Virus record (IMG/VR): IMGVR_UViG_2713897050_000002
Coordinates: 6,518 to 70,517 of that record
Strand: one strand, 5' to 3'
From: a virus
Lineage: Duplodnaviria > Caudoviricetes
Length of the DNA: 64,000 nucleotides
Below, one piece after another: positions 1-64,000 of the stretch (its first letter is position 1; each line of letters starts with the position of its first letter). Below the pieces are notes generated by a model. It did not search any database. It worked only from the letters and a program-made list of their open reading frames with translations, and had not been told where the DNA came from. The position numbers and the translations under genes were made by a program.

Positions 1-337
1 TAACAGCCTTGCTGCCATACTTGAGACCATTGAACGACGCCCGCCACTGCAACATCGACAAATTAGAAGTCAACGAGGTTGGGGCAGGCACCGTCACATA
101 ATCGCGGTTGCGATGCGAAATCTGGCCCGTCAAACCGATCTCCACCTCAAAAGGTGCAATCGCCTTAATCTTCATCACCCCACCGTCATCCACCTGGACA
201 GGCTTCGCGGGGTCCAACATGGGAGTCAACACCATGTTTCCGGTAACAGGCACATCATCGAATTGGTCGTCTTCATCGACGCCGTCAATTATGAGTGCGC
301 CTACGTTGACGCGTACGGTTGAATATCCTAGTGGCAT
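1..337 (-). CDS. Minor tail protein, N-terminal part (runs off the left edge)
   Basis: Not in the ORF track; ATG at 337 after GGAG, open frame MPLGYSTVRVNVGALIIDGVDEDDQFDDVPVTGNMVLTP...QWRASF to the window edge. Confidence 0.7.
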   Translation of the reverse strand, partial: MPLGYSTVRVNVGALIIDGVDEDDQFDDVPVTGNMVLTPMLDPAKPVQVDDGGVMKIKAIAPFEVEIGLTGQISHRNRDYVTVPAPTSLTSNLSMLQWRASFNGLKYGSKAV

Positions 338-400
338 CAGGCAGAACTCCGTTCAAAGTGTTGTTGTGGCAGAGTTCTGCCGAAAAAGTGTTGGAGAAGG

Positions 401-1375
401 TCACGTGAGTGTCAGGAATGTGCCTGACGCTGCGACTGCGCGGCCACCGGTAAGCCCGGCGACATAGCCTTCGACTGTGATCAGTTGCGCGGTAGCGGCT
501 GCGGGGATGGTGAACGTGCCTGTGACTGTTTGCCCGCCTGCTGGCGCGGTACCCACTACTACGCCGTCTGCGAGGACGCGGCACGTGTTGACTGCGTTGC
601 TGCCGCCATACGTCACCTGGACTACCGCAGTGGCTGAAATGTTGGCGGGAAGCATGAGCCCATTGGAGACAACAATTGATCCGCTTCTCGCAGTCCAGCT
701 TGTGATCTGGGTCCATGTCGAGCCAGTTAGCGTTTGGTTGCCGGATTTGTCCATGCCGGCTCCGCCATATATTGAGCCGGTTACGGTGGGGGTGCCGACG
801 CCTGATGCTGCCGCTGTGGTTCTTGCGGCGGTCGCGACTGTAGAAGTACCTGTTCCTGCCGCTGTAGCGCGTACTGAGCCTGCGGCGGGAGTAAGGGTGG
901 AGCTTTGCCCTGACGCCGGAATCGTGGTGCCAGGCGAGGCTGTGAGAGTGCCCGATCCTGTAGCGGCCACACTTGACACGGCCGAAGACTTGACGACCTT
1001 ATCGCCTACCCCTGAAGCCTCGATCGAAGTCGGGAACGCCTGCCCCACCACATACGCGGGAGCCGTTAACTTTCCAGAACCCGAAGCGGCAGCCGCAGCC
1101 ACGCCACGCGGCGCAACCTGCGTACTACCAGACGCCGACCCGACCATCCGTGCGGCAACTCCCGCACGGACAGTTGCCGCACCAGAACCCGAACCAGCGA
1201 ACACCGTAAACCACGGCACATTCGGGATAAACCCATCCGGGAGAACAGAAACCGGCACCACAGGCAAGCCAATCGACACGACAGGTGGCGGCGAAAAGTT
1301 CACTACAACAATCGGCGGTGACGGTAACGCAGCGGTCAGCTCCATGCCACCTCCAAAGGTTGCAGTAACAATCAA
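401..1375 (-). CDS. Minor tail / tail fibre-like protein
   Basis: Ala/Gly/Thr/Ser-rich 324 aa; C-terminal GMDKSGNQTL..WTQITSW motif; tail module position. Confidence 0.7.
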   Translation of the reverse strand: MIVTATFGGGMELTAALPSPPIVVVNFSPPPVVSIGLPVVPVSVLPDGFIPNVPWFTVFAGSGSGAATVRAGVAARMVGSASGSTQVAPRGVAAAAASGSGKLTAPAYVVGQAFPTSIEASGVGDKVVKSSAVSSVAATGSGTLTASPGTTIPASGQSSTLTPAAGSVRATAAGTGTSTVATAARTTAAASGVGTPTVTGSIYGGAGMDKSGNQTLTGSTWTQITSWTARSGSIVVSNGLMLPANISATAVVQVTYGGSNAVNTCRVLADGVVVGTAPAGGQTVTGTFTIPAAATAQLITVEGYVAGLTGGRAVAASGTFLTLT

Positions 1376-1719
1376 GACTGGGTGTAGCTGATCGGCGCTT
1401 TCACCTGGCCCTGCGCAGACAACGTCACCGTTGCGGTCAATGCGCCGCCATCAAGGAACGTGCCGCCAGTCGCGGCAGTCCACAAACCCCAATGCGAATA
1501 ACTACCCGCAGACACATCAAACGTCACCTCGCTACCAGTCACAGTAGAGTTAGCGGCAGAACCCCACGTAGTCTGCTTACGCGCATAAGCCGGAGAACCA
1601 CCCGACGCCTCATTCGCGCCAGTCGCAGCCGGAGAAGCAGTATGCAAAGACAACCAAGAACCCTGTGCCGCATAAGCAGTCGCAAGCGCATTCTTAGTAG
1701 CAGTAACAGCAATAGCCAT
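1372..1719 (-). CDS. Minor tail protein
   Basis: LSLHTASPAATGANEASGGSPAYARK...HWGLWTAATGGTFL, typical of small actinophage tail fibre-associated proteins. Confidence 0.8.
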   Translation of the reverse strand: MAIAVTATKNALATAYAAQGSWLSLHTASPAATGANEASGGSPAYARKQTTWGSAANSTVTGSEVTFDVSAGSYSHWGLWTAATGGTFLDGGALTATVTLSAQGQVKAPISYTQS

Positions 1720-1728
1720 AATCGAATC

Positions 1729-2067
1729 CTAACGAGGTTGCTTGCGCTCAACCTTGCCGTAAAACCGGCAATAATCGACGCGAGGCGAATCAGGGAAACT
1801 GAAATACAGGTAATATGAAGTACGCGCCGGAATCAGATCGGCGGCTTCGGACTCTTGCCGCCACATAGCCTTCTCCGTAGTCACAACAGCCGGCCACGAC
1901 GCAATCACAGAACCACTAGTGGGATTACTGTAAAAGTCGATACGCGCCGTAGTGCCAGGCGGGAACGTCTCATACTCGGGTGGGGTAATGATTTGTTGGA
2001 AGTCTTGTCCGCGGGTGAGGCGTAGTTTGATTTCCTCTTGGTCGACTTTCCCTAACGGTTCTGTCAT
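1729..2067 (-). CDS. Minor tail protein (LtfC-like)
   Basis: LRLTRGQDF...WPAVV...GKVER pattern; ATGA overlap with the upstream gene. Confidence 0.6.
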   Translation of the reverse strand: MTEPLGKVDQEEIKLRLTRGQDFQQIITPPEYETFPPGTTARIDFYSNPTSGSVIASWPAVVTTEKAMWRQESEAADLIPARTSYYLYFSFPDSPRVDYCRFYGKVERKQPR

Positions 2068-2381
2068 GGTGCCGCCTCTTCGGGGTGTTCGACAGCTTCA
2101 CGGGTCGCGCGCGTGTCACGCTGAATCGACTCCAATTGTGTTTTAAGTCCAGCCACTTCCGTGCGCAACTCTTCCAACTGTGTTTTCAAGTCTTTGTTTT
2201 CGCTGCGGAGTGTGGCGTTGTCTGCTTGTACTTGCTCCACGAAACTTCCCGCTGCGGTAGTGATGATCGATGTAGCTTCTGCCGACATTTTGCGGCGGGA
2301 GAATAGTCCGCCGATGAGGGCTGAGACGATTGCACAGACACCCGCAGATGTGAGTACAGCTACTGCGAGGTCTGCGTTCAT
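2064..2381 (-). CDS. Lysis-associated membrane protein (1 TM plus coiled coil)
   Basis: N-terminal hydrophobic helix then heptad coil QADNATLRSENKDLKTQLEELRTEVAGL; last gene of the lysis cassette. Confidence 0.65.
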   Translation of the reverse strand: MNADLAVAVLTSAGVCAIVSALIGGLFSRRKMSAEATSIITTAAGSFVEQVQADNATLRSENKDLKTQLEELRTEVAGLKTQLESIQRDTRATREAVEHPEEAAP

Positions 2382-2821
2382 GTCTCACCCCTTCCCGCAC
2401 GCTTGACTGCCTGATCAGCTTTGATTACTGCCTTGTAGATGACTCGTATGCATTGCCAACAGCGCCAAAAGCATGCCGCGGAGAATGCGAGGCAGAATGG
2501 TGCCGCGAATGATGCGAGTGGGGCTTGGGACACGATGAAAATTGAGAGTGCGTACGCCATGAGTCCGAATGCGATTCCGACTAGGCCCGCGATTTCTAGG
2601 TATAGGCCGGTAGCTTCGTCGCGCCACAGGATGCCTGTCGTACATATGATGGAGCCGACTAGTACGAGCAGGGACCATAGGATTTGTACGGCTGGCGAGG
2701 CGGCTGCCGCGATGTTCGATGGGGCTTGACCGGTCACCAGTTGCAGAAACCCTGCGATGCCGGCGACGGGGACCATGATGACTTCAAATGGGTGCCGTGC
2801 ATCCCTATGTGTGTTTATCAC
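2378..2821 (-). CDS. Multi-pass (about 4 TM) lysis-cassette membrane protein
   Basis: Start re-called at GTG 2821 (GTGA overlap); four hydrophobic segments. Confidence 0.7.
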   Translation of the reverse strand: MINTHRDARHPFEVIMVPVAGIAGFLQLVTGQAPSNIAAAASPAVQILWSLLVLVGSIICTTGILWRDEATGLYLEIAGLVGIAFGLMAYALSIFIVSQAPLASFAAPFCLAFSAACFWRCWQCIRVIYKAVIKADQAVKRAGRGET

Positions 2822-3231
2822 GCGTATTTCCTTCTGTAGAGTTGGAATCGCATGAGGTAGAGGATTGCGAAGGTTCCCCAGATGATTGCGCCGAGTGGTC
2901 CGACGCGCGGGTTGGTGTAGGATTCGAAAAAGAATGTGACGCCGAAGAACATGCACCAGAATGCGCAGCCGATTGATCCTGCCATGAGTGTGCGGCGTCG
3001 GGCCGTAAGCGCCCCGTAGAGCATGACCGCTCCGAGGGCCAAGATTAATATTCCCCATGATGCGGGTGCGCCTGGGACTGCTAAAGCGGTTTCGTAGGCT
3101 TCGGCGGACCATCGTGTTTCACCACCGATGATGGTGACGAGTCCGACTGCGATTGCGAAGGTTGCGTAGACTCGGGCGGTTTGGTCGACTACTTCCTGCG
3201 CCAAGTTTGGGTCGACGGGAAGCCGCCGCAT
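2818..3231 (-). CDS. Multi-pass (about 4 TM) lysis-cassette membrane protein
   Basis: Four hydrophobic segments; TAATG overlap with the holin. Confidence 0.7.
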   Translation of the reverse strand: MRRLPVDPNLAQEVVDQTARVYATFAIAVGLVTIIGGETRWSAEAYETALAVPGAPASWGILILALGAVMLYGALTARRRTLMAGSIGCAFWCMFFGVTFFFESYTNPRVGPLGAIIWGTFAILYLMRFQLYRRKYA

Positions 3232-3614
3232 TATTCGGCCCTGTGTCGTCCTGTGAGGGATTCAATTCCGTCACTGAGGGCTTTCTCCGCTTGGGCGCGA
3301 TACGCAGCCACAGTGTCAACTGCGGAGGCGCTAACGGCCTCTATGGTCGGATTGACCCGCACTGCCACGGCTTCTGCGAGCGCGGGAATATCGATAGGCT
3401 CCTGCTGCGCAGGCTGAGCGCCAGGCTTGTTTACGTTCATCGCGGCAAGCAAGAAACCGATCGAGCCGAGCGCCGAGCTTGCGTTCAAGAGGATAGAATC
3501 AGCCTGATCCTGCGTCACCCAATTGAAAAGCGCCGCTGCACCCAACACTGCAGCGAGAACTCCGTAGATCGCGAGACGGAGGTTGGGGTAAATCTTCTGA
3601 ATTTTCGACATCAC
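3231..3614 (-). CDS. Holin
   Basis: RLAIYGVLAAVLG...WVTQDQA...LLAAMNV two-TM pattern directly after lysin. Confidence 0.75.
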   Translation of the reverse strand: MMSKIQKIYPNLRLAIYGVLAAVLGAAALFNWVTQDQADSILLNASSALGSIGFLLAAMNVNKPGAQPAQQEPIDIPALAEAVAVRVNPTIEAVSASAVDTVAAYRAQAEKALSDGIESLTGRHRAE

Positions 3615-4501
3615 TTACCGTCCTTCGGGGTCAGCAAATCCTCGACACGCTTCACAGCGGCCTCGATGCGGAATGCGGCAGCATCAATCAGGCGTAGATA
3701 TTCGCCCGCATCAAACGACTTTTCGGGGTTAACAATTGACGGCTTCTTGCCTGTTAATGTGTCCAGTTGTGCGACCTGGAAGTTACCGATCTGAAGAAGA
3801 CGGCCCAGCGCATTAACTACAGTTCGCTGCGGCTCCACGAAATCCCCGAGCTGCGGCCAACCTGGATACTCGCCAGGCTTAGGCGAGCCTGTCAACTGAT
3901 TCTTCACTTCGTCTGCAATACTCACAGGGAACTCCTCTGCGGATGGGAGAATCGCTTCTCCAAGGTTGAGTGCGCGGTAATAGAACACGCGCCTATCGTC
4001 TATGCCGTTCTGCCCACCGTTGACCGCGCGCGTAGCGCCAATCAAGTCACGGTTGTCGGCGAAAGAGTTCATGTCGCGGGCGACAGTCCAATACCAGACC
4101 GCGCCGAGGAACCCGTACTCGGGCTGCGACAGAAGCTGCGGATTGTCCACAAACTTTGTGGGACTGTCCACGATGCCTTTACTGTGCGCCCATTCCGACA
4201 GTTTCCCGTAATTGTGCCGGCCGGTAACCTGTATAGGGCCGCGGCCTTTGAATCTGCGACCGTCCCCCTGTTGTGTGTTACCGAGATCGCGGCGTCCCTC
4301 GTATGCGGAGCCGTCTGCGATTTCTTCCATCCACTTCAAGCCGCCCGATTCGTGCCCAATCTGGGAGCAGAACATGGTGACACGCAGGACCGTGTTGCAG
4401 TTGGCTTGAATGAGTGCCCTGTTGAATGCTGGGGCCAACTCTTCATATCGGGCCATTGGCACCCGGTTGTCCATTGCTTTTGCGAGTGTTGCAGCATCCA
4501 T
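3611..4501 (-). CDS. lysA: Lysin A, glycoside hydrolase 19 part
   Basis: QIGHESGG, YEGRRDLGNTQQGDG, FKGRGPIQVTGRHNY, TRAVNGGQNG motifs. Confidence 0.92.
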   Translation of the reverse strand: MDAATLAKAMDNRVPMARYEELAPAFNRALIQANCNTVLRVTMFCSQIGHESGGLKWMEEIADGSAYEGRRDLGNTQQGDGRRFKGRGPIQVTGRHNYGKLSEWAHSKGIVDSPTKFVDNPQLLSQPEYGFLGAVWYWTVARDMNSFADNRDLIGATRAVNGGQNGIDDRRVFYYRALNLGEAILPSAEEFPVSIADEVKNQLTGSPKPGEYPGWPQLGDFVEPQRTVVNALGRLLQIGNFQVAQLDTLTGKKPSIVNPEKSFDAGEYLRLIDAAAFRIEAAVKRVEDLLTPKDGK

Positions 4502-5025
4502 TAGCGAGGTCCCATCAGTTGATGCAGGGACTCAGCCCACAAAGCTTCATCCGGGTCGACGGCGGGCGCAGCGGGGGCGGCAGGCTTTGGCTTGTCGCCA
4601 GGCCACAGTGCGCCGATCAACCACGGGGCAGGGTCCAGCCTGTTTCCGCCAGGAGGTGACCACACTGCACGGTGCACCTCGAAATGCAGGTGGGGTGCGA
4701 CACCGCCGTTACTATTACTGTCGGGGTTGATGCGGCCGATCCGTTGGCCAGCTTCGACGCGCTGGCCGACACTCACTTCGGGGATGATGTGCCCGTATAC
4801 GGTGAGTCCTGATCCATCCACGGCTGGGTGATCTACGTTGATCCACTTTCCGAAGCCTGATGCAGGACCGGAAGCGGTGACTGTGCCGCCTTGTGCCGCA
4901 TAGATCGGGAAACCGCCCGAGCCGCCATCACGCCCGAAATCAATGCCCCAATGAGTTGTCCCCCATCGAGCGCCGAAGCCTGATGTAATGTAGAAGCCTT
5001 TATCTACCGGTAAATATCGTGCCAT
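4501..5025 (-). CDS. lysA: Lysin A, M23 peptidase part
   Basis: HWGIDF (HxxxD), YGH and PHLHFEV zinc motifs. Confidence 0.92.
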   Translation of the reverse strand: MARYLPVDKGFYITSGFGARWGTTHWGIDFGRDGGSGGFPIYAAQGGTVTASGPASGFGKWINVDHPAVDGSGLTVYGHIIPEVSVGQRVEAGQRIGRINPDSNSNGGVAPHLHFEVHRAVWSPPGGNRLDPAPWLIGALWPGDKPKPAAPAAPAVDPDEALWAESLHQLMGPR

Positions 5026-5225
5026 TAGGCGACCTCGTCAATCAACTGAGCGATACGGATAGCCGCACCACGATCCAACACCGAATCAACCTGCAAACGA
5101 CCCTGCCGCGAATACTGGGCATGAATAGCAGTCACAAACTCCGGGGTCACACCACAAATCTCGGCCACATCGAGGACAGTCGGGTAATCCCCGAATTCCC
5201 ACTCCTCATCAATACAACGAATCAC
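5025..5225 (-). CDS. Small HTH / IF2_N-like protein
   Basis: PTVLDVAEICGVTPEFV...DSVLDRGAAIRIAQL; paralogue of 6861..7049; coupled on both sides. Confidence 0.5.
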   Translation of the reverse strand: MIRCIDEEWEFGDYPTVLDVAEICGVTPEFVTAIHAQYSRQGRLQVDSVLDRGAAIRIAQLIDEVA

Positions 5226-5548
5226 TCCGAAGCCTCAGACTTTCCACCAAACAAACGCGAAGAACCAGAAATGACACGAGCAGCAATTGAACCAGGCTCC
5301 GGAATAAACATAAACGTCAAATTCAGAAATTTCACAGCACCATCTAAACCATGCTGCCGAATATAGTTTTCAGCATGATCTTTCCGAACCAAATACATAG
5401 GCCAAGATGTGCGTGACTGCAAAACTGCAAGCTCATCAGGGGTCGCAATAACTACTTCAGTGGAACCGTCAGTATGCATAACCCACACCGCATCAGGGTG
5501 TCCATCCTTGCTTAACAGGTCCAGTAACTGATCCTGGGTAACCTTCAT
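5222..5548 (-). CDS. Hypothetical protein
   Basis: Start re-called at ATG 5548 (ATGA overlap). Confidence 0.6.
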   Translation of the reverse strand: MKVTQDQLLDLLSKDGHPDAVWVMHTDGSTEVVIATPDELAVLQSRTSWPMYLVRKDHAENYIRQHGLDGAVKFLNLTFMFIPEPGSIAARVISGSSRLFGGKSEASE

Positions 5549-5832
5549 TCCGCAACGGCCAATTCGTAACCCAAATCCCAAAGGGCCTCAGCATGAGTTC
5601 TATTTGGTGCGCGATGCAACACCCACATGCTTGGCTGCAAGGGGTTCTGTAGAATAGCGCCGGTTTTATCCGCCGCGAGCACAATCGCCTCATCAGGGCA
5701 GTTCGGAAGAGTAGCGACAGTAACAGCCACATAGACGACTTCGCTGGTCCCGTAAGGCTCCGACAACTCATACACGTGACTTGTCGGTTGGAGTGTTGAA
5801 AGATTTTCGATCGTTCGTGTCGCGGTGGGCAT
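5545..5832 (-). CDS. Hypothetical protein in the tail region
   Basis: AAGGA RBS, 95 aa, coupled to the next gene. Confidence 0.6.
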   Translation of the reverse strand: MPTATRTIENLSTLQPTSHVYELSEPYGTSEVVYVAVTVATLPNCPDEAIVLAADKTGAILQNPLQPSMWVLHRAPNRTHAEALWDLGYELAVAE

Positions 5833-5844
5833 CCGATTCCTTCG

Positions 5845-6864
5845 CTATTTATATGACGTAATCCAGCACGCACCTGGCGCGCCGTTGCCGCCATTGCCTG
5901 CAAATCCGAAAAAGCTGTATGAGCCGCCTCCGCCGCCTGGTGCCCCGGGGTTGCCGCCATTGCCGCCGCTGCCGCCATTGCCAGAGCCTGCGTTGCGGGC
6001 ACCACCGCCGCCACCAGTGCCGGGGTAAGGCTTCGTAGGGGGGGAAGGCGAGTTACCGTTACCTCCCGCCGCACCGCTAGTCCCTGCGCCCGCTGCCCCG
6101 CCATTAGCGAAGGCGTGACCAGTGCCCGCAGTCGGCTCATATGGGACTGTGAACCCGCCCGCCGACACGACATACCCGCCGTTGCCGCCACGAATATTCA
6201 GCGTCTTTGAACCAAAACCATGAGCTGTAGACAGAGCGCCACCCGCAGCAAGGAACGCGCCGAACGTACTATTGCCCCCACCCGTGCCCATTGTGTTGTC
6301 AGTCGTGGCACCAACGCCGCCATTCCCCAGCGCAACAGCCACAGTTGCCGGTAGGTCTGCATCGAAAAACTCAGCGTCATTCCATCCGCCTGACCATCCA
6401 CCCACCCCGCCGCCGTTAGCGCCGAACTGAGTGCCGTTGGATCGCCCTCCACCGCCTCCGCCGCCAATGATCTCCACGACGTGACGGGAAAATCCGGTCG
6501 GTTTCGTCCATGTCCCGTCCATCCCGAAGTAGGCGCGCTGCGCGGATGCGCCTCCGCCCGCGTCAACCTGGTCGATGCGGTTGTCTAGGCGCGGGACTTC
6601 GACGTTCTTCACTTGGTCGAGCCCGTTCCGAACTCCAAGTAGGCCGCCGATGAAGTCTGCGATTCCGCCAACGAAGCCGAACACGCCTTGCGTGAGAACG
6701 CCGAGGAAACCGCCACTCCCCCAAAGGTTGTCTTGGCCCTTCGCGAAGTTGTTGACTGTCGGGTTTTTGAGTTTGCCGCGGATGCCAGCTTCAGTCTCGT
6801 CCTGCCCATAACGGGTTCCGATCACATACGCGCCATCAGGGGCATTACCCCCAGGCGTAGTCAC
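5845..6864 (-). CDS. Glycine-rich minor tail protein
   Basis: MTTPGGNAPDGAY start; GTWTKP...IIGGGGGGG; many GGNGG repeats. Confidence 0.85.
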   Translation of the reverse strand: MTTPGGNAPDGAYVIGTRYGQDETEAGIRGKLKNPTVNNFAKGQDNLWGSGGFLGVLTQGVFGFVGGIADFIGGLLGVRNGLDQVKNVEVPRLDNRIDQVDAGGGASAQRAYFGMDGTWTKPTGFSRHVVEIIGGGGGGGRSNGTQFGANGGGVGGWSGGWNDAEFFDADLPATVAVALGNGGVGATTDNTMGTGGGNSTFGAFLAAGGALSTAHGFGSKTLNIRGGNGGYVVSAGGFTVPYEPTAGTGHAFANGGAAGAGTSGAAGGNGNSPSPPTKPYPGTGGGGGARNAGSGNGGSGGNGGNPGAPGGGGGSYSFFGFAGNGGNGAPGACWITSYK

Positions 6865-7049
6865 CGACCCGCCAAAATCTCGGCAACACGAATAGCGTCA
6901 GCCTGAGACACCAACGAATCCGACGACAATCCCGGCCGCGAATGAGAATCAAACACCGAAACCACCACCCCAACATCACACGCCAAAAACCCAGCCAACT
7001 CAGCAACAGTCATCACAGACGGAAACAACGTCACAGGCTCAGACATCAC
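6861..7049 (-). CDS. Small HTH / IF2_N-like protein
   Basis: MTVAELAGFLACDVGVVV...DSLVSQADAIRVAEIL; coupled on both sides. Confidence 0.5.
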   Translation of the reverse strand: MMSEPVTLFPSVMTVAELAGFLACDVGVVVSVFDSHSRPGLSSDSLVSQADAIRVAEILAGR

Positions 7050-7606
7050 AACCCCCGCACCGACGGATCATTCAAAATGCCTTGCCGTTTCTTGCCCATC
7101 ATTTCCGCCGCCAACACCCGCCTGCGTTCCTGATCAGAGGCGTGAACCAAATACCCCTTCACATACGACACCGTCGCATCAGCCGGATTGAACACAGGCG
7201 CGACAGTCACCGAAGCCTTATCGACCTCAACAACCGGCGCATCCTTCACAACACCGTGATAACGCAACTGCTCCGCAACAAACTCCTGCTCATGCCGCGT
7301 GTACTCCTCCATGTTCGGGAGTGCAACCGGCGCAACATCAGGCTCATCAATCCCAACCCACTCAGACGTATTATTGAGATAATGCTGCTGCCCGCGATGC
7401 GGAGTCCGCAACTTCTTCAACATCAACTCCGGATCATGCCGAAAACCCAAATCCTCCAAATGCTGAGACATCCACTCACGCGCCTCAGGATTAGGCGTAA
7501 ACTCCGTATCACCAGCCAACTTGATCGCAACAAACGCCCACTGATACTTCTGCTGAGGGTCATCCTGCAATTCACGAGAATTCTCAAACGTAGGTAGCCG
7601 AGCCAC
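7046..7606 (-). CDS. Minor tail protein (DUF2744-like)
   Basis: LPTFENS...WAFV...MSQHLEDLGFRHDPEL...WV; follows the large minor tail gene. Confidence 0.75.
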   Translation of the reverse strand: MARLPTFENSRELQDDPQQKYQWAFVAIKLAGDTEFTPNPEAREWMSQHLEDLGFRHDPELMLKKLRTPHRGQQHYLNNTSEWVGIDEPDVAPVALPNMEEYTRHEQEFVAEQLRYHGVVKDAPVVEVDKASVTVAPVFNPADATVSYVKGYLVHASDQERRRVLAAEMMGKKRQGILNDPSVRGL

Positions 7607-7633
7607 AACCAAACCTTCCAAAGATAAAGTTTG

Positions 7634-9277
7634 CTACACGAGACCCAACTCATTCAACATCGAAACGATGTCCTGAATTTCCTCGATAGCCTTAATGATC
7701 GGGTCTTGCGGCTCCCGCTGCCCAATCTGAATCGTCCATGTTGGAGAAGATGTGCGATCCCACTTCAACGTGAGTTCGGTAACCTGCTCCACGAAAATGC
7801 GGCCAGGCTCCATACCGAGAATGGTGAAGCCGACACGGTCCCCGATGAAGAAGTGTCCGTGCCCGTTCTGGCCTATCTGCCACGGCGCACCATCCGCTAA
7901 CGTTAGAGTGCAGCGGTTGACCTCGCGGGTCTGATACATGGCGGTACGCTGAGCCAATAGATAACTGAGCGTGTATGCGCGGTCGGCACCCTCACCCCAC
8001 TTCTCGTGGTAATGAGACCAGCCAAGCCTTTGCGCCCTTTGCGGACTCTTCCACTTACCGAACGCCAGAAACACATCCGTATACAGCGGCTTCAATACGG
8101 CGTCCGCCACACCACCCAAAGGCGGCACACCCGGAATCATCGCCGTCAAATCCCCGACCATCTGAATGCCGGCCGAAATCAACTCATTGACACCAGGCAT
8201 CGAATGCCCGCCCGCTACAGTGCCGACATCTGTTGCCGGTTTATGACTGAACTCAGACGACTGAATGCCCGTATGCTCAGACTCGCGATACACGACACCA
8301 GGCATCGACGGGATAGTCCCCCGGAAACCAGGCACCAAATACTCGCCCGGAACATTCGGGTCCGCGACCTGCTCGACATTCTCGGTCTTACCGTCGCCAC
8401 CAATATTGATCAGCTCACGCAGCAAACCGCCGAAGATCGAGCCACCAAACGAGGTGCCCGTGTTGAATGCGGACTTGTCGACCAGATCCCACACCAAACA
8501 CCCGTGACGCAGGTTAGCGCCAGGCCACGGAGGGGGATCGCCCCTCAGGTAGCGGCGGGCCTCCCACGACAACTGGCCGTCCGCGGCAACCTTCTTCGAC
8601 ACATCGTGCATGTACTTGAACCGGCCATGCACAATCGCCCCAACACTGCGATCAACCGTCGTTTCGGGCTTCACAACCTGCGACCACGTCGACTGATCAA
8701 AATTGAACCAGCCGCCAGGGTCCATCGGATTATCCGGCAACATCCACAAGCTCGATTCGAGCCGCATGATGTTGACCATCAACGTCGTCTTCAATGCCCA
8801 ACGCGCACGGCCAAAACACAACCAAGTCCGCGGAAACTGAATCTCAGCCGGCAAAAACGGATTGGCCCACACAATAATGTGCTTCAGATGCTCATAATCA
8901 TGTTTGAACAAGACCCGCACAACCTTTGTGCCGTCCTCGCTCTTGATGATCTTGAGTTCATCCATCATCCCCGACCAGCGGGCACCATCTTTTTCGACAG
9001 TGATAAACACATTCGTCGTAGGACGCAAATGAATATCCGCCAACCACCTCGACAGGTAGTAGTCCAGCGGCATCTCAATCTGCCCAACACCAGTCTCATT
9101 ATCCAAAAACTGGAACTCAGCAGAATTCTCACGATGACACTCACCGCGCAAATTCCAATCGCCATCCCACAACCGAATCAACGGTGGAAGAAGACGACGC
9201 TCCTTCTCCCGCTCCAAACGATCAGTAATAGCCTTGAACTCGGCATCAAAATCAATCGTTGCAACCGAAGCCATCAC
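7634..9277 (-). CDS. Minor tail protein (baseplate hub, Gp37-like)
   Basis: PLIRLWDGDWNLRG, WANPFLPAEIQFP, GHFFIGDRVG motifs. Confidence 0.9.
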   Translation of the reverse strand: MMASVATIDFDAEFKAITDRLEREKERRLLPPLIRLWDGDWNLRGECHRENSAEFQFLDNETGVGQIEMPLDYYLSRWLADIHLRPTTNVFITVEKDGARWSGMMDELKIIKSEDGTKVVRVLFKHDYEHLKHIIVWANPFLPAEIQFPRTWLCFGRARWALKTTLMVNIMRLESSLWMLPDNPMDPGGWFNFDQSTWSQVVKPETTVDRSVGAIVHGRFKYMHDVSKKVAADGQLSWEARRYLRGDPPPWPGANLRHGCLVWDLVDKSAFNTGTSFGGSIFGGLLRELINIGGDGKTENVEQVADPNVPGEYLVPGFRGTIPSMPGVVYRESEHTGIQSSEFSHKPATDVGTVAGGHSMPGVNELISAGIQMVGDLTAMIPGVPPLGGVADAVLKPLYTDVFLAFGKWKSPQRAQRLGWSHYHEKWGEGADRAYTLSYLLAQRTAMYQTREVNRCTLTLADGAPWQIGQNGHGHFFIGDRVGFTILGMEPGRIFVEQVTELTLKWDRTSSPTWTIQIGQREPQDPIIKAIEEIQDIVSMLNELGLV

Positions 9278-9287
9278 TCACCACCAC

Positions 9288-10184
9288 TCACAGAAGACCG
9301 AACGGCCGCGAAAACGGACGCTCACAACGAACCTGAATACCGACACCAGCCGGCGCACGAGACATAGCCACCGGCAAATCAACCGGAGCCGTATACGCAG
9401 GCAACGGATAACAGAACGTCACCCCACCCATACGCATGTAGTAAGCAGAATCAGTAGACGACACACACTGGCCACCAATAGCCTGCTCATCCGTATCAAC
9501 ACGAACATGCTCATTCGTCTGCATCAACGGCATCACAATCTGGCGGGCCGCATCAATCTGCGCCCGCTCAAACCTGTCATCACCAAACGAAAAATCCGGC
9601 AATGTCGGCTTACCTGGTGCCTGAATCATCCACTTCAACCACACCGGGTTATCAGTCGGATTAGACACCGTCACAGTGCCCGTAGTGGTAGACCCCGAAG
9701 ACGTATCAACAGTGGAAACCCACTCATCAACTACCTCGGTGTCATACCACCACGGATCGCCGGCAACAAGCGTCAGCGTGACCGTTTCCATCTGCGTCTG
9801 ATTCGGATCAAAGCGCGGCTTGAACTCAGGCTGCTCCCGCAAACGCACCTTCAAATAGCGGCGCGAATCCTCAGTCTCAATCCACAACTTCGAATCCTTG
9901 GTGTAAGACCAAAGTTTCCGAAACTCCGAATCATTCTCCTGCCACGACGACCCATTAGAGTTGTCAATGAACACACCGAACACCACGACACGTTCAAGAT
10001 TGCGGAGCCCACCGAAATCGGAGCCGATCTGAAACGCATGCGAATTTCTGATAGTCTCAACAGGAGCGTCGTAAATTCCCTCGACATCAGTCAAAAGGAA
10101 TGCGCCCATGTCACCTTCGCCATCCCCGGCAAGGGTACATTCGCCCCCGTTGAAACCTTCAACAGATACTTGAGTTACAGGCAC
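9288..10184 (-). CDS. Minor tail protein (distal tail protein-like)
   Basis: First gene after the tape measure; RYLKVRL, AGDPWW, SNPTD, LPDFSF motifs. Confidence 0.88.
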   Translation of the reverse strand: MPVTQVSVEGFNGGECTLAGDGEGDMGAFLLTDVEGIYDAPVETIRNSHAFQIGSDFGGLRNLERVVVFGVFIDNSNGSSWQENDSEFRKLWSYTKDSKLWIETEDSRRYLKVRLREQPEFKPRFDPNQTQMETVTLTLVAGDPWWYDTEVVDEWVSTVDTSSGSTTTGTVTVSNPTDNPVWLKWMIQAPGKPTLPDFSFGDDRFERAQIDAARQIVMPLMQTNEHVRVDTDEQAIGGQCVSSTDSAYYMRMGGVTFCYPLPAYTAPVDLPVAMSRAPAGVGIQVRCERPFSRPFGLL

Positions 10185-10187
10185 GAA

Positions 10188-13100
10188 TCACCTCCGGGAA
10201 TAAGTTAGGGACTGCCGCGCCTGCCGAACACGATCTTCACGCATAGCCGCAGCAATAGAATCAGTCTGATAAGTGACATTCGGTCGCGAAGCGTTCTCCG
10301 CCAAACGATCAACCTGCTTCGTGAACTCACTCATATCGAGCGAACTCCCACCATTGGGTTTGTTCACCGAGTTGCGAATATCAGCTAGCTCCTTGAACAT
10401 GTCACTGTTCTGCTTGCCCGTGTACACATGCTCGGTATCGCCCGACAAATTGAGGGCAGCCATACCGTTCAAGAGTGGCCCGCCAGAATCACGCAACACC
10501 GTAGGAATCTTCACCTGATCACCCATCCGCCTCAACCACTCATTCGGATCAAACGGTGCATCAGGATTCGCACCCGCGGCCTTACCCAACTCGTCAACAA
10601 ACGGCTGACCAAACAACTGCTTCAACCCCGTAGCAGACTCGCCACCAGGAATATCAGCAGGCTTATAGTTCGCAACCCCAGTAATCAGCGCACCAATCGC
10701 ACCCATATCACTCGAAATCCCGAACACACCCAACGCATCATTCAACTGACCCGTCACGAACGACTTCGCAACATTGCCAATCAAATCGACCGGGTCAGAC
10801 GCGCCACCAGAAGAACCACCCGAAGAACCCGACTTGGAACTACCGCCCTCAGCCTGCGTCTTACGCTCAGCGTCCAACGCATTCTTCGCGCGCTGCAACG
10901 ACAAATCGGCATCCAACTTGTCAGACTCAGTCGCGCCGTCTTTCGCATACGCTTCATTGCGTGCCAGACGGGCCTTCTCCACAGCCAGCTCGGCAGACTT
11001 CAAACTGATCTGATCGTCAGTCATGTTGCCGGTCAACTCAGGAGCATCAGGTGCCGGCGCATCCGACTTGTCACCCTTAACCATGTTCGGGGTGTCCCGC
11101 TTGGCTTCTAGGTCGCGAACCTTCTGCTCAGCCTTCTCGACCTTCTTGTCAGCCTGCTCACGATCAGCCTGCGTCTTCTTGTCGTTGACGTAAGCTGCAT
11201 CGCGGTCCTCTTGCGCCTGCCGGATAGCGATCCGCGCCGAGTCCAACGCGAGCTTGTCCTTCTCAGCCCACTTAGAGTTAGCGGCACCCTCAAAGCCTGT
11301 CTTGCCATCGGCAACCTCGGCACCATCAGAACCATAGGTAGAGCCGCGAGACTCCGCGGCAGACAAGATAGCGTCAGCCTCCGCAGCCTTAGCCGCATAA
11401 TTAGAGCCATCCGCATACCCGGACTGCTGAACACGCTGAGCCGCAGCCGCAGCATCCATGTTCTCGTAATCAAACTTGGCAAGCTCCTCATAGAACATGC
11501 CCGCAGCCCGAGTCGGATTCATCCGATCCTCAGCCGTACCCCAAGCGCCATTATCGCGCTGCTGAAACACGCCCACAGAATCCCGGTCACCGTATTCAAG
11601 GTTCTGCAAATCAGACTCTGCAAGCCCAGTCATCAACGCAGCCTTTATACCGTTAGCGCTAATCCCGCGACGTTTACCCTCATCGATAATGTCCTGAGCA
11701 ATCTGATCCCGCTCAGACAAAGGAGCCTGCGAAGCTACACCAACACTCCCGGGAGCCCTATCCAACGACGGCGGAGCAGACATAGCCCAATGCACATGAT
11801 TCGTATGATCCCCAGCACCGTCATAAAACGACGAATCAACGCGAGCGCCATTCTTGATCTCCTGCCCCGCAAATGCCGGATCATCGTAAATCAGCTCCAA
11901 CGAATCCGGGTAAGCCTGTGAGATCGCTTCTGCCAACGACAACTGCTCTGGGGTATTCCCGCTACCATTAGAGAAATCCGCGGCGTTACCAGTCGAATGG
12001 TAGCCATTATCGGTGTTGCGCAGCCCTGAAGTCATCGACAGACCAGGCACATACTTGTTGACCCAGTCCGTCATGCCATCGACAACGCCGCCACCCTGAA
12101 AACCTGGCAACTTAGGGAACGTCCCAGCATTGATCATCGCCAACTCGCGGTCATACTGTTCGGACGATCCGCGATTGATGATCCACTCGCCAGCATCCAC
12201 ATTCGCGATAGGCTTACCCGCGGATGTAACACCCAAAATGCCGTCAACAACACCAGTACCCGGACCAGTAGTCGGCAGCCGACCACCCGTCGCCTTGTCG
12301 GGGATCAGCACCGGAGCTACCGGGCCTTGCACACCATTACGGTTGAAGTCCTTCTGCGCCTTCGCAGTCAACGCAGTGTCAATCGTCACCGTCATCGTGC
12401 GATCGCGACTAGCATTTTCCGCAGCAGTATCAATCGCGCGAATCGCATCCAACGCCTCTTGATTAGGTGCAGTAATGCGCACAATGCCAGGCTTACCGTT
12501 AATATCGGTTTCGACCTTGCCGCCCAACTCCTCAATGCGGCGGCGCGCATCCTCATCCAACATTTTCACCGGGATATCAATGGGCTCGTCGATACCCTTG
12601 AGAAGTCCGCCGATAACTTCAAGCTGCAACCCAACAGTGTCAGCGCCCGCAAGAGACGCCAACATGATAATGTCCTTCGGCAACAATCCCTCTGCCGCCG
12701 CCATCGCCTCAACCTGCGTCTTCGTCAATCCGTACTGACTACCAAGATTGATGAGTGAGGCCTCATTGGCGGCAATCGCGTTACGCGCCTCAGCTTGCGC
12801 CTCAGGCAGAGTTTTGCCCTGCGCCAAAGCCGCCGTGATAGTCGCATTCGTAACATTGATCGTCTCGTCGCGCAGGCCAGTCAACTGGTCGCGCAGCTTT
12901 GACCCATTCTCGAGTGCCGTATTGACCGAACCATTGTCAGCGTTGACAAGTTCATCGCCCTTACCCTTGGACGGGTCCACACTCGCGGGCTCTGTATCGC
13001 CGATCTCGCGGATCGTATCGTTGTACTTCTGCACCGCATCCGAAAGCGGAATCTCTTTACCCGACAGCACGTCGAGAGCCGTCTTCAACGCGTTAACACG

Positions 13101-15152
13101 CTCATCAGCTGTCGAAGCCTCATCACCCAGAACGCCAACCGCAGTCGACAAATCATAAAATCCTGGTGACGTATTTTTAGCGACAGCCTCGGCCTGCTTA
13201 ACTTCTTCACGCATCTCACGCATGTGGTTGGCTGCTTGAAGCCCGCCCTCACCCGAAGCCTGCAACACCGAAGTGAACGCCCGGAACTCTCCATCCGAGG
13301 CAGTCAACTTAGCCGCCAACTCTTCAGTCGACAGCCCAGTCCGATCGAATGCCGCCTTCACATTCTCGGCTTCGCCAGCGACCTTCTCCTGCGCATTCAA
13401 AGCATCGGTACCAGCCTCAGCGACACCCGAGAACCAGCCGGCAATATCTTGACCAGCAGCCTTGAAAATTGCCATCGAACCGGGCGCAGTAGACGCCAAC
13501 TGATTCTGCTTCTCAATGAACGTGTCGAACTGGACACCAATCGCACCAGTAACACCCTCAGATATCGCACCCTGTGAAGCCTGAAAAGCCTTAGCGACAT
13601 CACGTTGCGCGGTCGCCATCTTCGCCGAAGAACCAGTCAACAAATCCTGCTGCTTCTCAGCCTTATTGAACTCGCCATTCAGTGCATAGATTGCAGCACC
13701 CGCGGCAACAATGCCGATCATCCACGGACCACCGAAAGCAGTCAGCATCGAACCCGCAGCCGAAGCCATACGAGCACCAGCGACCGCAGTCGCAGCACCA
13801 ACCCTCGACATCGAATTACCAGCAAGGTTCGCGGCAATAACCTGCGCCGCCATCGCCTGCGTAAACCGCAGAGACGCTGCCGAAACCGAAGCGAAACCTG
13901 CCAAAATCGATGACCCCAACCCCGTCACCTTAAGCGCGATCAAAGCGCCAGTAGCAGCCAAGATCGGCGTGGGCAAAGAAGCTACCGCCTTCGCGACAGA
14001 ACCAATCACGCCTATGACCGGCACAACTGCAGAACCGACAGTCTTAAACCCGTCGACAATCCCCGAGGAAGCATTAGTCAGCTTCTCTGCGCCATCACGC
14101 GCAAAGTTCTCCATCGGGCCATCGATCAAGTCGTACAGTTCAAGCGCCAAAGTCTCCGCAGAGTTTTGGATCGCAGCCATAGCACCCGGCAAGCCCTTAG
14201 ACTTCGCAGCCGCGACCTCAGCCGCAGCACCCTGACGCTCAATAGCCGTATGCATCTTGTCGTAACCAACCTGGCCCTGCTCCGCAGCAACACCAGCCAA
14301 ACGCATAGCATCCGAACCGAACAAGGTCGCCGTAGCAGCCTGATACAACTCAGGCGTCATGCTTGCCGCGGCAGTATCCAACTGTCCAAACAGTGACGAC
14401 ATGCCAACGAACTGGCCCTGCGCGTCATACACAGTCAAACCCAGCTCTTTAATAGCCGCCTGAGCCGGCTTGCCCTGATCCGTCAACGCCAACAGCGCAG
14501 ACTTCAACAGCGTGCCGGCGTCAGAGCCTGCGATACCGGCATTCGAGAGAACACCCAACGTTGCCGCGGTATCCTCAATCGTCAAACCGAACTGATTTGC
14601 AACTGCACCAGACTGCTGCAGGCCAGCAGAAATATCGGTGATCTCAGCAGAGGAAGCATTAGCGGCATTCGCCAACACATCCGCTGCAGTCGCCGCATAA
14701 TCCGCAGACAAACCAAACGCCTGCAACGCCTGAGACTGAATAGTCGCAGCCGACGCCGCATCAATACCGGCAGCAGCAGCCAACTGCAGAGTGCCCTTAG
14801 CGCCATCCATCGCCTGCTGGACAGTGAAACCGCCCTTAGCAAGCTCAGTCATCGCCGCAGCAGCATCCGTAGCCGACGTATTCGACAAACTAATGTCGTT
14901 GCCAAGCTCTTTAGCGCGCGCAGACACAGCAGCCATCTCGGACGCTGTAGCTGACGACACCGACTGCATAGTGTTCAAGGTGTTCGTCAGGTCATTGCCG
15001 AGACTGACAATCTCGCTGAACGCAGTGGCCGCACCGAATGAAACACCAAACGCGGCACCGATCTTAAGCGCGCCATTTAGTCCGCGATTAAGGGTGGAGT
15101 TGAAGTTGTCCAGGTTAGGGACAACGTCGATATCAATTCTTCCGCCCGCGAT
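10188..15152 (-). CDS. Tape measure protein with C-terminal peptidoglycan-hydrolase motifs
   Basis: About 1650 aa Ala-rich; TP901-type core (ELAKGG, GSDAGTLLKS); GYHSTGNAADF..HTNHVH peptidase-like and AESDLQN..DSVGVFQQR transglycosylase-like motifs; start is ATC 15152 or GTG 15161. Confidence 0.95.
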   Translation of the reverse strand: MAGGRIDIDVVPNLDNFNSTLNRGLNGALKIGAAFGVSFGAATAFSEIVSLGNDLTNTLNTMQSVSSATASEMAAVSARAKELGNDISLSNTSATDAAAAMTELAKGGFTVQQAMDGAKGTLQLAAAAGIDAASAATIQSQALQAFGLSADYAATAADVLANAANASSAEITDISAGLQQSGAVANQFGLTIEDTAATLGVLSNAGIAGSDAGTLLKSALLALTDQGKPAQAAIKELGLTVYDAQGQFVGMSSLFGQLDTAAASMTPELYQAATATLFGSDAMRLAGVAAEQGQVGYDKMHTAIERQGAAAEVAAAKSKGLPGAMAAIQNSAETLALELYDLIDGPMENFARDGAEKLTNASSGIVDGFKTVGSAVVPVIGVIGSVAKAVASLPTPILAATGALIALKVTGLGSSILAGFASVSAASLRFTQAMAAQVIAANLAGNSMSRVGAATAVAGARMASAAGSMLTAFGGPWMIGIVAAGAAIYALNGEFNKAEKQQDLLTGSSAKMATAQRDVAKAFQASQGAISEGVTGAIGVQFDTFIEKQNQLASTAPGSMAIFKAAGQDIAGWFSGVAEAGTDALNAQEKVAGEAENVKAAFDRTGLSTEELAAKLTASDGEFRAFTSVLQASGEGGLQAANHMREMREEVKQAEAVAKNTSPGFYDLSTAVGVLGDEASTADERVNALKTALDVLSGKEIPLSDAVQKYNDTIREIGDTEPASVDPSKGKGDELVNADNGSVNTALENGSKLRDQLTGLRDETINVTNATITAALAQGKTLPEAQAEARNAIAANEASLINLGSQYGLTKTQVEAMAAAEGLLPKDIIMLASLAGADTVGLQLEVIGGLLKGIDEPIDIPVKMLDEDARRRIEELGGKVETDINGKPGIVRITAPNQEALDAIRAIDTAAENASRDRTMTVTIDTALTAKAQKDFNRNGVQGPVAPVLIPDKATGGRLPTTGPGTGVVDGILGVTSAGKPIANVDAGEWIINRGSSEQYDRELAMINAGTFPKLPGFQGGGVVDGMTDWVNKYVPGLSMTSGLRNTDNGYHSTGNAADFSNGSGNTPEQLSLAEAISQAYPDSLELIYDDPAFAGQEIKNGARVDSSFYDGAGDHTNHVHWAMSAPPSLDRAPGSVGVASQAPLSERDQIAQDIIDEGKRRGISANGIKAALMTGLAESDLQNLEYGDRDSVGVFQQRDNGAWGTAEDRMNPTRAAGMFYEELAKFDYENMDAAAAAQRVQQSGYADGSNYAAKAAEADAILSAAESRGSTYGSDGAEVADGKTGFEGAANSKWAEKDKLALDSARIAIRQAQEDRDAAYVNDKKTQADREQADKKVEKAEQKVRDLEAKRDTPNMVKGDKSDAPAPDAPELTGNMTDDQISLKSAELAVEKARLARNEAYAKDGATESDKLDADLSLQRAKNALDAERKTQAEGGSSKSGSSGGSSGGASDPVDLIGNVAKSFVTGQLNDALGVFGISSDMGAIGALITGVANYKPADIPGGESATGLKQLFGQPFVDELGKAAGANPDAPFDPNEWLRRMGDQVKIPTVLRDSGGPLLNGMAALNLSGDTEHVYTGKQNSDMFKELADIRNSVNKPNGGSSLDMSEFTKQVDRLAENASRPNVTYQTDSIAAAMREDRVRQARQSLTYSRR

Positions 15153-15293
15153 ATGGACCACCGCCTACTATTTAAGGAACCTGAAAGCCCCCAACATGGA
15201 GGTGACGCGGCTCAACCATCTCTATGAACTTTGAAAAGAACGTGATACCGTCACCGCAACCAAACAAGCGCGTGACAGGTAAAGGTAAATACA

Positions 15294-15596
15294 ATGAGAA
15301 AGTTCATGTTCGCGGCAGCACTCGCAGCAATCGCACTGCTATCCGCGTGCTCGACTGAACCGCCTGCACCGACCGCGCAAGAGCAAGCCTGCGAAACGTT
15401 CAAAGCAGTCACGCCAGGATTCTTTGAGTCAGACTGGGCTGTCGAGACGCTGCAAGACTCGGCCGCGACGAGCACCGACCGCGTCGAAGCAATGAAAACC
15501 ATGCTCGACATCCGCGCCGGCAAAGGCCGCACCGAGCCCTACACATGCGACGAACCCGCCTTCGACCGCTACCTCACAGAACAAGGCATCGAATAG
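15294..15596 (+). CDS. Lipoprotein (moron on the opposite strand)
   Basis: Signal peptide MRKFMFAAALAAIALLSAC with lipobox LSAC. Confidence 0.8.
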   Translation: MRKFMFAAALAAIALLSACSTEPPAPTAQEQACETFKAVTPGFFESDWAVETLQDSAATSTDRVEAMKTMLDIRAGKGRTEPYTCDEPAFDRYLTEQGIE

Positions 15597-16438
15597 CTAG
15601 AACCCCAACAAGGCAGCCAAATCGCGCGGCTTCACCTTCTCCAACTTGCCGCCACCAGCCAACTCAGGCTTACGGGCAGGCTTGAACTCGGCCACCAAAC
15701 GCTCATACTGAGCCTTCCGCGCCGCAGCCACATCATCAGGACGCAACGCCACCGGATACAAGAGAGGCGCAGGCGGAGTCTTATGCCCGTCACGCCTACG
15801 CTTCTCCGCATCCGCCTTACGCTGAGCCTCCGTCTTCGGATCAGCCGTCCACGACGCATACTCCGAATTCAAAAAGAAATCGAAGCGATCCAAAAACATA
15901 GCCATGTTCTCGGCCTCCAACGACCACGCAGCCGGCAACCTTTGCAGAAGCTCACTCACGTCGCGCCAGTCACGGTCACGCAACACTTCACGCAGATTCA
16001 GCCCGTAGTGAGACTGGAATCCTGCGTATGCTGCGCCCCAGCCATCCCTTGAGTGTAGGCAGGCAAAGGCGCTAAGAGTTTCCCCTCAAACAAACCAGAC
16101 AACTCGATGATCTTGTTGAGTGCAGCGGCAGCATGCGTAGCGTTGAGCCCGCCGATCTTGCCCCACACTTCCGCGCCTTTATCGGTAACCATGTTCAACA
16201 TGTCGAGATAGTTCTTAGAACCAGTCAACTTGAAGAACTCGGCTGCCTCTTCGCCTGTGTAGGTGCGGCGAATCTCGAAATCCGCGCCGAAAAGGGTAAC
16301 GGGAAGTGGCGGCTCAGAACCAACAGCCAACACATCAGCAATGTTGTAGCGCTCAACTGTCTCGGGGACGGCCTCCGCCGAAGGAACAACCTTTGCGGGC
16401 TGAACCTTCGGCGTCGACTTACGTGCGGTGCCTGGCAT
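15597..16438 (-). CDS. Tail assembly chaperone, long form via -1 frameshift
   Basis: -1 frame open from GGGGAAA (16079-16085) as GETLSAF...AGFQSHYGLNLREVLRDRDW; TGA immediately upstream in that frame. Confidence 0.85.
15998..16438 (-). CDS. Tail assembly chaperone, short form
   Basis: Between major tail and tape measure; contains the slippery site. Confidence 0.85.
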   Translation of the reverse strand: MPGTARKSTPKVQPAKVVPSAEAVPETVERYNIADVLAVGSEPPLPVTLFGADFEIRRTYTGEEAAEFFKLTGSKNYLDMLNMVTDKGAEVWGKIGGLNATHAAAALNKIIELSGLFEGKLLAPLPAYTQGMAGAQHTQDSSLTTG

Positions 16439-16470
16439 GATGTTGATGAACTCCTAGCTAGGGTTGTGAA

Positions 16471-17034
16471 TCAGGCGGTCAGCGGGGACCAGTTCGTGAT
16501 GGGGATGATGGGCGACAGGGCGCGAACCTCGAAGTCGAAGCCATCCAGGGTTTCGCCACCGAACACGCGCGGGGGCGGAGTCGTCAAAGTGACGCGATCG
16601 CAGTAGAAACCGGCCGCATCATCCTCATCGGTGAGACGGAAGATCAGTGCGAAGTCCTCATCATCGCCGGGCTCCCACTTGTACACCTCGGTAGCGCCGA
16701 CCTGGGTGATAGCGCCACCCTGCAGTGCAGTCAGGACAGTGGCCTTGGAGTAGTCGCTGGCACGGAAGGTGATGTTTTCCTCCAGGACACCCTTGATGAC
16801 CTTGTATGGTGCGCCGCGGCGGTTCCACACGTTCAGGTTGGTGATGTCGCGGGAAGGATTGACCTCAAACCCGGTCTCGATACCACCGTAGGCATCCCAG
16901 GTGACGCCAGGCGCAGAGCCTGTAACGACAGTGGGTGCGAAGGGGTCGGCGGGGAGTGCAGTACCGGCTGGGGCGCGGAAAACGTCGCCATCCAACCAAA
17001 CAAAAGCCTTGCTGGGGTCCGCGTAAGTGCTCAC
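16471..17034 (-). CDS. Major tail protein
   Basis: DGDVFRAPAGTALP...WDAYGGIETGF; strong AGGAGG RBS. Confidence 0.88.
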   Translation of the reverse strand: MSTYADPSKAFVWLDGDVFRAPAGTALPADPFAPTVVTGSAPGVTWDAYGGIETGFEVNPSRDITNLNVWNRRGAPYKVIKGVLEENITFRASDYSKATVLTALQGGAITQVGATEVYKWEPGDDEDFALIFRLTDEDDAAGFYCDRVTLTTPPPRVFGGETLDGFDFEVRALSPIIPITNWSPLTA

Positions 17035-17140
17035 GGGTTAACCTCCTGGATAGGCTCACACACTGTGAGCAAAAATGGGAAACCCCACCCCTAGATGCGC
17101 CAAGCAAGCACCAGGGATGGGGCAGAAAACGAAAACCCCT

Positions 17141-17602
17141 TTAAGGGGTCTGAGCGGGCTTCTCCCGCAACTTCATTTCGACAGTGATAAACGCACGGTA
17201 GATAGGAATGTCGCTACCACGCTTCATCTCAGGGTCCGGCACGACCGGTCCGGTCTTCCAATCGGCAGACCAAACAGACTCGCGGAACTTCACGTTTCTC
17301 GCCCGACCCAACAACTGACCGGCAAGCGCGGCAACGTCCCACGCAATCTCGTCGGGGTCCGTCGTACCACCCATCACCGAAATTGGAGGCACCCACGCAT
17401 TAATGACCAGAAGAGGTCTACGTAGCATCGGATCAACACCGACATTACCAACCGCGCGAATAGTCACACACGGACGCGAAATCACATCAGGCAACTCGCG
17501 AGTAGTAACCGAAGACGCCGGAACCAAACTCGTGAAAGCCTCATTAGCCAGCAAGAATTCACGGATAGCACCAGGTGCATACGGTATCGGAGCATTAGCC
17601 AT
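17141..17602 (-). CDS. Tail terminator
   Basis: Position before the major tail gene; 153 aa. Confidence 0.7.
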   Translation of the reverse strand: MANAPIPYAPGAIREFLLANEAFTSLVPASSVTTRELPDVISRPCVTIRAVGNVGVDPMLRRPLLVINAWVPPISVMGGTTDPDEIAWDVAALAGQLLGRARNVKFRESVWSADWKTGPVVPDPEMKRGSDIPIYRAFITVEMKLREKPAQTP

Positions 17603-17615
17603 CAGTTACCGCCTA

Positions 17616-18056
17616 TCATCGACCACGATTGAAGTAGTCGCGTTGCGCTGGAGTTACCATTCGAACGTTGCCCGCGGCAGTCGTGTACGGAACCAAGTTG
17701 GAACCACCACCCCCGCCTGAACCGCTCGAACCAGCGGAACCGTCAGGCATCCAGCCCGTGTACTTACCGGGCGCGTTCCTCGCCGCATCAGTCAATGCAG
17801 CGTGAGCGGGAGTATCAATCGTCCCGTACTCTTTCCAAATCGCGTTATCGTCAGTGTCGACAATGGAAACGTTCATTCCTTCAACGAGAACTGAGATGCC
17901 GTCGCGGTAGTCACCGGTCAAGATAGGCGCATTAGAGCGGGCTTCAGCGGCCACGTCGTGTGCGATGCTTTCTCGATCACTGAATGATAGGTACCGTGCC
18001 TCACTGCGTGCCTGCCCAGGAAACAACGTGAACCTACTACTAGAACGGCCAGCCAT
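17616..18056 (-). CDS. HK97 gp10-like neck / tail component
   Basis: APILTGDYRDGI and KEYGT..TPAHAAL motifs. Confidence 0.75.
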   Translation of the reverse strand: MAGRSSSRFTLFPGQARSEARYLSFSDRESIAHDVAAEARSNAPILTGDYRDGISVLVEGMNVSIVDTDDNAIWKEYGTIDTPAHAALTDAARNAPGKYTGWMPDGSAGSSGSGGGGGSNLVPYTTAAGNVRMVTPAQRDYFNRGR

Positions 18057-18238
18057 TACGGCTTAACATCCACCTTAGAAACCTCAGGCGTCTTCACAGA
18101 CGGGCCATCAACAGGCTTCACAACCGGAGCAGACTTAGCCTCTTTACGCGACAACTTTTCATGACGCTGATGAGTCTTAGACCCCTCAACCGTCTGAACA
18201 GTATTGCCATCAACCTTGAATTCAACAATTTCAGCCAT
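18056..18238 (-). CDS. Small hypothetical structural-region protein
   Basis: TAATG coupled on both sides. Confidence 0.6.
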   Translation of the reverse strand: MAEIVEFKVDGNTVQTVEGSKTHQRHEKLSRKEAKSAPVVKPVDGPSVKTPEVSKVDVKP

Positions 18239-18621
18239 TAGGCACCTTCTTTCACATCTGATGCCGCCCGCACGATCGCGGCAATATAATTTGGTTTACG
18301 AGAACCCCGCGCCGGCCTTCGCACGCGCGGTACACCGACAACCTGATAGACAATGCCGTCACCGTCACGGAACCGGTCACGCTCCCGCGGATGCGGCGTC
18401 AACCCTGGATCGAGCAGCAGCATGTACGACGACGTGACATGCCCGTCCATGAACTCGGTGTTACCTGAGTCGACAGACGACGATGCAAGCTGGCGTTGCT
18501 GCAACAGTCCAGTCCACGGAACCTCCGTAGGGGCTACTGGAATCCGGTTACCGGACGAAGGATCAACCGTCGCATCACCGTCAACCAACAGCACCCACGG
18601 TTCAGGTAGCCGCGCCGACAT
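18238..18621 (-). CDS. Head-to-tail stopper
   Basis: RDRFRDGDGIVYQVVGVP motif; position. Confidence 0.75.
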   Translation of the reverse strand: MSARLPEPWVLLVDGDATVDPSSGNRIPVAPTEVPWTGLLQQRQLASSSVDSGNTEFMDGHVTSSYMLLLDPGLTPHPRERDRFRDGDGIVYQVVGVPRVRRPARGSRKPNYIAAIVRAASDVKEGA

Positions 18622-19013
18622 CAGCCGGGAACAATCGAAAAAGCGCCACCCGCCGACGAACCCAAAGTCGGTGACAGTGAAGCCAACTCTTCCGCCGTGA
18701 AAAACAGGAGGGAAGGGTTAGCGTCCGAATACACCGTTGTGATCTCTGGGAACTGTTCGGACTTGATGCGCAATCCGATACGAACCGCGTCCCATGCCCG
18801 CACCACAGCGGAGACCGTGACGCCTTTTACCAACGCCGCAGACAGCGAACCATCCAACATCGCAGCATCAATATCCGGCCGGTGAGCACGCAACAGGGCC
18901 GACGCATACGCGATGAACGAATCCACCTGCACACGATCAGAGTCGGCTAGAGTTTCCCCTAGCCGACCTTCCACATCGTCTATCCAGATCAGCGGGTCAA
19001 GCGGCGCTGTCAT
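18621..19013 (-). CDS. Head-to-tail adaptor
   Basis: DDVEGRLG...ASALLR...LFFTAEELASL; start re-called at ATG 19013. Confidence 0.8.
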   Translation of the reverse strand: MTAPLDPLIWIDDVEGRLGETLADSDRVQVDSFIAYASALLRAHRPDIDAAMLDGSLSAALVKGVTVSAVVRAWDAVRIGLRIKSEQFPEITTVYSDANPSLLFFTAEELASLSPTLGSSAGGAFSIVPG

Positions 19014-19209
19014 TACCCTTAGCCGGACGGCCAACACGCGGAGCAGTGACAGTCTCTTCAACCTTGGCGATCAGACCGCCCTCTTCGAGCCGATCCAAGT
19101 CTTCCTGCGACACATCCGTAGGGACCGCGCGGGGAGCCAGCAGTTGCTCGATCTTGCCGTTCAGATGGGTCACCTGAATCAGCGGAGCCTTAACGTAATA
19201 CGAAGCCAT
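18997..19209 (-). CDS. Small hypothetical protein after capsid
   Basis: AAGGAG RBS; LDRLEEGGLI motif. Confidence 0.65.
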   Translation of the reverse strand: MASYYVKAPLIQVTHLNGKIEQLLAPRAVPTDVSQEDLDRLEEGGLIAKVEETVTAPRVGRPAKGNDSAA

Positions 19210-19226
19210 GATTGTGGAACTCCTTA

Positions 19227-20138
19227 TCAGGCGGTGATGCCGGTGATCTTGATGGCAGCACCAGGCTCGGCGACGAACGGAACGACGTTGCGGCGCGCAC
19301 GGATGCGGTACCGGTCATTCAGCTCTTCACGGATGGTCTTGGTTTCGACCACATCGCCCGTGTAGCCCTGGCCGAGGGTTTCCTTGCCGATACCGCCGAG
19401 AGCGTTGGTATCGATGAGCCATGCGCCAGCAGACGGCAGGTTGTTCGTCGGCAACAGGGTGAGGCCGGCAATCGACAGGAACGAGCCGGTGTAGACAGTG
19501 TTGCCATTGTCTTCGCGGGCCATCGTCTGAGTCAGCTTGGTATCCGACGCCAAGAGGGCGTGAGTGGCGTCATCGACAACGAGGACGTTGGGCTCGTAGC
19601 CCATGTTCAACGCGGTGACCTTCGCCTTAGCAAGCATGATGTCGCGCAGAATCTTGGCGTTCGCATCATCAGTCCAGACAGCCGAAGCCGCCTGAGTCTG
19701 AGTGACAGCCGAAGCGATCAGCGACAGTGCCGTAGCATCCATCTGCTTCACAGCAGAGTTGACAAGCTTCTTGAAAGCTTCCTCGACACTGTTCATCGCG
19801 GAACGCTTGATCGCCTCATCGGTGATCTCGGCGTCCTGGCCCCACTTGACGACTGCAACGTTCTGCAGCACACCATTGGAGATGCCAGTCAGCGGGTACT
19901 CGCCGCCGGGAGTGATCGACTCAGGAGTGCGATCGGCATACAGCGGCTCAAGCGACGAGAACGCGATAGCGCCACCCGAAGCCTCAACACGCTTACTCAG
20001 AAGAATGTCGGAGATGAAACGCTGATTAGCGATCTCATCAATGCGCTTAGCGACAAGCGTAGGCGACTGAAGGAAACGGTTTGCGGTAACGGAATCGCCA
20101 GAGTAGGTGGGCGGTCCCGCGGGATACGTGAAAGACGT
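19227..20138 (-). CDS. Major capsid protein (303 aa if initiated at ACG 20138)
   Basis: Frame is open from TAA at 20151-20153: (T)SFTYPAGPPTYSGDSVTANRFLQSPTLV...PGGEYP...KWG..ITDEAIKR; the ORF track truncates it at GTG 19871. Confidence 0.9.
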   Translation of the reverse strand, partial: TSFTYPAGPPTYSGDSVTANRFLQSPTLVAKRIDEIANQRFISDILLSKRVEASGGAIAFSSLEPLYADRTPESITPGGEYPLTGISNGVLQNVAVVKWGQDAEITDEAIKRSAMNSVEEAFKKLVNSAVKQMDATALSLIASAVTQTQAASAVWTDDANAKILRDIMLAKAKVTALNMGYEPNVLVVDDATHALLASDTKLTQTMAREDNGNTVYTGSFLSIAGLTLLPTNNLPSAGAWLIDTNALGGIGKETLGQGYTGDVVETKTIREELNDRYRIRARRNVVPFVAEPGAAIKITGITA

Positions 20139-20190
20139 AGTAATCAGTCCTTAGACATGGAGTGGACATGCTCCGCATGCCCCTCAAATG

Positions 20191-20220
20191 AGAAAAGCCC
20201 CCACAAAGGAGGGCTTAAAA
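20191..20220 (-). terminator. Intrinsic terminator-like hairpin upstream of capsid
   Basis: AAGCCC...GGGCTT stem followed by TTCT on the minus strand. Confidence 0.6.
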
Positions 20221-20243
20221 GTGTGAAAGTGAAGAGGGGTAAA

Positions 20244-20603
20244 TCAGCGGAGCTTGACAACGACCTTGCCGTTAGCTGCAGCACCGAGCGCCACACCGAC
20301 AACCGTGTCAATGGTGCCCGCGCCAACAGTCGCGACAGCACCAGCAGCGGCACCGACAACGTTTGCGCCAGCAGCAATCGCACCCGAAGCAGCAAGCTCA
20401 TGGACACCGCCCGCATGGACAGTCACCTTCGCGCCCGACGCAGCATCAAACGCGGCAACACCAAGCCATGCGCCCGTAGCAGCCGTAGTCGGAGCAACAG
20501 TCTGGTTACCCGACACATAAACAAGCTGACCGCCAGTAACCGCGGCAGAAGTAAGGATGGGAAGATCCGCGCCAGGCTTGCGGATCGGAGTGTAATCAGC
20601 CAT
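20244..20603 (-). CDS. Capsid decoration / cement protein (DUF2190-like)
   Basis: SAAVTGGQLV...LGVAAFDAASG...AIAAG...VGVAL pattern. Confidence 0.8.
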   Translation of the reverse strand: MADYTPIRKPGADLPILTSAAVTGGQLVYVSGNQTVAPTTAATGAWLGVAAFDAASGAKVTVHAGGVHELAASGAIAAGANVVGAAAGAVATVGAGTIDTVVGVALGAAANGKVVVKLR

Positions 20604-21205
20604 CAGTTGGCCTTTCCTTTAGGAGCGCCATAAATAGACGCATAGAGTTGTTCTTCATCAGTAAGCTGAGGAGAAGGCTGCGCACCCTGATGCGTCACCG
20701 GAGCCGGCACACGAGGCGCATTCGGATCAACAGGAGGAACCGCAGGAACAAGAGTCGGCTGAAGGATCGCCCAATCAGCCGCCAACTCATCAACATTCGA
20801 GCCTTTAAGCCGGTCCACCCACGCCTGGGGAACCTGATTTTCATACGCAAACTTGAGACGCAGATTCTCCGAAGCCTGAGCCTCGGCAGCGGCTTTCGCG
20901 TCTGCCGCTTGCTTCTGCGCCAACTGCAACTCCGACAACTTCGCATCCTCAGCGGCCTGCGCATCAGCAGCAGCTTTCGCCTGCAACGCCTTCAACGCTT
21001 TCTCGGCCGCATCAGCACGAGTCCGTTCCGCAGCGAGAGCCTTCTTGCCGCCCTCCCCTAGCTCGGCATCCTCAGCAGGCATCGCGCCAGCCGTAGGTGC
21101 CTCCACAGGGGTAGCAACAGGCACCACAGGAGGCGTAGGAACAGCCTCAGCAGCAGTGCCGGCAGGGTCAGTCGGAACAACTTCAGTCGGAATAGGTGTA
21201 GACAT
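20603..21205 (-). CDS. Scaffolding protein
   Basis: LGEGGKKALAAER, KLSELQ, RLKGS motifs; GGAGG RBS before ATG 21205. Confidence 0.88.
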   Translation of the reverse strand: MSTPIPTEVVPTDPAGTAAEAVPTPPVVPVATPVEAPTAGAMPAEDAELGEGGKKALAAERTRADAAEKALKALQAKAAADAQAAEDAKLSELQLAQKQAADAKAAAEAQASENLRLKFAYENQVPQAWVDRLKGSNVDELAADWAILQPTLVPAVPPVDPNAPRVPAPVTHQGAQPSPQLTDEEQLYASIYGAPKGKAN

Positions 21206-21307
21206 GGGTGAAACCTCCATCGCGGGGGCATTGACGCCACAAACAGATCGCCTGCAGTGGCCGAACATCTCCCCGCGATGCGGGAAGAAACCTGTGATTG
21301 GGTACAA

Positions 21308-21345
21308 GAAAGCCCCCGGAGCAAACTTCGCTCAACGGGGGCTTC
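21308..21345 (-). terminator. Hairpin between MuF-like gene and scaffold
   Basis: AAGCCCCCG...CGGGGGCTT inverted repeat. Confidence 0.55.
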
Positions 21346-21356
21346 TGTACGCTCAG

Positions 21357-22403
21357 TTAATTCAGTGATGGGACTAGCGATGTGCGCGAACCAACACCAG
21401 TTGTGGGGCCGCTGCGATCCAAAATGTAGCCGTTAAGCTTGAGTAGCCGAAGGGCATCCTCGCGCGACTCGGCAACTTCAAGCACTGACTCGGGCATCAA
21501 ACGTGGAGTAGTCCGCGGATCACGACCACGAGCACGAATAACCTTGCCCGCCACACCACGCTTCGTCACACCCTCAGTTGAGATATACAGGGACTGCCCG
21601 TACACGTCAGTACGCGTCAAACGGCCAGTAGACCCAGCCGCAGCATCCAACCCCGCAGCACCCTTACGCACATTCACAACCTGGCCGATATCGGCACCCA
21701 AACGGATTGCCTCAGCGCCAAACTTCGTGAACGTGCGGTCCTGCTGCTCTTTGCTCAGCGAGTTGAAATACTTCGTGGGATCAGTACGAATATCCTCGGC
21801 GTTATCTTCCTTCGAGGGCACCGCTCTACAGTCGCAACCAGGATGCCTACGAAAGGATGCGTTGTAGCGGTAGAATCGGCCGGCCAAAATCGCACACCGT
21901 GAACATGACGGCGGATTCAACATCCGCACATAGCCTACATTCTTCCGCGAAGCCACACCCAACTGCGTAGCCGAACGCGAAATATCCGCCAACTGCGTCT
22001 GCAACACAACCGCCAGCCAGTTGAACCCCGACTCCCATGCTTGCACCGCGCCACGATCCTCGACACGCTCACTCGCATTGATCACCGCACCAAACATCAG
22101 CCCGTCGAGCGGACGCCCAGAAGACGAAACACCCACCATCGCCTCAGGATTGATTACACCATCAGGGGATACCGGAGTGCCCAACTCGGCTAAAGTGTCG
22201 CCCACGTAGCCGTCAGCACCCTTAACGGCCCGCATCTGACCCTCAACCACAATCTGCATCAACTGATCGATGTTGCGGTCAAACCAAGCATCGAAATTTG
22301 CGGGAGGACGCTTCCCCCACACCTCGCGGGCATACGCCAACACCTGCAAAGTCAACCGCTGCTGCTGACGGTAATGATCAACCGCCGTATCAGGCAGTGG
22401 CAT
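21357..22403 (-). CDS. MuF-like / capsid maturation protein
   Basis: GYVRMLNPPSCSRCAILAG...FRRHPGCDC motif; follows portal. Confidence 0.85.
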   Translation of the reverse strand: MPLPDTAVDHYRQQQRLTLQVLAYAREVWGKRPPANFDAWFDRNIDQLMQIVVEGQMRAVKGADGYVGDTLAELGTPVSPDGVINPEAMVGVSSSGRPLDGLMFGAVINASERVEDRGAVQAWESGFNWLAVVLQTQLADISRSATQLGVASRKNVGYVRMLNPPSCSRCAILAGRFYRYNASFRRHPGCDCRAVPSKEDNAEDIRTDPTKYFNSLSKEQQDRTFTKFGAEAIRLGADIGQVVNVRKGAAGLDAAAGSTGRLTRTDVYGQSLYISTEGVTKRGVAGKVIRARGRDPRTTPRLMPESVLEVAESREDALRLLKLNGYILDRSGPTTGVGSRTSLVPSLN

Positions 22404-23790
22404 CAGTAGGCTCCACCGTAGTCACCGCAGCATCAATCGATGTACCAGTCCCGAGACCATCCGAAGACCGGCCAAACCTTGCGGCAGGGGTGTTCTCAGC
22501 CTCGGCGTCCATCATCTGCTTCATCTGCTTGCGTTGCGTATCCGAGTAGCCGAGATCGATCCACGTCTGCTCCAACGGAACAACGCCAGCCTGATTGAGC
22601 TTCACAGCAGCATCAGCCTTCTGCGCAACAGTCGGGGTCGACGGATCACGCCACACTGTCTCCAGTTTGTAGTCACGATCTTCGAGAACGTTGCTCCCGC
22701 GCGTGAACATGAGGTTCAGTCGCTGAACATCTTCCCAGCCGCCACCCAAATAGGTTTGCTTACGCTCCACACGCTTCACCAACTGCGTTTCAGACGACTT
22801 GATCGCATCAGCAGACGCCGGATTAGACCCAGCAAACTGCATATAGTGAGGCGGTAGAGCCGCAAGCTGCGACACAAGCTGAGCAAGCAACTTGATCGTA
22901 TTGTGAAACACCGCAAGATCAGACTCTGTGAACGTCCCAACCTTCACATCAGGATTCTCGTTCGCCCAAATCCGATTCTTCAACATCGACCAAGCCGAAA
23001 CCGACTCACCATTGCGATCGACAAAGTCCGACTGCTTCAAACCGAATGCATAACGGCGAGGCATAGCGTGATACTCGCCACTCACCATCATGTCAGTAGC
23101 CTGCTTGTTCGCTGCGTCCGCAAGGGGAATCAGATCCTTGAACTCCGTGACACCATCAGGCAACAGAATCCGAGGACGATTCACCAAAGGCACAACCGGA
23201 ACCACGCCAAAATTGTGGTTATCGGGAGTCCCGTCAACCTCCCACCCGTCCTTACCCTTCAAGAAAGAGGTAATCGAGTTCGGCGTGTAAACAATGGTAT
23301 GAGCCAAGTCATCGAGGTCAGTCCACTGCTTGATCGCAGCACTCACCCTGCGTGTACGCGGATCACGCTGAGCCCACATCTGAAACGGTGACTCAACCGA
23401 GATCAACGGCGGCTTGTCAGCCTCAGGATTAGATCCGACAGTCACATACGACCTCGACAACGCAATAGAATCGAGATGCGCCTGCTGCGACTGCTCATCC
23501 AACTGGTTGTACTGCCACGTCGCCCACAAATCATCATCGCCCGAATCGGAATCCGCGAAACGGAACCCCTCAATATCCAGACGAGTCTCATAAGCATCAG
23601 CAACCAGGCGAGCCCAGTTGATAACAAGTTCAGCGACAGTCTCGCCGATCTCCTCACGCATAGCCTCAGACATATACCTAAGAGGCTGCTCGCCCTCGTA
23701 GTAGTTGTTCCAAGACGTTAGCTTTGTGCGGTCAGCAAGCAAGCCCTTTTCGAGAATCGGGATCAGATCAACTGGTTGTACATCAGCCAC
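22390..23790 (-). CDS. Portal protein (SPP1 gp6-like)
   Basis: YYEGEQPL, INWARLV, VPVVPLVN, NPASADAI, WRDP motifs. Confidence 0.95.
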   Translation of the reverse strand: MADVQPVDLIPILEKGLLADRTKLTSWNNYYEGEQPLRYMSEAMREEIGETVAELVINWARLVADAYETRLDIEGFRFADSDSGDDDLWATWQYNQLDEQSQQAHLDSIALSRSYVTVGSNPEADKPPLISVESPFQMWAQRDPRTRRVSAAIKQWTDLDDLAHTIVYTPNSITSFLKGKDGWEVDGTPDNHNFGVVPVVPLVNRPRILLPDGVTEFKDLIPLADAANKQATDMMVSGEYHAMPRRYAFGLKQSDFVDRNGESVSAWSMLKNRIWANENPDVKVGTFTESDLAVFHNTIKLLAQLVSQLAALPPHYMQFAGSNPASADAIKSSETQLVKRVERKQTYLGGGWEDVQRLNLMFTRGSNVLEDRDYKLETVWRDPSTPTVAQKADAAVKLNQAGVVPLEQTWIDLGYSDTQRKQMKQMMDAEAENTPAARFGRSSDGLGTGTSIDAAVTTVEPTDATA

Positions 23791-23808
23791 AACGGGCCTC
23801 CCAATCCT

Positions 23809-25470
23809 TTAGAAACCGACCATCTTAGAAGAGACCGGTTCAGGAACACCCAAAGCGAGTGCATCCATGCGTGCATCCCACGACAGCAATCCCGCCATGG
23901 CAATATCGATTTTGTTTGGCGAATCTCGCCGCTCTTTTTCAATCAACCAAAGCGGCTGACCTTCATCGTCAAGCATCGACAGCGGGCGCTTCACCGCCGC
24001 GCCAATATGTTCAGCAAAAGCCTTATCGGGCGAATGGGTTACCTCGCCGCTTCGCATTGCAGTCGAATACCGCTTAGCCGCAAAAGCGGTCTTGCGCAGA
24101 CCGCGAGAGTCCGTATAGAACTGGATGACACGCCGGCCACCAAACTTCGACTCCAAACGCGACAACACCACATCGAAACCCTGCGCCGGGTCACCGTTCA
24201 TGCGCATCACATTGAATGTCTCAAACATCGACTGGCATATAGCCTCGACTTCATCAACAGGAACCTCACCAGACTGCAAAATTGATGGATCCCAAAAACC
24301 TGCTACCCACTGCCAGCCCGTCAACACATCGGTAGCAATCAGCGCTGTAGTGTCATTCCACTTCGAGCCATCAAGCCCCAGCGTGATAGCCGACTTGTGC
24401 GGCACAGGCGGACGATCAACCGTCAACTCAGCCCACCGAGACGAATCAAACGCCTTGTTGCCGCCCTGAACGCGACGATTCAGCCACACCCGCTCGAAGT
24501 AAGACTCGTTACCGCGGCGCTTAGCCTGGTGATACAGAGACGCAATCGAGTCAACCTGACCCTCGAAGTCATCCCACTGCGCGATAGACGGGCCAGAAGC
24601 CTCGCGAATCGCATCCGCAAGCTCAACCGGGTCATCCAAGTTCTCATCAGCGCGCGGAGCGGCATCCCTGTGGAAGAAGAAAAACGTCGAGTCCTTGATC
24701 TCGCCGCGGTCGATACGCTCAGCATCCTCATGCGACCCCTGCGCAACACTGCCTTCGCCAGGCGTATACGTAGTCGTCGTCTCCAACGACCAAGCATCCG
24801 CCTTCATGCGCTTAGGAATATTCTGCAACATCGTCTCGTGCGCCTCAACAAGCCGCGCCAACGTGAAACGGTGAGTCTCATCGAAATGCTGAAAAGTAGT
24901 ACGCGCACCATCACGCGAATCAGGCGAAGAAGCCAACGCGACAGCTTTACCGTCAGCGCGACCATCCTCATTCAAACGGACAATCCGATCCAAGCCGATA
25001 TCGAATAAATCAGCGTCAGAGCCCATCGAACACATCACATAAAGTGCCGCGTACGCCAGATCTTCTGTCTGCTCCTCCGTATAAGCAACCATCGGAATGT
25101 AAGGGTCAACGACAGGTGCGCCGACAGGCTGCCAAACCCCATCAACCTCATGCCAGCCATCACACCGAACAGGGGCCTCAGGATGTAACTCAGCAAATGC
25201 AATCGCCGCAGCCAACTCCGTCTTCGCCGTCCCCTTACGCAACGACAAACCAAACCGCTTAAACCGCCGCTTACCAGCACGACCATGACCACGAGGAAAC
25301 ACTTCGTAAGCCCGGTAAATGAACGCCCGCTTGTCGGCATCAAGTTTGTACGGCTGACCCTTCAAATCCCCAGGACCATGAACCGCACGATCCTCCAACA
25401 ATTCACAAACCTGCGGACCCAACGTCGGCCACGGAACCTCATCCGCAGGCGGAACCATCAGAACACCCAT
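23809..25470 (-). CDS. terL: Terminase large subunit
   Basis: Walker A LRKGTAKTE, Walker B FDETH, nuclease LGLDGSKWNDTTAL and KIDIA. Confidence 0.95.
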   Translation of the reverse strand: MGVLMVPPADEVPWPTLGPQVCELLEDRAVHGPGDLKGQPYKLDADKRAFIYRAYEVFPRGHGRAGKRRFKRFGLSLRKGTAKTELAAAIAFAELHPEAPVRCDGWHEVDGVWQPVGAPVVDPYIPMVAYTEEQTEDLAYAALYVMCSMGSDADLFDIGLDRIVRLNEDGRADGKAVALASSPDSRDGARTTFQHFDETHRFTLARLVEAHETMLQNIPKRMKADAWSLETTTTYTPGEGSVAQGSHEDAERIDRGEIKDSTFFFFHRDAAPRADENLDDPVELADAIREASGPSIAQWDDFEGQVDSIASLYHQAKRRGNESYFERVWLNRRVQGGNKAFDSSRWAELTVDRPPVPHKSAITLGLDGSKWNDTTALIATDVLTGWQWVAGFWDPSILQSGEVPVDEVEAICQSMFETFNVMRMNGDPAQGFDVVLSRLESKFGGRRVIQFYTDSRGLRKTAFAAKRYSTAMRSGEVTHSPDKAFAEHIGAAVKRPLSMLDDEGQPLWLIEKERRDSPNKIDIAMAGLLSWDARMDALALGVPEPVSSKMVGF

Positions 25471-25937
25471 TACGCTCCAGACAAAGCAGACCTAGGATCG
25501 CCACCAGAAGCAGCAGACTTGAAAGTGGAAGACCGGCGCTTAGAGCCCTTATCCTGAGCCTCCTCAGAACGCTCAATCTCCCACTGGAGACGCCGTCTAT
25601 CGATCGGAGACAAGCCGAAACGCTGCCCCTGCTGCCTCAGCTCACCCGCGATGCGAATGCGCTCAGAAGACGACACAGCCCGCCAGAAATCATCAGTCAG
25701 AAGCGCAAGCGCATACAGGCCGTGAACATCCGACGCATCAAACTCAGGGGCCATCGGAGACGACAACACCGAATCCCACCAAACTAACGTCAACTCATGC
25801 CACCCAGCACCATCAGGACGCGCCGGCAAATCAGGAATAGGCAGATCCTCAACAGCACGCAACGTCGCCTTCGTAGACACCTTGTTGCGCCGCTGCCGAG
25901 TGCTCGGATCTTTAGGGGGAGGGCCATTACCAGCCAT
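25470..25937 (-). CDS. terS: Terminase small subunit
   Basis: MAGNGPPPKDPSTRQRRN...FGLSPIDRRRLQW; coupled to terL. Confidence 0.9.
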   Translation of the reverse strand: MAGNGPPPKDPSTRQRRNKVSTKATLRAVEDLPIPDLPARPDGAGWHELTLVWWDSVLSSPMAPEFDASDVHGLYALALLTDDFWRAVSSSERIRIAGELRQQGQRFGLSPIDRRRLQWEIERSEEAQDKGSKRRSSTFKSAASGGDPRSALSGA

Positions 25938-26079
25938 CACAACCACCTCTAACTTCGGCTTATTGGAAACGACTGTCAATGTCCAGACCCGTACAGAACA
26001 TAATCCGCCTTGGTCAGGGCAGAGGTGAGGGCTCACGGTTCAGCATCCCCGCCTGGGTGGGGGGTTGTGCGTGACGGGG

Positions 26080-26703
26080 CTAAGCGATTGTCACAGTGTT
26101 GATGGGAGCATGGGGGATCGCTGCACGTTGTCGCTGCTTGTTGAGCAGTATGTTGCTGACTTGAGCCTGGCTAATCCCATGCATGGCTGCGAGCCTGCGT
26201 TGCGTATAGTTGCCGGTTGCGTACTGTGCCTTCATTAAGAGGACAGAGCGTGAGCTGAGTTTGCATTGCGAATGCCGTTCGTCGCGCGCCATACGGTCGC
26301 GTTCGATGGCATCGTGCGCATTTTGCATTGGCGTGCCCGTGATTAAATGCGAAGGATTGATGCAGGGCGGGTTGTCACATTGGTGACGTACTAGTAGCCC
26401 TTGCTTAATCATGCCGTTCCATGCCTCGTAGGCCAGACGGTGCGCGAGTGCGCGCTTACCCATGTGGATGAGTCTGCCGTATCCGTCTTTGTCTCTAAGC
26501 CCATTCCATTCCCAACAGTCATTGGAAGTCACTGTCCATCCTTTGAATGCAAGCGACTCTTCTGCTCCCATGTTGGGTGGCGCGAACACTAGGCGTGTCG
26601 GGTCTCCATGCTTCACGAATCTCTTGTAGTGTTTGGGGCAGTAGCCTCGCGCACCGTGGTTACCTACTGGCGTAGGGCATTCGTCTACGGAACAGATACG
26701 CAT
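26080..26703 (-). CDS. HNH homing endonuclease
   Basis: CWEWNG..GYG..AHRLAY..HQCDNPPCINPSHL..N; C-terminal HTH. Confidence 0.92.
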   Translation of the reverse strand: MRICSVDECPTPVGNHGARGYCPKHYKRFVKHGDPTRLVFAPPNMGAEESLAFKGWTVTSNDCWEWNGLRDKDGYGRLIHMGKRALAHRLAYEAWNGMIKQGLLVRHQCDNPPCINPSHLITGTPMQNAHDAIERDRMARDERHSQCKLSSRSVLLMKAQYATGNYTQRRLAAMHGISQAQVSNILLNKQRQRAAIPHAPINTVTIA

Positions 26704-26723
26704 TACTTCTCCTATGGATATAC

Positions 26724-26759
26724 GAGTAGCCCCAACGCATAGGTACGTTGGGGCTACTC
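26724..26759. terminator. Perfect 14-bp hairpin upstream of the HNH gene
   Basis: GAGTAGCCCCAACG / CGTTGGGGCTACTC. Confidence 0.7.
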
Positions 26760-26794
26760 TTCCCGCAGTGGATCAGACTGCGGTTGTTCTGGGG

Positions 26795-27142
26795 TTAGCG
26801 GTTGCCGCGCCGGCCGTTACAGCTTTTGCAGAGGACTCTGAGTGGTCCTGTTTGGTTGCTGTCGCTGACTGGTGTGATGTGGTCTGCGGTTAGTCCGCCG
26901 TCGCTGGCTGTGAGTGGGTGTGCTGGTCTGCCGTATCCGGGGCAGTAGTCACCGTGTGTGTTGCGGTGCGTGTCTACTGCATCTTTACGCCTGTTGCGTT
27001 CCGTCCAGGTGAGTCCGACTTTGGTGGGTGTTGTTGCGTGCTCGTGTCTGGTGCGGGCTTGCTGGTGTTTGGTGCACCGTGGAGCGTATTGGACTTGGGG
27101 GCAGCCGAGTTCTTTGCATGGGAGTAGGCGTGCTCTTGGCAT
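26795..27142 (-). CDS. Packaging-associated HNH endonuclease
   Basis: LTADHITPV...LCKSCNGRRG; near terS as in cos phages. Confidence 0.85.
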   Translation of the reverse strand: MPRARLLPCKELGCPQVQYAPRCTKHQQARTRHEHATTPTKVGLTWTERNRRKDAVDTHRNTHGDYCPGYGRPAHPLTASDGGLTADHITPVSDSNQTGPLRVLCKSCNGRRGNR

Positions 27143-27154
27143 GTGTCACCTGCT

Positions 27155-27412
27155 TTAGCTTTGGTGTTCCGCCGCGAGGTCTTCATCATGGAAGCCTTGC
27201 CAGTTGACGCGTAGTACTGCGATGCCGTGGAGGCAGTCCATCCATTGGACTGTTGCGGTGCTGATGTAGTCGGGTCCGTCGTCGTCTGTTTGTGTGACTT
27301 CGACTGTGTCGCCGATGGTTGGTGTCTTTGCGAATTGGCTTAGGCGTACTGGTACGCATTCGGTGTCTTCGTCGATGTAGATATTGGGGTCTACTTCGAT
27401 GCGCGTGTTCAT
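27155..27412 (-). CDS. Hypothetical protein
   Basis: ATGA coupled ORF. Confidence 0.55.
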   Translation of the reverse strand: MNTRIEVDPNIYIDEDTECVPVRLSQFAKTPTIGDTVEVTQTDDDGPDYISTATVQWMDCLHGIAVLRVNWQGFHDEDLAAEHQS

Positions 27413-27909
27413 GGGTTGTTGCCTTCACCCTCACACCATGACGGTGCGTCACCATGTGATGTCCATCTGGGATACGGACTGTGCCTGTCCCATGTGAATG
27501 AGAACGGCGTGAATGCCTTGAGCCCGTTGATGCGATCTTGCATGGCGTGTAGATCCTTGAGCGTGTAGCTCTCGCCCTGAGGCTTAGTGTCAGCGAGTAC
27601 AGCCTTGACGATCTCTTCGGCATCAGTGTCCAACGATTTGAATTGCAGCTCTGTGTCTGCGGCAGTCAACGTCGCGTTGTGCAGTCGACCGTAGATGCTC
27701 GGGGTAAACCAGTCTGCGTCTATCCGGTAGATGTGGCCGTGAAGGATTGGTGCATCCGACTTCATGGCGCATTCGAGTGTGAGTGTGTGTCCCGTGTTGG
27801 GTTGTCCGTTGGGGATGAAGCTGAATGCTCTGAGTGGTAGCTCTGGTGTGTCAAACTCTAGTGTGTCTATGTGTTGGAGTGCTTGTGTGTATGTGGTGAG
27901 GGTAGCCAT
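27409..27909 (-). CDS. Hypothetical protein
   Basis: Open frame MATLTTY...; coupled downstream. Confidence 0.55.
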   Translation of the reverse strand: MATLTTYTQALQHIDTLEFDTPELPLRAFSFIPNGQPNTGHTLTLECAMKSDAPILHGHIYRIDADWFTPSIYGRLHNATLTAADTELQFKSLDTDAEEIVKAVLADTKPQGESYTLKDLHAMQDRINGLKAFTPFSFTWDRHSPYPRWTSHGDAPSWCEGEGNNP

Positions 27910-28147
27910 GTTGGGTGGATATCCTAAGAACGGTGCAGGCATAAAGCGGGGCTGCACTACGGGTTGGTAGTGTTATTGGTGCGGGTTATTCATTGGCCCA
28001 TTTCTTCTACGTTGCCGCGATGATCTTCTACCCATTTCCATGCGTCTTCCCATGTGCGGTAGACGGGGCCGCCCTCTGGTCCGATGTAGGGATAGTGGAC
28101 TAGGGCTTTGAGTAGTAGACGCGATATAGGTTCGGGCATCTCGTCAC

Positions 28148-28363
28148 TCATTGAATAGTGCCATCAAGGTCGCCTACTGCATTGCGTGTCATCGGCGGCT
28201 CATGCTTCACGTACGCCCATGTCCCGCGGGCATGTGCACCTACGTTGCCTTTGCCGTCTTGGATTACATGGAGTACGCCGTCTGTGTCTGTGTGCCATTT
28301 GGTGGCGTTGGGGTATTCGACTGTGCGGCCAAGGTTGTCTGTGCGGGTGTTGACTGTGATCAT
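28148..28363 (-). CDS. Hypothetical protein
   Basis: 71-aa ORF with purine-rich RBS. Confidence 0.55.
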   Translation of the reverse strand: MITVNTRTDNLGRTVEYPNATKWHTDTDGVLHVIQDGKGNVGAHARGTWAYVKHEPPMTRNAVGDLDGTIQ

Positions 28364-28385
28364 GGTGTTCTTTCTGGTGGTGGTG

Positions 28386-28733
28386 TTAGCAAGTGCAGTG
28401 TTCTAATGGGCCGCAGTCTTCGCATTCAATGTCGATGTAGCGGCGTGTGATTGCTTTGTCGTGGCGGTTGCATATCCACTGCCAACGTCCGGGTAGTGGT
28501 TCTATGATGCCGTCACTGTCGCAATGCGGGTGGATGGTGTGTGCGATGTTGTCTAGTACGCACCAGGGCATTGCGCGCCATGTGCAGTGGGCGAGGATGC
28601 GCACACTTGACAGGCTCAACTGTGGCGGGCCTGTAGGGATTGCCAGCATTGTGTAGAGCTTGTCGAATGCAATGTTGTAGGCGTCTTGGATTTCGGCGGC
28701 GTATTCGTCGGTGAGTAGCATTGGGTCGTGCAT
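28386..28733 (-). CDS. Cys/His-rich hypothetical protein
   Basis: GAGGA RBS; CEDC...HCTC C-terminus. Confidence 0.5.
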   Translation of the reverse strand: MHDPMLLTDEYAAEIQDAYNIAFDKLYTMLAIPTGPPQLSLSSVRILAHCTWRAMPWCVLDNIAHTIHPHCDSDGIIEPLPGRWQWICNRHDKAITRRYIDIECEDCGPLEHCTC

Positions 28734-28735
28734 GG

Positions 28736-28999
28736 TTATCCTCTGCGTGTGTAGCGCATCGAATGCCGCATCTGGGCATCTCGCGCCATCCATGCCGCTG
28801 CACTATCGGGCTGCTTACCGCCCTCAATAGTGCTGTAAGCGACCGCAGGGGTTGCCCGCTTCTCATGCACGTTGATGTCGGCGGGAGTCCTGTGCAGTTC
28901 CCCTGCGAGCTTCTGTACATCATCGGATGTTTTGACTGCGATGACGAGTGCAATGCCGGCGACAATGAGCGCGAGGGCTGCGATGATTACGGCGATCAC
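28736..28999 (-). CDS. Single-pass membrane protein
   Basis: N-terminal IAVIIAALALIVAGIALVIAV. Confidence 0.6.
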   Translation of the reverse strand: MIAVIIAALALIVAGIALVIAVKTSDDVQKLAGELHRTPADINVHEKRATPAVAYSTIEGGKQPDSAAAWMARDAQMRHSMRYTRRG

Positions 29000-29552
29000 T
29001 TGTGCACCTTCCGCCGAGCAAGCGGGCTACTGCGGGGGATGCGGACACGCTGCGTGTATCTGGCGAAGTCTTTGGTCTCCGCGTTCCACCACAGTTCACC
29101 GCGGTTGTCATGTACGAAGCGGGTTACTTTGAGCCATCGTTGATTGATTTGCCGCGCGGATTCTTCCTCTGTGTACTTTGAGGATTCGCCAAGGATTTCG
29201 CAGGCTGCATCGTATTCGGGTGTGCCGCGCTGAAAGTATTCGTTGCTCATCGTTTCTTCTCCCACACCACAACGAACTTGAATGGCCAGAGGATGACGAT
29301 TGCGTTTGTCGACCAACCGCTAGTGTCACCCAAGGCGAGTGTGGTGCCGAGTTTGTTCAAGTTGATATTGCGGATGATGCGCGGCACGTACGGCGACCTC
29401 ACTGGCGGTTGAACATATCGAAGATGTTGCCCAGCGCGCTAGGTTCAGGTTCACCATCAATTGCCCGCTGCGCACGCTTCAACGATTCCGAAGCAGCCTC
29501 AATCTTCACAAGCAAGTCGGCGTTACTGATGTCAGACATTCTTCACCCTGTT

Positions 29553-29768
29553 CTATATGTCTACGGATCGATCAATGTGTCGTGCATACGTGCGGCCCTC
29601 AAGACACACCACACGCCCATCCCAACGCCTACCGCCAAGATCAATGGTTGCGTGTTGCGCACCCTGCCAACGCCATGCATCGTCAATGAGTATGCAGTCG
29701 GCGGGCCATTCGGCGGGTTGTTTGATGCTGCCGAGGAGGTTCCAGTAGCGGTCCCATATGCGGATCAT
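29553..29768 (-). CDS. Small protein resembling the N-terminus of the baseplate hub
   Basis: IRIWDRYWNLLG and IDLGGRRWDG versus hub IRLWDGDWNLRG and VEKDGARWSG. Confidence 0.55.
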   Translation of the reverse strand: MIRIWDRYWNLLGSIKQPAEWPADCILIDDAWRWQGAQHATIDLGGRRWDGRVVCLEGRTYARHIDRSVDI

Positions 29769-30055
29769 CAGAATTCTTCTCCGCCGACCTCGTATACATG
29801 CTCGGAGATGTCCACGAGTTCTTCAACTTCCGCCAGCAACCCCTTCAACGAATACGTGAGTGGTCCACCATGCGGCGTATACAAACTCGAATCGGACTCG
29901 ATCACACCATCCTCAGTGAACCGTTGTTGCCCTATGACTGTGACGTAGTGGCTGACGGTCCATTCTTGGTTGGTGCCGCGGGATTCTTCGGATGCTGCTA
30001 CGAGTTCGCGTAACGCTTTGTCGTGTGCCGCGTATGCATCGCTCAACCGTGTCAT
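29768..30055 (-). CDS. Hypothetical protein
   Basis: 95 aa, coupled downstream. Confidence 0.6.
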   Translation of the reverse strand: MTRLSDAYAAHDKALRELVAASEESRGTNQEWTVSHYVTVIGQQRFTEDGVIESDSSLYTPHGGPLTYSLKGLLAEVEELVDISEHVYEVGGEEF

Positions 30056-30097
30056 GTCAACGACCTAACCTTGATCGGCGCGAGTCAAGGCTCACGG

Positions 30098-31261
30098 CTA
30101 GAAGATGTTCAGATTCGACCAGCCGCGAGACGCATGATGGCCGATAAGCATGCCCAGCATCCCTGCAGGCGACCACACGCCATACTGGTGCAGCATGTAC
30201 TCGGAGGAACGTTCAGCTTCCAACGCGGGGCAGCCGAACAGTGTGCGTCCCTCAAACTCGTTGGTGTAGAAGTGGTGGTAGTGCCCAAAGAAGTAGAGTG
30301 GCACCGCGCCGAGACGTTCAGTGTTGCCGAGGATCTGCCGTTCGATCGCACCGCGAGTCCGGGTTTCGGTTGACGTTCCGCGGCCCTTCTCAATGTAACC
30401 GTGCGAGAAGTAGCATTCCTTGCCGCTCAGGTTGACGAGGACGCCCGGTTCACCGTTTCCGATAGTCCAGTCAATGTGCGGGCCACCGAAGCTCTCAGCC
30501 TCATTGAACAGTTTCTGCACTTGACGGGCAATGTGCGTCGAACTGTTGTCGTTATGGGTGGTTACCGGGTCTTTGCCGCCGTTACGTGTCCACTCTCCAT
30601 GATTCGAGATGACGGACGATGCAGAGATCGGGATGCCGAGTTCAGCTACTTGCTTGAGTGTCCATACGCGTAGGTCAAAGTCGAGTTCGAGCTGCTGCGA
30701 CAAGTTGAGTTCTACGGTGTGCGGCTGGTTTTCGTAGTTGTTGCAGACACCTTCGGTTTCGTCGCCCATCCATGCGACATGCACACGTTCGGGGCTGTGT
30801 CCTGCGTCTTGGAGTGTGCGGATAGCTGCAGCGTGCCCGAGGATGCCGCGTTTCCAGTTGGCTACAGCTTCTTGTGTGCCCTTTTTGCCCAGCTGCGGGT
30901 CTGCTACGACGATGACGTAGGTGTTCGCGGCGGAGACTGCGTCTTGTGCCGGCGTTGGGGCTTTGAGTTGGCCGCGCCATTCTGCGTAGGCTTGCTGCAG
31001 TGGCTGTGCTGGCTTCTCGATGAGTTTGTAGCGGTAGCTGGTGACTTGTGTGCCGTCCAACTTCCAGCGGGTGGTGACTGCTGGTGGTGCGGCGAAGGTC
31101 ACCTTTGCGGGGTCGTGTCCGCAGGTTGTGAGTATCGCGTCGTAGTCACTGTTGTTGTGTGTGCCTTCGATGCTGCTGTTGTGCGTCTCAGGCTCGGGGA
31201 CAGCGGCTGGGGGCTGGGGTGAAGCTTGCGTAGCTTTCAGTAGTTCGGCGAGCTTGCCCAC
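30098..31261 (-). CDS. Calcineurin-like metallophosphoesterase
   Basis: ADPQLGK, GDETEG, SNHGE, SHG and GHYHH motifs. Confidence 0.85.
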   Translation of the reverse strand: MGKLAELLKATQASPQPPAAVPEPETHNSSIEGTHNNSDYDAILTTCGHDPAKVTFAAPPAVTTRWKLDGTQVTSYRYKLIEKPAQPLQQAYAEWRGQLKAPTPAQDAVSAANTYVIVVADPQLGKKGTQEAVANWKRGILGHAAAIRTLQDAGHSPERVHVAWMGDETEGVCNNYENQPHTVELNLSQQLELDFDLRVWTLKQVAELGIPISASSVISNHGEWTRNGGKDPVTTHNDNSSTHIARQVQKLFNEAESFGGPHIDWTIGNGEPGVLVNLSGKECYFSHGYIEKGRGTSTETRTRGAIERQILGNTERLGAVPLYFFGHYHHFYTNEFEGRTLFGCPALEAERSSEYMLHQYGVWSPAGMLGMLIGHHASRGWSNLNIF

Positions 31262-31356
31262 AATCCACCTCTGTCTAATGGCAGAAGAGGCCTACAGGCG
31301 CATAACGTCCCGTAGACCTCTTCTATCTCGTTGATGAGGGACCTTGCTCTCACCGT

Positions 31357-31584
31357 TTATGACGCCGCGGCTCGTCGTTTTTGTATCCACGGGTTCCATA
31401 CACTGGCACCGTAAGTGCCGAGTTTCATGTAGAAGCCTCTGCGGTGGCGTCTGATGCCCCAACTCCTGTTGTTGCTCCAGTCGCATCGACCTAGCCACTC
31501 GATGCCGACCGCGCCGAAGCTGACGGTGTTGTCGCCCATCAGTCCGGCTTGTGTTGTTTTGAGTAGTTCCGCTAGCTTCCCCAC
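31357..31584 (-). CDS. Small protein sharing its N-terminus with the phosphoesterase
   Basis: MGKLAELLKTTQA start and matching RBS region. Confidence 0.55.
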   Translation of the reverse strand: MGKLAELLKTTQAGLMGDNTVSFGAVGIEWLGRCDWSNNRSWGIRRHRRGFYMKLGTYGASVWNPWIQKRRAAAS

Positions 31585-31602
31585 GAGTCCACCTCTGTCG
31601 CT

Positions 31603-31791
31603 TTAGTCGATCCATTGGCCGATGCGGCGTTCCCAGTTGCGGGCATCGAGGTCTGTGTCGCCTGAGCCGTTGACTTCTTTGACGGCTTCGCGGAGTTCGT
31701 TGCGCACTAGGGCACTGTCGTCTGCGGTTTCCCATACTCGGGCGATGATGTATCCCTCTAGTGGATTGTCGCGCCTATCGGTATGGCTCAC
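31603..31791 (-). CDS. Hypothetical protein
   Basis: GAGG RBS, 62 aa. Confidence 0.55.
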   Translation of the reverse strand: MSHTDRRDNPLEGYIIARVWETADDSALVRNELREAVKEVNGSGDTDLDARNWERRIGQWID

Positions 31792-31919
31792 GTAAACCTC
31801 GCTATTTGCGACACGCCGATATGACCTCGCGTTTACGCAGAAATGTAGGCAAATGGCGGATGTACGTATATATTGGATATTAAGCGTTGATTACCTCCGC
31901 TTTCACCGAGAGGCCCACT

Positions 31920-32525
31920 GTGACCGTCACTCAATCTGTAACTTCCAAAATCTGCACAGAGTGCGATACCGATAAACCGTTGGACGACTACAGTCCCGCA
32001 AAACATGGGAAGTATGGGCGTCAAGCAAAATGCAAGGCATGCAAAGCCGCCTACGCGTTAAGCCGTCTATCCGATCCGTCGAAGCGCGCTAGTAAACAAG
32101 CGCAGGAGCGTGAGCGTCGAGATAATGACGCTGAGTACCGGGCGAAGAGGAACGCGCAGTCACTGGATCTTAATCTCAAACGGTACGCAGGAGACGCCGA
32201 GTTTCGCGCTAAGGCTTTGGATGCATCGAAGCGCCATGCTGCAGCCAATCCACATCTAGTGTGGAAGAAGACCGCAATCTATAGGCTCAAGCAGTTCGGT
32301 TTTTTGCCCGTCGTGGAAGACTTCACGCGAGACGACGTTGTTCGCGTCTACGGCGATGAATGCTTCTACTGTGGCGGAGAGTTTGTGGAGCTGGATCACT
32401 TCAAGCCAATCAGTGCTGGCGGGCCGCATACGCTAGCCAATGTTCGCCCCTGCTGCAACGATTGCAATTCCATCAAGCGCGCACAAGACGGCGACACTTT
32501 TTCAGCCGGAATGCTTAACTTCTAG
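31920..32525 (+). CDS. HNH endonuclease with N-terminal zinc finger (opposite strand)
   Basis: KICTEC..CKAC; CFYC..ELDHFKPISAGGPH..NVRPCCNDCNSIK; GAGAGG RBS before GTG 31920. Confidence 0.9.
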   Translation: MTVTQSVTSKICTECDTDKPLDDYSPAKHGKYGRQAKCKACKAAYALSRLSDPSKRASKQAQERERRDNDAEYRAKRNAQSLDLNLKRYAGDAEFRAKALDASKRHAAANPHLVWKKTAIYRLKQFGFLPVVEDFTRDDVVRVYGDECFYCGGEFVELDHFKPISAGGPHTLANVRPCCNDCNSIKRAQDGDTFSAGMLNF

Positions 32526-32645
32526 GCAGATGGGGGACACTAGGTGTAGTGTAGTCAGTACTTGAGTTAAACTGACTCTTACGCGTTAACACGTCCTGAT
32601 CAGTTGCTCGTAAAGTTCGTTCTAACTTCAGAATCTTTTCACACT

Positions 32646-32682
32646 AAAAACACCCAATGATGCTTTTCCATTGGGTGTTTTT
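32646..32682. terminator. Bidirectional intrinsic terminator
   Basis: AAAAACACCCAATG...CATTGGGTGTTTTT between convergent transcripts. Confidence 0.85.
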
Positions 32683-33266
32683 GCCTACCCGGCGAGGGTG
32701 TCGTTCATCAGCAGTTGAGCTTGTCTCTCTTGCTCCTGCTGTAAAAGATTTCCCTTCGGGGTTAAAAGAGGTCACGTGCTCAGCGGCAGCCAGCAGTGAA
32801 GTTCACCTGCATGCCGCTCTTAGAGAAGCGGTTGCCGTCGATGCTCCGGAACATTCCGGTAACTGCCGAGCGAGTCGCAGCGTTTGAAATGCGGAACACG
32901 CCCGATGAAACCCGACGAACTACGGTCTCAGTCGGTGCCGTCTTTGAGTATCCAGTGGATGTGATCCCAGTGCTCATATTCGCCGGCCTCCAACCATTTG
33001 CCGCATTCACACCATGAGTCGTATTCGCTGTCGGTACCGTCTGTGTGACTGTAGGTGTGGCCTGTAGGCAGTTTGTTGTCGTACCAGAGGTCCATGTACA
33101 CGTCATGGCGAGACGACTCACTCATTGGTGCGCGCGATCCGATACCCGTTTTCAGCCAGCTTGCTTTCGACATGGGCAGCGATATCGGCAGGGTGTCCGC
33201 TAGCAAGCGCGTCTAGGATCGCAGCGCTGATAACGTTGCGGTACTTCTCCTGCTCATCCCACACGT

Positions 33267-33602
33267 TCACTTGACCATCCTCAGCCCATAGTTTGCGCCA
33301 CGCTTGCATACTTCCCACGTACCCGTGACTTCACCGTTGCTGATGGACGCACGCTGCGCAAGGTCGCAGAAGTCGGTCGCAAACATTTCCCAACGCTTCC
33401 CTGTGCCAGTCAACTCAAACTTTATTGATGATCGGCCGCGAGTCATGCCCACAACTGTCATCGTGGCGTTGAACGGCGTGTTGGGCACATGGGGTGTCGG
33501 ATAGTACACGTATGCACCGTCGACCCATTTGCGGGCGTTGCGGACTGGGTAGCCGAGCATATTGCCGTCATCGTCTACTGGATATTCGGCTAGACCAGTC
33601 AT
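33267..33602 (-). CDS. Hypothetical protein
   Basis: GGAG RBS; KRGANYGLRM C-terminus. Confidence 0.6.
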   Translation of the reverse strand: MTGLAEYPVDDDGNMLGYPVRNARKWVDGAYVYYPTPHVPNTPFNATMTVVGMTRGRSSIKFELTGTGKRWEMFATDFCDLAQRASISNGEVTGTWEVCKRGANYGLRMVK

Positions 33603-33796
33603 TTCTTCTCCCTGTAGCAGACACATCTCCGGCCGTAATGATCCTTGTGCGCGGTCAACCCGAACCTCGCGTCAGCCAACTGCAACTTCCCATGCAACTG
33701 CGCCATCGAATTCGACTGATCCTCAAACACCCGCAACGCTGCCTGATCTTCACTGTCGAGTTGGTGTTGCCACTCCCCCACCACACACCTAGCCAT
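33599..33796 (-). CDS. Small Cys/His protein
   Basis: MARCVVGEW...HYGRRCVC; coupled on both sides. Confidence 0.55.
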   Translation of the reverse strand: MARCVVGEWQHQLDSEDQAALRVFEDQSNSMAQLHGKLQLADARFGLTAHKDHYGRRCVCYREKK

Positions 33797-34205
33797 CACG
33801 GCCGTCCTGGCATCGCGTCGTACAGTTGCCGCCACTTCATGCACTGGGCTTCTGCTTTGCGCCGCCAATGGAATATCTCCCGAAGCACCAGCTTGCCGTT
33901 GCGATATAAGCACGCCTCGTACGTGTTGGGTATCCCTGGCGCACCGAACACGTTGAAGAGCTGCCCGTAATCGAAGGTGTATTCACTAGCGCCCGTACGC
34001 ATTGCTGCCTCTCAGTCGTTCACAGCGAGCAAGGACAACGTCTCCGCCCACCGCTCAATCTCGGCGTCTACTAACTTCTGGTACTCAGCGCTCGGATAGA
34101 TGAACTCGGCGTCCATGAGTGTCCGTTCTGTAGGCCAGGAGCCTACGTAATCAACGGCGGAACATATACCACCGAATGGCGCTTGCAAGCAGCTCATGGA
34201 AGAAA

Positions 34206-34517
34206 TCAAGAATCATGGCGCTTACCCATATCATCGACATGAGGCAAATCGTGACCTACCAGCAGCCCACAGTAATACGACTCATCGGCGCTGTAACCGC
34301 AATCAGGCGCGGGGCAATCATGCCTATGCCCGTGATCGCCGCAAAAGTACTCGCCACAACCCGGCTCATCAGCATCCTTGAAGCCGTCAGGATTGACACC
34401 GCATAAGTAGCCGAGACCACGATCAATTTCCCGCATGCAACCATTGAAATCACACTTGGCTTCGACCGCATACCCAGCCTCGCGGCCATCAGGGAGCACA
34501 TAGCTTGCGTATCCCAT
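34206..34517 (-). CDS. Cys-rich zinc-binding hypothetical protein
   Basis: AGYAVEAKCD..C..EIDRGLGYLCG..CGEYFCGDH. Confidence 0.7.
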   Translation of the reverse strand: MGYASYVLPDGREAGYAVEAKCDFNGCMREIDRGLGYLCGVNPDGFKDADEPGCGEYFCGDHGHRHDCPAPDCGYSADESYYCGLLVGHDLPHVDDMGKRHDS

Positions 34518-35278
34518 TAGCGCACCCCTGCCTCAATCTTCGCCGCCAAATTATCTGTGTACGTACCACGAGTACCAGGCTCAATCCGCCGCGAATACGA
34601 CACATGATCCCCACGCTTGGAATACCCATCCAACTGCCAGCGTGCACGAGCGAACTGTGCCGCTACCCCGCGCGGGTCACGCCAATTCACCACAACCTGC
34701 TGCATCTGCTGCGCCGCAAGCCGAGACTTCGTAGACGCCAACCATCCACCCGTGAGCGTGAGGCCGGCTGTGCTGTCTGCAAGCCACCGTAAGGGGCTGT
34801 TCACATCTGTGAGGGGTATCGGGTCACCCGGATCATTCGCGCGCCACACGGGGAAGCTGCCTGTGATTGGCCGGCTACCCGCAATCCCCCACTGAGTACT
34901 CGCAACATTCACACGCGGGTTACTGGGGTCAGCGATCAACGCAACACCCGACAGCGACAAGCGCGGATGCTTGCCCGCGCCAATCTCCGCAGCAACCATC
35001 GACGCAAGATCAGCACCGCCAGAAAATCCGATCAGCACGACACGTCCAGGCGCTTCATCAATCATTCTGAGGAGGATGGCTCTACCGTCCCGCAACGACT
35101 TCTCATACGCCGCACCACCCACACCCGACACCGGGCCATACTGGGCACCCCACGGAACCTCGCGGGCTTCAAACCGTGAAGACAACTTACGGGTAACCTG
35201 CTCACACATCGATCCCACAGGCCCCTCATTGATCCCGCGGCACCGCAACACTCGGACGAGTTCAGTCAACAGGATCAA
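34517..35278 (-). CDS. lysB: Lysin B-like cutinase / serine hydrolase
   Basis: VLIGFSGGA nucleophile elbow, ALIADP, GDPI, C-terminal H..Y. Confidence 0.75.
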   Translation of the reverse strand: MILLTELVRVLRCRGINEGPVGSMCEQVTRKLSSRFEAREVPWGAQYGPVSGVGGAAYEKSLRDGRAILLRMIDEAPGRVVLIGFSGGADLASMVAAEIGAGKHPRLSLSGVALIADPSNPRVNVASTQWGIAGSRPITGSFPVWRANDPGDPIPLTDVNSPLRWLADSTAGLTLTGGWLASTKSRLAAQQMQQVVVNWRDPRGVAAQFARARWQLDGYSKRGDHVSYSRRIEPGTRGTYTDNLAAKIEAGVR

Positions 35279-35492
35279 CCTCCGGGCATAGATAATCTAA
35301 AGCTTCCTCATGCGTATCGTGATCTTTCCAATCACAATCGCCATACATCATCTGAATCCCGCCGCCATAGTTGTCAGCTTCAATCAAAATCTCAACGCCG
35401 CTGACCTCGACCGTTTGATACCAAGTCGCGTCATAGATTCGATGGGCGAGACGAACCAGCCTCCAAGCAATCCACTGCCGAGGACTCACAAA

Positions 35493-35726
35493 TCACGCTC
35501 CGTAATGCTTGAGACGATCTATTCTAAAGTCAACCCATGAATCGCCGTTCTCAGCACGCACAATCGGCAACGTCTTAGCGCCACCCGAAATCTCCAACGC
35601 CCGATCATAAGCACCATCAGTCACAGTCACATCAATCAAATCAACATCATGCCCCGCCGCCGACAACCTCTTAGCGGTAAGCTTGCAACGCTGGCACCCT
35701 GGGCTAGAGAACACTTCGAAATGCAC
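35493..35726 (-). CDS. nrdH: NrdH-like glutaredoxin
   Basis: SPGCQRCKLT..LPIV..WVDFR. Confidence 0.85.
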   Translation of the reverse strand: MHFEVFSSPGCQRCKLTAKRLSAAGHDVDLIDVTVTDGAYDRALEISGGAKTLPIVRAENGDSWVDFRIDRLKHYGA

Positions 35727-35925
35727 TGAACATCCTTGCAATTGTTGGATAGAACTATCAAACAGTATGGGGCTATATGGGGTATTCCCCTATAAACGTT
35801 TGCCGCCTTTTGTTCTCGCAGGAGGCGTAACTGCGGTCGCGCTTGCGGGACGGTGCGCGACAACCGAGTTAAGCCCTCACCGCTTCACCGCTGAACGGGA
35901 GGGGCACTGTTGTGAGGGAATACGT

Positions 35926-35997
35926 GCACAGTGGAGGGAATCGAACACCCGACACGCGGTTTTGGAGACCGCTGCTCTACCACTGAGCTACGCCGAT
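35926..35997 (-). tRNA. tRNA-Trp(CCA), degenerate or chimeric
   Basis: Intact D arm GCTC/GAGC and anticodon arm GCGGT-CTCCAAA-ACCGC, TTCGATT loop; three mismatches in the acceptor stem and one in the T stem. Confidence 0.6.
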
Positions 35998-36113
35998 AGA
36001 AGCCAGCCCCGCGCGGTGATCGAAGTAAGGGATACCCGAGAGTAGATCCTTGACCACCATTGCGCGGGACTGGTTAACAGCTCGTAGAGCGATTCCTAGG
36101 ACACTCCACGGCG

Positions 36114-36187
36114 TGCCCGCTGAGAGAGTCGAACTCTCAACCTTCGGTACCTAAAACCGACGCCTCTGCCAATTGGGCTAAGCGGGC
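36114..36187 (-). tRNA. tRNA-Leu(TAG) with short variable loop
   Basis: Acceptor GCCCGCT/AGCGGGC, anticodon arm TCGGT-TTTAGGT-ACCGA, T arm GAGAG-TTCGACT-CTCTC, discriminator A. Confidence 0.9.
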
Positions 36188-36418
36188 TTGCTCGGATTAC
36201 GCGCCGAGTCGCGAGCGTGGGGCCACTGCCATGCGCCGCAGACCGTGCACAGTCATACGGAGGGGGAAACGCCGAAACGTTCACGATCCCTGCACCCAAG
36301 TACATCCTCGAATTGGTGACGCAGCCGAGGATGACTGCGAGATAACGACCTCCCAGCCACTACCACATGTTGTGCATCAAGGGGGACACCCGCTCAATAT
36401 CTTGGGGTGCCCCCCGCC

Positions 36419-36736
36419 TCAACCACCCAACACAAACAACTCTAACTGCCCACTGTCACACGCCACTTTCGCCGACATGCGCCCAAATCTCTTGTGCCCC
36501 CGCCCAGGACCATGAATGAACCGACGATTTTGCATCTGCAATTGGGTTGCAGCCTGACGCTTCAACGTATCTGCCAGCGCCAGCTTGAGTGTGGACTGCC
36601 CATACTGCCATTGACCGTTAGAGAGCCTGCGCGCACGCACTATGCCGAGTTTCCGCCAGCGGTAGAGAGTGCTCCGTGATCGGCCAATGTAGTGTTGTGC
36701 TTCTGTTTCGGTGAGCCAGGTGGTCAAGACGGTCAC
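36419..36736 (-). CDS. HTH DNA-binding protein
   Basis: WLTETEAQHYIGRSRSTLYRWRKLG. Confidence 0.75.
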   Translation of the reverse strand: MTVLTTWLTETEAQHYIGRSRSTLYRWRKLGIVRARRLSNGQWQYGQSTLKLALADTLKRQAATQLQMQNRRFIHGPGRGHKRFGRMSAKVACDSGQLELFVLGG

Positions 36737-38039
36737 CCACTTCTACTTTTCGAGCGCCCTACGTGCAACGAACTCCACATGAGAGCTGGGTGCCGACACC
36801 TTCGCAATGTGCTCCAGCGTCTCTCCAAGCCACGCTATTTGACGCCGCGCATCAACTAGCGCATCATCCATTTTCTCAGCCCCAAGTGGATACCATCCGG
36901 CAGCAATGACGTGCTCCGCCAACGCATTCAGATCGAACCGACCGTCCAGCACCGTCGAACCAAGGCTACTGTCATCAACGTAGCCTCCACCACACCCAGC
37001 CGATTCATCCGCGCCGAGGGTTTCCCCGATCAGTTTCGCCAGTGCATCTCGATTACTCATAGCGTCCTTCGTTTCGATTCATGTTGCCAACGCCCTACGT
37101 GCGACGGAAGCGATACGGGAATTAGAATCAGCCAATGCCTCAATCAGGTCGAGTGCCGTTCTAAGCACCGCTATTTCCTGTCGGGCACTGAGTGACACTG
37201 CATCCAATTTCTCAGCGCTAGAGCCATCCCTGGCCCGCTTAAGGCGTGCCTCCATCACCCGCATATGGCCGCCAATGCCCGACGCCCCACTAGTACGCTC
37301 ACGGCAATACACGTCAGCCTCAAACGCAGTCGGGAAATACTCTGCATTACTGTTCGGCGTATTGCGTCCAGGTGCACACCAATACGAACGACACTCAAAC
37401 GTCCCATCGCTACGCCGAGCATAGAACCACCACACGTCATCATTGTTGACCACGCCGCCACGTTGACCGTTCTCATCCGGCACCGGGATTGCAGTCGTAT
37501 CGTAAGTTCGCACACGATCCGAGCGCTCCCGACGTATCCGAGACTCTGCCCGATGTAGCGCATCCCTGGCCTCTTCGACGCTTAGCTCAGTCACGATACT
37601 GTCCCCTCTCCGCCAACCGCTCCAACACCACCACAAGCCGCGACAACGTCAACGCTATATCCCGCATGTGGATGATCGACTGCTCACGATATTCACGCTT
37701 AGACAAACCATCAGCCGACATCCCATCCCCCCGAGTTCCCCGCATGATCCGCCCGAACCTCAGCAAGCATCTTCCTGGCCGCTCTACGCGCCGTAGCGGG
37801 ACACAAATGCCAACCCCAGGCATCCCGCCAAAAGACCCCTGGAGCGCCGTAGAAGTGGTAGCTGTAAGAAAACCACCCGTCACGGGTTACGCGGCATTGT
37901 ATCTCGTGCGCTGACTTATTCTTGACCACGCTATAGCCGCCTTCCTTCAGCGCCGATAGCGCATGGTCTGCGATTGCGCCGGCATCACCGGAAACTTCCG
38001 TGCCCCAGAACCTGGCCATGATTGCCGTCCGCGCGCCGC

Positions 38040-38525
38040 TCATATGTTGAACCCCAACTGCCCATCATCCGGGGCTTCCACCTCAACCTCATCACGATAA
38101 GCATCCCGCAACCACCCAAAACCACGCATAGTCACAGCACGCACACCACCCACCGACATAAACATCACCCCATCATCATCAACCCACCCATGATCAAACA
38201 AGTCCAACAACCCCGCGCGAGCATCCAACACCGGCCGCAAATCGTCATACAACAACCCGCGCGCGACACCATCTGACCGCCGCCACACAGCACCACCAAC
38301 CGGAATACCGAAATGCTCAGCCCACTGAATTAGTGTCGCCGCTTCTAAATCCGCAGCCTCCAACGTCCCCACATGCAACGGCGGCTTAGACGTGAAATTG
38401 TGGACCTGCGCAATCTCCGTATCCACCTCCGACTCCACAATCGACGGCTTCCCGAAGAACAAAGCGCTGCGCAATTCCGAAATAATCTCAGGGGTTTCAC
38501 TCACCAACGTGCGCAAATCCGTCAA
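38040..38525 (-). CDS. Hypothetical protein
   Basis: GGAGG RBS, TTGA overlap. Confidence 0.55.
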   Translation of the reverse strand: MTDLRTLVSETPEIISELRSALFFGKPSIVESEVDTEIAQVHNFTSKPPLHVGTLEAADLEAATLIQWAEHFGIPVGGAVWRRSDGVARGLLYDDLRPVLDARAGLLDLFDHGWVDDDGVMFMSVGGVRAVTMRGFGWLRDAYRDEVEVEAPDDGQLGFNI

Positions 38526-38912
38526 CGACCCTCCAATTCCAGCCGCAACCGAGCCAACCGCGACATCGCCACATCCGACCACCCAAACCTGGCCTGAATC
38601 TCCGGCAACGCATCACAACCATCGCCATCCTCATCGCCCCAACCCGACACAATCCCGTACAACCACGCATCCTCGCGACACTCGCCCCAATCCTTCGAGG
38701 AGAACGAACACATGTCGCCCAGCGAACCCGTAATTGTTTCAGCGCCAATGCTCATATTGCTGCTCCTTCGCTGAACTTTTGCCCCGCAGCAGTCACATGA
38801 GGCTCCACATGCCCCTCACAAAGCACGCAATCCACGACCCACTGATGATTCGTGCGGTCCTCATACGTTGAACGCACCAACCCTTTACGGCACGGCGGCT
38901 TAGACGGCACAG

Positions 38913-39365
38913 TCACACCGCCTCCACATCAAACAACGAAACCTGGCCAAGAACCTGCTCCCGCACAACACGACCCTCAGCCACCACCCGACGCGCCTCC
39001 GCCATAGGAGCCGCATCCATCACCGCCCGATTACGCACCCGAAAACGCTTCGCAATCCAATCGAACGCTTCCTCTTTGCTGCGCCCCTTCTCGATTCCCT
39101 GCTCTGCCTCATGGAAATCGTGGACAATCCCCACCCGGTACTTCTCATACGCATCCACCCACATAGTGGCACAAACTCTGATCGCCTCCAGCGAGTCAAT
39201 ATGACCGGTCAATAAACCTGCATCAAGACCGTTCACCCGGAGCATCTCGCCAAGCTCGTTAACGTGCTCCCACGTCGCCTGGAGTTGCCGGTCCAGATCG
39301 GCGGCGCGTTTCCCCGACTGATCTGCCATGCGAATGTAGTAGGCAAGTTTTTCTTCGTCGTTCAC
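38913..39365 (-). CDS. Hypothetical protein
   Basis: GGAGG RBS; ends QVSLFDVEAV, resembling a clamp-binding QxxLF motif. Confidence 0.55.
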   Translation of the reverse strand: MNDEEKLAYYIRMADQSGKRAADLDRQLQATWEHVNELGEMLRVNGLDAGLLTGHIDSLEAIRVCATMWVDAYEKYRVGIVHDFHEAEQGIEKGRSKEEAFDWIAKRFRVRNRAVMDAAPMAEARRVVAEGRVVREQVLGQVSLFDVEAV

Positions 39366-39907
39366 GCAGATACCTCCAAAGCCACCATCGGCAGGGAGAG
39401 CGCATGCCGGTCCAGCCGAGGCACATTCATCCCTACAATCTGCGCAGCCATCGTGCACATAGTCAGGGCATCAGCCGTATCCGAGTTCCTGATCACGACA
39501 TCCGGCCAAAGCTCCTGAATGCCAGCGCGAACAGCCTTCTTATCGGCATTGCCGTTACCCGTCGCAAACTTTGCGCGAGTCTTCGGCGGACACACACCAA
39601 TCGGAACCCCCAACGCCGCAACATTGTCGTACAACATCCACCACAACCCACTGCGATCCCACACGCCCGGATCAGTCGACCGGAGTGCCGGCCCCTCAAT
39701 GATCACCAACGTGTCATCGGGTTTGATGAATGATGCGATCTCTGTCGACAACCGTTTGATGCGCGCATGCCGCGTGCCGTAGGAGTCGGCGCGTGTTCCC
39801 GTGGACTTGACTGTGATCAGCTCGGGCGCATTGTCTTCGCCGATGATGCAAATTCCTGTAGACGTGAGGCTGGGGTCGACTGCGCATACGTTGCGCTCCC
39901 CTGTCAC
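39362..39907 (-). CDS. RuvC-like Holliday junction resolvase
   Basis: AVDPSLTSTG, VIIEG, KFATGNGNADK, DTADAL. Confidence 0.9.
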   Translation of the reverse strand: MTGERNVCAVDPSLTSTGICIIGEDNAPELITVKSTGTRADSYGTRHARIKRLSTEIASFIKPDDTLVIIEGPALRSTDPGVWDRSGLWWMLYDNVAALGVPIGVCPPKTRAKFATGNGNADKKAVRAGIQELWPDVVIRNSDTADALTMCTMAAQIVGMNVPRLDRHALSLPMVALEVSA

Positions 39908-41088
39908 GCGAGAGTCTCAGGTAGCCGTACAGGCATGAGTAGTGTGAGGAAGTCGCTATGCCCAGCCACAAACGGTCCGTCGCCCTCCGCGATTTCGCCA
40001 TCAGCGGCACGCATAATCGCCGGACGGCCAGGCTTCGTGAATCCCATCTGCACATAGTCAGCATCAATGGAGTTCAAAGCCTCCGACAGAAAGCCGGGGT
40101 TGAACGCGATGTGGATGCCTGGACCTGACAGGACTGCCGGCAACTGCTCTTCGCCGGAACCCTCAGCACCACCGGACGCCAGCGTGACTGTGTCTCCCTC
40201 GAATGTGAGGCGGACTTGCGCGCCACGTTCAGCTACCACAGCCATGCGCTTGACTGCATCCACGAGGGGCTTGATCTCCACGACTGCGAGGGTTGTGTGC
40301 TCGCTGGGGATCAGCTGCCGGAACTTCGGGAACTCAGCGTCGAGCAGTCTCGTGGTCACACTGCGCCCGTCTGCGATGAAACCGAACAAGCCCGCCCCAT
40401 CACCAATCGCCAGGGCAACATCACCGATACCGGAAGACGTTTTCGCGGTGTCCGCCAATGCTTTCGCGGGGATGAGCGCGGATAGTTCTGCGGGCATGTC
40501 TGTACCGGGTGTCCATTCAAGTTCCCGGACTGCCAACCGGAAGCGGTCTGTGGCGGCGAGCGTAATCTTGTCGCCGGAGATTTCGACGCGCACACCCGTC
40601 AACATGGGCAATGTGTCATCGCGGCCCGCCGCGGTGGTTACCTGCGCGATAGCCTGCGCATACACCTCCGCATTGATACTCCCCGAGTTCTTCGGCGAGT
40701 CCGGAAGCTGCGGATAGTCCTCGACACTCATCGTCGGCAAAGTGAACTTGGAACTGCCACACTGCAACAACAGCGTGTTGCCCTCAATGCGGGCGTCCAG
40801 CTGCTTGCTCGGCAGACTCTTCGTAATGTCCGCCAACAACTTCCCCGACACCAGAACTACACCCTCAGCGTCAATTTCAGCGCTCACGGTTACTTCGGTG
40901 GATGTCTCGTAGTCGTAGCCGGCGAGAACCAACTTTCCGTCCGCCGCGACAATCTTCACCCCGCTCAGAATTGGGACCACTGCCCTGGCCGGTAATTGTT
41001 TGGCAACCCATGAGGCTGCATCAGCAAAATCTTCCCTAGAAGTACGAAACTTCAACACAAGTCCTAACAATGGGATGGGGGCAGACAT
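39904..41088 (-). CDS. dnaN: DNA polymerase III beta sliding clamp
   Basis: PILSGV, DYPQLP, DDTLPMLTGV, AATDRFRLA, IAFNP, LLMPVRL. Confidence 0.96.
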   Translation of the reverse strand: MSAPIPLLGLVLKFRTSREDFADAASWVAKQLPARAVVPILSGVKIVAADGKLVLAGYDYETSTEVTVSAEIDAEGVVLVSGKLLADITKSLPSKQLDARIEGNTLLLQCGSSKFTLPTMSVEDYPQLPDSPKNSGSINAEVYAQAIAQVTTAAGRDDTLPMLTGVRVEISGDKITLAATDRFRLAVRELEWTPGTDMPAELSALIPAKALADTAKTSSGIGDVALAIGDGAGLFGFIADGRSVTTRLLDAEFPKFRQLIPSEHTTLAVVEIKPLVDAVKRMAVVAERGAQVRLTFEGDTVTLASGGAEGSGEEQLPAVLSGPGIHIAFNPGFLSEALNSIDADYVQMGFTKPGRPAIMRAADGEIAEGDGPFVAGHSDFLTLLMPVRLPETLA

Positions 41089-41117
41089 GCGGCCTGCCCC
41101 CACGAGTGAAGTGGTAG

Positions 41118-41768
41118 TTAGAGAACCTCAGTGAACGGCGCGTACTTGTCGTCGCCATCCTCAGCGCTAGGCCAGTTCCACGGATTGTCCACACCGTCAC
41201 GTTCCCAGTAGTCGCCTTCTACGTCGCGCACTTCGTTTATATCGTCCGGGATGTCTTCGATGCGCTCGAACTCGCGCGGCTCCGATACCGGGGTGCCGAT
41301 AACCTCGGTGAGTTGCCCGTAATTGCTCAGCCAGTAACTCCATGCAGCATGAGTGTTATCGGACGAATCAATCCTCCGAGCCCACCATCGGCTTACCCCA
41401 TGCGGTTTAGGTCCGTAGTCCCCGTACTCAATCCGCACATCCCCGTCAACTCCACTACCGCTCAGGGCGATGGTTTCTTTGTCGGCAGGTTCTGGGTCAC
41501 CAACATTGAATACCCGCGCCACAGGAGCCCCCACAGGGGCAGCAATAGCCTCAACCGCATCCACATGCCCTAGCCGCGACAGCTCCCGGTCCAGATACCA
41601 ACGCGCTTTACGGATATCCTCGACAGCCGAACTCGACTTCAATCCGGCACGCCAAATATATTTCGTGGCATTGCCCAAATTGAAGTTCATATGTTCGGTG
41701 ACAGTGATGCATTCGACGCCGCTGGGGTGCGATGTGTAATGCTTTGGATGCTCTACTGGATCACTCAT
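41118..41768 (-). CDS. DUF3310-domain protein with C-terminal repeated small domains
   Basis: DPVEHPKHYT..ECI..FNLGNATKYIWRAGLK..EDIRKARWYL. Confidence 0.85.
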   Translation of the reverse strand: MSDPVEHPKHYTSHPSGVECITVTEHMNFNLGNATKYIWRAGLKSSSAVEDIRKARWYLDRELSRLGHVDAVEAIAAPVGAPVARVFNVGDPEPADKETIALSGSGVDGDVRIEYGDYGPKPHGVSRWWARRIDSSDNTHAAWSYWLSNYGQLTEVIGTPVSEPREFERIEDIPDDINEVRDVEGDYWERDGVDNPWNWPSAEDGDDKYAPFTEVL

Positions 41769-42027
41769 TGACTGACACCACCCGATAGCCGCCGAAGCCC
41801 TGCACCGTTTCCATCACGCCGATGTCATCGCCCTCGGCCCAGATGCTGCGAACCATCTCTTCGCGGGAGGACGGCACATCGTATTCAACTAGCACCCTCA
41901 TTCGGTCACCTCCGCCGCATAGTCAGCGGGCGGACCATCCGGAACGAAGTCCCCGAATCCCCTGCAATGCGCGCAATACTCCGGGATCAACTCTGAACGC
42001 ACACACAAACCATCAACCAACACAGTC

Positions 42028-42612
42028 TCAACCACCCACAACCACCGCTTCCGCAACAGACTTAGGCAACTCATCATTCTCAACCAACACCTTGAAACCA
42101 GTACGCGCCGCAGGCAAATACACGATCACACCCTCAGGCCGCATAAACCCTCGTGCAGCCTCAGAACCGTTACGCACCAAATCCGCAACCACCGCATCAA
42201 TCTTCGCCGTATCGAAAGCGCCCCGATGCAACACAGGCACCACTTCGAGCCTGTCGACGCCGGCTACATCCTCCGGCTTCCAGCGTTCACTGTTGAACAG
42301 GGAGAACCGTTTGTCCCCGTTCACGAGCCCGTAGGCGCGTTGGATTCCACTGCCCCACCATTCGCCGTAGTGGTAGCCGGGACCAAGCGTGTCCGCTAGT
42401 GCTCCGGCGTTACCCCACACCCAGTTGGCGAACCCTGCGTTGTCGTTGTCTGGGGTGATGACGCGGTTGCGGGATTGTGCCCCGACTTCGCTGGCGTCTT
42501 CGTTGATGTAGATGCACGCGTTAGTGCCATCAAGTTTCTCCGTAATCACCATCCCCCGCCGAAGTCTTGCAGTTTTCGGCCAAGCCTTGAACTCAAACTC
42601 TGATGTACCCAA
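42028..42612 (-). CDS. RNA ligase (Rnl2-type nucleotidyltransferase domain)
   Basis: TEKLDGTNA (motif I), QSRNR, YGEWWGSGIQ, PEGVIV, FK. Confidence 0.88.
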   Translation of the reverse strand: MGTSEFEFKAWPKTARLRRGMVITEKLDGTNACIYINEDASEVGAQSRNRVITPDNDNAGFANWVWGNAGALADTLGPGYHYGEWWGSGIQRAYGLVNGDKRFSLFNSERWKPEDVAGVDRLEVVPVLHRGAFDTAKIDAVVADLVRNGSEAARGFMRPEGVIVYLPAARTGFKVLVENDELPKSVAEAVVVGG

Positions 42613-43287
42613 TGCCACAGCAAACCCCAAACCTAGAAGTAACGCACACCCAACAAACGACCCTGGCGATTCAACTTCGCCACACAATGCCCACACGCAA
42701 ACCTGCTAACCGGTGCAGCACTATTCGATATGTAATCCACATCAGCAACCGCATCCGCTGGCCCACAAGTGACTACCGGATACTGTTCGACGTAGCCCCA
42801 CACCATTGCGCATGGAATGTCGAAGTCGATAGCCGTCAAACTGTCACTGCGATAATCCGCTGCCGTACTCAATACTCATCCTCATCACGAACGCCATGAC
42901 GCAGTACACGCCACGACTCACCGACACGCTCAACAACCTCACGCTTAGTCCGCCGATAGCCGAGAGTGATCCGGCCACGCCACGACGCCTCCCATGCGGC
43001 ACGAGCCACACGAGCCGCCTCATCCGCTGCGCGCTTAGCCATGAACACGTCAACCGCGCCGGCATCCCACGACTTCAACAGGTACGCCCGCAACTCATCC
43101 TCAGTCGGCCGAACCCACACTGGCTGAGGCTCACCGACAATCTCCGGCCCACCCAAACCCCACGGGCGAAACCACTCCCGATACGGTGGACGCATAAACT
43201 CCAACGCATCCCACGCGATAGACGACTTACTGTGCATCGCACGCCACGCCGCCATCACATCCACATACTGTTCGGCGGACACATCAT

Positions 43288-43707
43288 TCACGGTTTCTCC
43301 CCCTCATCAGCAGCAGTGAGGGGGAGCCAGCCGGTCACGTACTCGTCGCGGTATTCCAGCCGAACCGTATCGACGCCAGGCAAGCCGTCGAGCATCTTCT
43401 GGTGCAGCTTGAACCATCTCTCGGCTTCTTCGCGGTCACAGCCAAACGTCTTCGGCGACATATACCTGTGACCAAGAGTCGATGCGGCCTGGTAGGTGCG
43501 GACTATGCCGTCGCTGGGCACGATGCTGTAGCCGGCGTCCGTCAGCTTCGACACCACATGCGCAGCGAGATCCGTCAACGTCATCATGTTCGGGAACGCT
43601 CCCCACAGTTGCCCATCCTCACGCGTACCGGGTGTTCCGTTTCGGCCCTCAGTTGCAACATCCCGCATACCTTCCGCGATGATGTGCACAGGGTTTGATG
43701 TACTCAC
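43288..43707 (-). CDS. Modular hypothetical protein
   Basis: NPVHIIAE...AAHVVSKLTDAGYSIVP module. Confidence 0.6.
   Translation of the reverse strand: MSTSNPVHIIAEGMRDVATEGRNGTPGTREDGQLWGAFPNMMTLTDLAAHVVSKLTDAGYSIVPSDGIVRTYQAASTLGHRYMSPKTFGCDREEAERWFKLHQKMLDGLPGVDTVRLEYRDEYVTGWLPLTAADEGEKP
43515..43567. repeat. 53-bp exact repeat, copy 1 (copy 2 at 49493-49545)
   Basis: TGGGCACGATGCTGTAGCCGGCGTCCGTCAGCTTCGACACCACATGCGCAGCG. Confidence 0.95.
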
Positions 43708-43764
43708 ACTCACAATGCAACCTCCGACGTTTGATGTACTCACACTCACAATGCAACCTCCGAC
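43693..43764. repeat. Perfect tandem duplication, 2 x 36 bp
   Basis: GTTTGATGTACTCACACTCACAATGCAACCTCCGAC twice. Confidence 0.95.
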
Positions 43765-43951
43765 CACTCAGGAACATCCCGAAACACAAGCAACCAATCC
43801 CTCCCCGGCTCCGATGAACGCAACTCTTCCAACTCCCTCTCTGCATAAGGCCGAAAGACAGTCTCATCGCCAAAGGGGCGCACCTTGCCCGCTATCGTTC
43901 GATAACCGACCGCATACCTTCGCCGCCACGGAATGGCATTCTCCAAGTCGC

Positions 43952-44200
43952 TCACGGCAGAACTTCCTTCTCGGTGATGCGATACATGGCACTCTCATCC
44001 CACTCACTATCCGCAGCATCCACAAACCCAAGCCAAGCCATTCCCAGATTTCTGTCGCGATCAAGCCACACAGCGCCCGCGACAGAAGCCTGCGCTTTCT
44101 CCAAGCTTGAATAGACGCCCTCAATGTAGAAAGGTTCATACTGTTCATGGCTGGACTCAAGCAGCCAAACCTTCGCCGGCGCGTTCAATGGGTCATCCAC
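43952..44200 (-). CDS. Hypothetical protein, paralogue of 44540..44770
   Basis: GVYSSLEKAQASVAGAVW. Confidence 0.6.
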   Translation of the reverse strand: MDDPLNAPAKVWLLESSHEQYEPFYIEGVYSSLEKAQASVAGAVWLDRDRNLGMAWLGFVDAADSEWDESAMYRITEKEVLP

Positions 44201-44539
44201 CCTTGCGTAGGTTTGATCTGCCGCGTATCCGCCTTATCGAACCGGCCATTACGCAAAAGCTGTCGTGCACGATTACGTTCAATCCTGCGAGTCAACCGCT
44301 TCGCCCACGGGGCTTCACGCCCGTAATAACTGCTCCACCACGGGAGGCCCTTATCCGAATCGCTCACAATCCAACCTCCGGTCCTGCATGCGTAACCAGC
44401 TTCATATAAAACTGCTCGCAATACTCGGCCATGCCTGGCCCCGAACCTCGAAACATCATCAGATGCTTCAACTTCTCATACTCTTCCAGCGTCTCCAGCG
44501 TGATAGTCACTGGCGAAAACTGTCTATCCTGCTTGACTA

Positions 44540-44770
44540 TCAATGAACTACCCTCTCATTGATATAGAAGTGGGTGAACGAACCCAACTCGTCATCATCG
44601 TCATCATCAACGCTCGCAAACCAATCCTCTTGCGGAGGCTGAGACACCCAAACGGCGTCTGGCACCGAGGCCTTTGCCTTCCCCAGCGACGAATAGAACC
44701 CCTGAGAAAAAATGGTGTCATCATCGCTACCCAGATATTCGACTTCCCAAATCGTGAGAGAATCGCTCAT
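44540..44770 (-). CDS. Hypothetical protein, paralogue of 43952..44200
   Basis: GFYSSLGKAKASVPDAVW. Confidence 0.6.
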   Translation of the reverse strand: MSDSLTIWEVEYLGSDDDTIFSQGFYSSLGKAKASVPDAVWVSQPPQEDWFASVDDDDDDELGSFTHFYINERVVH

Positions 44771-45310
44771 CGCAACGTCACCCAAGCCCCAAATCCGTTC
44801 ATCAAAGCAAGCACCGCTGACGTACAGACCGTGAACACCAGAACACCCCAAAACGGCATCCCCGGTAGCAGTAGAAAGATCGCCATGTTGAATACGAAGA
44901 ATGCAATCAGGCTCACGACGAAACAACACAAGCCGATCTTGGCCGCGGCGTGACCCCGCTCCATCCACTCATCGTAAGATTTAAGAAAACGGCTCAACTT
45001 ATCCCCTTTTCGTTTCACAACCTGGCCGTGCGCGATGACCTCGTTGCGTTTCAGATACGGATTGGCGGCAGTCGAGCGAGGCTGCCGCGACTTCAACAGT
45101 TGAATGGTGTGCCACGCACGCGCTTTTGAGTGGCGGAGCGACCGGCGCATCTCCCTCACGTTTCCTTTTCTGGCATCGGGTACACAGGCAACGCACCCAA
45201 CTCCTGTAACCGTTGAATAAGGTAGTAGCGTTCACAAGCCTTGGCAGGCGACAGACACCCATTACGGTTATGCCTGCCGCCTGGCGCAAAGTCTTCGATG
45301 GACGGAATGA

Positions 45311-45724
45311 TTACCACCTTTCGGCAGGGCTTGAAGTCGGGGCGCTGGCCCACGGATCTTTACCGCCGCCGCCCTGCCCATCACGCTTCTGCATAGGCGC
45401 ACCCGCAGTACGAACAGTCATCTCAACCGACTGCCCCTCACCGCCGCCATCCTTCTTCTCATAGGCCCGCAAGTACAGTTCGCCCGAAAGCTCAATCTCC
45501 TGCTTAGCCTCAAAGCGGTCGTTAATGTATTCGGCCAAAGGCCCCCACGCTGCAGCCCTCACCACAATCCCCTTATCGCGCTCCCACTGGCCCGTAGACT
45601 CATTCTTCTTATCCTTGTTGAACGCCACCGGGAAGTTAGCGACAGACTGGCCGGAAGGCAGAACCTTGAAATCAATCGGTGCGATGATGAAACCGACACC
45701 CGAAATCTGGGGAAGACGTGACAT
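45311..45724 (-). CDS. ssb: Single-stranded DNA-binding protein
   Basis: SGQSVANF, AAWGPLAE, SGELYLRAYE, Gly-rich tail with DPW. Confidence 0.9.
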   Translation of the reverse strand: MSRLPQISGVGFIIAPIDFKVLPSGQSVANFPVAFNKDKKNESTGQWERDKGIVVRAAAWGPLAEYINDRFEAKQEIELSGELYLRAYEKKDGGGEGQSVEMTVRTAGAPMQKRDGQGGGGKDPWASAPTSSPAERW

Positions 45725-45824
45725 GTTTGTACTCCATTTGATTGAACGAATGATTGGGAAAAAACAATGGCACCGGGCGCAACAATGGCAGGCCTCAAGT
45801 GTCCCTCAAAGGAGAATATGTAAG

Positions 45825-45840
45825 TAGAACATATGTGCGA
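45825..45840. promoter_or_regulatory. LexA (SOS) box-like site upstream of ssb
   Basis: TAGAACATATGTGCGA versus the mycobacterial consensus TCGAAC-N4-GTTCGA (2 mismatches); TTGACT just upstream on the minus strand. Confidence 0.5.
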
Positions 45841-46010
45841 ACGCAAAGTCAATAGCAAGCGAAACTATCTACGTCACGATCGGGTCACAGTAGACGATTG
45901 CGTGCGTGCCTCGATGCGTTGGCGCTGCGACTCCCACCACGCACATGTTTCAAGATGCTGCGGATAATCCTCGATATCCCGGCGCAGTTGCAGCCATGCC
46001 GCTACAGGCA

Positions 46011-46478
46011 TCACAGCCCTAGCGCCCCCGCGATGTCCGGTGGCACAAACCCTGGCGGCTTCAGAATCTTATTGTCAGCCCGCCGCAACACTTTCCCGGC
46101 AACCACCTTCGACAAATTCGAGCGCGTCACCTCATCCGCCGCACGCCTCGCACCCACACTCCCCGCGGTCTCCAACGCGCCACCAAACGCGATCACCGTG
46201 ATGTCATGGAACGCATCCACCATCTCCACAAGACCAACGTCACCACCCTCGCGGGCCTCCTCCACCACATCCGCGACCACTTCATCGGCGGCGCATTCGA
46301 GGTAGTCGTAGAGGTCATCGAAGCCGACAGCCTGCATCAACTCCGTCACTTCCTCCACCAACAGTTTCAAACGCAACGCAATCACATTTGCCGCGGGGAT
46401 TGCCGGCGCATCAGGGATCGGATGCTGGGCCGCACGCAGAAACTCTTCTGTCCCATCCAACAAATTCGGCAACGTCAC
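46011..46478 (-). CDS. MazG / PRA-PH-like nucleotide pyrophosphohydrolase
   Basis: LRLKLLVEEVTE, EMVDAFHD, EVTRSNLSK, KILKP. Confidence 0.85.
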   Translation of the reverse strand: MTLPNLLDGTEEFLRAAQHPIPDAPAIPAANVIALRLKLLVEEVTELMQAVGFDDLYDYLECAADEVVADVVEEAREGGDVGLVEMVDAFHDITVIAFGGALETAGSVGARRAADEVTRSNLSKVVAGKVLRRADNKILKPPGFVPPDIAGALGL

Positions 46479-47437
46479 TTCGGGTGGTCTCCTTCAAGAT
46501 CGCCAAGACGATTAACAGTCAACTTCTCCGCCAAATGAATTGCAGCCTCGCGTGAACTCAAATACCGCGAAGCCTCCTCGCCGCTATCTTGCGGCTGCAA
46601 CTCGTGGCGCTCTAGCTCCCAACTATCGGAGCAGATGACGCGGCTGTAGTTGAAGCCTGCGAACGTCTTGCGCGCCCTGATTTGTACGTAGACAATCTCG
46701 CCGCGCCAGTCATGGTCCCAATGCTGCCCGATACGGAAGAACTGGCCGTTCGGGAGATCAGGTAGCAGCGGATGCGTCTTCACTGTCATCGGCTGGCCTC
46801 CCAGATCAACAGCGGCTGCAACACGTGCTGCCCAACCCACGTCGACAACCAATCGAGTATCAACGTCAACACCCCATCAATCACAAAACATCATCCCCAA
46901 CCATCGCCCGACAATCCGAACACACATAATCCGCATTACCCGTAGCCTCACGTTCTTCAAGGCAGCACGCGCAACTCATCGCACCAGCCCGAACGCGGCA
47001 CCCAAATCCTCAACCCACTGCGGCGTTGCAGGAGCGCCAGGGCCGCGCAACAGAACTTCCTCCACCTGCTCCACACGCCCCCAACGCTTCACCCGTCGCG
47101 ACCCCGCAGACTCGCCACCATTCTCAGGCAGCAACTCCCCCACATACACGGGAAGCTTGCCCGTATCCGGCTGCCAAAACACTGTGTTAGTCATTTCTGT
47201 TTCCCTCCAACGCATACTTCGCTGCCTGCCTTAGGCTGTTCTCTGCGCCTTTGATGTATTGGCTCCACCACATCCACTCCGCCACAGCGTCATGATCGAA
47301 ACTGCGCGTTGGCGTCAAATCGGCGCGAATGCCAAAGTAAGCAACATCCTGCGCAAAAGCTCGCAGACGCAAGAGTTGTGGAGATTCACCTTCACCCCCG
47401 CCACCGCCTGGCACATCCCCAACAGTTTTCCAAGCCA

Positions 47438-48763
47438 TCACATTTCTCCTAGGTTTCCGATACGCGCCTGATGAGACGCAAAATCCTTAGACAAGCTGCC
47501 TTCTCTCCCGACTCGATTCTTCACAAGCATCAAATCCACCAGCCCTGTCCGATGCCCACGCTCTTTCTCGTGATGCAAAAGAATTACCGCGTCAGCGTGC
47601 ATACCGAGGGCTTTAGATTCGCGAAGTGACCTCATGGACGGCCGATTACCTTGCTCGTTATCGTTGAGCTGGGACGCCGTAAGGACCACACAGTCAAGCT
47701 CGCCGGCCAAAATCTTGAGCCTTTTGGCCGTCTCCCCCACCTGCTGCTCACGCGAAGCATCCCGCGAACCGCCAGGCTCCGACTGAATGATCTGGATATA
47801 ATCAACCACCACCAAATCCAAGCCCTGCGACCGCTTCAACGCCAAACACTGTTGCCGAATAAACTGCATCGACACATCCGACTGGTCATAGATCGTGATG
47901 TGCTTATCTCGCAGTGACTGCGTGATTGCTTCGACTTGTTCCCGCTGATGTTCGGGGATGTCGTGTTGCGCAATCTTCGAGTACGGAAATCGGCCGGTAC
48001 TGGATATGAGGCGGGCGGTGACTTCGGATGCGCTCATTTCGATACTGAAGATGGCAACCTTGTAGCCGTCCATTGCAGCCCCAGCCGCTACGTTGAGCAT
48101 GGCGAGTGATTTGCCGCCGCCCGATTCTGCACCGAACACGTAGAGGCGCTTTTTTGCTACGCCGCCGTTGATGAGTTCGTTGAGGTCCGGCCATGGCGAT
48201 GGAATTACGGTTTCCGCGGCAAGCTCAGGGCTGTCTACCGCCGTCCAGAAACTGTCCACACCGGATTCGATCGAGGTCGCATCATCCGACTTCTCAGCAT
48301 CATCCAACTCAGACAACCCCGTGTGCGCGACACCCAACGGGGACTCGTAATCCTCAGACTCACAGATCGTGTCCGCCACCCGCTTCAACACATCCACGAG
48401 ACGCCTGTTCTTTGCCGCCTCAGAGACGAGCTGCGCAGCCCGAACCACCTCCACCAACCTGACAGGCTGGCCGTACGATTGCTCCAGCACACGCCACTGT
48501 GGCGGCTCACCCTCACGGTCCTTATGTGTTTTCTCGAACCGGGATTTCAATGCTTCGAGTGTCATGATGCGGGAGTCTTCTGCGAGTGCGCGTGCTTCCC
48601 GCCAGATGTCCCCGTACATGCTGTTGTAGAAGTCGTCGGGGTTGAGGTTGGCGAGAACATCTCTCACGTCAGATCTCAAGCTAAAATTCGTTAGTGCGGC
48701 GATCAGAATTTTTTCGTCTGTCGGGCGGTGTGTTGATTCGTAGGCGGTTTCTATCGCACCCAT
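47438..48763 (-). CDS. dnaB: DnaB-like replicative helicase
   Basis: AESGGGKS, FSIEM, VVVDYIQ, ASQLN, LRES, KNRVG. Confidence 0.95.
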   Translation of the reverse strand: MGAIETAYESTHRPTDEKILIAALTNFSLRSDVRDVLANLNPDDFYNSMYGDIWREARALAEDSRIMTLEALKSRFEKTHKDREGEPPQWRVLEQSYGQPVRLVEVVRAAQLVSEAAKNRRLVDVLKRVADTICESEDYESPLGVAHTGLSELDDAEKSDDATSIESGVDSFWTAVDSPELAAETVIPSPWPDLNELINGGVAKKRLYVFGAESGGGKSLAMLNVAAGAAMDGYKVAIFSIEMSASEVTARLISSTGRFPYSKIAQHDIPEHQREQVEAITQSLRDKHITIYDQSDVSMQFIRQQCLALKRSQGLDLVVVDYIQIIQSEPGGSRDASREQQVGETAKRLKILAGELDCVVLTASQLNDNEQGNRPSMRSLRESKALGMHADAVILLHHEKERGHRTGLVDLMLVKNRVGREGSLSKDFASHQARIGNLGEM

Positions 48764-49340
48764 AGGTCACTCATTTCATGTTGTTGTCTCCGCTCATGCC
48801 AACGGCGCGGAATCGGCCAGCAGTGATAACCCAACCCAGCACTGGGACACGCCACACGTACCTGAATGCGTTGTCGCGGGGGTTGTAGCCGTAGCGGACA
48901 CTGAATGGCAGCCATCCGTCGAAGCGGACATCTACCTGCCATCCGAGCGCTTGTATGCCGGCGAGGTTTACGTGTTTGAAGGCTTTGATTGGTGTGCTCA
49001 TGCCTTCTCCCCCTCAGCGGCAACAAGTTCGGCTGCTTCCATCGCTGATGCGTCATCGTTCGCCGGGAAGAAGCAGTAGCCTTCATCCTCGCCCTCGTGC
49101 GGGTGCTGCCACCAGACACCAGGCATTCCGCAGTTCGGAGCGAACGCGTGACGCTCGTACTCGGGGTGTGGTCGGCTGTCGATGTACGCGAGATGGTCCT
49201 GACAGGTGGCGCTGACGCTGCCCGAATCGAGCCACAGCAGATGCCACACAGCAAGTTTGTCGCAGTCTGGTTGATCGACTCCGAACCCGCACGTGGCCTC
49301 ACCCCATCGAGGTTTCGTGCCCAATTTCAGCGGATCGTTG

Positions 49341-49712
49341 TCATCGGCCATGGTCGTGACTCCCTGGTCCAAGGTTCGGCTCCTGAGTGTGGGGTCCGAT
49401 GTTGCCGAACTGTGGGTCTACTCCGGTACCGCAGACACACGAGTGACACCGGTTGCCGGTGAAGACGCATTGGGGTGAGTGCCCGCGCGGTGTGGGCACG
49501 ATGCTGTAGCCGGCGTCCGTCAGCTTCGACACCACATGCGCAGCGTGGATGCGGCGTAGATGCGATTCAGTGTCTTCGTCGGTCGGATCAACCTTCACTT
49601 CCCAGCCGCAAACGCACGCAACCCACCTAACGGGCGCATCTTCCCTGATCAGCCAGGCAGCCTTGCGAAGTGCGTGTTCCGCGATGATGTGTGTGGGGTT
49701 TCCTGCGCTCAC
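49341..49712 (-). CDS. Modular hypothetical protein
   Basis: NPTHIIAE...AAHVVSKLTDAGYSIVP module. Confidence 0.6.
   Translation of the reverse strand: MSAGNPTHIIAEHALRKAAWLIREDAPVRWVACVCGWEVKVDPTDEDTESHLRRIHAAHVVSKLTDAGYSIVPTPRGHSPQCVFTGNRCHSCVCGTGVDPQFGNIGPHTQEPNLGPGSHDHGR
49493..49545. repeat. 53-bp exact repeat, copy 2
   Basis: Identical to 43515-43567. Confidence 0.95.
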
Positions 49713-49932
49713 AACACCACCCCCGACAAACCCGGTTCGACACCACGGCAGGGGTACGAGCACGGTTCACCGTGGGGCTCAGCGCTGTACCCGTACGGCT
49801 CGATCTCGCAAGTGTTCTTCCCGCGGAAGTTGCCGGGGTGGAACCATGCTTGCCCGTTCGCGTGCGGTGCAATATCCATGCCGCAGTGCTTGCACTTCAA
49901 CCCAACTTCGATGCTCACAACACCACCCCCGA
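49707..49932. repeat. 20-bp direct repeats (49707-49726 and 49913-49932) bracketing one small gene
   Basis: GCTCACAACACCACCCCCGA twice. Confidence 0.9.
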
Positions 49933-50237
49933 AGCCTCGGGGTTGACGAACTCCCACTCGATGTAGTCCTGGCAGAAGATCGTTGTGATCGGCCCCGACA
50001 TGCCTGGCGTGTAGTCGCAGTCATCCAGGTTGTCGAAGCCAGGGCTGGTGCCGTCGTTGTCGAACCAGTCCTGCATCCAGCACCGATCATGCGAAACGAA
50101 CGGGTGTCGGTGGTCGTTGCGGTCCCAGCTCTCACACGTGCAGTCCGGGTACTGGTGGCATTCGGCGTCACGTGTCGCGTTGCAGGTGAATCGGATCTTG
50201 CCCTCGGCGTTGATGACTACGTGGTGCACTTCGGTGC

Positions 50238-50636
50238 TCATGGTGTCTCCTGTGGGTTGAGGGCAGCGAGCACGGCGTCTGCTGCGATGTTCATTCCTTC
50301 AGCCTGTTGCGCGGAACTCAACGGCGTATCCCTCCAACGAGCGGACGCATACCGATCCGCGACATCCCGCACCCTGGCGATGGTGTTGTCGCGTTCCCGC
50401 AACACAGCCAACAACGCCGGAATGTCCGAACGCGCCGCAGATATGAACGCCGCGTCAACTGCCGCACTGCTCTGCGCCACGATCGGCACGAAATCGAACC
50501 CCGGCCCAGGCTCATGTTTCATGGATGCGACATCGCTTACGTGCCCGTACTGCGTCTCACGCTGTACGGCAATCCACGGTCCTTCGGTCGCTGCGTCGGC
50601 TCGGGCTGCGATCGCCGCCAACTCCACGGGGGTCAT
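50238..50636 (-). CDS. Ead/Ea22-like hypothetical protein
   Basis: LAAIAARADAATEGPW...DAAFISAARSDIPALL. Confidence 0.7.
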   Translation of the reverse strand: MTPVELAAIAARADAATEGPWIAVQRETQYGHVSDVASMKHEPGPGFDFVPIVAQSSAAVDAAFISAARSDIPALLAVLRERDNTIARVRDVADRYASARWRDTPLSSAQQAEGMNIAADAVLAALNPQETP

Positions 50637-50844
50637 ACGAGAACCCACTTTCCGTCGGCGTCGAGACGTTGAATGCACTCGGGATACGCCCCGCCATCGA
50701 CCTGCGACGTATACAGGCGATTGAACAGCCACCGCATGTGGTCGGCAGTAACGCTTTCGGCCTGGATGGACTCGGAATAGAACCGGAGATCGGGAACGTC
50801 CCGGTTCGCGGGGTATGGCATTTTCAGCACGAAGCGGTAGGTGT

Positions 50845-51222
50845 TCATGCTTGGCCTCCCGCAGCGCGAGCAGCCCTGGCAGCAGCGAGAAGAGCCAGCC
50901 CGAGATGCTCCATCGACTCCACTGATGTGATGTCGCTCAGTGAACGGTGGGACACACGATCACGGGGAACTCCGACCGTCACGTCGTAGATACCGTCGAG
51001 TGCTGATGCACCGTGGATGCGTGTCTCGCCGTCATCCTCGGGCAACTCCACGATGGCGATGTCGGGGAGGGCAGCAACCACAGACGCCACATGCGCCGGC
51101 TCCCACTCCACACCTACGCACTCAGGGCTGGAACACGCGATACTGTCCGCGCCCCCATAGCGGGGCTGATGCTCTGCGAGTGCGGCCGCGATACGAGCCA
51201 CCACCACGCTTGAATCAATCAT
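50845..51222 (-). CDS. Hypothetical protein
   Basis: GGAGGAG RBS; IAIVELPE...LALLAAAR. Confidence 0.65.
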   Translation of the reverse strand: MIDSSVVVARIAAALAEHQPRYGGADSIACSSPECVGVEWEPAHVASVVAALPDIAIVELPEDDGETRIHGASALDGIYDVTVGVPRDRVSHRSLSDITSVESMEHLGLALLAAARAARAAGGQA

Positions 51223-51342
51223 ATTTACTCCTCCAAAGATTAACGACGCTGGGGACAGGACACGACATGCGCATTGCCGCCCCCAGGGAGACACGTAGCG
51301 CTGACTTTTACACCATCCAGGTCAACTCATACCCGCAGACAA

Positions 51343-52224
51343 TTAGCGGGGCTTAGAATGCGATACAGCCGCCGAAACCAAACGCGCACGATTCTCGCGT
51401 GCCCACCCCGGCCACTCCACCTTCAAACGCTCAAACCGTTCACGCGGAGACACATCACCAAAATCAGGATCAAACCTCACACCCGTCAACCGCTCCAAAG
51501 CCTCACGATCACCCGAAGCAATGATCCGATCCACTTGAGACTCCGCAGACGGCACCGACACCACCGAAGGCTTAGCGTGAGTCAGGAAACTGTTGAACGT
51601 CCCGTGCCAATTCTTCTTCTTCACATCACCCACAAACGCCCACTTACGCATAGCCTCCGCAGTCGCCTCCAAATCGACACCCAAGGCATCAGCTTTCGCG
51701 CGGTGAGTCTTCGTAGGCATCCAGTCCTTCGGCAGCAGATGAGCGCCCTTCTTCGGAGCATCTTCAACAGGCGTCTCTCCTTCGGATCGACATATGTTTA
51801 AAAGACTTTCTTTAGAAGATAGAACAGTGAGCAAATTTTGCTCGCGTTCGACAGTTTTCGGTGACAAAACTTGCTCATTCGTAGAGCGTCCATTTCCTGC
51901 CACCAAAACCCTGTAAGACTTGGTCTGATCCGACCACCCATGCTCAGAATGAACGCGGGATTCGATCATCCCTGCAGCCTCAAGATTCGTGAGTGCGGAA
52001 GTCAACGTTCGGCGGGTAACCTTCATCTCCGTCGCCCACTCGCCAGTCCCCTTCCGCCACCACAAGCCGTCCGCATCTTCGATTACGGTTTTGTTTTCGG
52101 TGGAGCATCGGAATTGGATGGTTGCGATTATGTATGCGTCACGCAAACCGATCTTCTGGATGAGCGTTGGGGTGACGGGGATGAAGTAGTCGAGCGACAC
52201 ATCCCGCGGGGTGAGCGGGCTCAC
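51343..52224 (-). CDS. Replication initiator (winged HTH)
   Basis: WATEMKVTRRTLTSALTNLEAAGMI HTH; LPKDWMP...KKNWHGTF C-domain; AT-rich internal region. Confidence 0.8.
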   Translation of the reverse strand: MSPLTPRDVSLDYFIPVTPTLIQKIGLRDAYIIATIQFRCSTENKTVIEDADGLWWRKGTGEWATEMKVTRRTLTSALTNLEAAGMIESRVHSEHGWSDQTKSYRVLVAGNGRSTNEQVLSPKTVEREQNLLTVLSSKESLLNICRSEGETPVEDAPKKGAHLLPKDWMPTKTHRAKADALGVDLEATAEAMRKWAFVGDVKKKNWHGTFNSFLTHAKPSVVSVPSAESQVDRIIASGDREALERLTGVRFDPDFGDVSPRERFERLKVEWPGWARENRARLVSAAVSHSKPR

Positions 52225-52709
52225 GGGATGCTCCGTTCAACCACCGCGCGAAGTTGAGCCTCCAAGCCAGGAGACGAAGACAGCACGTCGGCAATCATCG
52301 AGCCGCCCGACGCGTACCGTTCTTCCATGACGCAAGCCAGCCGATCGTAGAAGCCCGACGTTTTAGCTTCTATGGCGCGAACGTCTACGACCTCGAATCC
52401 GGCCGCTTCCAACTGTTCGATTACATGATCGCCGTGCCGGGTGTTCCCTTTCACCCAATTGCATCCACAACCACCGTCTCTGCTTTCGCGGTGGTGGCTT
52501 ACAATGTTTCCCGGCGTACGCTCATATTCATTCCGGCTAGCAACTACCACAACTTCACCCTTCCTCAACCCTCAACTTTTTAAGCCGCTCCTCCAACACC
52601 AGCGACATCCCCCACAACTCCGCCAACACCACCGGATCAGCATCCAAATTCGCGCCAACCCAAGCCGTAATCGCATCCATCTCATCCAGCAAACCCTGTA
52701 CCTGACTAC

Positions 52710-53072
52710 TCAATCCGGCAACTGGTAGCCCCCAAACATGTCGAGCATCTTCCACGTCCCACGCGCCCTCACAGGCACTAGCGCAGGATCGCCGTGTTGC
52801 GGGACCAGCCAGCCGTCATCGAGTGCCTGTGTGCGATGTGATTCGATGTGTGCGTGGCAGGGGTGGCAGAGGTCTACGAGGCTGTAGACGGCGTTGGTGG
52901 ATTCGCGCCGTGTCGAGCCCATGCCTCTGGCTCGACGATGGTGTAGCTGTTGGCCTTCATGCCAGCCGCAGCGTTCACAAATACCGCCGCTTCTGGCCCG
53001 GACAAGCTCCACTGTTGCCTTGTCCGGGCCTGTCTTACGCGCCACGAGCCGCGAACGCGACAATGAGCACAC
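52710..53072 (-). CDS. HNH endonuclease
   Basis: RSGGICERC..QLHHRRAR..LCHPCHAHIE. Confidence 0.85.
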   Translation of the reverse strand: MCSLSRSRLVARKTGPDKATVELVRARSGGICERCGWHEGQQLHHRRARGMGSTRRESTNAVYSLVDLCHPCHAHIESHRTQALDDGWLVPQHGDPALVPVRARGTWKMLDMFGGYQLPD

Positions 53073-53219
53073 ACACGCCGACCCACATGGCCGCGAACCC
53101 GCACTTGCCGATCAGCTCCAGTGTGTCGTCAGCCCATGACCACAGTGATGCAAGGGCAGCAGTCGCGCCGGCAAGAAACACCAACAACCCGATCCACTCC
53201 CACACACCAAACACCACAG

Positions 53220-53774
53220 TCACTTCGCATCCAATTCAAAACCCGTACGGATAGTCCCAGGCGGCACATGAATCTCATTGACCTCGCCACGATCCGACAG
53301 GCACGATGCAAACCACGGGGCCGACAACTCGCAACCCGCAAAACGCACCAAATACGGCTCCGACGCATCCTCAAACACCTTCACCCCGGCAGCCTCAACC
53401 GCAACCAACTCACGCGACCCGCCAGAAGCCTCATAGAACGTGTAAGTCGGCTTCCCGTCAATGGTGCCTATGCCGAGGAAGAACGAGCCTCCTGCGACCG
53501 TTGAGTCCTGCAACGCGAGAATCTGGCTGGACTCGTAGAAGTCGGTGTGATCCATCAGCAGGTTTGCTATGCCCGCGGTGCCCATTATTGCGGACAACCA
53601 CACGGCACCTCCAAACGCGAGCGTGCACACGGTTCCGATAGCCCAATCGAAGAAGTCGTACGAATCCACGTAAACCATTCGGAGTGCCGCTACAACGCCA
53701 ACCCCAACAACAACCGTCACAATCCACTCAAGCAAACTCATAAACTCAAACACCCCAATCACGCATCCAACCAA
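53220..53774 (-). CDS. Membrane protein
   Basis: Two N-terminal TM segments; GSFFLGIGTI motif. Confidence 0.6.
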   Translation of the reverse strand: MVGCVIGVFEFMSLLEWIVTVVVGVGVVAALRMVYVDSYDFFDWAIGTVCTLAFGGAVWLSAIMGTAGIANLLMDHTDFYESSQILALQDSTVAGGSFFLGIGTIDGKPTYTFYEASGGSRELVAVEAAGVKVFEDASEPYLVRFAGCELSAPWFASCLSDRGEVNEIHVPPGTIRTGFELDAK

Positions 53775-54003
53775 TAATGGACGCTCGCCGCGAACTGCCG
53801 GTCATCCAACACATTCCGCCGATGATCCGCCGCCACACCACGCAATGCCTCCAACGGAATACGCGACTGCGCCGCCATATTCTCAGCGATCCGCACACGG
53901 TCACGCACACCGTCCACATAATCGAGCAACACATGCGCCTTATGCGGAGACAAACCAAACTCGGACAGTAGGCGGAGGTTCGTCAACTGCTCCTCAGTGA
54001 CCG

Positions 54004-54678
54004 TCACGACAACACCTCCGTAAACGGAGCAAAAGCGTCGCTGATTTGACTAGTCCCACGATGGCCAGGCTCCTCGGCTTGAAAGATCCCGTTATGGCGC
54101 ACCACATACCTGTCGCCAGTGTTGTCTACGTAAGTGACACCTACAGGGATATCGGCTGACGTTGCCCACTGGCGCGGCTCGGGCAAAACTTCCGTCAATG
54201 GAAGCTCGCTGTCCGCCCATCCTTTACCCGTGTCATGCGGCAGGAACCCGTACCCGTCCTTCGGGTAGCCGAACCCACCATCATCAGGGAAATGCGGAAA
54301 CACTTTGCCGCTAGGCGTCTTGACCGCGTTCACGTCATCCGGGATCACATCGCCCCGATGGAATACGCGCGGCTCCGCATCCACCCTCGCGAAACGTGCT
54401 CGCTCTTCACCCGCAACATGAGCACGAGCCGCTGCTGCCATACGCAACCACTGCCCAGGCACCGACGAATACTTCGCATAATGCACCTCACCATCATCGT
54501 GATACGCGGTACGCAACGCAGACGCCAAAGCCGCATCTGTGCCGAACTCCGCGGCATACGACACCTTCATGTCGTCGGCACGCTTCAGCAGTGTTTCCGC
54601 CGCCGCATCATCAGCATGATCATCAAAAGCGCGCACCCACTCCGCAACTTCTTCAATCATTTCCGGTGTAATTGTCAT
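54004..54678 (-). CDS. Hypothetical protein with two copies of the APFTEV-type domain
   Basis: LPLTEV and APFTEVL endings. Confidence 0.6.
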   Translation of the reverse strand: MTITPEMIEEVAEWVRAFDDHADDAAAETLLKRADDMKVSYAAEFGTDAALASALRTAYHDDGEVHYAKYSSVPGQWLRMAAAARAHVAGEERARFARVDAEPRVFHRGDVIPDDVNAVKTPSGKVFPHFPDDGGFGYPKDGYGFLPHDTGKGWADSELPLTEVLPEPRQWATSADIPVGVTYVDNTGDRYVVRHNGIFQAEEPGHRGTSQISDAFAPFTEVLS

Positions 54679-55184
54679 CGCTGCCCCTGCCCCGAGATAT
54701 TGATTTCCGCGCGCAAGTTCGTTGCACGAGTGCGCAAACTGTCCAACTCCTGCGAATACGACTTCACACGCTCCTGCAAATACTTGAACGCCACATCCGC
54801 AACCCGAAACGCATCACGCTCAGACGAAGTCGCCACAGTCACATGCGCCTTCCGCGCTAACTCATTACGCAGGCCCAGCCCTGCCGCTTCCACAGCCGCA
54901 CGAGCCTCCGCCAACGACAAAGCCTCCTGCGCCGCCTGCTGCCGCTCACGCTCCTGCCGCAACACCGTAGGAGCCTCCTGAAACTTCTGCTCCAACTCCA
55001 TCAACCGCGCATTCACATACGCCGGCGTTGACGGGTCCAATTGCTCCGAAAGTGGAGTCACCTCTTGGCCAGTCATACCCACCACTTCCCCGTAAAGAAC
55101 TTGATCGCACACAACGCGATACCAGCTCCAATGACGAAGCCAAGCAGCATCGCGAGCGGGAGGAATACAACTAGGATCACCGCG

Positions 55185-55823
55185 TCACTCACCGCCACCA
55201 CTCCTCAACGCATCCACCGTCCGCTGCAACAACGCAACATCAGTGCACTCCGAGATTTTTCCTGCCCCACCCAACTCGACAAACTTGGCCAACGCCGCAT
55301 CCTTCGTCGTCTCGCCAGCCACAGCCATACGAACAATCCGCGACTGTAACAACTCGTGAGCAGGAGCCTCACGCTCCACATACTCCGAATCCGGGTCAGG
55401 CTCATCAGTCGGCAAATTGAACACCTGCAAAAGCGCAGTACGGTAAGCAACCGACATCATCTTGGCCGTTGCCTTGTCCGCAAAATCAGTGGCCTCAGCA
55501 ACCACAGTCGCCGAAATACTGTCACCGCTTGGACCTGTAAACACATACTCGACCGTGCCGATTACCCACGCCTGCCGCTTACCATTACCCGATGTAATCT
55601 CTCGGTGCTCGGAAGCCTTCACGTTCGGCCGAACAATCAGACCGTGCTCGCGGATAGCAGGGGCGAGAGCGTTTACCACCGCATCGACGCCGCGGAATGA
55701 AAAGTTCTGCGATGTATTGCGGCCATCCTTACCGACATGCTTGACCGACCGCATAACCTCCGTGATCACCTGCTGCACAGACAACACCACAGGCGGATCA
55801 GTAGGAATAAATGGTTCACTCAT
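55185..55823 (-). CDS. ERF family ssDNA-annealing protein
   Basis: KDGRN..FSFRGVD..DKATAKMMSVAYRTALL..LPTDEPDPD. Confidence 0.9.
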   Translation of the reverse strand: MSEPFIPTDPPVVLSVQQVITEVMRSVKHVGKDGRNTSQNFSFRGVDAVVNALAPAIREHGLIVRPNVKASEHREITSGNGKRQAWVIGTVEYVFTGPSGDSISATVVAEATDFADKATAKMMSVAYRTALLQVFNLPTDEPDPDSEYVEREAPAHELLQSRIVRMAVAGETTKDAALAKFVELGGAGKISECTDVALLQRTVDALRSGGGE

Positions 55824-56218
55824 TTCGACACCAACTCCAGCTCTGCCGGCGACACCGCAGCATCAGCCAACTCCACAGCCACACCCCACGGCTTGAAATC
55901 ATCCTGCTCATCCTGAAACTTCACAGCCCACGAGACGACCGCAGCCGGCAAACCCAACCCCAACTGCTTCTCCAAGTCCGCGAACCCAACCAGCGACACA
56001 TCCAGTTTGTGCGGTTCGACTCCGAGTTCTATGAGAACTATTCCTAGGGGGCATGATCCGACTAGTTCACCGTTGTCGTCGCGCACTACGTATTGGTGTT
56101 CTAGTTCGATGTCTTGCCCGGTTTCTTCGTCGTATTCGGTGGGGAGTGAATAGACTTTCTCGGGTTGTTTCGCGGCGATGTTGCGGATTGTTGCTACAAA
56201 CGCTTTCGGATCAATCAT
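55820..56218 (-). CDS. Hypothetical protein
   Basis: Coupled ORF; FQDEQD..WGVA. Confidence 0.6.
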   Translation of the reverse strand: MIDPKAFVATIRNIAAKQPEKVYSLPTEYDEETGQDIELEHQYVVRDDNGELVGSCPLGIVLIELGVEPHKLDVSLVGFADLEKQLGLGLPAAVVSWAVKFQDEQDDFKPWGVAVELADAAVSPAELELVSK

Positions 56219-56439
56219 GAGAGTCCTTCTCTTTCCAGATGGCGCAAAAGCTTGTCCAGCTGGTCACGCAAATCAACTGCTGCGTGCCAGGACATGTAGA
56301 GGCCGTCACCGTTGTCATCGACGTGGTAGACCTGGACATCAGGCTTGAACTGTCCCGCGTCACACTCAACAGACGTGTAATCGCCTTCGTTGGTGTCACC
56401 CCAGTTGTATCGCTTCTTCATTACGCATCTCCTATGTAG

Positions 56440-58104
56440 TTAACTGTCTTTTCGGGGTGCTTCCTGCGAGGTGTCCCACGACCACAACCTGCGCGCAGCC
56501 GGGCCAAACACATGCGGAGCCAACACAGCCAACTGCCGGCCCACTTCTTGCGCCAACAACCGAATCTCCGCATCCGCCGCAACATCATCACGCTTCTGCA
56601 AAAACTCGATCCACGACCGATAATTACCTGTCACCACAATGCGGGTCTCCGTATTCGACGGAAGAAACGACCGCGCCGCCTCCCGCGCCTTCTTCCCGCG
56701 CACACCAGCAGACTTCGCACGAGACACATACGAGCCATACGAATCCAAAGCGACATCGCGTGCCCGCTGCAGCCACAACCAATCCCCATTGCCGAACGCA
56801 GGTGGCCGCACAATCGACAAGTTCGCGGCATCCACGTAACGCTGGGAGACCTCAGAGTTGTGGACAACCATGCCATTGGCGACGAAGTTCTTATTCTCGT
56901 CCGCCATCTCGATGTCATAAGTCTGCTCTTCGCCTACGTACTTGATACTTACTATCTTGCTCTTGTAAGTTCGCATCGAAGGAGTCCCGACGGTTTTCGC
57001 ATGGTGGCACGGCACACATAACGGCTGAATATTGGACGCTTCATTGTTCATCGGGTTGCCGTCAATATGATCCAACTCAATGAAAGCATCAACATCTCCG
57101 CACAAACGGCATGGCTCCACCCTTAGATGCGCAAACTTTTTATTGCTGACTGCATGTCCGTTTTTCCAGTTGCTGAAGTTCCTTGGCCTAGCACGCTGTG
57201 CAGCCGCACTCATGTTCGCTCGGGCTACGTCAGAGAAGGGGCCGATCTTATACTCGCCAGCAAGGCCTTTGTTCCAAGGTTCCCAGCCGCTATGGTTTCC
57301 GCCACTTGGAGCCGAGATCCCTAGAATGCTCCGACGCTTCCGGATCAGCTCTTTACTGCATCCCGCCGCGGCCGCAATCTGTGGAGTTGTCAATCCGGCT
57401 GCCGCCCGCTCCCTGATCCAATCATCGTCCAGTTCAACACGAATCCCGTTGACCAGAATTTCATCTCCGACAGATAGGTCGCCTAGCCGCGCGAAGGAAT
57501 CAGATCCAGCGTCAACCATGTATCGGTGGTCAAGAGTCGACTTCACTGAGTACCCGTTTGCAGTAGTGACCTCGTAGATGGGCTTGACTCCCGAGGCTGT
57601 CACTTCCTTTACGTGACCGTGTACGACGTGCCCCTGTTTGTTGACCGACCTGATTGTCATGGTTTTGACGTAGGTTCTACGCCGGTCCTGCCACATTTCC
57701 CACAGTTGTTCCAGCGTGCGGGTCTGCGAGGGTTGCGTCTTTTCGGTGCGTACCTCGCCAGGCTTGTACTTGTTCGGCCTGTCTAGATAGACCTTCGTGT
57801 CGCCCGCCATGCAGTAGGACATATGCCGATGACGGATCAGCTCGTGGGTGAGGTTCCGTGAAACCCCAGTGATATAAAACGAAGCCGACGCGTGCTCGAC
57901 AACGCTCAGATGCCTACTGCTTAGCAGATTTGCGATATACGCCTGATTGGTAGCCGTTGCCGGATTAGGCTTACGGAAAGCCAGGTAGCAGCTCCGGCCG
58001 GAAACCTCTATCACATGCTGCGCATCATCAGGGGCCAATGTTTCGTCTGGAGTGAACCCGTCGACACCATGAAACTGTGTAGACGCAATCAACTGCACTC
58101 TCAA
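56440..58104 (-). CDS. thyX: Flavin-dependent thymidylate synthase ThyX precursor containing an intein
   Basis: GRSCY, HLSVVEH, SRNLTHELIRHRHMSY|SEVSQRY, REAARSFLP, TGNYRSW, ADAEIR. Confidence 0.95.
   Translation of the reverse strand: MRVQLIASTQFHGVDGFTPDETLAPDDAQHVIEVSGRSCYLAFRKPNPATATNQAYIANLLSSRHLSVVEHASASFYITGVSRNLTHELIRHRHMSYCMAGDTKVYLDRPNKYKPGEVRTEKTQPSQTRTLEQLWEMWQDRRRTYVKTMTIRSVNKQGHVVHGHVKEVTASGVKPIYEVTTANGYSVKSTLDHRYMVDAGSDSFARLGDLSVGDEILVNGIRVELDDDWIRERAAAGLTTPQIAAAAGCSKELIRKRRSILGISAPSGGNHSGWEPWNKGLAGEYKIGPFSDVARANMSAAAQRARPRNFSNWKNGHAVSNKKFAHLRVEPCRLCGDVDAFIELDHIDGNPMNNEASNIQPLCVPCHHAKTVGTPSMRTYKSKIVSIKYVGEEQTYDIEMADENKNFVANGMVVHNSEVSQRYVDAANLSIVRPPAFGNGDWLWLQRARDVALDSYGSYVSRAKSAGVRGKKAREAARSFLPSNTETRIVVTGNYRSWIEFLQKRDDVAADAEIRLLAQEVGRQLAVLAPHVFGPAARRLWSWDTSQEAPRKDS
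56857..57813 (-). mobile_element. Intein (319 aa) with HNH endonuclease
   Basis: Starts C(MAGDTKV), TLDH block B, YDIEM..NFVANG..VHN end, +1 Ser; internal CRLC..ELDHIDGNPMNN..LCVPCH. Confidence 0.93.
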
Positions 58105-58306
58105 GGCTTCTCCTCGGAAGTGGTCAGAGGCTCGCCGTTCGCGATGCACGTAGCCGCCTCCGCAAAACGGGCGATGAAAGTCGCGCGGGCCATTGACGCA
58201 TCCTCTTCTGCGACCCGCACTACCGTTCCTTCAGGGCCAATGGCTTTAACTGCGTGCGCAGCAACCGCGTTAGCTAGGTCGGTCGTATTCTGCATTTCGT
58301 TATTCT

Positions 58307-59200
58307 TCATTTGATTGCCTCACTGATATCTACAACGTCATGCTCGAAGGTCGCCCACTCAGTGCCAGTCCAGTGATGAACACGCAACCCCTTCACAACC
58401 TGGCCGTGCGTCTGCAAAATGTTGGCGTAGAAAGAAAGCTGTAACCAATACGCACCCAGTGTCGTGTTAGGAACTACGCCCTTAAACGGTGCACCGATTG
58501 TTTCCTTTTTCGTCAGGTCCGTATTCGTCTTGAAATCTTCCACGAAAATTCCGTTGTCCTCGATTACGAGGCGGTCGATTTGCCCACAGTGCTTTAGCGT
58601 GGGGTCGGCCACAAACACTTCATACTCAGCGCGCTCCGCTGCATGTTCGGCGAAGAATGCTTGGACGATCGGCCGGAGAATCAGATTCTTGGTGAGCGCC
58701 GACTCATCGGTACCCTTCACTGCCTCCGACGTGGACAAGTACTTGCCGTACAACTCCAACGCTGCATGCACGGATGATCCGACGAGCGAGGATGCCTCAG
58801 CATTTTTGGACCACATGTCCAATATCTGCCCGACCTCGACGCCCGACTTCGCGGCCATCTTCCCCGCAATCAACTCCGCAGGAAACGACCCCTTGAACTG
58901 GCCGGCAAACGCAGACCCTGACAACCATTTGCCGGGGCTGTACACGTGCTGTATTGGATCGAAGTTGACTACCGTCCCGCTAGCCCAGCAAACAAGTGGC
59001 ACGCCGGGAGAAGCCTGCGCAGTCGGTTCATCGCGCAACTGCAACGGCTTATCCGCGACCGAATCCCACACCCGCTTCATCGTCTCCAACGCCGTCGACA
59101 TCGCGGCATCAACCGTGTCGCCCTCAACCTCGAATGACGGTTGCAGATTCGCGTATTGAGCGACGGGGATGGTTGCGGAGAGTGTGACTTTGGCTGTCAC
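58307..59200 (-). CDS. PD-(D/E)XK exonuclease (Cas4/RecE-like)
   Basis: GSSVH, CGQIDRL, VEDFKT, YWLQLSFYA. Confidence 0.88.
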   Translation of the reverse strand: MTAKVTLSATIPVAQYANLQPSFEVEGDTVDAAMSTALETMKRVWDSVADKPLQLRDEPTAQASPGVPLVCWASGTVVNFDPIQHVYSPGKWLSGSAFAGQFKGSFPAELIAGKMAAKSGVEVGQILDMWSKNAEASSLVGSSVHAALELYGKYLSTSEAVKGTDESALTKNLILRPIVQAFFAEHAAERAEYEVFVADPTLKHCGQIDRLVIEDNGIFVEDFKTNTDLTKKETIGAPFKGVVPNTTLGAYWLQLSFYANILQTHGQVVKGLRVHHWTGTEWATFEHDVVDISEAIK

Positions 59201-59744
59201 AGGTCACCTACGGGCACAGTCAACGGAAAATCGCTCATATCCCACGCACCATTACCATCGGGTCCAGTTTCGTTGGTCCCCCACGCTGCACCGTCGCCGA
59301 AACCATGCTCGTTGTAGCGGGTGAGGATTTCTCCTGTGGCGGTTTGGATGACTGCGACTGTGGCGGGAATGTAGTCGCCTGCCGAGTATGTGGTGGTCAT
59401 CAAACACCCGCCTCAACGGCAACGCTGTGCGCCATCTTCTGCTCTAGTTCGTCTGCGGCGACACCCAGAAACTTGTTGATCGCCGCATTGATATTTTCGT
59501 AGAACTGGGACGGCTTAGTCTCTTGCAGATAAGCCGATACCGCCCGAATCATCTCGGGTGTCACATCCTGATAGTTAGCAGTCACAACGAAGCCTTTCAC
59601 ATACACCACACCCGCAAAACGAATGCAGAAATCAGTTTGAAACCAACTGGACAAACGACAACACGCCGCACAACACTGCGACAAACACACCCCAACACAA
59701 CAACAAATCCCAGATATCAGGTTCGCCCGGACCTTGCACACCCA

Positions 59745-60269
59745 TCAGGCAGCAACCCCCTCATACACATTCAAAGGGACACCCGAATGCGTAAACTTCG
59801 CCCGCACCTTCCCCGCTACCCGCACACGGCCAGCCGCAACAGCCTGCGACATCAACGACGCAGCCAACGACGGCTCAAATAAGCACGGCAATGCATCAGC
59901 AACAAACTGATCCCCCGAATCAATCAGACGATCCAACACGGCCTGCGCTTTAGCTTCATACTGCGACGGTCGATAGATGCCAGCTCGTTTAGCGCGGGCC
60001 ACCAAATGACGCTGCGACACACCCAACCGTTCAGCCATCACTTCATGCGACATTCCCTGCCCGCGGAAAAACTCGTATTCAAGAACGAAACATGCAGAAT
60101 TGAACACGTTGTGTTTCAGCGCCGCGGCATCCAAGTCTTCGGCGCTGTGATAGAAGACCTTCCCAACTTTGATGCGTTCGAGGTCGCCGGCATCGACCCA
60201 TCGCTTGAGTTCGCGCCGCGAAACCCCCGCGTATTCGGCGGCTTCGTCGTAAGTGAGGTATTCGCTCAT
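59745..60269 (-). CDS. HTH DNA-binding protein
   Basis: YLTYDEAAEYAGVSRRELKRW and a second HTH MAERLGVS. Confidence 0.75.
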   Translation of the reverse strand: MSEYLTYDEAAEYAGVSRRELKRWVDAGDLERIKVGKVFYHSAEDLDAAALKHNVFNSACFVLEYEFFRGQGMSHEVMAERLGVSQRHLVARAKRAGIYRPSQYEAKAQAVLDRLIDSGDQFVADALPCLFEPSLAASLMSQAVAAGRVRVAGKVRAKFTHSGVPLNVYEGVAA

Positions 60270-60441
60270 CGGATGTTGACACCCATCTTGCGGGACACCA
60301 TCTCCGACAACCAGCCCGGACCATGCAGGATCGCGTCCAAGTCGTTGGGGTTGCCGCACAAGATGTCATCAGGCACTACTTCTTCCCAGCCGTTGGCGTG
60401 CAACAGTTTGTCTGCCGCAATCTCCAACCGTGTACGCGCCA

Positions 60442-61047
60442 TCAGACGGCCACGTTCAAGACGCGCTCAAGCTCGTTGACACCCTCAGGTGTTATGCGAA
60501 CTACAGCGTCACGTGACGGATTGGCAGGCTCAGTCTCTACCAGGTAGTCGCCAGCAATCCCCCGTGGCGTACCGAATGCGTCGGTCCAGCAGATGCCGGT
60601 GTTCAGGAACTTTTTGAGCTTGTTCTGCCCGGTGTCGATGCCTTGGCGGCTGAGGATTGCGGCGGCTTCTGCGAGCGAGTAGGTGGCGGGTTCTTCGGCG
60701 GTGTTGGAGAAGTCGGGGGCAGGCTCGGCGATCGTGTACGGAACCGGCTGGTCCTCCTGCGCGAGCATGTCCTTTTCCCAGTCCGCGAGCGGCCCATCCT
60801 CGTCTTCAAGATGCAAATCCACACTTACGACCCGGCCTGCAGCAACGTCCTCCAGTCCCCGTTTGATCGACTGCTCGGACAGCCACGACAGCGCGTTTTC
60901 AGTGTTGTGAGCGTCCTTCGCCAACTGCTCGAAAGCATCCTCATAATCACGCAACTGGCCTTCAAGCTCATCAACTTTGTTGACCAGCGTCACCATTGCT
61001 TTGACGGTGGAAATGTAATGCTCGGTGGGCACTGTACTATCAGACAT
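60442..61047 (-). CDS. Antirepressor-like protein (KilAC-type C-domain)
   Basis: SLAEAAAILS..IDTGQNKLKKFL...VRITPEG. Confidence 0.7.
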   Translation of the reverse strand: MSDSTVPTEHYISTVKAMVTLVNKVDELEGQLRDYEDAFEQLAKDAHNTENALSWLSEQSIKRGLEDVAAGRVVSVDLHLEDEDGPLADWEKDMLAQEDQPVPYTIAEPAPDFSNTAEEPATYSLAEAAAILSRQGIDTGQNKLKKFLNTGICWTDAFGTPRGIAGDYLVETEPANPSRDAVVRITPEGVNELERVLNVAV

Positions 61048-61632
61048 GTTCGGTTCCTTCTCATTCATGGGAATGTGGGCGGGGCATCGGACAGGCTCGG
61101 CAGATGTTTGCAGCATCTGCCGAGCTTTCAGAAAAACTTGATTGCCAGGGTCAGCAGTATTTCGACTGCGACGATTACGGCGACTGTGGTCATGGGGTTG
61201 ATGCGGCGTTTGGGTCGGCCGGCGTCGACTCTGCGGTTGAATTGGCGTGTGAGCTGCATGAACTCGTGATCTACCTGCGCTGCATTCACAACATCGCCTC
61301 CTTGTTGAGGGTATGAAGATGGGGTTGATTGCGTGTCTTGGCTGAATTTGATTCCACCGCCACCCGCACGGACCAAGACCACCAAAAATGTGTCGACGCC
61401 CTTACCTCACCGAAGTGGTGTAGGGCATAAGCCCCGTATCTCGCGTCGAACCGTGCACCCTGCCAACCGCAAAACGCTGCACCCTCCACACTCCCTCGGG
61501 ACAAGTCACCTGGAGTTACAGAAAGACGCGACACGTTCGCACTGTCGGCACCGCACGCACTGTGGAATTCTCAATTTGCATTGGCACACGGCACACTTTC
61601 TGCCGTCGCCGAATAGACCGAATAATTCGGCC

Positions 61633-61661
61633 TAGACAAAAACTGTGTATTGCTACATACT
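61633..61661 (+). promoter_or_regulatory. Rightward sigma70-like promoter, antisense to xis/cro
   Basis: TAGACA-N17-CATACT. Confidence 0.45.
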
Positions 61662-61677
61662 CAGAGTGAGTGCAGCG

Positions 61678-61719
61678 CGTCCCGCACAGGAATCGAACCT
61701 GCATGCGTCCAACCGGGAC
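61678..61719 (-). ncRNA. tRNA-like minihelix (acceptor stem plus T arm only)
   Basis: GTCCCG/CGGGAC stem with GCAGG-TTCGATT-CCTGT T arm; 10-nt linker replaces the D and anticodon arms. Confidence 0.5.
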
Positions 61720-61728
61720 TCCGAACAA

Positions 61729-61899
61729 CTACATACCGCGAACCCACCGAGACAACGCCTCAGCCTCGATCAGCCAACGACCCTTCGGCTTCCTCCTCTG
61801 AATCCCCGGCAACTCGCCAGTCAGCAAAGCCTCATAGATGAAATGCCGCGAACACCTGGCCTCCACCGCAGCCTCAGCCGGCGTCAACAACCCGCTCAC
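61729..61899 (-). CDS. xis: Excisionase-like HTH protein
   Basis: LLTPAEAA..CSRHFIYEAL..GEL..RWLI; GTGA overlap with cro. Confidence 0.75.
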   Translation of the reverse strand: MSGLLTPAEAAVEARCSRHFIYEALLTGELPGIQRRKPKGRWLIEAEALSRWVRGM

Positions 61900-62111
61900 G
61901 ACGCCACCCTGAACCAGCGCGAAAAATCTTTGCGAGTAGCCGCAACCACACCCGCCATAAACGTTGACGACGGGCATCGCTTCCCGCCCTCAATCAACCG
62001 CAACGTTTCCCGGCTAACCCCCAGCCGTCCCGCCAACTCTTCGTCATTGCGGGCCTTGATGATCTTGCGCACCTCGTTGAGTGCGCCTGCCCGCATCTGA
62101 ACGACTGGCAT
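61896..62111 (-). CDS. Cro-like XRE HTH protein
   Basis: EELAGRLGVSRETLRLIEGGKRCPS; AGGAGG RBS; divergent from the repressor. Confidence 0.8.
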   Translation of the reverse strand: MPVVQMRAGALNEVRKIIKARNDEELAGRLGVSRETLRLIEGGKRCPSSTFMAGVVAATRKDFSRWFRVAS

Positions 62112-62158
62112 GATGTGTCCTCCTGAATCAAATTTCACTGGTGTAATGCGTCCTGCCG

Positions 62159-62287
62159 ATGTGTTGAAGACTGCCACAAGAATGTGGACGATCGCAACAG
62201 AATTGCCGAAAAAGTCTGGCGGTTTGTTCAAAGAGCCAGCTCACAGCTGTTGAGATTGCCAACAAAACAAGGCATACTTCAACACAT
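62159..62287. promoter_or_regulatory. Divergent immunity promoters / operators
   Basis: Rightward TTGAGA-N17-CATACT; leftward TTGCGA-N18-CAGTCT; shared GGCAnnCTTCAACACAT. Confidence 0.7.
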
Positions 62288-62633
62288 GAACGACAAGGCC
62301 CTCACCATGAACTGGCTGAATCACGTCATCGGCAACGACTCCAACAGGGCGGTGGCCGACAAGGCGGGCATCGAACAGTCCAGCCTCCTCAACCGCCGCA
62401 AGCGGGAGAGCATCACCGCTGAAGATGTCATCGCCATTGCGCGTGCATACGGTGTCCCCGTCATCCGGGCGCTTGTCGATACAGGATTTCTGTACCCGAA
62501 GGAAGCTCTCGTCTCGAACATGCGTTCGAATCTAGCTGATGCCTCCGACGCAAACTTAGCGAACGAAATCCTCCGAAGGTTGCAAAACGGACAAGCCAGT
62601 TCGACGCTGACGGACTCGCCCGAAAACTTGTGA
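62286..62633 (+). CDS. Immunity repressor
   Basis: NRAVADKAGIEQSSL HTH; VIAIARAYG..ALVDTGFL..SDANLANEILRRL; between cro and int. Confidence 0.82.
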   Translation: MNDKALTMNWLNHVIGNDSNRAVADKAGIEQSSLLNRRKRESITAEDVIAIARAYGVPVIRALVDTGFLYPKEALVSNMRSNLADASDANLANEILRRLQNGQASSTLTDSPENL

Positions 62634-62719
62634 TCGATTGCGGCGTAGCGGATTTGCTCCATCCCGGCTACGCCACGCCGCGCCACCAGCATCGGGACGT
62701 TTAGGCGTACTAAACAGAC

Positions 62720-62756
62720 CGCGCGGTTACAGACCTCGCCAACCTGTAACCGCGCC
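62720..62756 (+). terminator. Hairpin between repressor and integrase
   Basis: GCGCGGTTACAG...CTGTAACCGCGC 12-bp stem. Confidence 0.55.
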
Positions 62757-62806
62757 CCTAGAACAAACCTCAAGTCTTCATTCACGCGAACGACAGGCAC
62801 CCCCAC

Positions 62807-64000
62807 ATGGCAACAATCGAGCCCTACCAAACAGCGGCCGGCACCCGATACGCAGTCCGCTACCGAAAACCAGACGGCAAAACCACCAAGAAACGCGGCT
62901 TCACCACCAAAAAAGCGGCCACCGCCTACGGCAACACCATCGAAGTCAACAAGCTGACAGGCGACTACATCGACCCGTCGACCGGGCGCGTCACCATCGG
63001 GGCGCTCGCGGAACGTTGGCTGAGCAACCGCAGTGGGCTCACACCGTCCACCGTCGTCAACACCGAATCCGCCTACAACGCCCACGTTTCCGAACACTGG
63101 GCACACAGGGCAGCCGGCGAGATCAAACCGTCCGACGTACGCGCATGGGTATCCAGCCTCGAAAAAGCAGGCATCGGCACCGCCACCATCGAAAAAGCAT
63201 TAGGCGTACTCCGCCAAATCCTGGAAGCCGCCGACGAAGACAACATCATCGCCAACAACCCATGCGACCGCATCAAAGCGCCCAGGAGACGCCACAACCA
63301 ACGCGGGTACCTGACACACCAACAAGTGCATGAACTGTCCGCAGAAGTCGCCACACACCCCCAAGTGATCCTCTTCCTCGCCTACACCGGATTGCGCTGG
63401 GGCGAAATGGCTGCCCTCAAAGTTCGCTCATTCGACATGCTGCGCCGCCGCATCCACATCACAGAAGCGCTCTCCGAAGTCCACGGAGCCATCGTCTGGG
63501 GCAACGTCAAAAACCATGAACGCCGCACAGTCCCCTACCCCGCATTCCTGGCCGACCAGCTCGCGCCACTTATGGCAGGGAAGAGTCGAGACGACATCGT
63601 GTTCACCGGGGAACTTGGGGAGATACTTCGTGTCTCTAACTACCGACCCCGCATCTACAACCTCGCCGTCGCCCGATGCAAAGGGCGCTCCATCCGCCAA
63701 CGACAGATCGAAGGGAAACGTGGCGCTGCGGTCACGCCCGAGTTTCCGACCGTCACAGTCCACGACCTCCGCCACACCGCAGCGTCCCTCGCCATCAGTG
63801 CAGGAGCCAACGTCAAAGCCGTCCAAACGATGCTCGGCCACAAGTCCGCAGCCATGACCCTCGACACCTACGCCGACCTCTTCCCAGACGATTTGGAAGC
63901 TGTCGCAGCAGCCCTCGACCAAGCCGCCCGAGATTCTGTGCCCAAAATGTGTCCAAACAAAAAAAGTGCCCCACCCCGCCGAAGCGGAAATGGGGCCTGA
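62807..64000 (+). CDS. int: Tyrosine integrase
   Basis: N-terminal arm-binding RYAVRYRKPDGK; YTGLRWGE, HDLRHT, LGH, TLDTY catalytic residues. Confidence 0.97.
   Translation: MATIEPYQTAAGTRYAVRYRKPDGKTTKKRGFTTKKAATAYGNTIEVNKLTGDYIDPSTGRVTIGALAERWLSNRSGLTPSTVVNTESAYNAHVSEHWAHRAAGEIKPSDVRAWVSSLEKAGIGTATIEKALGVLRQILEAADEDNIIANNPCDRIKAPRRRHNQRGYLTHQQVHELSAEVATHPQVILFLAYTGLRWGEMAALKVRSFDMLRRRIHITEALSEVHGAIVWGNVKNHERRTVPYPAFLADQLAPLMAGKSRDDIVFTGELGEILRVSNYRPRIYNLAVARCKGRSIRQRQIEGKRGAAVTPEFPTVTVHDLRHTAASLAISAGANVKAVQTMLGHKSAAMTLDTYADLFPDDLEAVAAALDQAARDSVPKMCPNKKSAPPRRSGNGA

Follow-up and report, generated by a model that had tools for sequence, protein, structure and literature searches.

The major capsid gene of a temperate siphophage with relatives in Rhodococcus fascians-labelled genomes is intact and probably functional, yet its canonical start codon has been lost. 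The gene lies in the minus-strand late operon of the 64,000-nt stretch of phage DNA analysed here (the window). The absence of a canonical start is conserved in close relatives, and the N-terminal region that precedes the first canonical codon is under purifying selection. Judged from sequence, near-cognate initiation of this gene is probably real, conserved and functional. Very few natural bacterial genes have confirmed non-canonical starts, and in this widespread lineage of temperate actinophages the virion's most abundant protein lacks a canonical start over substantial divergence.

The capsid gene and its reading frame

19227..20138, minus strand: gene for the HK97-type major capsid protein, taken to begin at the Met-aligned ACG (303 codons and a stop)
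20136..20138, minus strand: ACG at the family's start position

The capsid product matched Pfam Phage_capsid_4 (PF25209; E 2.4e-23) and phrog_1650 (E 9.9e-84), with residues 7-306 on profile positions 3-299 of 300, a full-length match to an HK97-type major capsid family model. Position 1 of the phrog_1650 profile falls on the ACG. The stop-to-stop frame (19227..20150, minus strand) contains 307 codons, with no ATG, GTG or TTG between the upstream TAA and codon 90; the earliest canonical codon is the GTG at 19871, codon 90 itself. An earlier note on this DNA had placed an ACG where Met is expected, behind a spaced RBS and in an intact frame, and this was borne out by the frame, the profile alignment and the relatives.

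Start codon state and selection across relatives

Parts of the window were found in 20 runs from 12 studies of varied habitats, so the capsid start state is not an error of one assembly. Among nine IMG/VR relatives, eight carry ATG at this codon or one codon earlier, and the ninth (L002, capsid 93% identical in amino acids to that of the window) carries ATT at the Met position. L018, which differs from the window at about 12-19% of bases and whose capsid is 94% identical, has ACG there, and the contig ends of one run have ATA. None of the differences listed for contigs X5, X7 and X10 falls on the capsid ACG, and more distant relatives (38-60% identity) have ATG at the Met position. The states seen in the lineage are thus ACG, ATT and ATA, each one base from ATG.

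Over capsid codons 2-89, dN/dS was 0.17 for the window versus L018, 0.083 for the window versus L002 and 0.082 for L018 versus L002, which indicates that the capsid N-terminus is translated. Over the whole gene, the values against L018 and L002 were 0.03-0.17, and dS in the capsid comparisons reached about 1. The ACG is retained in L018 despite synonymous divergence from the window (dS 0.21-0.42).

Public annotations handle this gene poorly. In the capsid 90% cluster, none of the 15 members listed (of 19) has the length of 302-303 aa that corresponds to a canonical start at the Met-aligned codon; 11 are cut short, at 213-258 aa, and four begin 1-2 codons upstream. The annotations in Rhodococcus fascians-labelled genomes concern the same protein (94-100% identity), have a non-standard start or a truncation, and disagree with one another; none uses the Met-aligned ACG. 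Two of them, P0122 ('MTTSF', 304 aa) and P0123 ('MITTSF', 306 aa), start at the ATT- or CTG-aligned codon. Because gene callers truncate or mis-start this one protein, giving it anything from 213 to 306 aa, the annotation of such prophages is unreliable. Our literature search found no published study of this capsid's start.

Candidate start sites in the capsid leader

20148..20152, minus strand: Shine-Dalgarno-like AAGGA, 9 nt 5' of the capsid ACG (from sequence)
20142..20147, minus strand: CTG ATT, alternative capsid start candidates (conserved; some public annotations begin here)
20047..20178, minus strand: upstream ORF in another frame, overlapping the capsid start, with ATGs at 20178 and 20169
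20160..20185, minus strand: leader hairpin containing both upstream-ORF ATGs (proposed from conservation alone)
20195..20216, minus strand: terminator-like hairpin at the junction of the cement-protein gene and the capsid leader (from sequence)

We tentatively favor the reading, at somewhat under an even chance, that the capsid is made by near-cognate initiation at the codon of the ancestral Met position. Ribosomes would bind AAGGA and begin at the near-cognate codon (ACG in the window; ATT or ATA in relatives), the initiator tRNA pairing with that codon by one mismatch and with low intrinsic efficiency. A dedicated phage factor would be unnecessary, and yield would be set by the amount of message and by the leader; both the codon actually used and the yield are what we infer. 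The gap of 9 nt between AAGGA and ACG fits the spacing in the window's other late genes, where RBS-to-start spacers are mostly 6-8 nt, and AAGGA lies within TAAGGACTGATT, a stretch that L018, L002 and the X2 contig ends share letter for letter with the window.

In E. coli, ACG and ATC starts are reported to yield full-length protein with an N-terminal Met at low yield, ACG belonging to the class of 0.1-1% of AUG (10.1101/063800); such a low rate sits poorly with a protein more abundant than any other in the virion. Should the ACG be used, near-cognate initiation would be either much more productive in the host than the E. coli data suggest, or boosted. The same source names two E. coli genes with confirmed non-canonical starts, infC and pcnB, both AUU (10.1101/063800). 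Like the capsid gene, they have a natural near-cognate start behind a normal Shine-Dalgarno sequence; unlike them, it encodes a phage major capsid, which is needed in very large amounts, and most relatives have ACG, of the 0.1-1% class, whereas AUU is placed in the 1-2% class (10.1101/063800). The capsid gene has no obvious analogue of infC autoregulation. That regulation of infC is IF3-dependent.

Several observations count against the ACG. The invariant TAAGGACTGATT includes CTGATT, which an ACG start reduces to a mere spacer. Read in the capsid frame, the ACT-to-ACC change of L018 is silent, as expected if the codon upstream of the ACG were translated. The public calls at the CTG- or ATT-aligned codon, as read from protein annotations, also count against it. 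In addition, codon changes in the upstream ORF (5 synonymous versus 2 non-synonymous) hint that another frame is translated just upstream of the capsid.

These points bear on a second explanation, which we consider unlikely though quite conceivable: the capsid starts at the invariant ATT (20144-20142) or CTG (20147-20145), and the old Met codon is an ordinary, poorly constrained Thr or Ile codon. CTG ATT does not vary among the window, L018, L002 and the X2 contig ends, whereas the three bases that follow do (ACT, ACC, CAT, CCC); P0122 and P0123 are annotated in this way, the L018 change is synonymous, and AUU is the sole non-canonical start that 10.1101/063800 gives as confirmed in E. coli (infC and pcnB). 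However, the gap from AAGGA would be only 3 nt to ATT or 0 nt to CTG, against mostly 6-8 nt at the phage's other genes. Such a start leaves unexplained that the codon at the old start always departs from ATG by a single base, even as ATA, which is rare (9 of 272 Ile codons in the window's late genes). It is also non-canonical itself, and the low-yield puzzle persists.

Initiation could instead occur at the upstream-ORF ATG 20169, which has GAGGGG 10 nt before it, followed by a +1 shift at the rare CUA-AGG (UUA-AGG in L002 and X2) that would give the capsid a short N-terminal extension. The capsid frame lies one base beyond that of the upstream ORF, so a +1 shift is what joining them requires. 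All three DNA relatives preserve the ATGs and first codons of the upstream ORF, where most differences are synonymous (TCC/TCT, CCA/CCT, CTA/TTA, TCC/TCG, TCA/TCC), and the late genes use AGG, CTA and TTA sparingly (3.4, 3.3 and 1.1 per 1000 codons, respectively). A phage-encoded tRNA with anticodon UAG reads CUA, and P0135 (from an 81% lineage) is an in-frame fusion of the upstream ORF to the capsid, so an extended capsid is encoded somewhere. Programmed +1 frameshifting is known from prfB, from the capsid and tail genes of Listeria phage PSA and from yeast Ty1 (CUU-AGG-C), and the upstream ORF resembles such sites in having a rare AGG after a Leu codon and in needing a +1 shift to reach the capsid frame. 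In contrast to them, its P-site codon cannot re-pair well: a tRNA on CUA or UUA would slip to UAA with a middle mismatch, re-pairing at two of three positions. The known phage cases give a C-terminal extension to part of the protein, whereas here all of the capsid would hinge on the shift, and we know of no capsid made wholly via a 5' frameshift. Furthermore, the phage tRNA should not read the UUA of L002 and X2, AAGGA is more simply read as a Shine-Dalgarno sequence, and the conserved hairpin, in which 0 of 23 pairs showed compensatory changes, encloses both upstream ATGs. In L002, the upstream ORF stops at a TAG that overlaps the ATT. Taken together, we regard the frameshift as improbable.

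In the close relative G402, the gp37-like tail gene is split in two by an internal TGA.

Slightly less probable again is a defective prophage lineage, in which the start codon was lost, the capsid is not made, and the conservation reflects recent decay or recombination. Loss of a start codon is a common first lesion, and the broken tail gene of G402 fits decay. Nevertheless, dN/dS is low along the entire gene, also ahead of the first canonical codon, with dS as high as about 1; the state is common to lineages 12-19% apart in bases, from 12 studies and varied habitats; and the remaining late genes in the window are all open and start at ordinary codons.

The tape measure gene

10188..15161, minus strand: tape measure protein gene, from the in-frame GTG (Pfam PhageMin_Tail, 2.3e-46)
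15150..15152, minus strand: ATC aligned with the ATG/GTG tape measure starts of relatives (from alignment)
15158..15165, minus strand: GGCGGTGG, Shine-Dalgarno-like, containing the in-frame GTG, 5 nt before the ATC

The tape measure gene had also been proposed to begin at a near-cognate codon. The annotated ATG in Gordonia phage Meyran lines up with the window's ATC, as does a GTG or ATG in 8 of 11 IMG/VR loci. However, an in-frame GTG (15161) lies three codons upstream of the ATC, and the same GTG is in frame in all four loci without a canonical aligned codon (the window, L027, L033 and L034) as well as in L018; a canonical start is therefore available to this gene. Since that GTG is in frame ahead of the conserved N-terminus, the tape measure gene does not qualify as one that lacks a canonical start.

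Meyran and the IMG/VR relatives share with the window the N-terminus AGG[R/I]ID... and the Shine-Dalgarno sequence GGAGGTG. In those relatives, ATG or GTG follows 4-5 nt past the Shine-Dalgarno, whereas in the window's clade the spacer is 6 nt, ATC, ATA or CTG stands at the aligned position, and the GTG of the Shine-Dalgarno is now in frame; the counterpart of GGCGGTGG in L033 and L034 is GGAGGTGG. Translation probably starts at the GTG inside the old Shine-Dalgarno, or weakly at the ATC; a protein required in small numbers could be supplied from either.

Two small ORFs and the proposed late gating

6861..7049, minus strand: small ORF A, 62 aa from GTG 7049 (ATG 7046 is better spaced); paralog of ORF B
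5025..5225, minus strand: small ORF B, 66 aa, predicted to fold as a small, chiefly three-helix domain

The earlier note regarded two small late proteins as IF2_N-like. Both ORFs exist, each running into the beginning of the tail or lysis gene that follows, and they are paralogs (33% identity, E 1e-7); the likeness to IF2 was less secure. No Pfam family, IF2_N (PF04760) included, matched either ORF at E<=10; in such a search, few matches above about 0.1 survive the HMMER filters. There was no PHROG match, and the homologs P0146 and P0147 had no Pfam family. A PDB sequence-profile search with a small ORF returned no IF2 among its matches and gave weak matches to HTH proteins (E 0.3-0.9). The family is tiny, with six matches at E<=0.001 in 1.84 billion representatives, two of them giant repeat proteins.

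The predicted structure of ORF A was unusable (pLDDT 63.9), and that of ORF B, built from 8 sequences, reached a pLDDT of 80.7. The best Foldseek match to the ORF B model had an E of 0.022. Against IF2 chains, the model gave Z 6.2-7.2 and rmsd 1.7-3.8 over 54-61 residues at 15-21% identity, and IF2 N-subdomains were seven of the best nine second-look matches (Z 5.7-7.2); Z values under 8 are common for folds as small as ORF B. MerR-type DNA-binding domains gave Z 5.0-6.3, and those of pSK1 Par and RacA fit the fold about as well as IF2: a wide search independent of Foldseek gave Par Z 6.3, IF2 Z 6.2 and RacA Z 5.1. On the model, the match to IF2 N-subdomains is tied with that to MerR-type domains, and we describe the predicted products as paralogous small helical, HTH-like proteins. 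ORF B and the IF2 N-terminal sub-domains (IF2_N; PDB 7UIU, 4B3X) are both small, of similar length and mainly of three helices, but ORF B has no sequence-family match and is free-standing rather than part of an IF2.

Repression of late transcription already silences late genes in a lysogen. No translational gate is needed there, contrary to the suggestion that near-cognate starts serve lysogen silence. Selection might still keep ATG off the capsid start, where ACG, ATT and ATA but never ATG were seen in this lineage, with output awaiting a late switch in start fidelity. That switch would be thrown either by a phage product, perhaps the free-standing IF2_N-like small helical proteins at the 30S shoulder, or by altered host IF3 or IF2 during induction. 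We judge this very improbable; if true, it would be the first instance of start-codon stringency under phage-encoded control.

The full gating scheme, in which the capsid and tape measure starts stay silent until free-standing IF2_N-like phage proteins relax start fidelity late in infection, is unsupported and the least probable account that we considered. In its favor, the near-cognate capsid start appears real and conserved, IF2 N-subdomains lead the second-look fold matches, and both small ORFs are present in G402, the one close relative examined. The Pseudomonas IF2 N2 sub-domain is described as a three-helix bundle that binds h16 at the 30S shoulder (PMC9192638), where a free N2-like copy could conceivably act. 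The same account treats the N-subdomain as an anchor rather than the codon-checking part (PMC9192638), and start fidelity is attributed to IF3 and IF1 (PMC3130014). Against the scheme, Pfam and PDB profiles do not place the small ORFs with IF2, Par scores as well as IF2, and the tape measure gene has its in-frame GTG. Moreover, the small ORFs follow the capsid and tail genes within one late operon and cannot act before that operon is expressed. Their co-occurrence with an odd capsid start was seen only in one close relative, G402, where shared descent accounts for it; G403 has an ATC-type tape measure and the neighbouring tail gene, yet no small-ORF homolog.

Folding of start regions

10165..10224, minus strand: distal tail gene start region, candidate RBS-masking hairpin (fold -20.3 kcal/mol, z -1.48, unexceptional)

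An RBS-masking hairpin had been claimed for a tail gene, and its folding was not above chance. None of the 23 start regions folded reached a z of -2 (for the distal tail gene region, z was calculated from 100 shuffles). The lowest values were -1.65 for the gene starting at 17602, -1.48 for the distal tail gene (start 10184) and -1.41 for the tail tube gene (start 17034). In the minimum-energy fold of the start region of the distal tail gene, GGAGG and GTG were both paired.

Gene content of the provirus

The window covers approximately the whole of a 70.5-kb IMG/VR provirus record, in which a siphophage late operon extends from 26000 to 3600 on the minus strand. The features are as follows, the late genes being in operon order.

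First late genes (-): terminase, portal, SPP1 gp7-like head protein, scaffold and cement protein
Next (-): major capsid protein and head-tail genes
Then (-): tail tube, chaperones and tape measure
Then (-): distal tail protein, ReqiPepy6 gp37-like protein, gene-29-like protein and glycine-rich tail protein
Last late genes (-): M23 peptidase and glycoside hydrolase
6861-7049: small ORF A, overlapping the start of the glycine-rich tail protein gene
5025-5225: small ORF B, overlapping the start of the M23 peptidase gene
36113-36187 (-) and 35929-35995 (-): phage tRNAs

The closest named phages are Gordonia phages, which are distant, and the source name of members in the 90% cluster of the capsid is Rhodococcus fascians. 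Outside the late operon, genes for a DnaB helicase, a beta clamp, ERF, an RNA ligase (42028-42696), an intein-bearing ThyX, two tRNAs and an integrase were found. A Pfam scan of 20 further window ORFs recovered the replication, recombination and integrase genes and no translation factor. The ThyX (Thy1) gene, at 56440-58149 (-), is split by an intein splicing domain. Additionally, the tRNA with a UAG anticodon (Leu by anticodon) is only 74 nt long and lacks the long variable arm that is usual in bacterial tRNA-Leu. The tRNA-Trp(CCA)-like gene has acceptor-stem mismatches; it was detected by Rfam (40 bits) and missed by ARAGORN. A phage-encoded initiator tRNA was rejected, the anticodons being UAG and CCA and the UAG tRNA having a G1:C72 pair.

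The capsid gene lacks a canonical start codon

An earlier note had reported near-cognate codons in place of Met at the starts of the capsid and tape measure genes. For the capsid gene, this was borne out and extended. The frame runs from stop to stop between 20150 and 19227 (-), comprising 307 codons, and its first ATG, GTG or TTG is the GTG at 19871, codon 90. Positions 3-299 of the phrog_1650 profile align to residues 7-306, so that profile position 1, the Met position of the family, falls on ACG 20138-20136. An AAGGA motif lies 9 nt before this ACG, a distance within the range of the other late genes, whose spacers are mostly 6-8 nt.

Among nine IMG/VR relatives read, eight (41-60% identity) have ATG at the aligned codon or one codon earlier, and the remaining one, locus L002 (93%), has ATT. 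The metagenome scaffold L018 (protein 94%, DNA 81-88% identical) retains ACG, preceded by an ACC codon that differs from the window. This ACC is shared by contigs from three sequencing runs of three studies (X5, X7 and X10), with no ACG difference among the differences listed, 18 more being outside the list. In a fourth run (X2), also compared as contigs, the contig ends give CCC ATA AGT at the capsid start, ATA being our own reading of low-depth ends where aligned cover is absent at 20142-20153. The codon states in the window and its close DNA relatives are thus ACG, ATT and ATA, each one base off ATG, and ATG was seen in none of the window, L018, L002 or the differences listed for the run contigs.

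Public annotation follows a similar pattern. None of the 15 listed members (of 19) in the capsid 90% cluster has the 302-303 aa expected from a canonical start at this place: 11 are calls shortened to 213-258 aa, and the other four begin at the CTG- or ATT-aligned codon. The P0001 and P0002 lineages (82-83% identity) have M at the start-aligned place. In five capsid homologues from other Rhodococcus genomes (P0039, P0042, P0058, P0041 and P0093; 55-64% identity), the gene calls also omit 10-32 N-terminal residues, so a canonical start may be absent from further lineages too. Searching 401 genomes of one order yielded five matches, all distant, and the contigs of genomes searched for relatives gave one distant locus out of 92 pattern matches. 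The exact 24-nt leader pattern recurred in IMG/VR on the contig of L002 only. Conserved canonical-start loss on a major capsid gene is in itself an unusual form of non-canonical initiation, and one that can be tested; in literature listings, we found no published description of it.

Comparative evidence indicates that the capsid N-terminus is translated. The dN/dS ratio over codons 2-89, before any canonical start, was 0.17 for window/L018, 0.083 for window/L002 and 0.082 for L018/L002, and 0.03-0.07 over the rest of the gene (dS 0.2 to 1.0). The Ser after the start position is encoded by TCT, AGC or AGT, the residue being kept across codon families. Given this Ser and the purifying selection before codon 90, a pseudogene is unlikely.

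Candidate initiation sites of the capsid gene

Our leading, still tentative, reading, held at a little below even, is that the capsid initiates at the Met-aligned near-cognate codon (ACG; ATT or ATA in relatives). This codon has the best Shine-Dalgarno spacing of the candidates, and the reading accounts for every codon state neighbouring ATG. Against it, initiation from ACG is very inefficient in E. coli, at 0.1-1% of AUG in the measurements of 10.1101/063800, which also report a full-length, Met-initiated product from it.

Initiation at ATT or CTG, which are invariant and lie two and three codons before ACG, would account for the invariance of TAAGGACTGATT and is used by some public annotations; we consider it unlikely, with only 3 nt (ATT) or 0 nt (CTG) between these codons and AAGGA. 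Less probable still is that translation begins in an upstream ORF of another frame and that ribosomes then shift +1 to enter the capsid frame. The ATGs of this ORF (20178 and 20169) and its first codons are kept, most changes being synonymous, and it crosses CUA-AGG or UUA-AGG, both rare-codon pairs; however, poor re-pairing would be expected after the slip, the ATGs sit within a conserved hairpin, and AAGGA is read more simply as a ribosome-binding site. Also in favour of this reading, the upstream ORF is fused in frame to the capsid in P0135, from an 81% lineage, giving a 313-aa protein with the N-terminus MSTPCLRTDYYVF. Sister calls from that lineage have only 275 aa, being truncated, and the fusion could be either an assembly error or a natural indel supplying an ATG. 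Since TGA and TAA lie in between, read-through from the cement gene, which shares the capsid frame, was rejected.

The capsid leader folds with an MFE z-score of -1.86, and none of the 23 pairs in the consensus fold of three sequences shows a compensatory change, so that conservation is what argues for a putative leader structure. The tail tube and capsid genes, encoding the two most abundant virion proteins, are each directly preceded by a terminator-like hairpin, at 17133-17151 (-) and 20195-20216 (-), respectively.

The tape measure gene start

The ATC proposed as the tape measure start does align with the ATG or GTG starts of relatives; absence of a canonical start was not established, an in-frame GTG being present. 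In Gordonia phage Meyran, the counterpart of ATC 15152 is the annotated ATG (GGAGGTG, 5 nt, ATG). Across 11 IMG/VR loci, the aligned codon is GTG in five and ATG in three. The loci with a non-canonical codon are the window (ATC), L027 (CTG; the same contig as L002), L033 and L034 (ATC) and L018 (ATA). All of these have a spacer of 5-6 nt, and therefore a GTG inside the Shine-Dalgarno-like stretch, three codons upstream, falls in frame; in the canonical loci carrying that GTG, it is out of frame. The tape measure start thus looks to have migrated to the upstream GTG. Weak initiation at ATC is nevertheless possible, since the GTG is without a Shine-Dalgarno of its own, whereas ATC has a good one.

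Between the tape measure gene and the tail chaperone genes, a gene on the other strand, at 15294-15596 (+), encodes a lipoprotein-like product of 100 aa in which LLSAC comes after a signal peptide; the gene is conserved in L002. It resembles a moron, and late transcription must therefore cross it in the antisense direction. The adjacent intergenic region before the tape measure gene, 15165-15290 (-), shows higher conservation between the window and L002 than the coding DNA on either side. An inverted repeat within it, GGTGACGGTATCAC, may serve the moron or the tail genes as an operator or promoter.

Small ORFs and the proposed gating of late genes

ORF A and ORF B are paralogs (33% identity, E 1e-7). 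Neither has a Pfam family at E<=10 or a PHROG, and no Atlas family was assigned (best score 0.87). A word-based search found eight relatives, all close, and a full HMMER search found six matches in 1.84 billion representatives, two of them repeat giants aligned on short stretches. PDB sequence-profile matches included weak HTH matches only and no IF2. The fold comparison was based on ORF B (pLDDT 80.7; three main helices after a short N-terminal helix), the ORF A model being too poor. Foldseek ranked a Pseudomonas IF2 chain first and an isolated IF2 N2 sub-domain entry second (E 0.022, below threshold), and a second aligner gave IF2 chains Z 5.7-7.2. An independent wide search returned just four chains at Z >= 5: a plasmid Par DNA-binding domain (6.3), IF2 (6.2), Rv1264N (5.4) and RacA (5.1). 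The description of these proteins as IF2_N-like thus reflects a real resemblance of the predicted fold, tied with the Par domain and therefore non-discriminating, and does not amount to family membership.

The suggestion that these ORFs gate capsid and tape measure synthesis late in infection was unsupported, as nothing ties them to initiation. They lie downstream in the very operon that they were proposed to switch on, and they occur together with an odd capsid start in one close relative only. In another relative, G403, the tape measure start is of the ATC type and the gp37-like neighbour is present, but there is no small-ORF homologue. Moreover, the IF2 N2 sub-domain is presented in one source (PMC9192638) as anchoring IF2 to the 30S subunit at h16, and is not the fidelity checkpoint. 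An RBS-masking hairpin had also been proposed for a tail gene; none of the 23 start regions folded reached z -2 against shuffles, so that no hairpin stood out from chance. The gp37-like tail gene of the closest relative (G402, the record of L002) is split into two pieces and has a TGA inside it (G402:C1:17720-19403), which may reflect damage to that copy or an error of the metagenome assembly.
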